Assembly (NCBI GenBank): GCA_964619725.1
Contig: CAZUFC010000002.1
Coordinates: 1 to 48,956 of the forward strand
Origin: an uncultured bacterium
GTDB lineage: Bacteria > CSSED10-310 > CAZUFC01
DNA length: 48,956 nucleotides
Direction: 5' to 3'
Shown: positions 1 to 48,956 of the stretch, in pieces
Layout: every line of letters starts with the position of its first letter
Numbering within the stretch: position 1 is the first letter of the stretch
Program-made: the position numbers and the translations under genes
Notes under the pieces: generated by a model
The model's input: only the letters and a program-made list of their open reading frames with translations
What the model was told of the DNA's origin: nothing
Database searches by the model: none

Positions 1-8
1 AAACCCAA

Positions 9-61
9 GTGGCTGTCCAGCATTAAATTTTGAATCGAGATTCGAGTTTGTGGACGGACAT
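9..61. repeat. Family A inverted-repeat element, short copy
   Basis: GTCCAGCATTAAATTTTGAATCGAGATTCGAGTTTGTGGAC aligns with the right end of the 2965-3173 element and, reverse-complemented, with 34611-34666. Lies about 4 bp past the stop of the 65..1234 gene. Confidence 0.6.
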
Positions 62-64
62 TAA

Positions 65-1234
65 TTAATATACCATAACGACGTTTTTGGAGTATCCGAC
101 CAGAACGATTTCCTCGCCCGGATGCTCCGGATAAAAATCGCCTGTTCGTATTTCGTGGATTCTGTCCGAATCTTCATATATTCGGGAGGTTTCCCATTTT
201 CCGTTCTTCTTGCCTATAACGTACAATTTCTTTGAGTATCCAGCGGCGATAATTTCATTACCGGGATACTGCTTATCGATATCCCCTATCCATACGCCCC
301 TGTTTTTCGCCGTGTCGTGAAGCAGGCGGGTCGAGTTCCAGACGTCCCCTTCCATTTTTTCGATCAGGATAACATTTCCGCCATCGTCTCCTATGACGAT
401 CCGCTTTTCTCCCGTCGTTTCGCCGGGATAACCGGAACAAACCCTGGCTATCGGCATCGGCGCTTTGTATATCAACTTCGACTCCCATTCGCCCTTCTGT
501 TTATAAACTTGCGTCACCATCCTGGATTGAGAAACCACAATCAGCTCATTCCCCGGATGCCCGGAATCAAAATCGTCAATAATCAATTTTTTAATTCTTC
601 CGGGGTCCGAATATATCACTTCGCTTTTCCATTCACCCTCATCCCTGTAAACAAGAACAGCATTGCGTGAAAAACCGCCGCAGACAATTTCCGCTCCTTC
701 CCTGTCGGGATCGAGGTCCCCCACGGTGACGCCGTGAATCAGATGAGAATCCGTAAAAATAGTTTCATGAGTCCATTTATCATCCTCCAGAGAGACCATT
801 TCCAGCGAACCCGCCCCTATATCGGTTTCCGGCCCTGCCTTCATGCCGCACACTACCGCTTCAACGCCCTCGTGAATCGGATCGAAATCGCCTATTTCCG
901 CAGCGATCATCTCCCCTTTTTCCGGACTCTCCCATAAGGTCTTTCCCCGCCATTGACCCGCTTCCTCATCGTATTCAACAAGGAAAAGCTTACCCGAAAA
1001 TCCGCATGCCAATACTTCCGTTGTTCCATCATTATCGGCATCTCCTACGGCCACTCCGTCAAGTTTTTCACTGTCGCTGAAAATTATATCGTGTTTCCAT
1101 CCGCTATCGCCTGTTTGTCCCCGTAATTCCGGTTTTTCCTCACATGCTTTTTCCTGATGCATCTCTTCAGCCCAGCACAGGCCAATGCTGATGAGTGAAA
1201 CCATCGCCGGGAGAAATAAAAATGCCCTTTTCAT
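65..1234 (-). CDS. Secreted FG-GAP/VCBS-like repeat protein (predicted 7-bladed beta-propeller)
   Basis: Signal peptide MKRAFLFLPAMVSLISIGLCWA. Seven repeats of type h-GD-x-D-x(3-4)-G-x-E-h-h: GDADNDGTTE, GDFDPIHEGVE, GDLDPDREGAE, DDFDSGHPGNE, one degenerate, GDIDKQYPGNE, GDFYPEHPGEE. AAGGAGG RBS upstream of the ATG. Confidence 0.8.
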   Translation of the reverse strand: MKRAFLFLPAMVSLISIGLCWAEEMHQEKACEEKPELRGQTGDSGWKHDIIFSDSEKLDGVAVGDADNDGTTEVLACGFSGKLFLVEYDEEAGQWRGKTLWESPEKGEMIAAEIGDFDPIHEGVEAVVCGMKAGPETDIGAGSLEMVSLEDDKWTHETIFTDSHLIHGVTVGDLDPDREGAEIVCGGFSRNAVLVYRDEGEWKSEVIYSDPGRIKKLIIDDFDSGHPGNELIVVSQSRMVTQVYKQKGEWESKLIYKAPMPIARVCSGYPGETTGEKRIVIGDDGGNVILIEKMEGDVWNSTRLLHDTAKNRGVWIGDIDKQYPGNEIIAAGYSKKLYVIGKKNGKWETSRIYEDSDRIHEIRTGDFYPEHPGEEIVLVGYSKNVVMVY

Positions 1235-1453
1235 GATGCTGCCTCCTTGTCGAATCCGTTAACATTATTGACGAGTCACCGCCTGCCGCGGCAGTCGACT
1301 TCATCTGCAAAACTCCGGGCACGCTAAGGCACGGAAAATTATGAACAAGAATTATAACAAAAAAAGAAGGGCTTTGCCGGCATTTCTTCAGCTTCCTGGA
1401 AAATTTTCATCCTTGTTTGATCTCTGACTATCCGCATATGCCTGACGATTTTT

Positions 1454-2752
1454 TCAACGCTGCAATTTATAACCGCTGATGTAAAGATCAAACGTATTAT
1501 CGTCATTGTTTTGACCGTCCCATTCCATATCCCTGGAATCGGTTAAATCAAAATCAAGCCACCCGTTTACATCAGCGCTTCCTAAAGATGAAGTTTCCAG
1601 GGCATGTTCAGGATTATCGAACAGCCTTACGCCGGCGCTTGCGACTGCGCCTGAAGTGCTGTCGTACCCATGAGCTTTAATTCTTACGGCGATGGAATTA
1701 ACCGGAGTATAATCAGATGCGTTGGGTATCGTTATCCAATCGCCAGTGGGGTAACCGTTATCGACAACCTTCTTTACGTGATTCAAATACAGATATTTCA
1801 AATCGTGATTTACTTTGAATTCGGCGACAGTTTCGGAATCAGCAGGACTCCACACCGCCCCGATGCACCTGTCTTCCTGATTGTACCAACCTTGTTTTGA
1901 ATCGCCCCAGACGGGTTCGCTTATACTGTCGATAATGACCGGCGTGGGATAAACTGATTCGCTGTCGTCAATATAAATGTAATGAAAATCCTCAGCAGTA
2001 TCCAGACTGCTGATTATGTGGTCTGTTTCACTGGTGATTTCAAAAAAATTCTTATTGCAGAAGCCATAACCAGTAACTACCGTCACCTCATCAGAATCCT
2101 TATATTTAGGAAAAGCGCCGAAAATATAATTTCTCAAAAAATTACCGTCGCCGGACGGACCTGTGGGGCCTGTTCCGCCGGTAGGCCCAGCAGGTCCCGC
2201 AGGTCCCATGGGTCCCGTATCGCCCTGGGCTCCATCAGGTCCCGTGGACCCTTCTGGCCCGGTATCTCCCTGAGGTCCAGTCGGACCGATCAACCCAGTT
2301 GCCGGTCCCACCCATTCGCCCGATGAATTGATAATCAGTCCGTATCCGGCAATCGTTACGCTGGCCGGATGAATGTCCGCGCTGTATACATCCTCGGCGT
2401 TGTAGGCCTGTCCCACACTCGTCAGTTCTTGCCGGGGAGTCAAAATTTCCTGATCAACCTGAACTTCGAGCCAGTAATCCGCTCTGAAATCAAGTTCTAT
2501 AGGCGTTACCGAACCCAATATCACATGGAATATACCGCCCTCGTCACTCTCCACACTCTGCGTCCCTGCCCAGAGTTCAATTCCGCCCGTTTCCTGATTA
2601 AAAATCCGGAAAATAAAATCATGCTCGCCGCTTATGGGAATTCCCTCGGAATCCGTCAACGACCCCTGATAATTGATCTGATGAGGCACGTCCGCATATG
2701 TGATGCCGGAAATAAGGAACAGCGCAAAAACGATCATGAAAATTCTCTTCAT
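1454..2752 (-). CDS. Secreted collagen-like fibre/adhesin protein
   Basis: Start moved from 2881 to ATG 2752 (AGGAGGAGG RBS, then signal peptide [20 protein letters not shown]). N-domain INYQGSLTD...[21 protein letters not shown], 17 uninterrupted Gly-X-Y triplets (2144-2296), and a beta-rich C-terminal domain. Confidence 0.8.
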
Positions 2753-2964
2753 TTTCCTCCTCCTTTCGAATCTGAAGTTATTGTCCTGTCTTCTCTCCGC
2801 TTGATAATGCAAAGAGAAATCTAAAAAAATCTTAAATCGTCTTCGACCGTTTTCAACGTTTTGCACTTTTTCTGTTAACAATATAATACAATATTTAAAA
2901 AATTCAAAACGTGAAAAATCTCAGCAGCGGCTTATTTAAATTAAAGGCTATTGGGAAGGAAATC

Positions 2965-3173
2965 CAAGGGCTTTTTGTCCATAAACGGTGAATTTTCCGT
3001 TTCTCTGCGTTATTCTTCGGGTTTGTTTTTGCGGCGTATGCCCGATACACCTTCGCACAACCCCTTGAATTTCTTGATAAACAAAAAAATCGCTCATGTC
3101 TGAATCAAAAACTCGCCGCGCTTGACCGGCATCAAAATTTGAATAGCGAATCGAGTTTATGGACAAGCGCTTG
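2965..3173. mobile_element. Family A MITE-like non-autonomous element, long copy
   Basis: Perfect 12-bp inverted repeat TTGTCCATAAAC (2975-2986) / GTTTATGGACAA (3155-3166), extendable imperfectly outwards. Internal hairpin GGGTTTGT..TGCGGCGTAT-GCCCG-ATACACCTTCGCACAACCC. No transposase. Confidence 0.6.
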
Positions 3174-3211
3174 TTAGTCACAGCCCAAACATCACGTTTC
3201 TTGGGTCCATT

Positions 3212-3271
3212 GTAACTGATGTGATATTTTGAATGTTTGTAACCTCAAAAGACGCATTTTTAATCAATGCC
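3212..3271 (+). repeat. Family B element, right-end fragment
   Basis: Ends GACGCATTTTTAATCAATGCC, matching the ends at 7518, 23321 and 32033. Confidence 0.6.
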
Positions 3272-3391
3272 GCTTTTTAAATAAGATCAAGAGGATTGAA
3301 AAGGGCTTAATTGATGGAAACGGTCTACATATCCGCTTTTAGGGCCGCTTGTCTGGCGTTATTGGAGTAGGTTGCATGTGCAGGCATACTG

Positions 3392-3418
3392 ATTAATTCT
3401 CGCACAGCGAGAATTAAT
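3392..3418. promoter_or_regulatory. Perfect palindrome (candidate operator) upstream of the TRAP operon
   Basis: ATTAATTCTCGC-ACA-GCGAGAATTAAT with 12-bp arms, abutting a possible TTGAAT-N18-TAAATT promoter (3419-3448). Confidence 0.45.
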
Positions 3419-3479
3419 TTGAATTCAATATCAAACTCGCGGTAAATTATGCCTCAGTTCATCAGGAGGATGTTTAAAC

Positions 3480-4370
3480 ATGCTGCAGCATCGCAAGAAA
3501 AAGTTCATTTTTATGACGCTGTTGTTCTGTTCGGTTATGACGATAAGCTCCGGTTGTCTTAAAACCGCCAGAATTACCATCAACGCTTCTTCCCCTTTGA
3601 TCCTGGAAATTTCGACGATCCTGGAAGGTTACGACGACCTGGAAATGGCGGAAAAAGGCCTGCCTGGACAGATTCTTCTGCTTGAAGGCCTCATCGGTCA
3701 ATATCCTGATAATCCTGAATTCCGTTTAGCGGCTGCCCGCGCTTATTATGCTTATGCAGACACTTTCATTCTGGAAAGTGATCCGCAACGGGCCGGCGAA
3801 CTTTTTCTTAAAGCCAGAACGCACGGGATGGAAAGCCTCCTGGAAAATAAAAAATTCCGTAAACATCCCAGGAATTCACTTCCTGACCTGACGGAAGCAT
3901 TGAAATTTCTTGACCGCAAATACATCGACAGCCTGTTCTGGACAGCCGCTGCCTGGGCATCCTGGATCGACATCAACAGAAAAGAACCAGACGCAGTCTA
4001 TGAAATCGCCTTCGCAAACGCTATGATGGATCGTGTCCTCCTTATCGACGAATCCTATTATCACGGCGCGGCTCTCTCCTATTTCGCCGCTTATTACGCC
4101 GGCATCCCCGCTGCAGCAGGCGGCGGAATTGAAAAAGCAAAACGGTATTTCGACCGCGCCTTTAACATCAATCAACGAAAATTCCTCATGACACAGTATC
4201 TCATGGCTGCTGAATACGCCGTCCCGCTTAAGGATGAAAATTTATTCGACCGACTCGCCGCAGAAATCCTGAATACCCCGGCAGAGGCGCTGCCCGATGC
4301 CGTTTTCGTAAACCTTTCCGCTAAAAGAAAAATTCGACGGCTTATTGAACTGAAAAATTCGCTTTTCTGA
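3480..4370 (+). CDS. tatT: TRAP transporter TatT-family component (TPAT system), probable lipoprotein
   Basis: Lipobox-like ISSGC. Motifs DLEMAEKGLPGQILLLEGL, LFWTAAAWASWI, DESYYHG, GGGIEKAKRYFDRA. Helical, and first gene before dctPQM. AGGAGG RBS. Confidence 0.8.
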   Translation: MLQHRKKKFIFMTLLFCSVMTISSGCLKTARITINASSPLILEISTILEGYDDLEMAEKGLPGQILLLEGLIGQYPDNPEFRLAAARAYYAYADTFILESDPQRAGELFLKARTHGMESLLENKKFRKHPRNSLPDLTEALKFLDRKYIDSLFWTAAAWASWIDINRKEPDAVYEIAFANAMMDRVLLIDESYYHGAALSYFAAYYAGIPAAAGGGIEKAKRYFDRAFNINQRKFLMTQYLMAAEYAVPLKDENLFDRLAAEILNTPAEALPDAVFVNLSAKRKIRRLIELKNSLF

Positions 4371-4386
4371 AACAAAGGAGTATCCC

Positions 4387-5430
4387 TTGAAAACCATTAA
4401 ACCCTTTATCCGTCTCTATTGCTTCTTTTTTTTAACCTGTTCACTGATTTCGATTTTTCCCGCAATTGCTCTATGTGATAAACCGAAAATTGAAATCAAA
4501 ATGGCCGCTCTCGCACCGGAAGGAACTTCCTGGGCCGATGCCGCTCACGCCTATTCACGCGAAATTGAAAAACGCACCGACGGCAGAATTAATGTCGTCT
4601 GGTACCTCGGCGGCGTTATGGGCGACGAATCCGATATGATCAGAAAAATCCGCTTCGGACAGCTCCACGGAGGCGCTTTTACTCTCTCCGGACTCGGGCT
4701 TATCGATCCCGCCATCAGAATACTCGAGGTGCCTGGCCTCTTCCGTAATTACGATGAAGTCGACTACGTTCTGGAAGAAATGAAAGAGGACCTGGGCAAA
4801 ATATTTTTAAAGAAGAACTTCAACTATTTCGGGCGGGGCGAAGTAGGATTCATACATATATATTCCCAGAAGAAGATCAGCGGTTACAAGGATATCAGGG
4901 ACCTCAAAATATGGTTGTGGACGGGCGATCCTGTCATCAGCGAATTTTTCAAAGTCATGGATGCGGGTTCGGGGGTGCCGCTGAGCATGCCGGAAGTTTT
5001 TCCGTCGTTGCAGACGGGACTGATCGACTCGTTCATAGGGACGCATTACACGACAGTATCTCTGCAATGGGGCGGTTACGCCAAATATGTACTGAAGCAT
5101 AATGCGGCCTATACACCGTCGTTTGCATTGCTTTATGAACCTTTTCTGAAGAAGCTTTCAGCCGGGGACAGAAAAATTATCCTGGATACGGCGTACGACG
5201 TATTTCCCGACATGATTCCCAGGGTAAGGGAAGACAATCGAAAAGCTTTTGAAACATTAAAAAAGCACGGCGTGGAGGCGGTTGAGCAGACTGAAGAAGA
5301 CCGGATATTTGCCGAGAAGGCATTTCAGAAGATACATGATAATCTGAAGGGGAAACTTTTTTCGGAAGCGCTTTATGACCGGATTCAATCGAAGCTGAGC
5401 GAATATAGAAGTAAGAAGGGGAATCAATGA
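4387..5430 (+). CDS. dctP: TRAP substrate-binding protein DctP (TatP type)
   Basis: KMAALAPEGTSW, GGVMGDESDMIRKIRFGQLHG, PLSMPEVFPSLQTGLID, plus a signal peptide. TTG start with AAAGGAG RBS. Confidence 0.9.
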   Translation: MKTIKPFIRLYCFFFLTCSLISIFPAIALCDKPKIEIKMAALAPEGTSWADAAHAYSREIEKRTDGRINVVWYLGGVMGDESDMIRKIRFGQLHGGAFTLSGLGLIDPAIRILEVPGLFRNYDEVDYVLEEMKEDLGKIFLKKNFNYFGRGEVGFIHIYSQKKISGYKDIRDLKIWLWTGDPVISEFFKVMDAGSGVPLSMPEVFPSLQTGLIDSFIGTHYTTVSLQWGGYAKYVLKHNAAYTPSFALLYEPFLKKLSAGDRKIILDTAYDVFPDMIPRVREDNRKAFETLKKHGVEAVEQTEEDRIFAEKAFQKIHDNLKGKLFSEALYDRIQSKLSEYRSKKGNQ

Positions 5431-5936
5431 AAGCGGCTTTGAAAATAGACCGAGGACTGGCATTGATGGAAAAATCGTTTGCGGTTCTGCTTTTTATGAT
5501 CATACTGGCGACGGTTTCCGCCCGCATTTTCCTTCGTAACGTTCTGAATATGGGCATACCGTGGTTGGATGAGGTCTTCCGTATGTCGACGTTATGGATT
5601 ATCTTTTTTGCAGCTTCGCTTGTCATACGCGACGGCAGGCACATCAAAATAGAGGCGCTTCTGCATTTCATATCGGATTCTAAAAAAATTTGGCTGCAGA
5701 GAATCAAAGACATTATCGGCTTTTCGGTTTGCCTTATGCTGTCTAAAGCGTCCTTCGTTTTTTTCGCGATGGAGCGTCAATTCAGCGCGCCGTCATCCAT
5801 TCCCGGACTTCCCGGCTGGTTTTATGCCCTCATATTTCCCATAGGATTTTCCATATTCGCGTTAAGATTCTTCATTCATTTTGTTTTATCTTTCAACGGC
5901 GAAAAACGAGAGCAGCGAGAAAAGTTAACGATATAA
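5427..5936 (+). CDS. dctQ: TRAP transporter small permease DctQ
   Basis: Four TM segments, PWLDEVFRMSTLW and GRHIKIE motifs. ATGA overlap with dctP. Confidence 0.9.
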   Translation: MKAALKIDRGLALMEKSFAVLLFMIILATVSARIFLRNVLNMGIPWLDEVFRMSTLWIIFFAASLVIRDGRHIKIEALLHFISDSKKIWLQRIKDIIGFSVCLMLSKASFVFFAMERQFSAPSSIPGLPGWFYALIFPIGFSIFALRFFIHFVLSFNGEKREQREKLTI

Positions 5937-6096
5937 TTTTTTCTTTGATTTGATGCCGCAGGTTGAAATTTAGTGATTTTAATTCAAAGTTGAGAGGGTC
6001 TGTTTTGAGAATAACGGCAAAAGATGCATTCTTATTTATTCAGCCTGAAAGGCTGATTGAGATGAGCGGCGGGATGAACGCCGGCAGGGAGCGGCC

Positions 6097-7362
6097 ATGA
6101 CGGCAATAGTATATTTTATTGCAGTCATTATCGTACTTATCTCAGGGGTCCCGCTTTTCATCGTGCTGTCAGGCTTGTCGCTGGCGTTGTTCAAATATGC
6201 AGCCCAACTGGATACCGCTCTGATCATATCGGAACTGGCCAAATTATCATCTTCTCCTGTTTTGCCGGCGATACCTCTTTTCACCTTCGCGGGTTATATC
6301 TTGTCTGAAAGCAGAAGTCCCGAAAAACTGGTCAGACTAATCCGGAGTCTGTTCGGCGGAGGACCGGGAGCATTAGCCGTCGTGGTCTTACTGACGTGTT
6401 CGGCCTTTACGGCATTGACCGGCGCTTCTGGAGTGACGATCATAGCGCTTGGAGGACTTCTTTATCCTGCGCTTCGCAAGCAGAAGTATTCGGAAAAATT
6501 TTCACTGGGATTATTGACCACATCGGGAAGCCTGGGCCTGCTTTTTCCGCCCAGCCTGCCGCTGATTATCTACGGCGTTGTCGCCAAAGTGGACATCAAT
6601 ACACTCTTCAAAGCCGGATTGATTCCCGGAGCGCTTCTCGTGTTTACCCTTTCAGGCTTCAGTCTAATCAAAAACCGCGGGGTGAAAATTTCAAACAACG
6701 ACCAACCGGAAAAAACTTCTCTTTTGAAAGCGATTAAAGAAGCTAAATGGGACATTCCTCTTCCCTTTCTGATTCTCGCCGGCATTTACGGCGGCTTTCT
6801 CACCCTGGTTGAAGTAGCGGGAATGACTGTTCTTTACGTGCTGATAACCAAAACGATCATTACCAGGGAAACCCCCTTTTCCAAACTCATTCCCGTTTGT
6901 ATCGAAAGCATGAAAATGGTCGGCGTCGTTCTCGTCATTCTGGCCTGCGCCACAGGACTCACCAACTTCATGGTCGATCAGCAGGTCCCCATGAAATTGC
7001 TCAAGTTCATTCAAGCCACTATTCACAGTCGCTACCTGTATCTGTTCATCCTCAATATCTTCCTTCTGGCTGTCGGCTGCTTCATGGACATATTCTCCGC
7101 GCTTATCGTGATTGTTCCCCTGATACTCCCCGTTGCCGAAGGCTTCGGTATCCACCCTGTCCACCTTGGCATCATATTCCTCACCAACCTCGAAATCGGC
7201 TACAGCACCCCGCCAGTCGGCATAAACCTCTTCATCTCAAGCTTCCGCTTCAATAAACCGCTCACTTTTCTCTATCGATCCTCACTCCCCTTCCTCATCA
7301 TCATGCTCATAGACCTCCTCCTCATTACCTATATCCCGGCCCTGAGCATGCTCCTCGTATAA
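6097..7362 (+). CDS. dctM: TRAP transporter large permease DctM
   Basis: AIPLFTFAGYIL, FTALTGASGVTIIALGG, SGSLGLLFPPSLP, GIHPVHLGII, EIGYSTPPVGINLF. Confidence 0.95.
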   Translation: MTAIVYFIAVIIVLISGVPLFIVLSGLSLALFKYAAQLDTALIISELAKLSSSPVLPAIPLFTFAGYILSESRSPEKLVRLIRSLFGGGPGALAVVVLLTCSAFTALTGASGVTIIALGGLLYPALRKQKYSEKFSLGLLTTSGSLGLLFPPSLPLIIYGVVAKVDINTLFKAGLIPGALLVFTLSGFSLIKNRGVKISNNDQPEKTSLLKAIKEAKWDIPLPFLILAGIYGGFLTLVEVAGMTVLYVLITKTIITRETPFSKLIPVCIESMKMVGVVLVILACATGLTNFMVDQQVPMKLLKFIQATIHSRYLYLFILNIFLLAVGCFMDIFSALIVIVPLILPVAEGFGIHPVHLGIIFLTNLEIGYSTPPVGINLFISSFRFNKPLTFLYRSSLPFLIIMLIDLLLITYIPALSMLLV

Positions 7363-7369
7363 GAATGCG

Positions 7370-7518
7370 GGGACTGATCATATCGGGTTTACACTTCTTT
7401 CAATACTTTCGACAGTTTGTTTCTGTAATCGGGGTCGGTATCCAAATCGAAATCCAAACAAAATGATGGGATATTCGGAAAAATTGTATCCTCAATAGAC
7501 GCATTTCTGATCAATGCC
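7370..7518 (+). mobile_element. Family B MITE-like element
   Basis: GGGACTGATCA...TGATCAATGCC ends with an internal ATCGGGGTCGGTATC hexamer tract. Colinear with 22523-22664 (reverse) and 23166-23321. Confidence 0.7.
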
Positions 7519-7549
7519 AAAAAATAATTACAAGCAGAAGCGTTTTAAC

Positions 7550-7627
7550 TTATCAGGCTCTCAAAGCTTCTCAATAACTCAAGGTTGCGAAAATTAAAAC
7601 CTCGAAACACGGATTTTTGATCATCGC
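7550..7627 (+). repeat. Family B element, right-end fragment (long-variant type)
   Basis: TCAAGGTTGCGAAAATT...ACGGATTTTTGATCA matches TCAAGGCTGCGAAAATT...ACGGATATTTGATCA at about 31985-32028. Confidence 0.55.
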
Positions 7628-7635
7628 TGGAAAAT

Positions 7636-7830
7636 TCAAAACTCAAACGGTCGATCAAATCCTGCTTCCTTCTTCGTTATAATTTTTTTGTCCGGAAAAA
7701 TCTCCTCAATTCGCTCAAGTATCTCGAGATATTCATCCAGGCTTAGCGGTTTCATACGCTCCTGCCGAATTTTCTCAATCGTCTCAACATCATCCCGCGT
7801 TATGGGAAGATGCTTTTCCAGGTCTATCAT
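7636..7830 (-). CDS. Small charged protein coupled to the nucleotidyltransferase (putative antitoxin/partner)
   Basis: 64 aa, ATGA overlap with the upstream NTase, GGGGATGAGGA RBS-like sequence, ends RPFEF. Confidence 0.6.
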   Translation of the reverse strand: MIDLEKHLPITRDDVETIEKIRQERMKPLSLDEYLEILERIEEIFPDKKIITKKEAGFDRPFEF

Positions 7831-8360
7831 TCCTCATCCCCCATTAATTCTTTCTTTTTTTCAGGAGTCGAATATTTTTGAAAATATTCCTGGACTTCCT
7901 CAAGATTCAGCCTGCTCAATTTCAGAAGATTCCTGATGTCTTCCCATTCCTTATGGCGACGGTCAGGATTGCATTTCACTGCGTAGAGTTTTAATGCGAT
8001 CAAATGTTCAGGCTTGACGACTTTGATCTTTTTATCTTCAAAAACAGTCTTTTTTCGGGCTTCTTTCAAAATTCTTTCTGCAGTCCTGTCCGAAACATAT
8101 AAAAAATCTATTCTCCCCATTCCGGGCAATGGATGCTCATGAGAAGAAAAAGCCGTGCTGCTTGAAAGCGTTTCATAACCGAGCGATTCCAGAAATTTTA
8201 CAATGGTTTGTTTGTATTCGTAGTGAGTCAGAATATCCAGGTCTATTGTCGTTCGTATTATCCCGTAAGCGCTGAGAGCGACTCCGCCTATCAGGGCATG
8301 GTCCATACTTTTTTTGTTGAAAAAATCCATCAGCATATTCAGAACATTTTTAAAATTCAT
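7827..8360 (-). CDS. Minimal Pol-beta-like nucleotidyltransferase (AbiEii/DUF6036-like putative toxin)
   Basis: ALIGGVALSAYGIIRTTIDLDIL (GG...R-T-x-D-x-D), RIDFL, EHLIALKLYA...R..K.WEDI. Confidence 0.8.
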   Translation of the reverse strand: MNFKNVLNMLMDFFNKKSMDHALIGGVALSAYGIIRTTIDLDILTHYEYKQTIVKFLESLGYETLSSSTAFSSHEHPLPGMGRIDFLYVSDRTAERILKEARKKTVFEDKKIKVVKPEHLIALKLYAVKCNPDRRHKEWEDIRNLLKLSRLNLEEVQEYFQKYSTPEKKKELMGDEE

Positions 8361-8549
8361 GGCTGTCGTAACTTCAGCCCTTCTTTTGTTCCCTTAACAG
8401 TTAAATTCTTCGAGCTCCCCCCGAATGGAACCGATTGATTTTCCCAGAGCGAGGAATTAAAAGGAACCAGCGACGTCTCCAAGTATATCATCACTCGCCC
8501 CTCATATAAACAATCACCAGGGACTTTGACTTCATTTTGATTCAATGAT

Positions 8550-8579
8550 TTGACATTTCAAATTTTTTCAATATAAAAT
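8550..8579 (+). promoter_or_regulatory. Sigma70-type promoter for the giant surface-protein operon
   Basis: TTGACA (8550-8555) - N18 - TAAAAT (8574-8579) in AT-rich intergenic DNA, about 185 bp before the ATG at 8763. Confidence 0.5.
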
Positions 8580-8762
8580 AAATAGATAAGAATTGAATGG
8601 AAAAAGCAGATTGCAGTTTGGTGCGGACGATTGAAAACATTAGTCATTTTTTCTTAAGAATAATTTTCTGCTTTTGATTGAGGAATTCGCAAAGCGAGGG
8701 GAGCGCAAAAAAATTTATGTGATCGGCCTCTTAGTTTTTTAAGGAGGCAGGGAGGAGAAATC

Positions 8763-11700
8763 ATGAAAAGGAAGAGGGCGCGAGTATATATCCTGGTATT
8801 ATTGACGTTAATCGTTTTAACGTCAGGCTGGACAGGCGATTTCGTTACCGCTCAGACGGTTTCCGGGACATTGACGGAGGATGAAACGTGGAGCGGGACG
8901 ATAGGGATTACGGGAGACGTGACGGTACCATACGACATCACGCTGACCATAAATCCTGGAACGGTGATTGAGTTCACGCCTTTATCTGATGACACGAACG
9001 GCGGTGCAGACAGTTCTCGCTGTGAGTTGATAATCAATGAAGGAACTATTTATGCAGCCGGTATGATCGGGAATGAAATTATTTTTACGAGCGCGGGGAC
9101 TGAGCCGGCGCCGTATGACTGGTACGGCATTCGTTTCATCGACTCATATGATCCCTATTGCGAACTCCAGTACTGCGACATCCAGTGGGCTTATAATGCG
9201 GTAAGCCTTTCTTCTTCTTCTCCGACAGTGAGTCATTGCACGATCGGGAACAACCATTTTCGCGGCATAACGGGCACGTTATCATCCTACCCTATGACGA
9301 TCGAAAACAATGAAATATTCAATTCAATCGGCAGTTCAGAGGGTTGCGGGATATACATCGACTTCAATAACGACAGGGCGGCGACGATTTCGGGCAACAA
9401 CCTTTACGGTCATGCCGATTGCGGTATTTATTTTGATATGCCCTATGTATCGAACGCCGAGGTCGGCATCGAGGGGAATGAAATTCACGACAACGAGGCC
9501 GAAGGCGTATATGTCGCTTTATACGGTTCAAACGGTCTGAGTCTGAATTTCAAGGAGAACCTTTGTTACAATAATGCAGACAACGGTTATTATTTTACGG
9601 GTTCCAACGCTTCGTCGGCTCAGGTTCATTTTTTCGGTTGCGAAACTTATTCCAACGAATCGGACGGCATATACATGAATTCGAGTCCCGGTACGACTAT
9701 TTCCATGATGAGCTGTGCGATTTACGACAATGAGAGCGTCGGAGTCTATTTCAACCAGGGGCATACGACTCTGGCCTATTGCGACGTTTACGACAACTAT
9801 GGACACGGGGTAAGATATCACGCGACGAACGGAGTTCAAAAGGCTTATTATTCGAACCTTTACAACAACGTTTATTATGAGATGTATAATAACGACGGCA
9901 ATGCGATTGACGCCCGGTTTTGCTGGTGGGGAGCTACTGCGACTGCGGAAATGAATTCTCTGGGATATACGGCTGACATTTCCCGGCTTTACGACATTCA
10001 CGATAATGCGGACAGAGGTATGATCGATTACAGGAACTGGTCCGGCAGCCAGATTGATACGTCCAAAGACCCCTTTTCCTTTATATCAAGCCCGTCGGAC
10101 GGCGCATCGCTGCACACGGGCGAGATAACGATTGAGGGGATAGCGGGAGCTTCTTCCGGAGTATTCTGGGTTGAACTCAGCACAGACGGCGGCGCCAATT
10201 GGTTTCAGGCGGAGGGTAAAGAGAGCTGGTCATTTACCTGGAACGTTTCAACAGAAGGCACATATGATCTGGTTTCCCGCGCCATGGATGAGGAGTTTCA
10301 ATATGAGACTCCGGGAGCCGGCATTACGGTCGACATTGACGACGGCGCAGTGACGACTTCCGGTACCGTCGTCGCAGACCAGACTTGGGACGGGGCGATC
10401 ACGGTGACCGGCGACGTCAAGGTGCCTGAAGACGTCACCCTGACGATACTTCCAGGGACAGTTATCACTTTTGCCGCCAGACGAGATGATGCGCAGGGAG
10501 GCGTCGACAATTCCCGCTGCGAATTAATCATCCAGGGAGCCCTCAATGCGGACGGCTCAGCAGGATCAGAAATAGTCTTCACATCCGATCAAACGACGCC
10601 GGCAACAAGGGATTGGTACGGAATCAGGTTCGATCAGCCTTACGATGCCGGCTGTCTGGCGGACTATTGCGACATTCAGTGGGCTGAGTCAGGCATTATG
10701 CTGGAAACGGCCGCGCCGACGATTACAAATAATTACATTGCGAATCATCAGCATAAAGGAATAACAGGAGTCGTCGCAGAACGAAATATTCTTATTCATG
10801 GAAATGAAATATGTTATTGCGGCTCAAACAGCAGCGATCACGGCATCAATCTCGATTTACCCTCAAACAGGACCATCACGGTCTCAGACAACCATGTTCA
10901 CGAGGTAAACGCGTGCGGTCTTTACGTCAACCTGGCTTATGAATCCGACACGGAATTAATCCTGGACGGCAATATCGCGCATGACAACACGGACGATGGA
11001 ATAAACATACCCGCCTACGGCTCCGCAAGACTGATCATAAACGTGAAAAACTCAGGTTCTTACAATAATGATGGTTACGGGTTCTATTTTTCCGGTTCCA
11101 ATTCGTCCGGCATGGAACTGAACGTCTCCGCCTGCGATTTTCATTACAACGATAACGACGGATGGAGGATTATGTGCAGCTCTTCCACGTCCGTCTTCGG
11201 ACTGGGCAACGTGATCTACCATAATCAGGGTTATGGAGTCTACCTTTCCAACGGACAGGGCGTTTTTGTTCACAATTCCATTCACACCAATATAAGCGAG
11301 GGAGTCTATTTAACCAACTGCAACAAAATCAACCGGCTTTATTACAACAATATCTACGGCAACAATCCTCATGAGATTCATAACGATTCATCCATAGCCG
11401 TGGATGCCAGAAATTGCTGGTGGGGCGAATATACTACTGTTCAAATGAATGCCTGGGGTTATTCCGCAGACATTTTTACCATATACGACATTCATGACGA
11501 CGGCAATAAAGGCATGGTCGATTACCGGGGATGGAAAACGGAAATGATTGAAACATCCAAGGACCCCGTATCTTACATCGCCGACCCGATGGACGGGATG
11601 ATCCTTCCTGTCGGCAATTTTACGGTCAAAGGCATCGCCGGCGCATCAGCAGGTGTAGATTTCGTTGAATTCAGCAAAGACGGAGGATCAAACTGGATGC

Positions 11701-14700
11701 TCGCGGATGGAAAGGAACAATGGACTTATGACTGGGCCGCTCTTTCAGAAGGCGCTTATCTGCTTCAATCCAGGGTTACCGACGAGGATGCCGCAGAGGA
11801 AGTCCCCGAACCGGGCGTCAACGTGGTAATCGATTCAGACAAGCTGCATACCTGGGGCACGCTTTATCAGAATGAAGTCTGGAGCGGTTCCATAACCATA
11901 AGCGGAGACGTCACCATACCCGAAGGCCGTACCCTCACCATCCTGCCTGGAACAAACATCACCATTAATGCATTGAGAGACGACAGCATGAGCGGAACGG
12001 ACACATCACGAATCGAATTTATCGTTAAAGGAAGTCTGATTGCAGACGGCACGTCTGAAGATATGATTACCTTCACCATCGATCAACCTTTCCCGGAACC
12101 GAGAGACTGGTACGGCATAAGGTTCCTCGATCAATCCAACGACGCTCAATGCACTCTTAACTATTGCGACATAAAATGGGGCGTCATCGGCGTCTCGCTT
12201 CATACCGCCTCACCCAATATTTCCAATAGCATCATCGGAAATCATTATTCCAGAGGAATATCCGGATCACCTTCCCTCATCCCCGAAAAAGACTTTCCTG
12301 AACCTTACGATCTTGTCATCTCCAGCAATGAAGTGTTCGAGTCTGGAACCGCTTCCGGCTATGGAATTTACCTCGAATGCACGTCAGGCGTCATTATTAC
12401 CCTCAATGATAATATCATTCACCATAACCTCGCTGAAGGACTTTTCTGTAACTTCACCTATCTTACGAATGTGAATCTCGACCTGATGAACAATGAGATA
12501 CACCATAACGGAGACGACGGCATGCAATTGAATCTGTACGGTTCATCAGGCATAACCGTGGCTTCAGACGCTGATGTCCTCTACAGCAATACCGAATGCG
12601 GCGCTTACGTCTCCTGTTCGAATGCCTCCAATATGCATTTGAATTTCGTGGATTGCGGATTCAATTCAAACGACACGGAGGGAATTTATATCAGAGGCAC
12701 GAATCAGACGCATGCTGATTTTAACGGCTGCTCCTTCCATCATAATGAAGGTTACGGAGTGTATATCTACGGCGGCAACGCTTCGTTTTCTTACTGCAGC
12801 GTATACCTGAATGACGATTACGGGATTCGTTTCAGGGGTTTGCACTCGATCGTGAGTTGCAGCGACAATAACATCAACGACAATTACGATTATGAAATTT
12901 ATAATGATTCATCCTATTCCGTCACGGCCATGAACTGCTGGTGGGGCATTACCACAACGGCCGAGATGGATGAGCTGGGATATCCCGCAAACATCGAAAG
13001 GCTGTATGATATTCACGATAATGCGTCATACGGCGAAATAAATTATGATAATTGGATACCGGGGCCCGTACCCACTGTAACGCCGTCATTCATTCCAACG
13101 GCGACTCCGGTGATGACTCCGCCGACGGCAGCGCCCACCCGGGAACCCACATCGGTCCCCACAGCGGCTCCTACGGCCACTCCCCAGGCGACCAATACTC
13201 CAACCCTTACCGCCATACCGACTAACACTCCCATCCCCCAAACCAATTGCGGGTGGTACGACGACTGGCAGGACTACGGCTGCGGCCTCAGCGGACTGGA
13301 AGGCGAAGATTTCGTCACATTCTTCGTGGTTCATCAACATTGCGACGTCACGATTTCCATAAACAACGTCACGCCTTCTGATTATGATCCCATCCTGTTG
13401 CTTCTGGACGGTCCTGGAGCCGAACATTGTTTCGACTTCGCAGACGAATACGGGGCTGCGGAAGGCGAAAGCATAACCATAACGGCCATGGAGCCGGGGA
13501 CTTATTATGCTGTAGTCGATTCTTATGAGAATTGCGGATTCTGGAACCTCACCCTGTCCATGGAGGATTGCGTCACGCCGACGCCTATTCCGACGGGAAC
13601 ATCCATTCCCCAGACAAATTGCGGGTGGTACGACGACTGGCAGGACTACGGCTGCGGCCTCAGCGGACTGGAAGGCGAAGATTTCGTTACATTCTTCGTT
13701 CTCAACCAGGTATGCGACATAACCTTGACCGTCGATAACATCACTCCCAACGATTACGATCCTATCCTCCTGCTTCTGGACGGCCCCAATCCCCTGTACT
13801 GCTTCGCCTTCGCCGACGATAACGGAGCCGGGCAGGGAGAAAGCATAAACATCGCTGCCATGGAACCGGGCAATTACTACGCAGTAGTAGATTCTTACGA
13901 AGAATGCGGGTACTGGAATCTATCTTATACGATAAACGATTGCCTGACATCAACCCCCAATCCCACGCCCACAGATACTCCCACGCCTTATCCGCAAACC
14001 AACTGCGGTTTCGCAGACGATTACCAGACCTATGGATGCGGCATTTCAGGCCTCGAAGGCGAAGACCTGGGCATATTCATTACAAATCATGAGTACTGCG
14101 ACGTCACCGTCTCCATCAATAACGTTACGCCCGCTGAATACGACCCTATCCTGCTCATTATGAGTTCCTCAAGCCCCGATGACTGCTTCATATACGCCGA
14201 CGAAAACGGACCGGGGGAAGGCGAATCCATCACCATGCCCGGTCTCGAACCTGCAGACTACTTCGTCGTTATAGACTCCTATGAATCGTGCGGATATTTT
14301 AACTTCATTCAATCCTTCGAAAACTGCCATATCTATTCGCCAACGCCTACCTTTACTCCGACACAGGGCATCACGCCTACAAGCACGCCTACCCATGCCT
14401 GCACCGTACTGCATGTCCCTCAGGACTTTCTCACCATACAGGAAGCCGTGGATGCAGCCATGGACTGCGATACCGTCCTGATCGACGACGGAACTTTTAC
14501 AGGCGATAAAAACAGAAATATCGACCTTAAATTCAAAGCCATTACCGTCACTTCCGCAAATGGAGCGGAAAATTGCATCATAGATTGCCAGGAAGCCGGC
14601 AGAGGATTCATCATTTTCCGGGGAGAAGGCGCTGATACCATCCTGAACGGACTCACCGTCCGGAACGCCGCCGCCACTTTCGGAGCCGGCATATATATCC

Positions 14701-15737
14701 AAAACTCCTCACCGACCATATCTGATTGCATTGTCTCATCCTGCATGTCAGAATCAGACGGCGGAGGCGTGTACTGCAGCAGCGAATCCTCACCCCTCAT
14801 CCAGGATTGCACTATCGTCGATAACTCCGCCGGAGGCATAGGCGGCGGCCTGTTCTGCCGCGACTACTCCAACGCGACCATTACCAATTCTGAAATCACC
14901 GGAAATGACGCTGAACACGGCGGAGGCGTCTACATCTATAATTCCACTCCTCACCTTACCGGATGCCTCATTACCGAAAATTACGGCGATCATAACGGCG
15001 GCGTATACTTCGATAACGATTCTGCAGGCATCCTTGAAAGTTGTATTATCGCCCGCAATTCTTCAATCGACCAGGGCGGCGGCCTGCACTTCGCCAGCAG
15101 CAGCGAAGAAGCGCTTATTAAAAATTGCCTGATAATCGGCAACATCACCCAAAACTACGGCGGAGGCGCCCAATGCTGGTACTCCAATCCCACCCTGCTT
15201 AATTGCACCCTCTCCGAAAACTCCGCAGGCATCGAATCAGGAGCCTTGAACTGCTTTAACTCAGCCCCGGTCATTAAAAACTCTATCTGCTGGAACAATT
15301 CGCCCGATGAAATCGGAACCTCAGGCGTATCAGTCATCTATATCACCTACTCCAATGTCCAGGGAGGCTTCGAAGGCGAAGGCAATATGAACCAGGACCC
15401 CTTGTTCGTCGCTCCGCTCAACGACGACTTTCATCTCCAATCCACTGCAGGAAGCTATCACAGCGGCGCCTGGGAACCGGATGAAAACTGCTCCCCCGCC
15501 ATCGATGCAGGCGATCCCGCAGACCCCTGCGACAACGAACCTTCCCCTCACGGAAACATCCTCAATATGGGAGCCTACGGCAATACCGATCAGGCATCAA
15601 AATCATGCTATCATTACATTCCCGCACTCTCCACAGCAGGATTACTCATTGTTATGAGCATCCTCGGGTTTTTTATACTATCTGCCTCAGCGTCAAAAAG
15701 GCTGAAACGAAGACATGAAAACAAACCGTGTTTATAA
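8763..15737 (+). CDS. Giant surface protein: 3x parallel beta-helix module (first two followed by an Ig-like domain), P/T linkers, 3x PPC-like Cys-containing domains, C-terminal beta-helix, IPTL-CTERM-like anchor
   Basis: Signal peptide. Modules of about 500 aa start SGTLxxDETWSG..ITGDVTVP and end DARxCWWG..YDIHD. Ig-like VELSTDGGANW..WSFTW. Repeats QTNCG..GLEGED..YDPILL..GESI..PGxYYAVVDSY. HVPQDFLTIQEAVDAA and GGGVY repeats, then DPLFV..DFHLQS..SPAIDAG..NMGAYG. C-terminus IPALS-TM-KRLKRR. Confidence 0.85.
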   Translation: MKRKRARVYILVLLTLIVLTSGWTGDFVTAQTVSGTLTEDETWSGTIGITGDVTVPYDITLTINPGTVIEFTPLSDDTNGGADSSRCELIINEGTIYAAGMIGNEIIFTSAGTEPAPYDWYGIRFIDSYDPYCELQYCDIQWAYNAVSLSSSSPTVSHCTIGNNHFRGITGTLSSYPMTIENNEIFNSIGSSEGCGIYIDFNNDRAATISGNNLYGHADCGIYFDMPYVSNAEVGIEGNEIHDNEAEGVYVALYGSNGLSLNFKENLCYNNADNGYYFTGSNASSAQVHFFGCETYSNESDGIYMNSSPGTTISMMSCAIYDNESVGVYFNQGHTTLAYCDVYDNYGHGVRYHATNGVQKAYYSNLYNNVYYEMYNNDGNAIDARFCWWGATATAEMNSLGYTADISRLYDIHDNADRGMIDYRNWSGSQIDTSKDPFSFISSPSDGASLHTGEITIEGIAGASSGVFWVELSTDGGANWFQAEGKESWSFTWNVSTEGTYDLVSRAMDEEFQYETPGAGITVDIDDGAVTTSGTVVADQTWDGAITVTGDVKVPEDVTLTILPGTVITFAARRDDAQGGVDNSRCELIIQGALNADGSAGSEIVFTSDQTTPATRDWYGIRFDQPYDAGCLADYCDIQWAESGIMLETAAPTITNNYIANHQHKGITGVVAERNILIHGNEICYCGSNSSDHGINLDLPSNRTITVSDNHVHEVNACGLYVNLAYESDTELILDGNIAHDNTDDGINIPAYGSARLIINVKNSGSYNNDGYGFYFSGSNSSGMELNVSACDFHYNDNDGWRIMCSSSTSVFGLGNVIYHNQGYGVYLSNGQGVFVHNSIHTNISEGVYLTNCNKINRLYYNNIYGNNPHEIHNDSSIAVDARNCWWGEYTTVQMNAWGYSADIFTIYDIHDDGNKGMVDYRGWKTEMIETSKDPVSYIADPMDGMILPVGNFTVKGIAGASAGVDFVEFSKDGGSNWMLADGKEQWTYDWAALSEGAYLLQSRVTDEDAAEEVPEPGVNVVIDSDKLHTWGTLYQNEVWSGSITISGDVTIPEGRTLTILPGTNITINALRDDSMSGTDTSRIEFIVKGSLIADGTSEDMITFTIDQPFPEPRDWYGIRFLDQSNDAQCTLNYCDIKWGVIGVSLHTASPNISNSIIGNHYSRGISGSPSLIPEKDFPEPYDLVISSNEVFESGTASGYGIYLECTSGVIITLNDNIIHHNLAEGLFCNFTYLTNVNLDLMNNEIHHNGDDGMQLNLYGSSGITVASDADVLYSNTECGAYVSCSNASNMHLNFVDCGFNSNDTEGIYIRGTNQTHADFNGCSFHHNEGYGVYIYGGNASFSYCSVYLNDDYGIRFRGLHSIVSCSDNNINDNYDYEIYNDSSYSVTAMNCWWGITTTAEMDELGYPANIERLYDIHDNASYGEINYDNWIPGPVPTVTPSFIPTATPVMTPPTAAPTREPTSVPTAAPTATPQATNTPTLTAIPTNTPIPQTNCGWYDDWQDYGCGLSGLEGEDFVTFFVVHQHCDVTISINNVTPSDYDPILLLLDGPGAEHCFDFADEYGAAEGESITITAMEPGTYYAVVDSYENCGFWNLTLSMEDCVTPTPIPTGTSIPQTNCGWYDDWQDYGCGLSGLEGEDFVTFFVLNQVCDITLTVDNITPNDYDPILLLLDGPNPLYCFAFADDNGAGQGESINIAAMEPGNYYAVVDSYEECGYWNLSYTINDCLTSTPNPTPTDTPTPYPQTNCGFADDYQTYGCGISGLEGEDLGIFITNHEYCDVTVSINNVTPAEYDPILLIMSSSSPDDCFIYADENGPGEGESITMPGLEPADYFVVIDSYESCGYFNFIQSFENCHIYSPTPTFTPTQGITPTSTPTHACTVLHVPQDFLTIQEAVDAAMDCDTVLIDDGTFTGDKNRNIDLKFKAITVTSANGAENCIIDCQEAGRGFIIFRGEGADTILNGLTVRNAAATFGAGIYIQNSSPTISDCIVSSCMSESDGGGVYCSSESSPLIQDCTIVDNSAGGIGGGLFCRDYSNATITNSEITGNDAEHGGGVYIYNSTPHLTGCLITENYGDHNGGVYFDNDSAGILESCIIARNSSIDQGGGLHFASSSEEALIKNCLIIGNITQNYGGGAQCWYSNPTLLNCTLSENSAGIESGALNCFNSAPVIKNSICWNNSPDEIGTSGVSVIYITYSNVQGGFEGEGNMNQDPLFVAPLNDDFHLQSTAGSYHSGAWEPDENCSPAIDAGDPADPCDNEPSPHGNILNMGAYGNTDQASKSCYHYIPALSTAGLLIVMSILGFFILSASASKRLKRRHENKPCL
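13245..13687 (+). repeat. Intragenic 71-bp identical direct repeat (13245-13315 and 13617-13687)
   Basis: AATTGCGGGTGGTACGACGACTGG...GGCGAAGATTTCGT occurs twice, 372 bp apart, at the start of PPC-like domains 1 and 2. Confidence 0.9.
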
Positions 15738-15748
15738 AAGGAGGAATT

Positions 15749-18700
15749 ATGAACCGAAGTCACCGAAATTTAATTCAAATTTCATTAACGGTTATTGTGC
15801 TTATCCTGTTGAATGCTCAACCCGTGATTTTTGCGCAAACCACATCCGGCACGCTTGCCGCTGATGAAACGTGGAGCGGAACGATAAATGTCACGGGAGA
15901 CATAACCGTTCCATACGGCGTAACTCTGACAATCGAACCGGGAACGACCGTCAGTTTTACCGCATTGTCGGACGATACGAACGGCGGAGCAGACAGTTCC
16001 CGCTGCGAATTTATAATCAACGAAGGCGAAATCCATGCTCTGGGGACCTCGGAGAATATGATCGTATTCACCAGCGCGGACTCTGAGCCTTCTCCCAGGG
16101 ATTGGTACGGTTTCCGTTTTGTCAATTCTTACGATCCTTATTGCGTGCTGGATTATTGCGACATTCAGTGGGGATATGCCGGCGTCAGGCTATCAACAGC
16201 TTCACCGACGATCAGCAATTGCATCATAGCCAACCATTCCTACAGGGGCATTTACGGCACGGTATCCGCTTTTTCGATGACTATCGAAAACAATGAGATA
16301 TATAACATTTTCGGCGATTCAAACGGATACGGCATTTTTATTGACTTTGAAAACAACAGGTCGGTCGCCATTTCAGGCAATGAAATTTACGGATGCGACG
16401 ACTCCGGCATCTACTGCGATATGCCTTATCAGTCAAATTCCGACGTGTCGATAACAGGCAACAGCATACATAACAACGGGGATCACGGGGTCTACATGAC
16501 GCTTTACGGGTCAAGCAATCTGGATGTGGAATTCAAAAATAATCTCTGCTACGAGAATCCAGGCCGGGGTTATTATCTCACCAGCTCGAATGCGAACAAT
16601 CTTGAAGTCTACTTCTACGGATGTGAGACATACTTGAATCAGGATGAAGGAATATATGCCACAGCAGACCCCGGCACAAATACAACCTTTACTCGATGTT
16701 CATTTCATGACAATGTGGATTCAGGATTGTACATAAACAAGGGTCATACGACTCTGGCTTACTGCGACGTATACGACAACGGCGGATACGGAATTCACTA
16801 CAATTCAACGAACGGTTTGCAGAAGGTTTATTACTGCAATATATACGGAAACATCGATTATGACTTGTATAACAACGATTCCAATGCGATCGATGCGAGA
16901 TTCTGCTGGTGGGGAGCCGCCGCCTATGCGGAAATGGAATCGTTGGGATATACTGCTGACATTTCGACTTTCTACGACATTCACGATAATGCGAACAAAG
17001 GTATGATCGATTACAGGGAATGGGCTTCCTCCCTGGTGGATACGTCCAAAGACCCGTTGTCTTTCATCACTTATCCGTCTGACGGCGATTCTCTGCACAG
17101 GGGCACGCTGGAGATCAAGGGACTGGCGGGAGCTACTGCAGGAATTTTCTGGGTGGACGTCAGCACAGACGGCGGGACGACGTGGTTTAACGCCCAAGGA
17201 GCGGAAAGCTGGACATTTCCCTGGAACGTTACGCTGGAAGGAACCTATCATATTAAATCACGGGCCATGGATAACGATTTTAATTTTGAAACGCCGGGTC
17301 CGGGCATCATAATAGATGTCGACGATTCCAACATTCATCAGTACGGGACGCTTACGACAGATGAAACCTGGAGCGGCTCCGTCACGGTTACGGGCGACAT
17401 TATCGTGCCTGACGAGAAAACTTTAACCATAATGCCGGGGACGGTTGTAACCATTGCGGCGCTCAGGGACGATACTTACAGCGGCAGGGATAATTCCCGT
17501 GTTGAGTTCGTCATCAGGGGCGCTTTATCCGCGAACGGAAGGCCGGGACAGGAGATCATATTTACTTCAGATAAAGCAACTCCGGGCAAACGTGACTGGT
17601 ACGGCATCAGGTTCAGCGATCCCTACGACGCCGGCTGTATAGTCGATCATTGCGATATTCAGTGGGCCTGTTATGGAATCAAACTGGAAGACTCCGCGCC
17701 GCTCGTAACGAATAATCACATTGCGAACATTCAGTATGAGGGTATTACCGGCGATATCACCGAAAGGGATATGATTATCCAGGGCAATGAGATTTATAAC
17801 AGCGGCTCCACCAGCAGCGACTGGGCGATTAACCTGGATTTTCCTCCGAACAGAGAAATCATCATTTCGGATAACTACGTTCATGACGTTTACGCTGGCG
17901 GACTCTACCTCTATATGCCCTATACAGCGAACACTGAACTCTTTATGGACGGCAACATCATCCATACATGCGGAGATGACGGAATGAGCATTCTGGCATA
18001 CGGCTCCAGCGGAATCAACATTGACATTAAAAATACCGACTCCTATAACAATGATGAGTACGGCATTTATCTTTCAAGCACAAACTCAAACAACTTTAAC
18101 TTCAGATTCAGCGCCGGGGAAATTCACTCAAACGACAACGACGGTTTGCGTCTTACATGCAATACCAACAATTCGCTCTACTTTTTCGGAAACGACATTT
18201 ATCACAACCAGGGCTACGGCGTTTATCTGTCTCAAGGACGCGGCGTTTTCGTTCAGAATTCGATCCATACGAATACCAGTATGGGCGTATACCTGACATC
18301 CTGCAACAAGATCAACAAGCTTTATTACAACAACATTTTCGGCAACAGCACGTATGAACTTTACAACGATTCCTCCAGGGCCGTCGACGCCAGAAACTGC
18401 TGGTGGGGAGACTACACCGCAGCCCAGATGAACGCCTGGGGATACTCATCAGACATCTTTTCCATTTTCGACATTCACGACAACGGCGCCAAAGGCATGG
18501 TCGATTATCGGGGATGGACTCAGGGCCAGATCGATATCGCTACAGACCCGGTTTCTTACATAATAGATCCCATGGAAGGCATGACTCTTCCTGTCGGTGA
18601 TTTTACCGTTAAAGGCGTTGCCGCGGCATCTGCAGGCATCGATTACGTGGACTTCAGTGCAGACGGAGGAGTCAACTGGGCCGCAGCGGAAGGAGCAGAA

Positions 18701-20908
18701 CAATGGTCGGAAGTTTGGCCGGCGCTTACTGAAGGTTATTACTTGCTTAAATCTCAGGCCTACGATCTTGAGGATAATATTGAAATGCCCGGTCCGGGAG
18801 TGAACGTCCTCGTCGATGCGGACAAACTGCATACATGGGGGACGCTCTACGAGGATGAAACCTGGAGCGGGACCGTCAACGTCACGGGCGATGTCGTCGT
18901 GCCGGAAGACAAAACGCTTACTATTTTACCGGGAACTAATGTCGTTCTGACGGCATTGAGAGACGATTCGATGAGCGGAACGGACACCTCACGTATAGAA
19001 ATTATCGTGCACGGCGCTTTGATAGCCGACGGCGAACCAGGCAATCGAATTACATTCTCCGTCAATCAGCCGTTCCCGAATCCAGGCGACTGGTACGGCA
19101 TCAGGTTTGCCGATGAATCCGACGATGAATTATGCATTCTGGATTACTGCGATCTTCAATGGGGATATATTGGAGTCACGCTCCATACGGCTTCTCCGGC
19201 CATTTCCCACTGCACCATCAGCAACAACTATTACAGAGGCATTTCAGGCAAGCCGTCTGCAGCCCCTTCACGCGATTTCCTGGCGCCCTATGATCTCGTC
19301 ATCTCTCATACCGAAATTTCTGATACGGGCAGCGCTTCAGGCTACGGCATCTACCTGGAATGCTCCCCCAACATCGTCATCACTATGAATGGAAACAATA
19401 TTCATCACAACGCCGAAGAAGCAATATTCTGCAGTTTCGCATATCAGTCCAACGTGACGTTCAATATGTCGAACAACCAATGTCATCACAACGGAGACGA
19501 CGGCATACAGATGTATCTTTACGGCTCCAGCGGCATGACGGTCAATTCCCAAGGCGATTCGTTCTACAGCAATACCGAAAGCGGCGCTTACCTCTCCTGC
19601 TCCAATGCAAACAACCTCCATCTCAACTACATCGATTGCGAATTCTATTCCAACGACAGCTACGGGTATTACCTCAGAGGCAGCAACCAGACTTATATCT
19701 CCTGCGAATACAGCACATTTCATCATAACGAGGCGTACGGCGTCTATCTCTACGGAGGTAGAGCATCCTTTTCCAACAACGATGTATACCTGAACGACGA
19801 TTACGGCATACGTTTCCGCAGTATGAATTCAGTGATGACATGCGATTACAGCAACATCTACGATAATTACGATTATGAAATCTATAATGACTCTAGCTAC
19901 TCCGTGGATGCCCAATACTCCTGGTGGGGTGAAACAACAACGGCCGATATGGACCAGCAGGGCTACCCCGCGAATATAGAAAGACTCTACGATATCCGCG
20001 ATAATGCCTCCTACGGCGAAGTCAATTACAATAACTGGCTGTCCGCGCCCATCCCGTCGCCCACCCCCACTATAGGACCGACAGGAACGCCCGTACCGCC
20101 CACCGCCACGCCCACTTACGGCCCGACGTTGATCCCCACGGCCACGGTAGTCTGCTGGAACGACGGAGACGTCGACGACACCGGAACCCTAACACCCCAG
20201 GATGCGCAACTCTCATTCATGATTTATCTCGGCATTATAGCGACTCCCACTCACGATCAGGCCTGCTCCGCAGACTGTAACGGTTCAGCCTTCATTACGC
20301 CCGAAGACGCTCAATGCATCTTCCTTCATTTCATGGATATGGACTGCGATTGCGCCAATGAAGTCATACCCGGCTTTAAAAGCGACCAAAAATCACAGGC
20401 CGTTATGAATGACGCCCTCCGATTCGACCGCAGACAACATCCCTTGAGCACGGATCGGACTGGAAAGCTCTATTTCTATGCAGAATACGATCAAAGGCAA
20501 AATGTTGTTGAACTGCATATCGGCATCAGCGACAACAGCAATTACATCGACTCTTTCGGATTCAATATAGCCTATCCCAACTGCAAACTGGCATACGTGG
20601 ACGCAGAATTTTCCGAGTGCGTCAAGGATTGGCCGCTGATAGCAGCGAAAAACAAAGGCAATGCAGTCACAGCCGGAGGATGCTCCGTTTATGATGCCAT
20701 ACCTCCCCACTCCGCAGACCGCCTTCTTACGCTGACTTTCAGTCCCCGACTGAATCGTAACGCTTTTACCCTTCCCAATGCCGCAGACTTCAGTTTATTT
20801 GCTCTCACCGACGATGTGAACGGTTATGAAACACTCCCCATATTCTCTCTCCCCTCAGATAACGATCAGGCGCTCTCATTTCACGATAACGTCCTGAATC
20901 AGAGATGA
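15749..20908 (+). CDS. Giant secreted paralog: 3x beta-helix(+Ig) modules, P/T linker, dockerin, cohesin-like C-terminal domain
   Basis: Start moved to ATG 15749 (AAAGGAGG RBS, signal peptide). N-terminal ~1430 aa is colinear with 8763..15737. Duplicated Ca-loop motifs GDVDDTGTLTPQDAQ and ADCNGSAFITPEDAQ, then IDSFGFNIAYP..KLAYV..VTAGG..IPPHSADRLLTLTF. No C-terminal TM. Confidence 0.85.
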   Translation: MNRSHRNLIQISLTVIVLILLNAQPVIFAQTTSGTLAADETWSGTINVTGDITVPYGVTLTIEPGTTVSFTALSDDTNGGADSSRCEFIINEGEIHALGTSENMIVFTSADSEPSPRDWYGFRFVNSYDPYCVLDYCDIQWGYAGVRLSTASPTISNCIIANHSYRGIYGTVSAFSMTIENNEIYNIFGDSNGYGIFIDFENNRSVAISGNEIYGCDDSGIYCDMPYQSNSDVSITGNSIHNNGDHGVYMTLYGSSNLDVEFKNNLCYENPGRGYYLTSSNANNLEVYFYGCETYLNQDEGIYATADPGTNTTFTRCSFHDNVDSGLYINKGHTTLAYCDVYDNGGYGIHYNSTNGLQKVYYCNIYGNIDYDLYNNDSNAIDARFCWWGAAAYAEMESLGYTADISTFYDIHDNANKGMIDYREWASSLVDTSKDPLSFITYPSDGDSLHRGTLEIKGLAGATAGIFWVDVSTDGGTTWFNAQGAESWTFPWNVTLEGTYHIKSRAMDNDFNFETPGPGIIIDVDDSNIHQYGTLTTDETWSGSVTVTGDIIVPDEKTLTIMPGTVVTIAALRDDTYSGRDNSRVEFVIRGALSANGRPGQEIIFTSDKATPGKRDWYGIRFSDPYDAGCIVDHCDIQWACYGIKLEDSAPLVTNNHIANIQYEGITGDITERDMIIQGNEIYNSGSTSSDWAINLDFPPNREIIISDNYVHDVYAGGLYLYMPYTANTELFMDGNIIHTCGDDGMSILAYGSSGINIDIKNTDSYNNDEYGIYLSSTNSNNFNFRFSAGEIHSNDNDGLRLTCNTNNSLYFFGNDIYHNQGYGVYLSQGRGVFVQNSIHTNTSMGVYLTSCNKINKLYYNNIFGNSTYELYNDSSRAVDARNCWWGDYTAAQMNAWGYSSDIFSIFDIHDNGAKGMVDYRGWTQGQIDIATDPVSYIIDPMEGMTLPVGDFTVKGVAAASAGIDYVDFSADGGVNWAAAEGAEQWSEVWPALTEGYYLLKSQAYDLEDNIEMPGPGVNVLVDADKLHTWGTLYEDETWSGTVNVTGDVVVPEDKTLTILPGTNVVLTALRDDSMSGTDTSRIEIIVHGALIADGEPGNRITFSVNQPFPNPGDWYGIRFADESDDELCILDYCDLQWGYIGVTLHTASPAISHCTISNNYYRGISGKPSAAPSRDFLAPYDLVISHTEISDTGSASGYGIYLECSPNIVITMNGNNIHHNAEEAIFCSFAYQSNVTFNMSNNQCHHNGDDGIQMYLYGSSGMTVNSQGDSFYSNTESGAYLSCSNANNLHLNYIDCEFYSNDSYGYYLRGSNQTYISCEYSTFHHNEAYGVYLYGGRASFSNNDVYLNDDYGIRFRSMNSVMTCDYSNIYDNYDYEIYNDSSYSVDAQYSWWGETTTADMDQQGYPANIERLYDIRDNASYGEVNYNNWLSAPIPSPTPTIGPTGTPVPPTATPTYGPTLIPTATVVCWNDGDVDDTGTLTPQDAQLSFMIYLGIIATPTHDQACSADCNGSAFITPEDAQCIFLHFMDMDCDCANEVIPGFKSDQKSQAVMNDALRFDRRQHPLSTDRTGKLYFYAEYDQRQNVVELHIGISDNSNYIDSFGFNIAYPNCKLAYVDAEFSECVKDWPLIAAKNKGNAVTAGGCSVYDAIPPHSADRLLTLTFSPRLNRNAFTLPNAADFSLFALTDDVNGYETLPIFSLPSDNDQALSFHDNVLNQR

Positions 20909-20926
20909 ACCGGAGGTGGTATAGGA

Positions 20927-22300
20927 ATGAAACAAATAAGACTAATTTTCAGTCTCATAATTCTTTCGATTGTCCTTTTGCTGGAACCGGTCGCAGGAGA
21001 CGCTCAAACCCAGGGCGACATGCTGCTGGTTGAAAATTTTTCGGGCTGCACCGATGATACGGTACAAACCGCTCTCAACATTTCCAATCCCGATTCAGAA
21101 CTCGATTCCTTCGGCCTGGATATCCTCTACCCGAACGATAAACTCTCCTTCTCCTCCTGCGTCAGGGGCGACCTGACATTCGCCTGGTCCTATTTCACTT
21201 ACAACGAAATCGAACCTGGAAGAGTCAGAATAGGAGGATACAGCCTCTCGCCCATACCCGACGGCAGCGAAGGAAGCATCGCCAGAATCAATTTCGTCGT
21301 AACGTGCGGCGCTTGTGAGGAACTGGATGAAGATACGATAGAGTTGACCGATATGGTTGACGACATCGCGGGATGGGAAACCCAGCCGGGAACCTTCACC
21401 TATATCTGCGACCCTCTGATCTGGGTTCATGACTCATCCGGAGAATACTGCGAATTCATCAGCATCCCCATATCCATATCCAATCCCGACGCTCCGCTGG
21501 ATTCCATGGGGTTCGATGTTCTCTATTCCCACGACATGATTGTCCCGGTTTCATGCGAACCGGGAGAACTCAACTCAGCCTGGCCCTACTTCATCTACAA
21601 CCTCATCGAACCGGGACGACTGCGAATCGGCGGCTTCGATACCGAACCCATTGAACCCGGCTGCATCGGCACGGTAGCCAATATGACCTTCATGGTCAGA
21701 TGCTTTAATTGCGAAATTGGCGATCAGTGCGAACTGTCCTTCAGCGGCCGCGTAGACGATATAGCAGATTGGCAGACAGGAAACGGCTCTTTCACCTTCC
21801 TGGGAGGTCCAACTCCGCCGCCTACATGCATGGTGACCGAAACCCCAACGGAAACTCCAACGCCATCGCAGACCCCCACAACCACAAACACACCGACAGA
21901 ATCACCCACCTGCACAATGACCGATACCGCAACCCGGACCCTTACCGCCACAACAACACCTACAGACACCGCTACCCCTACCGCCACAACAACACCTACA
22001 GACACCGCTACCCCTACCGCCACAACGACTCCAGCACCTACCCAGGCGCTTACCGACACTCCAACCCCTACTACTACGCCGACACTTACTCCGACGCCCA
22101 CACTCACACCTACAAGCACCCCAACCGCATCCCCGACCGCAACGAATACTTTTACCCCCATCTCCGCTACACCCACAATAACCCTATCGCCGACCGCTCC
22201 GCCAATTCCCGCCGCATCCCCCAGAAGCATCCTCCTCCTGACCGTCATATTTGCCGCTTTCCTTCTCTCCTCAACCTCATTTAAAAAGGAAGGTCTATGA
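20927..22300 (+). CDS. Two-cohesin anchoring mini-scaffoldin with Thr/Pro linker and IPTL-CTERM-like anchor
   Basis: Signal peptide. Two ~130-aa repeats SG.....I.ISNPD..LDSxGxDxLY....C..GxL..AWxYFxYNxIEPGRxRIGG....PIxxGxxGxxAxxxFxVxC (cohesin-like). About 130-aa T/P tract, then IPAAS-TM-KK. GGAGGT RBS. Confidence 0.75.
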   Translation: MKQIRLIFSLIILSIVLLLEPVAGDAQTQGDMLLVENFSGCTDDTVQTALNISNPDSELDSFGLDILYPNDKLSFSSCVRGDLTFAWSYFTYNEIEPGRVRIGGYSLSPIPDGSEGSIARINFVVTCGACEELDEDTIELTDMVDDIAGWETQPGTFTYICDPLIWVHDSSGEYCEFISIPISISNPDAPLDSMGFDVLYSHDMIVPVSCEPGELNSAWPYFIYNLIEPGRLRIGGFDTEPIEPGCIGTVANMTFMVRCFNCEIGDQCELSFSGRVDDIADWQTGNGSFTFLGGPTPPPTCMVTETPTETPTPSQTPTTTNTPTESPTCTMTDTATRTLTATTTPTDTATPTATTTPTDTATPTATTTPAPTQALTDTPTPTTTPTLTPTPTLTPTSTPTASPTATNTFTPISATPTITLSPTAPPIPAASPRSILLLTVIFAAFLLSSTSFKKEGL

Positions 22301-22522
22301 TTATTTCCCCGCGTTAAATTTGGGACTGCCCAAAGCCGTAATTCTCAAAGGAAATCCTATGCCCGGCTCAACAGGATGCCGTACCACCTTCACTGTTTCT
22401 ATTCTCGGCACTGATCAGGCCAATCAAAAAAACCGGTGCATTGATCCCTCCTTACCAAAGCTGACTTTTACACACACGTGACACAAAAGTTCGATTGGCT
22501 CCACACTGTATATATCATTTAC

Positions 22523-22664
22523 GGCATTGATCAAAAATGCGTGTTTTAGGGTAGCAATTCTTCAGAATATCCCATCATTTTGTTTCGATTTCGATACCGA
22601 CCCCGATTACTGAAACAAACTGTCAAACCTTTTGAAAAAGTGTAATCCCGGTTTGATCAGACCT
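22523..22664 (-). mobile_element. Family B MITE-like element (inverted orientation)
   Basis: GGCATTGATCAAAAATGCG...CCCGGTTTGATCAGACC. Its reverse complement aligns along the length with 7370-7518. Confidence 0.7.
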
Positions 22665-22962
22665 AAAAGTCATTTGTCGCCCATGAAATATATTGAGATT
22701 TCCGGGTCCGCGCCTGCGGCCTTACCCTTGATGAAGTCTTTCCTGGACATTCATTCTATCGGAAAGTCGAAAGAAGTGCGCTTTACGTCAACATCGATCA
22801 TTTTATTCGATAGATACGTGTAAATCGGGGTCGGGATCGGCATCGAAATCGAAACCGCTAATTACCAGGGGCTTTCCGTATAAGAAACGTTTCAATATAC
22901 CGACATTGAACCCTTGCCCGTAAAGGCGCCGCCAAAATTAAAATTTAACCGCTGTCATCATG

Positions 22963-23096
22963 CTCTTCTCTTTTCGCGTAAATTCGCGTGATTTCGCGGA
23001 TAAAAAATTCTTAGAAAATGCTTTAATCATTTACACATGCCGGACTGGATTTTTTTTATCCGCGAAACTTCACGAATTCACGCGAAAAAGAGGGAG
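22963..23096. repeat. Long imperfect inverted repeat (stem-loop)
   Basis: TTTTCGCGTAAATTCGCGTGATTTCGCGGATAAAAAA pairs with TTTTTTATCCGCGAAACTTCACGAATTCACGCGAAAA. Arms are built from TTCGCG sub-repeats. Confidence 0.75.
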
Positions 23097-23165
23097 TCCT
23101 CAGAAATGTCTCGTTAGATGGCAATCGTCGCTGTCGTATTTGACGGATGATCTTCAAAAAATATT

Positions 23166-23321
23166 GGGACTGATCAAACCGGGGTTAAAATTCTTTATAA
23201 TCGCTTGACAGTTTGTTTCAGCAATCGGGGTCAGTATCAGCATCGGAATCTCAATCGAAATAAAAATGAAGGGATATTCTACAAAATCGTAAACTCTAAA
23301 GACCCATTTTTGATCAATGCC
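23166..23321 (+). mobile_element. Family B MITE-like element
   Basis: GGGACTGATCAAACCGGGG...CATTTTTGATCAATGCC with an internal hexamer tract. Confidence 0.7.
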
Positions 23322-23412
23322 GTTTTTATTTTATTCCTGGCTTGAATTGAATTACACTGGAGCAGGAAGCGAGTTGCGGGATTTTGTGGCGGCATCACAT
23401 GGAATTTTCGTT

Positions 23413-24876
23413 ATGAAAAAATTTGATCGTTTTCCTGAATTGCTCATGTTCATTACCGTTCTGGTTTATTTTGTCATTATTGTCGCAGCTTCATTGCATC
23501 AAGTGAACCGGTTCGGAGAAATTGAGGACCTGGATGTGGCGGTTCAGGGATGCTGGAGCGTTCTTCATGGGTATGGGACTCACAGTTTCCGGGCTGAAGG
23601 AGGATTCTTCTCCCTGCATGTTATGCTGATGGTCTTCCCTGTCGTACTGGTATTCGCTCTTTATCCCGGACCGCACATATTGCTGATTCTGCGCAGCCTA
23701 TTTCTGGCCGGCGCGGGAGTTCCTCTGTTTTACCTGGCCCGGCGAAAATTGCAGAATTCTTGGCTTGCTCTTCTTTTTACCGGAACGCTTTTTCTGTATT
23801 TTCCTTATAATGCGCTCTCTTTTTCAACATTCGCAGGTTTTCACATGGATATTCTTGCCGCTCCTCTTCTGATTCTTGCTTTTTGCCTCCTTGAATATAA
23901 AAAACATAAGTCTTTTTTCATCGTCCTCGCAATGATCTTTCTTCTGAAGGAAAATATGGCCTTTCTGGGCATCACGACAGGACTTTACCTGTTCTTTTTC
24001 CTCAAAAAGCAAAAATTGGGACTCTTTACCCTGGGAGCCGCTCTTTTGTGGATCATCCTCTCCATATTCGTCATCCTTCCATTAGGTAACGGAATGCCTC
24101 CTTTTTCTTCAGCGCCGCTCAACATGGATTTCGGCGCCGAACTGGGACAAAGTCTGCCGGAAGTCGCCGTAAATGCGGTCAAACGCCCTCTGATCACATA
24201 CAAAATACTGACCCGGCCTGAAAATATGCGCCTGCTGCATGAACAATTCTGGCCCCTGGCTTACCTGCCGGCGCTCAGCCCTGAAGCGGCCTTTATTTCT
24301 TTACCTATATTCCTTCAGAATTTCCTGGCTGATGATGCCAAACATAAAACAGTTTTCCGCTGGTACCAGGCTCCGATTTATCCGTTTCTTTTCCTTGCCC
24401 TGATCCTGAGCGTACAAAGGCTCGGCCATGGTTTCGGGTCATTGTTCAAACGAACGCCAAGGTCTGCGTTTTTTATTAAAACGTGTTTGATCGCGCTGGT
24501 TCTCATACTATGTCTGTATTCCAATTTCAGCGAATCCTTTTTTCGGGTTGAACAACCTCTCCCGCTCATGAATAAAGAAAAAGCCGAAGCTGCAGCAACG
24601 ATTCTTCGGAAAACTCCTGAATCAGCTTCATTGCTCTGCACTCGTAATTTTTTGCCTCATGCGGCGCTTCGTCGATATTATGCCTCACTGGCCGATTACT
24701 TTAATCCTGATATCCCGCATGTCAGGGACGTCGACTGGCGCTATGTCCTGGTTGATGAAGCAGTGGCTGCACAAGAGTTCGATATTGAATTGGAGCGTTT
24801 GCTGATGAAATATAAAATGATAGACTCTTGTCACGGAATAACCCTTTACCGGCAAATTGAAACTGAATCGCCATGA
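23413..24876 (+). CDS. DUF2079-like multi-TM membrane protein (predicted GT-C glycosyltransferase)
   Basis: EDLDVAVQGCWSVLHG, PLFYLARRKL, GFHMDILAAP, LLKEN, WYQAPIYP, with many TMs. Start placed at 23413 because the ATG at 23317 lies inside the repeat end. Confidence 0.7.
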   Translation: MKKFDRFPELLMFITVLVYFVIIVAASLHQVNRFGEIEDLDVAVQGCWSVLHGYGTHSFRAEGGFFSLHVMLMVFPVVLVFALYPGPHILLILRSLFLAGAGVPLFYLARRKLQNSWLALLFTGTLFLYFPYNALSFSTFAGFHMDILAAPLLILAFCLLEYKKHKSFFIVLAMIFLLKENMAFLGITTGLYLFFFLKKQKLGLFTLGAALLWIILSIFVILPLGNGMPPFSSAPLNMDFGAELGQSLPEVAVNAVKRPLITYKILTRPENMRLLHEQFWPLAYLPALSPEAAFISLPIFLQNFLADDAKHKTVFRWYQAPIYPFLFLALILSVQRLGHGFGSLFKRTPRSAFFIKTCLIALVLILCLYSNFSESFFRVEQPLPLMNKEKAEAAATILRKTPESASLLCTRNFLPHAALRRYYASLADYFNPDIPHVRDVDWRYVLVDEAVAAQEFDIELERLLMKYKMIDSCHGITLYRQIETESP

Positions 24877-26753
24877 AAAAAACATCTTTCGGAATACTGC
24901 TCTTTTTAATAACAATGGCCGGTGCAATGATCTACCTGTCTTCGCTTGACGGTCAATTCATCTGGGACGATTACGATCTGATACTGAATGATCCGCACGT
25001 TAAGCAACCCCTGACGACGGAATCAGTTTCCGCCCTGTTTTCCCTGGAATACTGGCAGAATTATTTTTCCGGACGTAAAGGGCAGTATCGTCCCCTGCGT
25101 GCCCTTAGTTTTCTTGTGGAACATTCGCTCTATGGATTTAATCCGTTTTATGCCCGCCTTTTAAACCTCTTTTTTCATCTCGCCTGCACCTCCGGCGTCG
25201 CTTTCTTGACCCTTCAGCTCCTCAAATCAAAAGGCTCTGCTCTGGCTGCAGCTCTTCTTTTTGCGGTCCATCCAATTCATGTTGAGGCTGTATTATGGGT
25301 GAAAAACAGGACAGAACTTTTTGCCGCGTTTTTCGTCATAACGAGTTTCATTTTTTTCGTTTCAGGCATTCGCAAAAAATCGATTCTGCTTTATATCGTT
25401 TCTTTTGTCTTATACCTGCTTGCCCTGATTTCGAAAGAAACCGCCATAACCGCTCCATTGCTCATGGCTGCCTTCGTTTTCATCAATAAAAAGCCGGATA
25501 AACCAGTCAACAGAGTTTTGTGTCTGATGCCCTTTATCCTGGCTGCGTTGTTGCACGCCGGATTTTATCTGTTTGTTCTCAGGCAACCGGAAAGCGGTGC
25601 TGAAGGTCATCAGTACGATCTATTCCAACTCCTCATACTCGTTTTACAGACATATTATCATTATTTGATATTCCTGGTCTTCCCCATCAATCTCAGCGTC
25701 GGTCATTATATGCCGGAACCCGCGTTTATGAATCTCTCCCTGTGGCTGGCTCTTTTTTTCCTCTCCCTTCTTATTTTATGCTTCATAAAATTATGGAAAT
25801 TCGACAGTAGGCTGCTTGTTCCCTTCTTATGGATATTCATCACTCTCGCGCCCTCCTCCAATATAATACCGCTGACCGGCCGTTTGCTGGCCGAACAGCG
25901 CTTGTATTTGCCCTCTGTGGGCTTCTGTATGCTTGCAGGAGCATTGTTGCATTACTCCTGGGTTACACTGCGAAAATTGAGAAAAAATGCCGTTCTTTCA
26001 GCTTCGACCCTATTTTACGCTCTATTGGCATGCGTGATGATTTTTTACGTTTATCAGACTGTGAGTTACAGTTTTGTGTGGCGTGATGAAATTACATTCT
26101 TCGATTATTGCATTAAGAAGAATCCCCGTAATCCAAAATTTTACAATAACCTCGGACTGGCCTATTCCGAACGGGGCAGGGATGCCGAGGCGTTGGCCAT
26201 GTTCAAAAAAGCGTTCATGTTCAGTCAGAATGACCCCATGATTCTGGTGAACCTGGCTGATTTCAGAAGCAAAACAGGCGAATGGGGTATGGCGGAAGAG
26301 CTCTATCTTACGGCCCTGACCGTTGCTCCTTCTTACTATCCTGCCTATAACGGACTGGGAATTCTGAACGTTCGGAAAGGAAACCTGGATAAGGCCCGGG
26401 AACATTTCCATCGGCTTCTGGAACTCAGACCGGACTTTGCGGACGGTTATAATAACCTGGCGAATGTGGATGCGAAAAAAGGTCTGTTGGAAAGTGCGAT
26501 CAACCTGCGCAAGAAAGCCGTAAGATTGGACCCGGACGAACCCCAATACCGGTTTAATCTGGGCAATGATTACGCCAAGTCGGGTAATCTTCGGAAAGCC
26601 GCAGAACAATATGAAAAATTCCTCGATATGCAGCCCCACGATCCTGCGGCCTATAAAAAAACTGCTGCAGCATTCGCCAATATCGGTGAAAAAAAGGCGG
26701 CAGATGCTCTTCTGAGACGCGCTGAAGAACTGGGAACCGCGCCGACCGATTGA
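24873..26753 (+). CDS. TMTC-like GT-C protein O-glycosyl(mannosyl)transferase with C-terminal TPRs
   Basis: FIWDD, YRPL, ALLFAVHPIHVEAVLWV..R.E, LISKETAI, AEQRLYLPSVG, then TPRs (YNNLGLAY, AYNGLG, YNNLAN, FNLGNDY). ATGA overlap with the previous gene. Confidence 0.85.
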   Translation: MKKTSFGILLFLITMAGAMIYLSSLDGQFIWDDYDLILNDPHVKQPLTTESVSALFSLEYWQNYFSGRKGQYRPLRALSFLVEHSLYGFNPFYARLLNLFFHLACTSGVAFLTLQLLKSKGSALAAALLFAVHPIHVEAVLWVKNRTELFAAFFVITSFIFFVSGIRKKSILLYIVSFVLYLLALISKETAITAPLLMAAFVFINKKPDKPVNRVLCLMPFILAALLHAGFYLFVLRQPESGAEGHQYDLFQLLILVLQTYYHYLIFLVFPINLSVGHYMPEPAFMNLSLWLALFFLSLLILCFIKLWKFDSRLLVPFLWIFITLAPSSNIIPLTGRLLAEQRLYLPSVGFCMLAGALLHYSWVTLRKLRKNAVLSASTLFYALLACVMIFYVYQTVSYSFVWRDEITFFDYCIKKNPRNPKFYNNLGLAYSERGRDAEALAMFKKAFMFSQNDPMILVNLADFRSKTGEWGMAEELYLTALTVAPSYYPAYNGLGILNVRKGNLDKAREHFHRLLELRPDFADGYNNLANVDAKKGLLESAINLRKKAVRLDPDEPQYRFNLGNDYAKSGNLRKAAEQYEKFLDMQPHDPAAYKKTAAAFANIGEKKAADALLRRAEELGTAPTD

Positions 26754-26957
26754 AACATGAATCCTCTGTTTATGGAAATAATGGTTATGAGGCTCTTCGG
26801 ACTCGAACGGCTTGAATCGGAACTGAGGGCCTTCAACAATGTCTGAGAAATGCAAAAGTTGTTTTTTTATTGATTATGTCGAAGCGGTCCTGCTGAATCG
26901 TCCGGGTAAAGAGACTCACGCTCCGGGGACCAGGTTTTTACGATTTTATAAGTATCA

Positions 26958-28634
26958 ATGGGACATTTAATTCAAACAGTTAAAAAATTTAACTGGGACG
27001 TCTGGTTCCCGGCGGTTATGTGCCTTATTGCCTTTTGTCTTCGACTTTATGCAGCAGCAGCCGTTCCCCTTGAGGGCGATATGAAAACGGAAAGATACGG
27101 AGACGAAAGGATACAGCTTGAATTTGCGCGAAACATATCATTTGAACCCGGGAACCTGAATTTACCTCTGTCAGGCTCCCAATACATGAATCATCCCGTG
27201 TTGACGGCTTATCTGATAAAAACCGGACTGGCGCTTTTCGGAGACAACCTGATTGCCGGACGGAGCCTTTTCTGCCTTCTTTTTTCCCTGAGTCTGCTGT
27301 TTGTTTATCTTACCGGAAGGGACTTTTTCGATCGCAAAACAGGCAGCCTCATTCTCGTCCTTCTCGTTTTCTCACAATGGCATATCAACAATTCACGTCT
27401 CATGATCGAAAATGTTTACATCGCTTTCGTCGCGCCTGTTATCTATTTTTATCTGAAAGGTTTAGAAAAAAAAGATTCAAAAGCCATAGTGACGACCGGC
27501 ATTTTACTGGGAATCGGCTTCTGGGCCAAGGAAACCATACTATTAATGCTGCCGGCTATGATCCTCTATTTCTTTTTTTCAAGGAAGTCCAGAGCGCTTC
27601 TGAAAAGCAAATCCCTCTATTTTTCTCTGTTCGTCTTTATGGCATTGGTATTCACGGCTGTTTATTTTTCCCTTTCGAGCGATTCAGGTGGTCTGCAGAG
27701 GCATGCAGACACAGCGCAAGGTTTCGGACTTAGCTTGAGGGCCTTCGTGCTCTATGTTTCCGAGCCTCTTTATTTCCTGTTTTCAAAACTCAAACCGGCA
27801 TATTTCTATGAGAAATTCAATTTCTCCTGTTATCAGGCGCCTTTATTCTGGCCATTCGGATTGTTCTGCCTGACGACAGTTTTCCTTTCGACTAAAAATA
27901 TGTTCAGGAAATCTGGAGCTTACCGTTTTCACCTCATTCTCTTTTTCACAATTTTCATTGGGGTTTCCCTTGTGCGGCCAAAGGATATGCTCGGAAAATT
28001 CTGGTGGGCTTCGATAACGGTTTATCCCGCCGTAATCATCTCAGGCGATGCCCTCGTCCGATGGACCGAAAAAAAACGCCCGGCGCGCCTCATACCTTTG
28101 TCGATAATTGTTATCATGATGATTAACGCCTTTTTTCTTCTTAAAAACGAAGAGCTCTGTTTCATATGGGAACCTCGTTACCGGGCGGATTTTCTACTGC
28201 AGCGAGGAGAGCATTACATAAAAAACGGTAATTATGTTTCGGCCTTAAAACGATACAGAGAGATTGCCGACATGTTTCCTGAACGGCCTGACATTTACAA
28301 CAAAATGGGTAACGTATACGCAGCGATGGACGATAACGGCAAGGCGATTGAGATGCATCGGAAAGCGCTCGAACTTAATCCGCAAAACAAAGCCTTACAC
28401 TATAATCTGGCGCTGGATTACGCGCGAAAGGGGGAGAAAAAATCGGCCATAAAACATTTCACAACATACCTTAATTATAATCCGCATGATTCCAGAGCCT
28501 ATATAGAACTTGGAAAGCTGTATCTTTCCGCCGGTAAGACAGAAAGCGCAATTTCTGCATTTAGTAAAGCGCTCTCAATCTCCCCGGAGAATGAATATGT
28601 TCGAACGACACTAGAGGAATTAAAAAGCAAATGA
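26958..28634 (+). CDS. ArnT/PMT_2-like GT-C glycosyltransferase with C-terminal TPRs
   Basis: First-loop GDE acidic motif, NHPVLTAYLI, GIGFWAKET, multiple TMs, about 4 TPRs. Confidence 0.8.
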   Translation: MGHLIQTVKKFNWDVWFPAVMCLIAFCLRLYAAAAVPLEGDMKTERYGDERIQLEFARNISFEPGNLNLPLSGSQYMNHPVLTAYLIKTGLALFGDNLIAGRSLFCLLFSLSLLFVYLTGRDFFDRKTGSLILVLLVFSQWHINNSRLMIENVYIAFVAPVIYFYLKGLEKKDSKAIVTTGILLGIGFWAKETILLMLPAMILYFFFSRKSRALLKSKSLYFSLFVFMALVFTAVYFSLSSDSGGLQRHADTAQGFGLSLRAFVLYVSEPLYFLFSKLKPAYFYEKFNFSCYQAPLFWPFGLFCLTTVFLSTKNMFRKSGAYRFHLILFFTIFIGVSLVRPKDMLGKFWWASITVYPAVIISGDALVRWTEKKRPARLIPLSIIVIMMINAFFLLKNEELCFIWEPRYRADFLLQRGEHYIKNGNYVSALKRYREIADMFPERPDIYNKMGNVYAAMDDNGKAIEMHRKALELNPQNKALHYNLALDYARKGEKKSAIKHFTTYLNYNPHDSRAYIELGKLYLSAGKTESAISAFSKALSISPENEYVRTTLEELKSK

Positions 28635-28662
28635 CAAAGTTGATGCTTATCGACAAAAAAAT

Positions 28663-30351
28663 ATGAAAGAATTGAAAAACAACAATTTAATCATGGAAAT
28701 ATCGCTGGTCCTGCTCATATTAGGCACAGCCCTGGGATTACGGCTTTATGCTGCGGGGAAATTGCCCCTGGAAGGGGACATGAAATCCGGTGCGGACGGG
28801 GATGAACGCATACAGTATGAGTTCGCCCAGACTATTTCATTCGACCCGGAAACGCTGCACCTGCCTTTGGCGGGAAATGCGTATATGAATCATCCTGTTT
28901 TGACCGCCTATCTGATTAAAATCAGCTCAATGCTTTTCGGGTCGTCGCTGCTGGGATCAAGAGCGCTGTTCAGTATTCTGTTTTCGTTAAGTCTGCTGTT
29001 CGTTTACGCGACGGCAAAACGACATTACGGCAGGACAGCCGCCGTTATATCCCTGCTTTTACTGGCCTTTTCGCAATATCACATCCATATATCCCTTTTT
29101 ATGATCGAAAAAATATACCTGGCGTTCGTTCCCCCGGCTGTTTATTTTTTCCTGAGAGGGACGGAAAAGGAATCGCCTTTAAGCCTTATAGCGACAGGCG
29201 TATTTCTGGGCATAGGATTCTGGGCTAAAGAAACGATGTTCCTGCTCTTACCTGGAATGTTTTTATATGTTCTGACGACCAGAAAAGCCCGGAAGGTCTG
29301 GAAAAAAAAAGTCTCGTATTTGTCTCTGCTCACGGTCGCGCTGATCGTCGCGCCTGCGGTATATTCGCTGGTGACTGTTTCGAGGGATTTCTCCCGGCAT
29401 ATTCATACCGCGCAGGGATTCGGCGTGAGTCTCAGAGCCTTCATCCTTTACCTTTATGAACCTTTTCATTTCCTTTTTAATTTTATAGACCCCGAATTCA
29501 TAAAAGACATCGACTTTCCGGCTTCAATCGCCGGAATGCATTGGTCCCTGGGCATACTCTGCCTTGTGGGCGTATACGGAGCTTGCCGGAACTTGTTTAG
29601 AGACGACGGCGCCGGCCGGTATTTTCTGGTGACTTTTTTCAGCGTTTTTCTTGTTGTTTCCTTCATACGGCCCAAAGACGTCTGGGATAAATACTGGTGG
29701 GCTTCCATAAGTATTTTTCCCGCTGTCATGCTCACAGCCGACATGCTGAGTCACTGGATGCGCCGAAGAAAAATACTGTCGGCGCTGCCGGCTCTCGTCG
29801 CCGTGATGCTGTTCGCCAATGCGCTTGTCCTGGTTAATCACGAAGAAATATGCTTTTTCAAGGAACCGAGGCGAAGAGCCGATTATATGCTGCGGAGAGG
29901 TCTTTATTATTCACGCATAGGAAAATACGATCTTGCCGTAAAAAGGTGCAAGGAAGTTTTGGAGGTCTTCCCTGACGATTCCTGCGCCTATAATACTCTG
30001 GGAATATCCTATTCCAAAATGGGAGAAATAGATAAGGCCATTGAAGCCCATCTGAAAGCTCTTGAACTGAATCCCAGGAACAAACTGATTCATTTCAACC
30101 TGGGTACGGATTACTTTAAAAACAATGAACCGGAAAAGGCGATCAAACATTACCGAAGATACCTGCCTTTCACCAGCGGGAATCCCGATGTTTTTTTCCT
30201 GCTCGGCATGGCCTACCTCCGGATGGAGGATTTTGAAGAAGCCGCTAAAGCTTTCCGGGCCGCACTGGCCATTGATCCCGGCCATCAGGAAGCCGAAGAG
30301 AAACTGGAAGAAGCAAACGAACGATTGAACTCAACCGATAATAAGGAATAA
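28663..30351 (+). CDS. ArnT/PMT_2-like GT-C glycosyltransferase with C-terminal TPRs (tandem paralog)
   Basis: Shares PLEGDMK..GDERIQ.EFA..ISF.P..L.LPL.G..YMNHPVLTAYLIK, GIGFWAKET, TAQGFG.SLRAF, RPKD...K.WWASI with the previous gene. Confidence 0.8.
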   Translation: MKELKNNNLIMEISLVLLILGTALGLRLYAAGKLPLEGDMKSGADGDERIQYEFAQTISFDPETLHLPLAGNAYMNHPVLTAYLIKISSMLFGSSLLGSRALFSILFSLSLLFVYATAKRHYGRTAAVISLLLLAFSQYHIHISLFMIEKIYLAFVPPAVYFFLRGTEKESPLSLIATGVFLGIGFWAKETMFLLLPGMFLYVLTTRKARKVWKKKVSYLSLLTVALIVAPAVYSLVTVSRDFSRHIHTAQGFGVSLRAFILYLYEPFHFLFNFIDPEFIKDIDFPASIAGMHWSLGILCLVGVYGACRNLFRDDGAGRYFLVTFFSVFLVVSFIRPKDVWDKYWWASISIFPAVMLTADMLSHWMRRRKILSALPALVAVMLFANALVLVNHEEICFFKEPRRRADYMLRRGLYYSRIGKYDLAVKRCKEVLEVFPDDSCAYNTLGISYSKMGEIDKAIEAHLKALELNPRNKLIHFNLGTDYFKNNEPEKAIKHYRRYLPFTSGNPDVFFLLGMAYLRMEDFEEAAKAFRAALAIDPGHQEAEEKLEEANERLNSTDNKE

Positions 30352-30355
30352 TACC

Positions 30356-31612
30356 TTGATACTCTATATCCATCCGAAGACTGAAATGCCGATGAAAGAA
30401 ATACTCCCCATGTCCCTGCCGGCGCTGATCAATCGACTGCCTGCCCCGGTAATGGGCAGATTCCATAACGAATGGACGCGCCGGGAAGCGGCCTCTGCAA
30501 AAATAATCCTGCTGGATATTCATTGGTATATTTCTATCCCCTCCGCCTTTAAACTCATTGAAAAACTGAAACGAATCAATCCTGCCGCAGTCGTCATAAC
30601 TGGCGGGGTTTCAGCATCATTATTCAGGGACCAACTGGCGAGAGATGCAAGAATCGATTACATCATCACTGGCGATGCCGAAATACCTTTGCAACAGTTA
30701 ACCGAAGCGCTGCTGAACGGTCAGCAAATCGAAAAGATACCGAATGTCATATCACGCCGTCACGTGTCCGCATCGCAATATTGCCTGACCGTCCGTGACA
30801 TGGACCAGTCCGACTACCGGGATATTTCCTTTTTTCCTACCCTCGAAAAACGAATTTACGACATTCACCGCCGTTCCCACGGTCATGCCTTTCCGGTTTA
30901 TCCATATTTGACGGTTTATCGAGGTTGCCCCCTGGATTGCGAAGAGTGCTGCGGTTCCACGAAATACCAGCGCCGGGCGTTCGGACGGGACATGACGCTT
31001 CGTTCGCCCGAAAAGGTCAGGGAAGATTTGCTCTACTGGAGTAAACACCCAGCGATTCGATTCGTCAATATGTTTCATGATATTGCCGGCATATTGCCTC
31101 ACTCCTACACGGAGAAAGTTTTTTCCGAATCATACGACCTCCATTGCTTTCAGGATTTCTTCGGCCTGCCGTCAAAGGAAATGCTGGAAATGTTCCTGGC
31201 TGCCTTTAAAGGCGGCAAAGTCCTCTTTTCCCTCGATAAAAAACACGGAACATCGACAGAATTGCAGGAAGCCTCAGAACTGATCCGGTGCATCAGACAG
31301 GTTCAGAAAACAGGCAGATATGAAGTCATGCTGACTTACGTCAAACGCTTCCGACAGCGACCGGAATATGCCGCTGGATTGGAGACCATATTAAAAGCCA
31401 CGAACGTTCCTTTGTACAAAGCGGATTTCTGGTGGGAACATAATCCCCTGCCTGATGCCCAGGGCAAAGGCACAGAAGAGGATTACCGGAAAAGCCGCAG
31501 GAACCTCGGCAGGCGATATTTCATCATGGACAGAATATACCGGACAGGAGCCCGCCTTCACCGGTATTTCCCAGGCCTTATGGAAAATATATCCCGTTAT
31601 TTCCTCTCCTGA
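30356..31612 (+). CDS. Cobalamin-binding radical SAM protein
   Basis: B12-binding segment DIHWY..KRINPAAVVITGGVSAS..IDYIITGDAEIPL and CxxxCxxC motif YRGCPLDCEEC, then LRSPEKV. TTG start 4 bp after the previous stop. Confidence 0.85.
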   Translation: MILYIHPKTEMPMKEILPMSLPALINRLPAPVMGRFHNEWTRREAASAKIILLDIHWYISIPSAFKLIEKLKRINPAAVVITGGVSASLFRDQLARDARIDYIITGDAEIPLQQLTEALLNGQQIEKIPNVISRRHVSASQYCLTVRDMDQSDYRDISFFPTLEKRIYDIHRRSHGHAFPVYPYLTVYRGCPLDCEECCGSTKYQRRAFGRDMTLRSPEKVREDLLYWSKHPAIRFVNMFHDIAGILPHSYTEKVFSESYDLHCFQDFFGLPSKEMLEMFLAAFKGGKVLFSLDKKHGTSTELQEASELIRCIRQVQKTGRYEVMLTYVKRFRQRPEYAAGLETILKATNVPLYKADFWWEHNPLPDAQGKGTEEDYRKSRRNLGRRYFIMDRIYRTGARLHRYFPGLMENISRYFLS

Positions 31613-31730
31613 TGATTAGGATGGCGGATGCTGTATTCTTAATGACGGATGACGGATGGGGGATGATGCATGCCGAACGGAGACTTCATTTTTTGTAAAG
31701 TGGATAGCGCTGATCACTCGGATGAATATG

Positions 31731-32033
31731 GGAACTGATCAAACCGGGGTTGCAGTTTTTCATAGAATATTTGACTGTTTAAAATCCTGATAAAAAACTG
31801 TCCCTGTCACACAAATATCCGCCTGACGAACTCACCGCTGGTTTTTTCATCGATAGCCTTTTGTTTAGGTATCGGGGTCGAAGTCGGTATCGGGGTCAAT
31901 ATCGGTATCGGTATCGGGGTCGGGGTCGAAGTCGGTATCGGAATAAACAGTTACCAGGAGGAGTTTTTTGTCTTTATCAGATTTTCAAGGCTGCGAAAAT
32001 TGTAACAAGAAAGACGGATATTTGATCAATGCC
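31731..32033 (+). mobile_element. Family B MITE-like element, long variant with expanded hexamer array
   Basis: GGAACTGATCAAACCGGGG...TTTGATCAATGCC with about 12 tandem hexamers (GGTATC/GGGGTC/GAAGTC) at 31868-31943. Confidence 0.7.
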
Positions 32034-32285
32034 GAAATCCCCATTAGCAAAGTGGAACCGATACGTTTAATCTGAAAAAGACGGAGTTGAAGACACAGCA
32101 TTAGCGGCTATGGGAGTGTTTTTATTATGAATCAAAGCCCAACCATCAATCTTCTTCTGTGGTTCATGTACCAGAAACCGCAATACCGGCCCGGCCTTAA
32201 AATTTAAATGGGTAACCGAGTTTCATGACAATCGCTGTCCAGCGATTTCTCTTCAGGTTCTGAACTTTTAATTATGCAGCCTTTA

Positions 32286-34433
32286 TCAGGCGGTTTCCCG
32301 GTATCCTTTATAGCCGCGGTATATCGCCAGGCTTATCAACAGCATGAAAACGAGGAATATGCCTAATTGATCGGGCGAAAGAACCGGGATAGGTTCGGGT
32401 GAGGTTTTCGCCTGACCCCAAACGATGAAAGGCCCGTCAGGAGCCGCCGCGGGCGGCAACGAAACGTCACAGCGGTAATAATAATCGACTTTATCCGTAT
32501 TGACCTTGGAAGTCTGATTCTGTTTTACCGTCAACCTGGGGGACTTGCTCATTCTATTACCGGATTTGCTTACCTCGGCCACTTGCCTTGTCTGTTCTGA
32601 ATCGTCAGTGCTTTCTGTCAGTGGAATGCCGCTGACTCTCAAGCAATATTCGCCCATGGGCGGACCCATTTCCGGGGCGCCGTCCACAAAAATGAAGTAC
32701 AACCCGGGCTCGACGTAGGGGATCAGGATGTGGGAACTGAAAGGCATCGGAGGACAACCCCATTCATCATTAGTGCAATAGGTATTATTGTCGCATTCCA
32801 TTTCCAGTCCTGTCTCACATTCAAACTGCTTCAAATAAAGCACGGTATCGTAGGTTCCAGTCAGACATATCTCGAGCTCCAGTACCGTAGTATCCAGCGG
32901 CAACTGCCACACGGCATCCGGACCTTCAATCGACAACACATTGCACGAGCCGAAATAATCGGGCATCATCGTAAAAGTTTCATGCATTATGGAGGTATTG
33001 AGCATGATAGGTTCCCCGGGACAAATATCCATGGGTTGTCCCGGCGTCGGATAGGGCGTGGGAACGGGGCTGGGTTCGGGCGTCGGCTCCGGTTCCAGCC
33101 ACTGAATCAACTCCGTCAAAATAAGATCAAAATGGTCCCAGTCCGGCGCATTTTCTGCAGTCTGATAGGCTGCCAGGGCGACCTGATCGTTATTGATGTC
33201 CCCGTTGATAACCGGATAAAATGAGTCCATAGTGGGATCAGAAAACATATCTATGCTGACCGGAGGATCGGAATAGCCGTCCACAACTCCGGTAGCGATC
33301 TCCACCCGTAAAAACTCGTTCACCGGGTCCCAAACGTGATAACTCATTATTTTTCCCGGTCCGAACCATTCGGAAATCGACGCGCCGCCGATATAACCGG
33401 CAGGCGGATTATGCATATACGGCCAGACATCTTCCGTCATAAAGTTTATCATCCTTAATTCCGTCACTGGCGGAAACGGCGACGTATCCAGTATGACGGA
33501 AACAGCGCAAATATCACCGCTCATAACGGGAGGCTCAGCGCCGAGAGGACAGAACATTAAATTCCGGACAAAATAATAAGGATCGTAACCGCATACCCAG
33601 CAGAAATAATCGCTTTCGTCCGCATATGACTTCAAAAATACGAAAGTCAACTCATTCGTCATGCTGCTTTCGTCGGCATAAGGCCATACGCAATCCCAGT
33701 CGGGATCGCCGTACAAAGGGTATATTTCCCAGTCCATCGCGCCGTCCGGCATGTGAGCGGCCCATAACTCGAATTTGAGAGTATCAGGATTCATTTTACT
33801 GTAGACTATGTGAGTTCCGTCCATTTTATGGCAGATCGTGGGACACGCAATTACACCGGCATCAACCGTCCAGACCATCGGCTCATCGCCGAATCGCTCC
33901 GCCATTAACATCGTTCCCGTCAAATCACCCTCAACATTGGCGACTACATGTCCCTGAGGCGTATAGGCAACAGCAGGCTGACCGGAATCGTTCGGCGACG
34001 GACGCGGATATCGCACATTCGCCTGAGGTTCATAACCTTCATGAACATTTCCGAATGCATTATACTTGGAATCCTGACGAAAATGCCTGAATGAATAAAA
34101 ATAGGATGCATCAATCGCTTCCATGTCGATCCCGCTCGCTCCCGGTCCGTCCACATGATCTACAATATCTACGCTGTCCTGATGGTCCACGGAATCCAGA
34201 TGCGTCACCGAATCTATGCCGTCCAGGGACCCCGTCTTCCTCGCCGCGCTTAAATAAGCCTCATCGATTATTTCACTCTCCTTCTTCAACTCTTCTGAGA
34301 GCGCCGGATTATCGTCATTTTTTACACGGTAATCTTCCGTATCGGCAAAAATCGGGGTCGAAATCAAAAAAATAAACAGAAAAAACAAAATCGAACATCT
34401 GTTCGAAATAAAAAAATCCTTATTATTCATCAT
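32286..34433 (-). CDS. Secreted surface protein with beta-rich region, P/T linker, PPC-like domain and IPTL-CTERM-like anchor
   Basis: Start probably 34433 or 34430 (AAGGGGG RBS). Signal peptide ending PIFA. PEPTPEPSPVPTPYPTP linker, then GPDAVW..YDTVLYL..EPGLYFIFVDG. C-terminus IPVLS-TM-YRGYKGYR. Confidence 0.75.
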   Translation of the reverse strand: MMNNKDFFISNRCSILFFLFIFLISTPIFADTEDYRVKNDDNPALSEELKKESEIIDEAYLSAARKTGSLDGIDSVTHLDSVDHQDSVDIVDHVDGPGASGIDMEAIDASYFYSFRHFRQDSKYNAFGNVHEGYEPQANVRYPRPSPNDSGQPAVAYTPQGHVVANVEGDLTGTMLMAERFGDEPMVWTVDAGVIACPTICHKMDGTHIVYSKMNPDTLKFELWAAHMPDGAMDWEIYPLYGDPDWDCVWPYADESSMTNELTFVFLKSYADESDYFCWVCGYDPYYFVRNLMFCPLGAEPPVMSGDICAVSVILDTSPFPPVTELRMINFMTEDVWPYMHNPPAGYIGGASISEWFGPGKIMSYHVWDPVNEFLRVEIATGVVDGYSDPPVSIDMFSDPTMDSFYPVINGDINNDQVALAAYQTAENAPDWDHFDLILTELIQWLEPEPTPEPSPVPTPYPTPGQPMDICPGEPIMLNTSIMHETFTMMPDYFGSCNVLSIEGPDAVWQLPLDTTVLELEICLTGTYDTVLYLKQFECETGLEMECDNNTYCTNDEWGCPPMPFSSHILIPYVEPGLYFIFVDGAPEMGPPMGEYCLRVSGIPLTESTDDSEQTRQVAEVSKSGNRMSKSPRLTVKQNQTSKVNTDKVDYYYRCDVSLPPAAAPDGPFIVWGQAKTSPEPIPVLSPDQLGIFLVFMLLISLAIYRGYKGYRETA

Positions 34434-34522
34434 GTCCCCCTTATGCAAGGCCTGATTTGAATCAGCGGCCTGTTTTCCGCATATAAACCTCGACGCTTGT
34501 TGATTAGCGTCAGTACAATATT

Positions 34523-34552
34523 ATTCTAACTTCTTTAAATCTTTAATGTCAA
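34523..34552 (-). promoter_or_regulatory. Sigma70-type promoter for the 32286..34433 gene
   Basis: On the minus strand TTGACA (34552-34547) - N18 - TAGAAT (34528-34523). Confidence 0.5.
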
Positions 34553-34610
34553 ATTTAATAAAACTTTATTTGATTTTTTTATGACCGGAGTAAGCCCCTG
34601 GGCCGTTAAT

Positions 34611-34666
34611 CAGCGCCTGTCCATAACTCGAATCACGATTAAAAGTTATACTATGGACAGGCGCTG
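34611..34666. repeat. Family A short element; hairpin directly after the clpB stop (possible terminator or mRNA-stabilising stem)
   Basis: Perfect 15-bp inverted repeat CAGCGCCTGTCCATA / TATGGACAGGCGCTG. The loop resembles the interior of the 9-61 and 3125-3166 copies. Confidence 0.7.
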
Positions 34667-34668
34667 GT

Positions 34669-37260
34669 CTACTTTTTCCTGAATATTATCCGGTCTGCTT
34701 TTTCCGGATCGCATTCAGCCCTGACCGTTTCGCCTTCTTTGAATTTGCCGGCCAGGATATCCCTGGAAAGAGGATCGACGATTAATTTCTGTATGGTTCT
34801 CTTCAGCGGCCTGGCTCCGTAGGTCGGATCGAAGCCGCCTTCAGCCAGCAGCGCCTTCACAGAATCGTCAATCTCTATTTTCATGTTCTTTTCAGCCATC
34901 CTCTTATTCACTTCTTTCATCTGAATTTCAGCGATCTCTTTAATGTGCTCTTTCGTCAATCTGTGGAATACTATGATCTCATCGACGCGATTGAGAAACT
35001 CCGGTTTGAAATGGTCCCGCATTGCGTTCATCACCAGGTTCTCAATTTTTTCCTGGTCCTGGTTAAGTTCCGAAATATAATGACTTCCGATGTTCGAGGT
35101 CATGATGATGACGGTGTTTTTAAAATCGACCGTTCGTCCTTTACCGTCCGTCATTCTTCCGTCGTCCAGAACCTGCAGCAATACATTGAACACTTCCGAA
35201 TGCGCTTTTTCAATTTCATCGAATAATATCACGGAATAGGGTTGCCTGCGCACCGCCTCCGTCAGATATCCGCCTTCCTCGTAACCGACATATCCCGGAG
35301 GAGCCCCGATAAGGCGAGCCACTGAATGCTTCTCCTGGAATTCGGACATATCGATTCGGATCATCGCTTTTTCATCGTCAAAAAGAAATTCCGCTAAAGC
35401 GCGAGCCAGCTCGGTTTTTCCGACTCCCGTAGGACCGAGGAATATGAACGAGCCTGTCGGACGATCCGGATCAGCCATCCCCGAACGGCTTCTCCTTACG
35501 GCATTAGCCGTCTCTTCCACAGCATGATCCTGCCCGACCACCCTCAGCTTTATCCTCTCTTCCATTTTGAGCAGTTTCTGCACTTCGCTCTCCATCATCT
35601 TCGATATGGGAATGCCCGTCCATTTCGATACTGTCTCTGCGATGTCTTCCTCGTCAACCTCTTCCTTCAGTATCCTCTGATCCGACTGAATCTCATTCAG
35701 CTTCTCGTTGGCCTCCTCCAGGTCGTTGGACAACTGGTTCAAACGCCCATACCTTAACTCCGCAGCTTTGTTCAAATCACCTTCCCGCTCCGCCTGAACC
35801 TGTTCCGCCTTGACCTGTTCGATTTCCTCCTTGATCTGACGTATACGCTGAATGATATTCTTTTCGTTCTGCCAGTGCGTCTTGAGACTGTCCTGCTTTT
35901 CCTGTAATTCCGCAAGCTCCTTCTCGATCTTGTCGCGACGCTCGATACATGCCTCATCCTCTTCCTTGCGGAGAGCCTGCAACTCTATCTGTAGCTGCAT
36001 CATCCTGCGCTCTATCGTGTCAATCTCCATCGGAGAACTGTCTATTTCTATCCTTAACCTTGATGCCGCTTCGTCAATTAAATCTACCGCCTTGTCCGGC
36101 AAAAAACGGTCCGTTATGTAACGATTCGAAAGCGCCGCTGCAGCAATGATAGCCGAATCCTTTATCCTGACCCCATGATGCACCTCGTATCGCTCCTTTA
36201 AACCCCGGAGAATCGCCACCGTGTCCTCCACGCTCGGCTCCCTCACCAGGATCGGCTGAAAACGCCTCTCCAATGCCGCATCCTTCTCTATGTATTTCCT
36301 GTACTCATCAAGCGTCGTCGCTCCTATGCACCGCAAATCTCCTCTCGCCAGCGCCGGCTTCAGCATGTTCGATGCATCCACCGAACCCTGGGCAGCGCCC
36401 GCTCCTACTAACGTATGCAACTCATCTATGAACAGGATTATCTCTCCCTGAGCCTCGTCGATCTCCTTCAATACAGCCTTCAACCTCTCTTCAAATTCTC
36501 CACGAAACTTCGCCCCGGCCACAAGCGCCCCAAGGTCCAACGCTACAACCCGCTTTCGCTTTAATCCTTCCGGCACATCTCCCGAGACTATCCGTCGCGC
36601 CAATCCCTCCGCTATCGCCGTCTTGCCTGTCCCCGGCTCGCCTATCAATACCGGATTGTTCTTCGTCCTCCGTGATAATACCTGGATTATTCGCCGTATC
36701 TCCTCGTCACGACCGATTACAGGATCAAGCTTCTCTCGCCGCGCCAGCTCCGTTAAATCACGGCTGTAACGCTCCAATGCCTGATACTTCTCCTCTGGAT
36801 TCTGATCAACCACTCGCTGCGATCCCCGTATCTGAACCAACGCCTTCAATATCACATCACGCGTCACGCCGTTCGAATTCAATATCACACCCGCTGGATC
36901 ACCCTCCAATGAAACCATTCCCAATAACAAATGCTCCGTACTTACATACTCGTCCTTCAACTGACGGGCTTCTTCAAACGCTTTGTCGATCAATAACTGT
37001 GAAGCCTTCGACATGTATACGTCCAATCCCGCTCCGCTCACCGACGGCAACCGGGTCATCTCCTCCGCTATCGATTGCGATATGCTAGGTACATGCACTC
37101 CCAGCTTCTTCAATACGGGAACTACTACTCCCTCCTTCTGCTCTACCAATGCCTGTAAAATATGCAGCGGCTCTATCATCTGATGATTGTTCCGCTTCGC
37201 CAGCTCCTGCGATGCCGCTAATGACTCCTGAGCCTTTACCGTAAATTTATCAGACCTCAT
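34669..37260 (-). CDS. clpB: ATP-dependent disaggregase ClpB
   Basis: [47 protein letters not shown], long coiled-coil middle domain, [23 protein letters not shown]. Start placed at MRSDKF (GGAGG RBS). Confidence 0.98.
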
Positions 37261-37503
37261 GTCTGTTACCTCCATCTCCTTAATGTGCATTCAATCATTA
37301 CCTGATCTTTGAATGCCGACTTTCTTGATACAAAATTATGGAAAAAGATGCAACATTTTTTTCCTTTTTCTGCTTTGCTGCGAAATTCCACGAAACAAAA
37401 GCTTCATTTTTACTCCAGTCCCCTCGACAAAAGTAAAAATGAAACACCCCTTACCGAAAAACGGCTGTCCGCCGGCGCTCCCCATTCTCCGCCTGCAGGT
37501 TCT

Positions 37504-39393
37504 TCAGTTAATAAAAACCCGTCTGGGCGGAGTTCTCCGTGACCCCAGCGGCTCGATGTAAATTTCAACAGACCTGCCGTTCCCAGACTTTGCCGGAAGC
37601 GTGTCGATAACTTCCTGATCAGCCGAGGTTGAATCGACCACGTAACCCAGGGCCTGCAATTCCTGTAATTTACCTTCATCCAGGACGGCCGGAACGGCTC
37701 CGGAAAAATCCTCGCCCGAATCAATCACGTAAAACAGAAATACGCCGGATCGTTTAAAGTCCCAATCCGGCGGTTGATTCGGGTCTAATTTCAGATCATC
37801 GGATGATATTCTGCGTTTTGCGCCGACGGCTTTTTGTCCCGGACCTATGAAAATCCGCTTTTCCAATGTTTTTGCCGATTGCTTCTGAAGTTTGATCGAC
37901 AGGGCGAGCATATCATTGCCTGTTTTCATTGAAAGAGAATCATGATCAATAAGTTCAACCCCGGAATGATTTATAAACAGGCATGATATTCTGCCTTCTT
38001 CTTCTGACTCTAACGTGTCCTCATTTTCTATATTCCACTTCCTGAAGGAAAAGGGTTCAAAATCGGTCAAAACAGCCCCGTAACCCTCCTGATCCATATT
38101 ATGCTGAACTCTGATCACCAGACTGCCGCTCATCATATTGAAAAAGTCCCGAAGTATGCTTTTCTTCATCTGGAATTCGACTTCAGGCACATGCACACGT
38201 CCTGTTTCTGCGGGATCGAGCGCCATGTCGAATGATTCCCAAAAATCTCGCCGGCCCTTAAGAAGGGGAGACAAATTCAGCATGAGTTTGCGATTTCCCT
38301 GGACGATCATGAAGTTTTCATGTTTCGGCTCCTGTGCGATGACCGCTCCTTTATCCGGTTTGTTCTCGTTATTTGTTCTTCCGGCACGAATTTTCTCATC
38401 AAACTTCTCCAAAGGTTCTATCGAAGATCGTTCCCTCATCAGTTTCACGACATTTTTCAGACTGATCGACTCGCAGTTTATCATGCCCGCAGGATAATCC
38501 GGTCCTATGGCGATCAGGGGTATCCGTACCATTTCCTCATACAGAGATACTCCATGATGAAAATGCTGGTGATCGCCGAAAGCTTCGCCGTGATCGGAAA
38601 AAAGAATGATGTAAGTATCATCATAAGACGGACTGTTGACCAAAAAGGTTAAAAATGCTTCCAGCGATTTATCGGTTTCCTCCAAAGCTGCCTGGTAAAG
38701 CGACCGGATATAGGATATATCTTCTTCGCTGAAATCCTTGCCCCCTTTCCCAAAAGCTTCCAGGATTGACGAGCCGTCCGGGCTGTATTCTCCGTCGTAT
38801 TTTGTGCGGAGTCTCTTCAGATATCCGGGTTTTCTCATGAAATAGTCGTGAATCTCATAAGTATGTATGAACAAAAAATAAGGTTCTGGATTTTCCTGCA
38901 TCATCCATTCTGCAGCCCTGCTGAACGCCTCCCTTGCCTCTTTATGGTGATCCTCGTAAACTGTGAACCCCCGGTCCATGCCGTATTTTCCGCTCAAAAA
39001 ACCGCCCCCGGTAAAACCCGCCGTGCGATACCCCGCTTTCCTCATTACCTCAGGCAACCATCCCAGATCATCTGAAATTGCATAATTCTCCTCCGTTACG
39101 GCATGTTGGCCGGGCAGTAATCCGCTGAAAAGAGAAACATGCGCCGGCAGCGTCCAGGCCGAATTGCTCCAGGCTTTAAGAAAAACCGTCCCCAACGCCG
39201 CACTCATATTCAGTCCCGGCGTCTTCGACTCACTGTTCCCGTAAACCGGCACTGCGTCCGCCCTCAATGTATCCAGGCTGATGAGAATGAAATTCGGTTT
39301 TTCGATGTCCCTGAAAGCATTACAGGAAATAAAAAGCATGATGGAAAATGTGAAAATTATGAAAAATTTTGATGAAACCGAAAATTGACTCAT
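37504..39393 (-). CDS. Sulfatase/alkaline-phosphatase superfamily lipoprotein with Thr at the nucleophile position
   Basis: Lipobox-like FISC. NFILISLDTLRAD, WTLPAHVSLFSG, HTYEIH, SDHGE, HGVSLYEEMVRIPL, LQALGYV. Confidence 0.85.
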   Translation of the reverse strand: MSQFSVSSKFFIIFTFSIMLFISCNAFRDIEKPNFILISLDTLRADAVPVYGNSESKTPGLNMSAALGTVFLKAWSNSAWTLPAHVSLFSGLLPGQHAVTEENYAISDDLGWLPEVMRKAGYRTAGFTGGGFLSGKYGMDRGFTVYEDHHKEAREAFSRAAEWMMQENPEPYFLFIHTYEIHDYFMRKPGYLKRLRTKYDGEYSPDGSSILEAFGKGGKDFSEEDISYIRSLYQAALEETDKSLEAFLTFLVNSPSYDDTYIILFSDHGEAFGDHQHFHHGVSLYEEMVRIPLIAIGPDYPAGMINCESISLKNVVKLMRERSSIEPLEKFDEKIRAGRTNNENKPDKGAVIAQEPKHENFMIVQGNRKLMLNLSPLLKGRRDFWESFDMALDPAETGRVHVPEVEFQMKKSILRDFFNMMSGSLVIRVQHNMDQEGYGAVLTDFEPFSFRKWNIENEDTLESEEEGRISCLFINHSGVELIDHDSLSMKTGNDMLALSIKLQKQSAKTLEKRIFIGPGQKAVGAKRRISSDDLKLDPNQPPDWDFKRSGVFLFYVIDSGEDFSGAVPAVLDEGKLQELQALGYVVDSTSADQEVIDTLPAKSGNGRSVEIYIEPLGSRRTPPRRVFIN

Positions 39394-39470
39394 GATTCCC
39401 CGCCCTCCCCGACATTACTGTTTTTTTTCCAAATAAGTCAATTCTTCACCAAACCGCCGGAATTCCAGAA

Positions 39471-39522
39471 GTCCCTTCTGTCCCTTAGGTCCCTTAGGTC
39501 CCTTAGGTCCCTTTGTCCCTTT
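39471..39522. repeat. Tandem repeat, 6 units of GTCCCTT(AG/CT/T)
   Basis: GTCCCTTCT, three GTCCCTTAG, two GTCCCTTT. Confidence 0.9.
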
Positions 39523-39710
39523 GTATTAAAGCCCATACCAAAATTCAATCAGAACATAATCGTCCCTGATATCGTTCACTTCTTCGTGCAGCATAGCGCC
39601 CCAAAATTTCAGCCCCCTTTTTTAAAAGGACGGAAAAGACCTAAGCAACGGAAAAGTCAACAGAATTTATTGTAAGCTTCAAAAATTCCGGCGTTGAAAA
39701 GTTTTTAATG

Positions 39711-39768
39711 GGCATTTCAATCCATCAAAGGTTTTATGGAAAAGCGCAGCCCCGGTTTGATCAGTCCC
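39711..39768 (-). repeat. Family B element, internally deleted copy
   Basis: CCCCGGTTTGATCAGTCCC is the exact reverse complement of the 23166 end. The other end is a degenerate GGCATTTCAA. Confidence 0.65.
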
Positions 39769-39875
39769 AAAATGTGATATAACTCATCTCATCCAAAGTT
39801 TCGCGCACAGACGGCTAATGAAACAACCTCATTCCTGCCTTGATAGCGGTTCTTTTACCGATTCACTTGAATTCT

Positions 39876-42800
39876 TCAGCGAGACCTCCTGCGTATCATT
39901 AAACCGGCAAAAATCATAACAAGCAAACCGAGCCCCGCAAACGAAGCCGCAGGAATCGACGGAGCAGTCGGGATATCATCTCCGAAATTTTGCAGATAGA
40001 CTTGATTGGTGTTGTTGTCCTCATTGGATTCGTTCACCAGGTCGTATTCGTCTGCAACCGCATAAACCGTCATCTCTTGGAAGGGGTTGTCCCATTGCCA
40101 TTGCAGATCGACGAAAGCATCGTTGGAAATTGAATCGTTGATGTGGAAAGCGTGCAATACAGGACCGTTCAAACTCCCGGAATGCAGAACGACATCAAGA
40201 TTCTCCAGAGGCATTGAACCTTCATTGGCGGCCCTGACGTTGAAAACCAGGGTCGGTCCGGCCTGCTGAGCCGTAATATAGTCAATGACGGCATCCGGTT
40301 TTATGGCAAGCACGGCCACGTTATTTGTACGGTCGCTGTCTTCCTGCTCATAGTAGTAATCCACGATGACGTAAATGTCTTCGATTTCAGACGTCGGAGG
40401 GACGGTCCATTCGGTTAAGGCTTCGATATTCGCGCCGCCGGCAAGCGTTTCCGTCAGGGTTGTTTGCTGTATGAGCGTTCCTCCGTTTTCCGGGTTTCCA
40501 CAGAAAAAGTGCACATCAAGTTCTTCAGCGGGCATGTCGCCCTCATTTCTGATTAAAGCCGTAATGGTTGCCGTATCGCCCGAAGAGGCGTTCGGGGGAT
40601 CAAGCTGAATATCATCCTCATAAACTGCCAAATCACCGCTTATGCCGTACCATAAAGCGTAAAGGTCAACCTGTCCGGGAACGGGAACGTTATCTACGAC
40701 GACTTCTTCTCCTCCTACCTGAACCGTCCGGGTTTCATATTGAATTTGAGCTTTATCATAGAATGCCATCAGCGAACCGTCAGCCTTGAAAACAGGATCA
40801 AAAGCATATTCCATGGAGATATCTTCCGTGACCAGTTGAGGTAACGACCAAATATTCAAACCCGGATCGTAAATCACCGTCCACATATCCACCAGCTCTT
40901 CACTGGCTTCCTGCCACATAACGGCTATTTCACCGTTCAAACTCTCGGCAAGCTCGAAATCAGCCAGCCCTGACGAGGCGCTGTTATCCTGGTCCACAAC
41001 GATATGTCTGTCCGAAAGCGTTATATTCCGGGCCGCTTCTAAATTGCCGTCGCTGTACCATACTATAAGCGGATTGCCCGTGTAATCGTATATCACCTTG
41101 GGATTGGCATCCTCAACGTTATCGTTCGTCAACCTCACAGGAGCGCTCCAGCTCTCTCCATCGAATTCTATGACGAACAGTTCCCGGTCGTCCAGGGTCG
41201 AAACGTCTTCGTCCATATCGCTTGAGTAGACGTAAAGGGCTTCGTCGCCGTCATAATGCATCGACGATTTAATGATGGCGCCGATATTTTCGGCGGCATA
41301 CGCCGGAACCGTCCAGGTCTGGCCGTTGAATACCGTAAAGTTTATTTCATTGGGAGCGGTCGATGAACCGATTTCGTCATTCATCTTGTTGCTGATCCAC
41401 GTCAGCATCGCTTTGCCGTCGTCTGTTCCCGCTGCCAGAGGCGAACGATCCAGGTAATCGTTATCGGTCATGTTCATTTGCGGCATCCATTCGCCTGCAG
41501 CGTATTGATAGAAAGAAACCGCTATTTCAAGATTCTCCATAGTCTCATCGAATTTCTTCAATACAACGCTTTCATCGGCCAGATTTCCTGAATCGCCGAT
41601 CTGCGTTTTGGCGTTTTCCCAGGCCGCAAGGACCATTCCGTTGGAAACGGACGTTATTGCGGGATGATAATCGGCAGTGTCGTCGTCCGCTACCGGCAAA
41701 GGTGAACTCCAGACGCCGCTCTGAGCATCGAAATAGGAGTATATCAGCTCCGTGCGGTCGACGTCTGAGCGTTGCGGATCGTCATATAACCAGATGAGCA
41801 TCAGATTATTTCCGTTCGCTGCAACAGCCGGCATGGATTGCCCGAAAACGTTCAACTGGATGGCCATTTCCACTGTTTCGGCCTTTCCGGTCCGCCGCCC
41901 GTCGAAGTCGTTCGCAGTAAACAGGGCATAATTCTCCTTGTTCAAATAGTCCCTGGACATAACCCGAATAACAGGATCAGCATGATCTACGAGCATCTCC
42001 TTGTCTAACATATCCCAGGAATAATCAAGCAATGGCAGCTCATACGTGATAAACCATAACACGATTCTTACGCCGCCGCTGAGATACAACTGAAGCGACT
42101 GTAAATCCACTGTCTGATGAAATTGAAGACTCATTCGGGCTCCGCCGCCGAGATATCCTTCAACCGCTACTACATCGGCAGCGCCTACGCCCAGGGCCGC
42201 CTCTGCATACGGAAACGGACTAAGGTGGAAAGTAGCATCTCCCCAGAGAGGTACCCCCGGCGCCGACCAGTTGTTTATGGCCAATGAAAGCGACGCTCCT
42301 ACATCAATATGACCTCTCCAGTAGCAGGGTATGCCGAAAAACACGAAGGGTACGGGATGAGGAGGCACATCAGCGCCGATGCTCGCGCCTATCTGCACAT
42401 TGCCTCCCGGCAGCCATCCGTATCCCTCATAATAATCCCAGGCAACCTGAGCGCTTACCGAAGGTTTAAACTTGAATCCCGCAATCTTCGTTTTTAACGA
42501 TTCCCCCGGATCTGGAGAAATTTTTATTCCTGAAGCGGAGCCGTCGCCTTTTACCGTAGCCGAAAAATCAAACGCGCTCGCGAATTTGAATGCCTCCTGG
42601 CCGAACATCGGCATATCTTCGGGTATGACTCCCGCTTCTACTCCCTTGTCGAATTTTATAGGCTGAAAACTCAATTTCGGGGAAACATACTTCAGCGTGC
42701 TGAAGCCGGGCGAATGGTAAAGCAATGAAGGCAATATCCCGGGAGGCGTCTGAATAACCTTGAAATTGACGGGGTATTCTACAGACTGGGCCGGAGGATT

Positions 42801-44435
42801 ATTGCTGACAGCCGTTACTTTCAATCTTCCGCCCGGTCCGAAATCCTGACCCATGTTGAATGTTCTCGAAACGCTGTTGCCGGTGCAGGAATCTACGTAT
42901 GTGTGCTGCGGCGTTTCCCATTCTACCTGGTACGGTTGATGGCCTCCCCAGTTGATGACGGCCGTGAATTCCTCATTCAAAAAGACATCGTCAAGATAAT
43001 AACAGTGCTTGTTGGGACTGCAGTAACGACTCGACACTGATACAACCTGAATCGCTCCGCCTGACATGGGCGTGAGCGCAATATTAACGTTCGTCACTGA
43101 ATCCGCCTGTATCTGCACGGTCTCCACAGCATTGTGGTAACCGAATTTACTCACCGTAACCGTATAATTTCCCGCGTTTAAACTCTGATAAGAAAAATTA
43201 CCCTGGCCGTTCGTCGTCCTCACCGGTTTTCCCGGTATCGTCACCGTCGCGCCCTCAACCGGCGACCCGGTAATGGAATTGTAAACGAATCCGTTCAAAC
43301 CGCCCGTTTGATTAGGATTCTCAGTCGGCGTCGGACTGGAGGTGCCGGAGGGTTGAGTCCCCGTGGGCGTCGGAGTCGGCGTATCCGTTCCCGTGGGTTG
43401 ACTGCCCGTGGGCGTGGGTGTGGGCGTATCCGTTCCCGTCGGCGGCGTGGATGTGCTTGTCGGAGTCCCTGTCGCCGGCGTCGCCGTATTCGTCGGCGTT
43501 GCCGTCGGCGTCGCCGTTCCCGACGGCGCATACGCACTGGGATAAACCGAAATGAAAAAACTCCAGGGAATCTCCGCCGGCGATCCGTTGTGATCGATCG
43601 CCGCATAATCAAATCCCTCCGAACTTAAATTCACGGGACTGGTTATCCGGGGCGTCATTCCCCATTGAGCTGACGTCACCGCCCTCGGTACCCCCGGGAA
43701 ATTCAAATCATACGAAATGTGATCCTCATGCCCGTGCTGACCCAGGCCCGTCTCAATCTTCAATCCCGTCGCCGCATTCACATATTCCGACGGATAAACC
43801 GCAAGCCAGAAAACATAAGCATCCTCAACTTCATTCCCATTGTGGTCTTTTAACGCCAAAATAAATCCGTCACTGTTGTGATCTACCGCACAAGCCATCT
43901 TCGGCACGCCCGATGACTGCGCATTCACCACTACATGCGGCGTCCCCGGAAAATCCTGATTATACTGTACCAAATCATAATGACTGTGAAGGCTGCAGTC
44001 AGCTTCTATCACCAGGCCTGTCGGCGGATCGCGATACTCTTCAGGATAAACCGCTATCCACATTACCCACGCATTCTGTATCACATTCCCGTTGTGGTCC
44101 ATCAGCTTTAAACGGAACCCGTCGCTCGTGTGATCCGCAGCACAAACCAGTAACGGTTGCCATAACTTCTGGGACGACATCACTACCGCCGGCTTCGACG
44201 GAAAATCCAATTCATATGTAATGAAATCATTATGTCCCCACTGACCTAATCCCGTCTCTATCATTAATCCCGTCTCGCGGTCCACCCACGTGTGACGGGA
44301 AGGCGTCAATCCTTCCGGTTCCTCAAGAATCCTCTGCACTCCCTCATAACTATACCCGACAGAACCGAAAGCCAGAAAAAAAATGAAAATAACGACTAAT
44401 CGACTAAACTTTTTATGAACCCCCATATAACACAT
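39876..44435 (-). CDS. Large surface protein: 3x 84-aa lectin-like repeats, P/T linker, carboxypeptidase-regulatory-like domain, propeller-like region, 2x CARDB, IPTL-CTERM-like anchor
   Basis: Start probably ATG 44435 (GGAGG RBS). Repeats TGLxIE..F...P.VV..Q...S.GF....DHNG.....W..VYP. GFVYNSITGSPVEGATV..G.F....L.AGNYTVTVSKFGY. CARDB-like VIVD..EQEDSDRTNN and VADEYDLVNESNEDNN. C-terminus IPAAS-TM-RRRSR. Confidence 0.8.
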   Translation of the reverse strand: MCYMGVHKKFSRLVVIFIFFLAFGSVGYSYEGVQRILEEPEGLTPSRHTWVDRETGLMIETGLGQWGHNDFITYELDFPSKPAVVMSSQKLWQPLLVCAADHTSDGFRLKLMDHNGNVIQNAWVMWIAVYPEEYRDPPTGLVIEADCSLHSHYDLVQYNQDFPGTPHVVVNAQSSGVPKMACAVDHNSDGFILALKDHNGNEVEDAYVFWLAVYPSEYVNAATGLKIETGLGQHGHEDHISYDLNFPGVPRAVTSAQWGMTPRITSPVNLSSEGFDYAAIDHNGSPAEIPWSFFISVYPSAYAPSGTATPTATPTNTATPATGTPTSTSTPPTGTDTPTPTPTGSQPTGTDTPTPTPTGTQPSGTSSPTPTENPNQTGGLNGFVYNSITGSPVEGATVTIPGKPVRTTNGQGNFSYQSLNAGNYTVTVSKFGYHNAVETVQIQADSVTNVNIALTPMSGGAIQVVSVSSRYCSPNKHCYYLDDVFLNEEFTAVINWGGHQPYQVEWETPQHTYVDSCTGNSVSRTFNMGQDFGPGGRLKVTAVSNNPPAQSVEYPVNFKVIQTPPGILPSLLYHSPGFSTLKYVSPKLSFQPIKFDKGVEAGVIPEDMPMFGQEAFKFASAFDFSATVKGDGSASGIKISPDPGESLKTKIAGFKFKPSVSAQVAWDYYEGYGWLPGGNVQIGASIGADVPPHPVPFVFFGIPCYWRGHIDVGASLSLAINNWSAPGVPLWGDATFHLSPFPYAEAALGVGAADVVAVEGYLGGGARMSLQFHQTVDLQSLQLYLSGGVRIVLWFITYELPLLDYSWDMLDKEMLVDHADPVIRVMSRDYLNKENYALFTANDFDGRRTGKAETVEMAIQLNVFGQSMPAVAANGNNLMLIWLYDDPQRSDVDRTELIYSYFDAQSGVWSSPLPVADDDTADYHPAITSVSNGMVLAAWENAKTQIGDSGNLADESVVLKKFDETMENLEIAVSFYQYAAGEWMPQMNMTDNDYLDRSPLAAGTDDGKAMLTWISNKMNDEIGSSTAPNEINFTVFNGQTWTVPAYAAENIGAIIKSSMHYDGDEALYVYSSDMDEDVSTLDDRELFVIEFDGESWSAPVRLTNDNVEDANPKVIYDYTGNPLIVWYSDGNLEAARNITLSDRHIVVDQDNSASSGLADFELAESLNGEIAVMWQEASEELVDMWTVIYDPGLNIWSLPQLVTEDISMEYAFDPVFKADGSLMAFYDKAQIQYETRTVQVGGEEVVVDNVPVPGQVDLYALWYGISGDLAVYEDDIQLDPPNASSGDTATITALIRNEGDMPAEELDVHFFCGNPENGGTLIQQTTLTETLAGGANIEALTEWTVPPTSEIEDIYVIVDYYYEQEDSDRTNNVAVLAIKPDAVIDYITAQQAGPTLVFNVRAANEGSMPLENLDVVLHSGSLNGPVLHAFHINDSISNDAFVDLQWQWDNPFQEMTVYAVADEYDLVNESNEDNNTNQVYLQNFGDDIPTAPSIPAASFAGLGLLVMIFAGLMIRRRSR

Positions 44436-44964
44436 TTGCCTGCCTCCCAATCAATCGTATGATCAAAAAAAATGAATTCTAAATGAAATCTTCCGACGCA
44501 CCCATATCATTCTGATGGTCCGCCGCCTTTATTGAGTTCTTTTATGGTAATTTTTTCTCGGATCATCATAATGATCACCAATTCTTAATTAACAAAAAAT
44601 TTATCATAATGCAAGTAACCCCGAACGATATTGTAGAATTCCTGACCCATGGCTGAGGCTCCGCTTGAAATTCGTTGCAAATCGTTTCCAATAACCCGGG
44701 TATTTTGATCATCGCCGGTTGTTCAGTTAACCATCTGGAAAAATCCGTTCCTTCCGCGATTACTCCCAATCCTGCCGCCTCGACAAAGTATTTTTTGATT
44801 GTTACTATTTTTACGATAACGCCGACTTCAGGCGGGATTATTTCTCAACTTCTTTCGTAAGATTCGACCTGAGCAATCCTGTTTACCGGAAAAAAACTCC
44901 TGCCGGTTCCAAAGTCGGCTGAATCGATAACGATTGCTTATGTCAGCGCAACCGGGAGTGAAAA

Positions 44965-45816
44965 TTGCTTGGAATAATAGGCATAATTGCTCTTTTGACA
45001 GTTTTGGGGCTCTCTATGGTCATAACCCGACTGGCTTCCATAGCTCTGAGCATGACTGGCCTTTCCACTGAATCGGCCCGTTTTCAGGCGCGTTCCGCGT
45101 TCACTGGAACCGGCTTCACCACGCGCGAATCGGAAAAAGTTGTGAGTCATCCCGTCAGGCGCCGAATAATAATGCTCCTGATGATAATGCGCAGCGCCGG
45201 ACTCATGACCATTATAATTTCATTAATTCTTTCTTTCGTGGGGAATTCCGGGGACGTGAGCAAAATGATGAGGTTGTTGTGGCTGATAGTCGGCGTTGGC
45301 TTGATGTGGTTTCTGGTCAACCTGGCCGCCTTTAATAAATATTTCACCCGCATTATGTCGAAAGCATTGAAAAAATGGACCGACCTGGACGTTAAAGATT
45401 ACGCTTCATTGCTCAATCTTGCTGGGGATTATACCGTCATGGAATTACAGGTTAAAAAAAACGACTGGCTCGAATCAAAAAAACTACGTGATTGCAACCT
45501 GCGGCAGGAAGGCGTTACCGTTCTGGGCATAAACCGAAGCGACGGAAGCTATGTAGGCGTACCCAAGCCCGATACTGAATTTTATGAAGGCGATGTTTTG
45601 ATACTGTACGGACGAGGCGATTCAATACGAAACATCGACAAACGGGAAGCCGGCGCCAGAGGCGATATGGAACATGAAACGGCCAGGGGAACCCAGCAGT
45701 CTTACCTGGCTGAACAGGATAGACAGGAACAGCAATTCAAGAGTTCCCGTGAACATAAAGAAAAATCCGAAGATAATGACAAAAACAAAGAAAACAATGC
45801 AAAGGAAAAGAAATGA
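44965..45816 (+). CDS. Membrane protein with K+-transporter pore-like motif and TrkA_C (RCK_C) domain
   Basis: ARFQARSAFTGTGFTTRESEKVVSHPVRRRII and KLRDCNLRQEGVTVLGINR..Y..P.PDT....GDVLILYG. Confidence 0.8.
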   Translation: MLGIIGIIALLTVLGLSMVITRLASIALSMTGLSTESARFQARSAFTGTGFTTRESEKVVSHPVRRRIIMLLMIMRSAGLMTIIISLILSFVGNSGDVSKMMRLLWLIVGVGLMWFLVNLAAFNKYFTRIMSKALKKWTDLDVKDYASLLNLAGDYTVMELQVKKNDWLESKKLRDCNLRQEGVTVLGINRSDGSYVGVPKPDTEFYEGDVLILYGRGDSIRNIDKREAGARGDMEHETARGTQQSYLAEQDRQEQQFKSSREHKEKSEDNDKNKENNAKEKK

Positions 45817-47117
45817 AACGAAATACGCTTTTCAAAGCATTCATGCTGACGATAATACTACTGTCGGCAACTCTGATTTTTTTGACGAGTTGCCGCAAGC
45901 AAAATGACAAAATTACCTTTGCCGTCGGGGGAGCGCCGACTGAAGTGGATTACTGGGTCAAAATCATCGAAGATTTCAATCGCTCTACTGGATTCAACTT
46001 TGATCTATTGCGTCAACCGACCGATACGGACCAGAGACGCCAGAGTCTGGCCGCACCCCTGAAAGCCGGACAGTCCGACCCTGATATTTTCCTCATGGAC
46101 GTCGCCTGGGTCGCCCAATTCGCCGCTTCCGGCTGGCTTTTTCCCCTCGATTCCCTCATTGATCAGGACAAAAACTTCGACGAAAAAGTCCTGTTCAAAC
46201 CTGTGGTTGAACAAACCGATATCTTCAGCGGAAAAACCATAGCCCTGCCTGTCTACGTGGATTGCGGTTTGCTTTATTACCGGAAGGATTTGCTGAAAAA
46301 ACACGACTGTTCCGTTCCGAAAACCTGGTCGGAACTGGCGGAAACAGCTCAACAAATACAAAAACTGGAAAAAACTCAGAATCCCTCTTTCGCCGGATAC
46401 GTCTGGCAAGGCGCCCAATATGAAGGTTTAACCTGTAATTTCCTGGAATTCATCGCCTCCAATAACGGGGAAATATTGAATCAGAATAGCGAAATCGTGC
46501 TTGACCGACCTGAAAATATTGAAGCCCTGACGTTCATGAAGGACCTGATACATCGTTATGCCGTCTCTCCGCCCAATACATTTACGGAAATGAAAGAGGA
46601 AGAAGTAAGGACCTTCTTTCAAAGCGGCGATGCCCTTTTTGAAAGGAACTGGCCCTATGCCTGGAAGCTGCATCAGGCCCCTGATTCGCCTGTCCGGGGA
46701 AAAACAGGAGCAGCGGTTCTGCCCCGTTTCGAGGAAGGCAGGCACGCAGCGGTCCTGGGCGGATGGCATATCGGCATATCGAAATTTTCCGATCAACCCG
46801 AAAAAGCCTGGAAATTTTTAACTTATGTATTATCCTATGAAATACAGAAAAAAATTGCGCTGAATCTGGGCTGGAATCCGGGAAGAGAAGACGTTTACAG
46901 CGATCCGGACGTTTTAAAAGAATTACCCCATATGGACGTTATCAGAAAAGCGGCCGAAAATTCCGTTGCCAGACCCAACCTGCCGTATTACACTCAAATT
47001 TCTGAGGTAATCCAGAAATACGTCAATTCCGCAATTGCAGATCGCAAGGAGCCGAGTGAAGCCTTGAACCAGGCGCAGCAGGAAATCAAAGCCGTTATGG
47101 ATGCATACGATGAATAA
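45813..47117 (+). CDS. malE: ABC sugar-binding lipoprotein, trehalose/maltose-binding type
   Basis: Lipobox FLTSC. FAVGGAP, TDTDQRR, PDIFLMDVAW, VWQGAQYEGL, FERNWPYAW, LGGWHIGISK, NLGWNPGR, motifs I recognise from the Thermococcus litoralis trehalose/maltose-binding protein family. Confidence 0.85.
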   Translation: MKRNTLFKAFMLTIILLSATLIFLTSCRKQNDKITFAVGGAPTEVDYWVKIIEDFNRSTGFNFDLLRQPTDTDQRRQSLAAPLKAGQSDPDIFLMDVAWVAQFAASGWLFPLDSLIDQDKNFDEKVLFKPVVEQTDIFSGKTIALPVYVDCGLLYYRKDLLKKHDCSVPKTWSELAETAQQIQKLEKTQNPSFAGYVWQGAQYEGLTCNFLEFIASNNGEILNQNSEIVLDRPENIEALTFMKDLIHRYAVSPPNTFTEMKEEEVRTFFQSGDALFERNWPYAWKLHQAPDSPVRGKTGAAVLPRFEEGRHAAVLGGWHIGISKFSDQPEKAWKFLTYVLSYEIQKKIALNLGWNPGREDVYSDPDVLKELPHMDVIRKAAENSVARPNLPYYTQISEVIQKYVNSAIADRKEPSEALNQAQQEIKAVMDAYDE

Positions 47118-47973
47118 AGACGGCAGGCAGGCTCTCCTTTTCCTTCTGCCCCTGGCAGCTTTCATTATTATCTTTCTGGTAATTCCTGTTCTGGGCGCCT
47201 TCTGGATAAGTCTCCATCGCGACGTGGCGTTCCTGTCGAAAAAATTCATAGGACTGGAGAACTACATAAGGCTCATCAAGGACCCCGGATTTATCCAGGC
47301 GGCCGTTTTCACTTTGCTTTTCACAGTCGTATCGACGCTGCTGGAGATGGTTTTCGGCATCATTACGGCTTTGACGCTCAACAGCCGTATCCCCTTCCGC
47401 AACATGACGCGGGGAATAGCTTTGCTCCCGTGGGCGGTACCCGGAGTCATCGGCGCACGTATATGGCAGTTGATCTATCGTTATGATTACGGACCGGCGA
47501 ACTGGTTATTGGAAAAGACGTTCGGGTTCTCCGCAAACTGGCTGGGCACGCCCCTGAGCGCTTTTCTCTCCCTGGTTCTGGCTGATGTCTGGAGGACCGT
47601 GCCCTTCGTGGCCATTATAATACTGACCGGACTTCAAGCTGTGCCTGAAACGCTTTATAAACAGGCGGAAGTCGACGGGGCAGGCATTATGCAGAAATTC
47701 TTCAGGATCACCCTGCCCATGCTCAAGCCTATAATCATCGTGGCCCTGCTGTTCCGTACTATCGACGCCCTGAGGGTTTTCGACGTAATATACGTCATCA
47801 CGGGAGGCGGACCGGGCGGCGCCACCGCGTCCCTCTCGCTTTACGGGTATGAACACTTTCTGATCAGCGACTTCGGATACGGCTGCTCTATTTCATTCGT
47901 CCTTTTTCTTATCGCCTTCTTTTTAGCCCTAACCTACGTGCTTGTCGGACGATTCAGGGAATCGACGGTATGA
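47110..47973 (+). CDS. Carbohydrate ABC transporter permease (MalF/UgpA-like)
   Basis: FIGLENY, LLPWAVP, DVWRTVPF, EAA-loop LYKQAEVDGAG, ITLPMLKP, TGGGPGGAT. Alternative start at 47101. Confidence 0.93.
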   Translation: MNKDGRQALLFLLPLAAFIIIFLVIPVLGAFWISLHRDVAFLSKKFIGLENYIRLIKDPGFIQAAVFTLLFTVVSTLLEMVFGIITALTLNSRIPFRNMTRGIALLPWAVPGVIGARIWQLIYRYDYGPANWLLEKTFGFSANWLGTPLSAFLSLVLADVWRTVPFVAIIILTGLQAVPETLYKQAEVDGAGIMQKFFRITLPMLKPIIIVALLFRTIDALRVFDVIYVITGGGPGGATASLSLYGYEHFLISDFGYGCSISFVLFLIAFFLALTYVLVGRFRESTV

Positions 47974-48797
47974 GAGAACGAATGCTTAAATGCATTTTAT
48001 CCATGACGGGTTTCGCCTTCGTTCTGATCTTCTCGCTTTCACCGTTCGTCTGGATGGCCGCCGTCTCTTTCAGTAAATCTCCCGATTTTCTGATCAGGGA
48101 AAAATTCGAGTTCACGCTGAGCAACTACAAAGACATCCTGATGCTTGAAACCCTTCATTTTCCCGATTATCTCCTCAACAGCTTCATTATAACAAGTGCA
48201 ACGGCCGTATTAAGCGCGCTGATCGGGGGTTTAGCGGCCTACGCGGTTTCAAGATTATCCTTCAAGGGCAAAATGCTCATCATCATGTCCGTCTTGGCAT
48301 TCTCGATGTTTCCGCAAATCAGCATCGTAGGATATTTATACTCTCTCATGAGCCGACTGGGCTGGATAAATACTTACCGGGCGATCATTCTGCCCTATGT
48401 CGCCTGGACTTTACCCCTGGCGTTATGGATCATGCTCAGTTATTTTTCCCAAATTCCCAAAGAGATTGACGAAGCAGCCCTGGTTGACGGCGCCGGAAGA
48501 TTTAAAATACTCACCAAAATTATCCTCCCCCTGGGCATGCCGGGATTCCTGTCAACCCTCCTAGTGGTTTTTCTTTTCGCTTTTAATGAATTCCTCTTCG
48601 CCCTGATGCTGACGACAGACTACAGAGCGAGACCCATTACAGTAGGCATTGCCCTCTTCGAAGGACTGCACGGTCAAATACCCTGGGGATACATTATGGC
48701 CGCATCCATCATATCCTCCATCCCCGTGATAGTCATAGCCCTCTTCTTCCAGAAACGCCTGATTTACGGCCTGACAGGCGGAGCCGTCAAAGAATGA
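47970..48797 (+). CDS. Carbohydrate ABC transporter permease (MalG-like)
   Basis: AAYAVSR, SMFPQI, IPKEIDEAALVDGA, NEFLFAL, GLTGGAVKE. ATGA overlap. Confidence 0.95.
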   Translation: MRERMLKCILSMTGFAFVLIFSLSPFVWMAAVSFSKSPDFLIREKFEFTLSNYKDILMLETLHFPDYLLNSFIITSATAVLSALIGGLAAYAVSRLSFKGKMLIIMSVLAFSMFPQISIVGYLYSLMSRLGWINTYRAIILPYVAWTLPLALWIMLSYFSQIPKEIDEAALVDGAGRFKILTKIILPLGMPGFLSTLLVVFLFAFNEFLFALMLTTDYRARPITVGIALFEGLHGQIPWGYIMAASIISSIPVIVIALFFQKRLIYGLTGGAVKE

Positions 48798-48956
48798 AGT
48801 CTGATCAAATGACACTTAAGATTCGTCTTCACAAAAAATAATCAGCGTGATTCTCGGTTTCTCTAATAACCACAGTTTGAATGAAAATATCCCTCCCAAA
48901 GTTGATTATGGTCATTCAGACGACAGCGATTATTTTCAACCACGAATCGATCGAAT

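Follow-up and report, generated by a model that had tools for sequence, protein, structure and literature searches.

We have identified, in the genome of an uncultured bacterium, a locus that is a candidate non-cellulosomal cohesin-dockerin assembly, the parts of which likely plug together like those of a cellulosome. Cohesin-dockerin pairing is the assembly principle of Firmicutes cellulosomes, which are held at the cell wall by SLH domains or by sortase. In the window, that is, the whole analysed stretch of 48,956 nucleotides, the gene for a 1719-aa beta-helix protein (the cargo) is followed by one for a 457-aa stalked protein (the mini-scaffoldin). In the arrangement that we consider probable, the cargo would be secreted carrying a Ca-loop dockerin and then a cohesin, the dockerin would plug in a Ca-dependent manner into one or other of the two scaffoldin cohesins, the tail of the stalked protein would be processed and possibly cleaved by the one exosortase-family enzyme of the genome, and the giant would in this way be held at the cell envelope. 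The cargo's own divergent cohesin may serve as a further socket, so that assemblies could branch or chain, and its beta-helix passenger may act as an adhesin or matrix binder, or else as a polysaccharide-active enzyme.

Three genes, namely an upstream paralogue of the cargo (8763-15737, 2324 aa, from translation and Pfam), the cargo gene (15749-20908) and the mini-scaffoldin gene (20927-22300), share the forward strand and have ribosome-binding sites. The cargo start at the ATG at 15749, taken from the list of open reading frames, is right because an AAGGAGG Shine-Dalgarno sequence (15738-15744) lies 4 nt 5' of it, and the second gene does begin 18 bp 3' of the cargo, with GGAGG inside the gap (20909-20926). 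A promoter and terminator scan of positions 8000-23500 reported no terminator-like site in this gap and returned counts at chance level (27 versus 23.3 and 16 versus 13.9). The same scan gave a single 11/12 site at 8550-8579, 5' of the upstream paralogue, which is a lead only. The genes downstream encode, according to Pfam, a DUF2079 protein, a TPR protein, two PMT_2+TPR glycosyltransferases and a B12 radical-SAM protein; among the matches listed, none of their homologues lay near another cohesin ORF, and a conserved tie to these genes was therefore rejected.

The cargo consists of a signal peptide, three units of a NosD-like beta-helix with an Ig-like Big_7 domain, a Pro/Thr-rich linker read from the sequence (20045-20152), the dockerin and a cohesin. 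As the preliminary description had proposed, it is a beta-helix giant and not a glycoside hydrolase, with strong Pfam matches to Beta_helix (E 1e-55) and NosD (E 1e-26), and it has no C-terminal TM segment that could anchor it in a membrane. The upstream paralogue is 62.7% identical to it over 1441 aa and begins with the same beta-helix/Ig passenger, followed by PPC repeats, a further beta-helix and an [IV]PA-type tail of its own (YIPALSTAG, TM, KRLKRR), which is counted in the genome tail survey given below. Pfam detects Beta_helix, NosD, Big_7 and PPC in this paralogue, and it contains neither a dockerin nor a cohesin. One passenger would here be held in two ways, by its own tail in the upstream paralogue and by the dockerin-cohesin end in the cargo.

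Pectate lyases and GH28 enzymes are among the proteins with a right-handed beta-helix. The repeats of the cargo could be polysaccharide lyases, hydrolases or epimerases in a cellulosome analogue for another polymer, for which the strength of the Beta_helix and NosD matches speaks, as do three sister genomes in which the dockerin sits on enzymes, 11 of the 15 sampled proteins being peptidases (S8, C25, M14, astacin). We nevertheless think an enzyme complex unlikely, given that the cargo and 16 further dockerin proteins of the genome gave no match to a catalytic Pfam family of CAZy type, that one passenger repeat searched against the PDB had no sequence relative there, and that the other types of cargo in the genome (FG-GAP/CARDB and Laminin_G_3) resemble binding domains. 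A cellulosome proper was rejected: no glycoside-hydrolase Pfam family occurs in 17 dockerin proteins of the genome, and therefore the locus is not filed as one. The 23 window ORFs scanned were likewise free of such families, in agreement with what had been read from the sequence at the outset.

The cargo had been described as ending with a duplicated Ca-loop motif. The motif is present, at 20153-20353 on the forward strand, and about 180 further residues follow, which hold a third cohesin. The module carries a pair of Ca-type loops of 12 residues, DVDDTGTLTPQD and DCNGSAFITPED, both with D, N, T or S at positions 1, 3, 5 and 9 and D at position 12 and both followed by a helix, in a type I-like pattern. 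It belongs to a family of 25 modules in the genome, with E-values down to 1e-30 against its paralogues; six Cys are conserved within the family, and an alignment of 21 members shows the two Ca loops to be conserved throughout. In the AlphaFold model of the cargo tail, helices span model residues 20-30, 39-45 and 55-65 with pLDDT 91-97. A profile of the family (A2) matched mainly dockerin chains in the PDB, the best at E 0.0025 and each match weak when taken alone; the best chains, from solved complexes, were 4fl4_A, 4uyp_B, 5nrm_B, 2ccl_B, 1ohz_B, 4dh2_B and 8ajy_B. PF00404 passes its cut-off at 11 places in the genome, nine of them within this same family, and in 14 of 15 homologues sampled from the phylum. 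The fold assignment draws on sequence, profile and predicted secondary structure, since in structure searches the match lists of the tail model were filled by its cohesin half. Taken together, these observations support the prediction that the module is a genuine, divergent dockerin.

The evidence for cohesins includes predicted structures. The two repeats of the mini-scaffoldin, each of about 135 aa, lie at 21005-21415 (cohesin 1) and 21410-21811 (cohesin 2), and the third, or tail, cohesin lies at the C-terminus of the cargo (20450-20851), all on the forward strand. The AlphaFold model of cohesin 1 has a pLDDT of 96.5, and among the matches listed by Foldseek against the PDB all were cohesins, the top ones with TM 0.77-0.82 and E 2e-10. 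The model of the cargo tail (pLDDT 87.3), which includes the tail cohesin, was compared using VIA-align, and among the 50 entries listed all were cohesins, the best with Z 14.2 and an rmsd of 2.5 A over 123 residues; this module also scores 96 bits against the genome's cohesin profile. Both models match the nine-stranded beta-sandwich (jelly-roll) of solved cohesins and, among the matches listed, no other fold, which bears out the earlier term "cohesin-like repeats". Cohesin 2 is a cohesin as judged by its 160 bits against the family profile and its 43% identity to cohesin 1. Finally, a profile built from 53 cohesin modules of the genome (A1) matched 22 PDB entries, all 22 of them cohesins (best E 6.4e-8), and the repeats in the window share 35-51% identity with paralogues scoring above the PF00963 cut-off.

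An HMM search with PF00963 and PF00404, the check proposed in the preliminary description, fails on the window's own modules. Neither model matched the separate pieces at E<=10, nor these places when the whole genome was scanned at E<=1, and direct Pfam and NCBIfam scans of both whole proteins and their pieces yielded no cohesin or dockerin match; identity was therefore shown through paralogues, profiles and folds. The PF00963 miss reflects the limited reach of the curated model, which is not what defines the fold. The evidence supports the modules of the locus being genuine, divergent cohesins.

The second gene contains everything that had been ascribed to it, that is, two cohesin repeats, a Thr/Pro stalk, a sorting signal and a TM segment, behind a signal peptide, and its product has the predicted build of an anchoring mini-scaffoldin. 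The stalk (21812-22198) counts 60 T and 26 P among 129 aa, and the translated tail (22199-22297) reads PPIPAASPRS, followed by the hydrophobic helix ILLLTVIFAAFLL and KKEGL. In a search for relatives of this protein the stalk swamped the list; just two entries, P0004 (with PF00963) and P0005, seemed to be genuinely related, and the search therefore says nothing on rarity.

The tail is part of a genome-wide signal. The pattern [IVL]P.., a TM segment and at least two K/R at the C-terminus, applied to ORFs of at least 150 aa, was found in 184 of 6738 ORFs, as against 4-7 for internal windows and 1-4 for shuffled tails. Gly stands at +7 in 71% of these tails, though the pattern did not demand it, and the consensus motif is PP[IV]PA[LAV][SG]xxG. 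A tripartite signal of motif, TM helix and basic cluster is thus carried by many proteins, and the tail of the mini-scaffoldin fits it. The genome has one PF09721 match, an exosortase-family enzyme that most resembles archaeosortase B and exosortase H (TIGR04178 at 65.7 bits against a cut-off of 23), the gene for which adjoins a tail-bearing ORF; thirteen of 14 phylum genomes searched have one homologue each and the fourteenth has two. None of seven tails matched a named CTERM model (NCBIfam, E<=10), a result in which HMMER filters may hide weak matches; midcut_by_XrtH was the sole model seen on the seven tails (E 0.017-0.19). TIGR04174 gave nine weak matches in the genome, none of them in a cohesin ORF. 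The exosortase-type anchor that had been suggested is consistent with this signal and with the one exosortase-family gene. LpxC and six Omp85-family matches in the genome indicate that an outer membrane is present, and with it the tail anchor alone does not place the complex on the outer surface. This counts against the proposed assembly, since a C-terminal tail in the inner membrane leaves the arrival of a 1719-aa protein and its carrier at the surface unexplained.

The genome is a 9-Mb member of the phylum, with an assembly contamination of 6.5%, and the counts of modules and cassettes in it include near-duplicate contigs (C276/C277 and C86/C122). The sequencing runs listed for this DNA comprise no RNA run and four DNA runs, the latter all from a single study of microbial mat metagenomes and one of them perhaps its source. 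Its own cohesin profile finds 54 modules in 32 ORFs, many coinciding with PF00963 matches over cut-off, and the dockerin family numbers 25 modules, one per ORF. Ten cassettes hold the eleven cargo ORFs of the unanchored dockerin-cohesin type, with a tailed ORF of 1-5 cohesins coming after the cargo on the same strand in every case, and the locus is one of these roughly ten cargo-then-anchored-scaffoldin cassettes. The preliminary description had called the pair self-contained. It is not, since three cohesins stand against one dockerin at the locus, the cargo has a cohesin of its own, and the genome holds sister cassettes and further dockerin classes. The ratio of three cohesins to one dockerin also weighs against the assembly that we favour.

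The dockerin-cohesin tandem is a fixed unit, found in 20 of the 25 dockerin ORFs with a linker of 15-48 aa, and the model of the tail (dockerin plus tail cohesin) reaches a pTM of 0.83 despite a low-confidence linker that appears disordered. Together these two observations fit a dockerin that rests on its own cohesin and not on a neighbour's. Binding in cis would give a closed latch and binding in trans head-to-tail chains, as in Ruminococcus bromii Amy4, with the two cohesins of the stalked protein serving other dockerins. Some further evidence points the same way: five dockerin-cohesin proteins with a tail of their own keep the tandem while having no anchored cohesin neighbour, about 59 of the best 150 global matches (counted by eye) span the tandem as one stretch, and in Amy4 of the amylosome, binding between the protein's cohesin and its dockerin has been demonstrated by experiment (PMC4611034). 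On the other hand, the tail cohesin is far from the scaffoldin cohesins, being 24% identical to scaffoldin cohesin 1 and falling in a separate clade of eight tail cohesins (SH-aLRT 95 in a quick tree), so divergent that it would be unsafe to suppose that one dockerin fits both cohesin types. Moreover, every unanchored cargo with a readable flank has an anchored cohesin neighbour, which a pure self-binder would not need. Self-binding is in our judgement a rather doubtful account of the locus, and one that can coexist with docking onto the stalked protein.

Docking of any kind would be absent if the modules were spacers or Ca-stabilised parts of a stalk without mutual binding and the gene order reflected duplication only. 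The function of cohesins and dockerins outside cellulosomes is indeed stated as not known in one paper (PMC5244752). However, the partners have expanded together, with cohesins in nine and dockerins in ten of 13 other genomes of the phylum, the adjacency of plug gene and socket gene is strict, and both Ca loops have been kept in the aligned dockerins, all of which makes purely structural modules very unlikely. The dockerin occurs in 1-70 copies in those ten genomes and was found in none of 27 genomes of other phyla. The assembly of cargo and stalked protein by dockerin and cohesin remains our preferred reading, and the interpretation first placed on the locus is partly supported, much as the first observation was partly confirmed, all its parts being present while the C-terminus of the cargo extends beyond the dockerin. 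Very tentatively, and with less than even confidence, we suggest that the exoproteome of an entire candidate phylum with double membranes is tethered by a single plug-and-socket system, which a minimal exosortase sorts, small genomes hanging out peptidases and the 9-Mb member giant beta-helix proteins that chain or branch through dockerin-cohesin tails on stalked sockets. This would be a modular coat unrelated to cellulose degradation.

Cohesin and dockerin modules reportedly occur outside cellulose degraders, as Peer et al. are said to have described in 2009. One of the structures closest to our modules is a cohesin of Archaeoglobus fulgidus (PDB 2xdh), at Foldseek rank 5 for cohesin 1 and with Z 13.7 for the tail cohesin. 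The mini-scaffoldin resembles the sortase-anchored single-cohesin scaffoldins R. flavefaciens ScaE and R. bromii Sca2, which are small cohesin proteins with a C-terminal sorting signal that hold dockerin proteins at the cell. ScaE and Sca2 have a sortase motif and come from single-membraned Firmicutes, whereas here [IV]PA...G, a TM segment and a K/R tail go with an exosortase-family enzyme in a genome with LpxC and Omp85, the cohesins number two and most resemble type I folds, and the cargo is a beta-helix giant. Sca2 also binds non-glycosidase cargo, for example a peptidase, and the Amy4 dockerin of the R. bromii amylosome also binds anchored Sca2 (both PMC4611034). Like our cargo, Amy4 bears both a cohesin and a dockerin. 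Amy4 is, however, a GH13 amylase with measured binding, whereas the present dockerin, the binding of which is predicted, lies 28 aa before a cohesin at the very C-terminus, in a fixed tandem shared by 20 ORFs.

The closest parallel in an uncultured lineage known from metagenome bins is Candidatus Stygibacter (Cloacimonadota), for which a cellulosome-like system has been predicted, where S8 and C25 peptidases are among the enzymes that bear dockerins and the cohesin scaffoldin ends in a sorting domain of a non-sortase kind (PMC8542988). In the sister genomes of our host phylum, too, the dockerin is borne by peptidases (S8, C25, M14 and astacin). Our genome differs in its many small scaffoldins, exosortase-type tail and dockerin-cohesin tails, and in having no CBM. 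In the literature searched, cohesin and dockerin were not found together with PEP-CTERM, and one paper mentioned them along with exosortase without linking the two. The sorting machinery itself is like that of the PEP-CTERM/exosortase and IPTL-CTERM/XrtH systems (NCBIfam TIGR04178, TIGR04177 and TIGR04174), in which many secreted proteins end in a signal of three parts and a small polytopic enzyme of the exosortase family is present. It departs from the named systems in that the host enzyme falls below the cut-offs of XrtH (76.6 versus 86) and archaeosortase B (78.2 versus 150) and the tails, with their own motif, match no named CTERM model. Cohesin and dockerin modules are joined here to a different sorting machinery, an exosortase-family enzyme with a new tail motif, in a different type of envelope, with outer-membrane genes present, and with different cargo, namely beta-helix giants and, in the sister genomes, peptidases. 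If both binding and surface location hold true, the system would be a general means by which a little-known phylum tethers the proteins that it secretes. It would then also provide new orthogonal plug-and-socket pairs, in which the dockerins are rich in Cys and the cohesins fall into at least two clades in one type of cassette.

Three genes lie in tandem on the forward strand of the window, at 8763-15737 (2324 aa), 15749-20908 (the cargo, 1719 aa) and 20927-22300 (the stalked protein, 457 aa). The list of open reading frames (ORFs) begins the cargo gene at a GTG at 15728; an AAGGAGG is found 4 nt 5' of the ATG at 15749, and this spacing indicates that the ATG, the start used in the preliminary description, is correct. 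The third gene follows the cargo gene by 18 bp, as had been described, with a GGAGG in the gap. After a signal peptide, the cargo consists of three repeats of a right-handed β-helix and an Ig-like domain (Pfam matches to Beta_helix, E 1.4e-55; NosD, E 1e-26; and Big_7), a Pro/Thr linker and a duplicated Ca-loop motif at 20153-20353. The motif had been placed at the very end of the protein; the motif itself stands, but its terminal position does not, as approximately 180 further residues include a third cohesin (20450-20851). No C-terminal membrane segment is present in the cargo, in agreement with its described lack of an anchor. The stalked protein carries all of the features claimed for it, namely two cohesin-like repeats after a signal peptide (21005-21415 and 21410-21811; approximately 135 aa each, 43% identical), a long Thr/Pro stalk (129 aa with 60 Thr and 26 Pro) and a sorting signal with a transmembrane (TM) helix (PPIPAASPRS, the hydrophobic helix and KKEGL).

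The passenger of the upstream giant protein is 62.7% identical to that of the cargo over 1441 aa. One passenger is thus tail-anchored directly in the upstream gene and dockerin-borne in its neighbour; the upstream protein ends with three Cys-rich PPC-like repeats, a fourth β-helix and its own [IV]PA-type tail, with no dockerin-cohesin region there. On the opposite strand, just 5' of the three-gene block, is a small nucleotidyltransferase ORF (DUF2204/AbiEii-like, 7827-8360). The downstream region 23317-31612 (+) encodes a DUF2079 membrane protein, a TPR protein, two tandem PMT_2+TPR glycosyltransferases that are strongly alike (E 5.5e-161), and a B12 radical-SAM protein in which one stretch weakly resembles TssG. 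That these genes might serve to glycosylate the Thr/Pro stalk was considered, but among the matches listed, none of their homologues lies near another cohesin cassette.

On the basis of sequence, profiles and models, the window modules are cohesins and a dockerin, the latter assigned by sequence, profile and the helices of its model. The check proposed in the preliminary description, a search with Cohesin (PF00963) and Dockerin_1 (PF00404), returned no match to the window proteins or to pieces cut out of them at E ≤ 10, and genome-wide scans at E ≤ 1 gave no genuine place inside the window; a Dockerin_1 row at 13493-13639 contains an in-frame stop and is spurious. Elsewhere in the same genome, PF00963 matched 41 places (approximately 30 over the cut-off) and PF00404 matched 28 (11 over the cut-off), and 48 other places, many of them Pfam-positive, are 27-51% identical to the window's cohesin repeats. 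With a profile iterated over the genome's own ORFs, 54 cohesin modules were detected in 32 ORFs, the tail cohesin of the cargo scoring 96 bits, and a second own-genome profile detected 25 dockerin modules in 25 ORFs. When the 53-module cohesin alignment was compared with PDB sequences, all 22 chains matched were cohesins (best E 6.4e-8). The AlphaFold model of cohesin 1 (pLDDT 96.5) matched only cohesins among the Foldseek matches listed (top TM 0.77-0.82), the closest of these being type I cohesins and the non-cellulosomal Archaeoglobus cohesin 2xdh. In the model of the dockerin-cohesin tail of the cargo (pLDDT 87.3, pTM 0.83), residues 104-237 align to cohesins only, in 50 of the 50 entries listed (Z 14.2, rmsd 2.5 Å over 123 residues); these match lists are filled by the cohesin half and so say nothing of the dockerin fold. 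For the dockerin, an alignment of 21 modules matched mainly dockerin chains from solved complexes in the PDB (best E 0.0025). The Ca-ligand pattern is kept in both 12-residue loops across the 21 aligned dockerins, a helix follows each loop in the tail model, and TPxDAQ in both segments makes them symmetric. Six conserved cysteines set this family apart from classical dockerins.

The arrangement recurs throughout the source genome (G000). A cohesin follows the dockerin by 15-48 aa in 20 of the 25 dockerin ORFs. Eleven of these proteins are unanchored and fall into 10 cassettes; each is followed by a same-strand ORF with one to five cohesins and a tail, usually joined by a Thr/Pro/Ser-rich stalk of 0-550 aa. 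A further cassette is present at 62-69 kb on the window's own contig. Five others carry their own tail and have no anchored cohesin neighbour, and the remainder lie at the edge of a contig or are broken by a stop. In-frame TAG codons occur between or within dockerin-cohesin tails at G000:C12:40039-40745 (-), where the TAG separates a 106-aa dockerin ORF from the cohesin after it, and at G000:C25:47759-48301 (-); pseudogenes, read-through or errors in assembly may explain them. Completeness of the assembly is 90.9% and contamination 6.5%, and three contig pairs with dockerin or cohesin genes (C276/C277, C86/C122 and C42/C81) are near-identical or approximately 90% alike. They are probably strain variants in the bin, and the module and cassette counts are therefore somewhat inflated.

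In a quick-search tree of the cohesins, eight tail cohesins, including that of the window, form a separate clade (SH-aLRT 95), and the window's two scaffoldin cohesins group with their counterparts from four sister cassettes. In a second cassette type, tail and scaffoldin cohesins share a single clade (98). As had been proposed, the cargo consists mainly of β-helix proteins rather than cellulases: in addition to the Beta_helix/NosD cargo of the window, 11 of the 16 other dockerin proteins scanned have β-helix domains, the rest having FG-GAP/CARDB, Laminin_G_3 or PLD/TIG, and none of the 16 has a glycoside hydrolase. The genome also has at least two further dockerin classes, both without the Cys pattern (C19:50898-64965, C106:11518-23493, C215:664-9651, C9:11323-20364 and C45:21307-30324). 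One is internal in proteins of 2881-3500 aa and is followed by cohesin ORFs, tail-anchored in at least two cases; the other is N-terminal in proteins of approximately 3000 aa.

The tails of the cohesin proteins have in common [IV]-P-[AS]-x-x-x-x-G, a hydrophobic helix and Lys/Arg. A C-terminal pattern that does not require the Gly was found in 184 of 6738 ORFs of at least 150 aa, against 4-7 matches in random internal windows and 1-4 in shuffled tails, and 71% of the matches have Gly at +7. The signal reads PP[IV]PA[LAV][SG]xxG followed by a TM helix and K/R; 73 of the 184 ORFs are at least 1000 aa long and 28 at least 2000 aa. The same signal ends two further window proteins on the reverse strand, at 39876-44450 (1524 aa, with CARDB, CarboxypepD_reg and PEGA domains) and 32286-34448 (720 aa, no Pfam family). 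The genome has one match to the exosortase/archaeosortase family, a 190-aa ORF (L043:1453-2025, minus strand) adjoining a tail-bearing ORF. It passes TIGR04178 (65.7 bits against a cut-off of 23), and its nearest families, archaeosortase B (78.2 bits) and exosortase H (76.6 bits), score under their cut-offs. Of the 14 phylum genomes searched, 13 have a single homologue and one has two. The exosortase-type anchor put forward earlier is thus supported as a kind, given the genome-wide tail and the enzyme gene, but not as a catalogued class: none of seven tails matched a named CTERM model, which makes the tail a new class of exosortase-type anchor. We infer that the exosortase-family enzyme cleaves it.

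The analysis establishes what the modules are, how the genes are ordered, the tail signal, the family of the enzyme and the repeated occurrence of the cassettes; how the pair works is a proposal. Signal peptides would export both proteins; the stalked protein would be held through its tail, processed by the exosortase-family enzyme; and the cargo dockerin would dock, in a Ca-dependent manner, on one of its cohesins, leaving the cargo's own divergent cohesin as an extra socket for branching or chaining. We consider this joint reading reasonably probable. The main rival is that the partner of the cargo dockerin is the cohesin of the cargo itself, on which it would rest or through which it would form chains. 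In favour of this are the fixed dockerin-cohesin tandem and its short linker, the tail model's high pTM (0.83) and the existence of self-anchored proteins with the same tandem. That unanchored cargo is strictly paired with an anchored socket gene argues against this as the whole account. Docking on the neighbour and binding of the own cohesin can be compatible, by analogy with R. bromii Amy4, whose dockerin, according to one report, binds the cohesin of the same protein as well as the anchored Sca2 (PMC4611034). An outer membrane in the source bacterium is indicated by LpxC and six Omp85-family matches in its genome. The sole publication found on the CSSED10-310 phylum, a genome announcement in which cohesin and dockerin modules are unmentioned, predicts Gram-negative cells (PMC8248873).

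The modules are widespread in this phylum. The dockerin profile matched 10 of 13 other same-phylum genomes (1-70 places each) and none of 27 genomes of other phyla; the cohesin profile matched 9 of the 13 (6-30 places each). Nine related loci came from a pattern scan that covered each species by one genome: four in bins titled candidate division CSSED10-310, three in a single bin, and one each in bins labelled Pseudomonadota and Hydrogenedentales. At one of these loci (L045:2-7306, plus strand), the gene after a dockerin-cohesin cargo encodes 777 aa with three cohesins and, at the C-terminus, a dockerin of its own, a layout that implies an adaptor scaffoldin and hence a further tier. A search of 1.84 billion cluster representatives with the profile of the dockerin-cohesin tail retrieved 4306 proteins at E ≤ 0.001 (288 at E ≤ 1e-30), and approximately 59 of the best 150, counted by eye, matched dockerin and cohesin in one stretch.

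Several hundred dockerin-bearing cargo proteins occur across 14 genomes, from which we took a non-random sample of 20 top-ranked dockerin places in three well-assembled sister genomes (G006, G009 and G010), each smaller than the source genome and with 22-35 such places. Fifteen of the places were complete proteins: four M14 carboxypeptidases, three S8 subtilases, two astacins, two C25 peptidases, one FG-GAP protein and three without another domain. Secreted peptidases thus make up 11 of the 15. PF00404 was passed by 14, and the dockerin is at the extreme C-terminus in 14; in the fifteenth, a cohesin starts beyond it. Such a system would be a peptidase-displaying counterpart of the cellulosome.

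In its working, the window pair would resemble the anchoring pair of a cellulosome, whereas the plant-cell-wall enzymes that define the latter are absent from the window system. Peer et al. 2009 reportedly dealt with non-cellulosomal cohesin and dockerin modules. That such modules exist outside cellulosomes is already known, as papers citing that work relate (PMC5244752, PMC8542988). They are described as abundant in ANME archaea, with their function stated as unknown (PMC5244752), and for Cloacimonadota bins, peptidases bearing dockerins and a cohesin scaffoldin whose C-terminal sorting domain is not of the sortase type have been predicted (PMC8542988). In the literature searched, cohesin and dockerin were not found together with PEP-CTERM and were nowhere linked to an exosortase, not even in the one paper that mentions both. 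Compared with these systems, the new elements here are an exosortase-type tail outside the catalogued classes, a dockerin rich in Cys, a dockerin-cohesin tail that recurs as a fixed unit, the carriage of β-helix cargo on a dockerin, and the phylum-wide spread of dockerin and cohesin modules.
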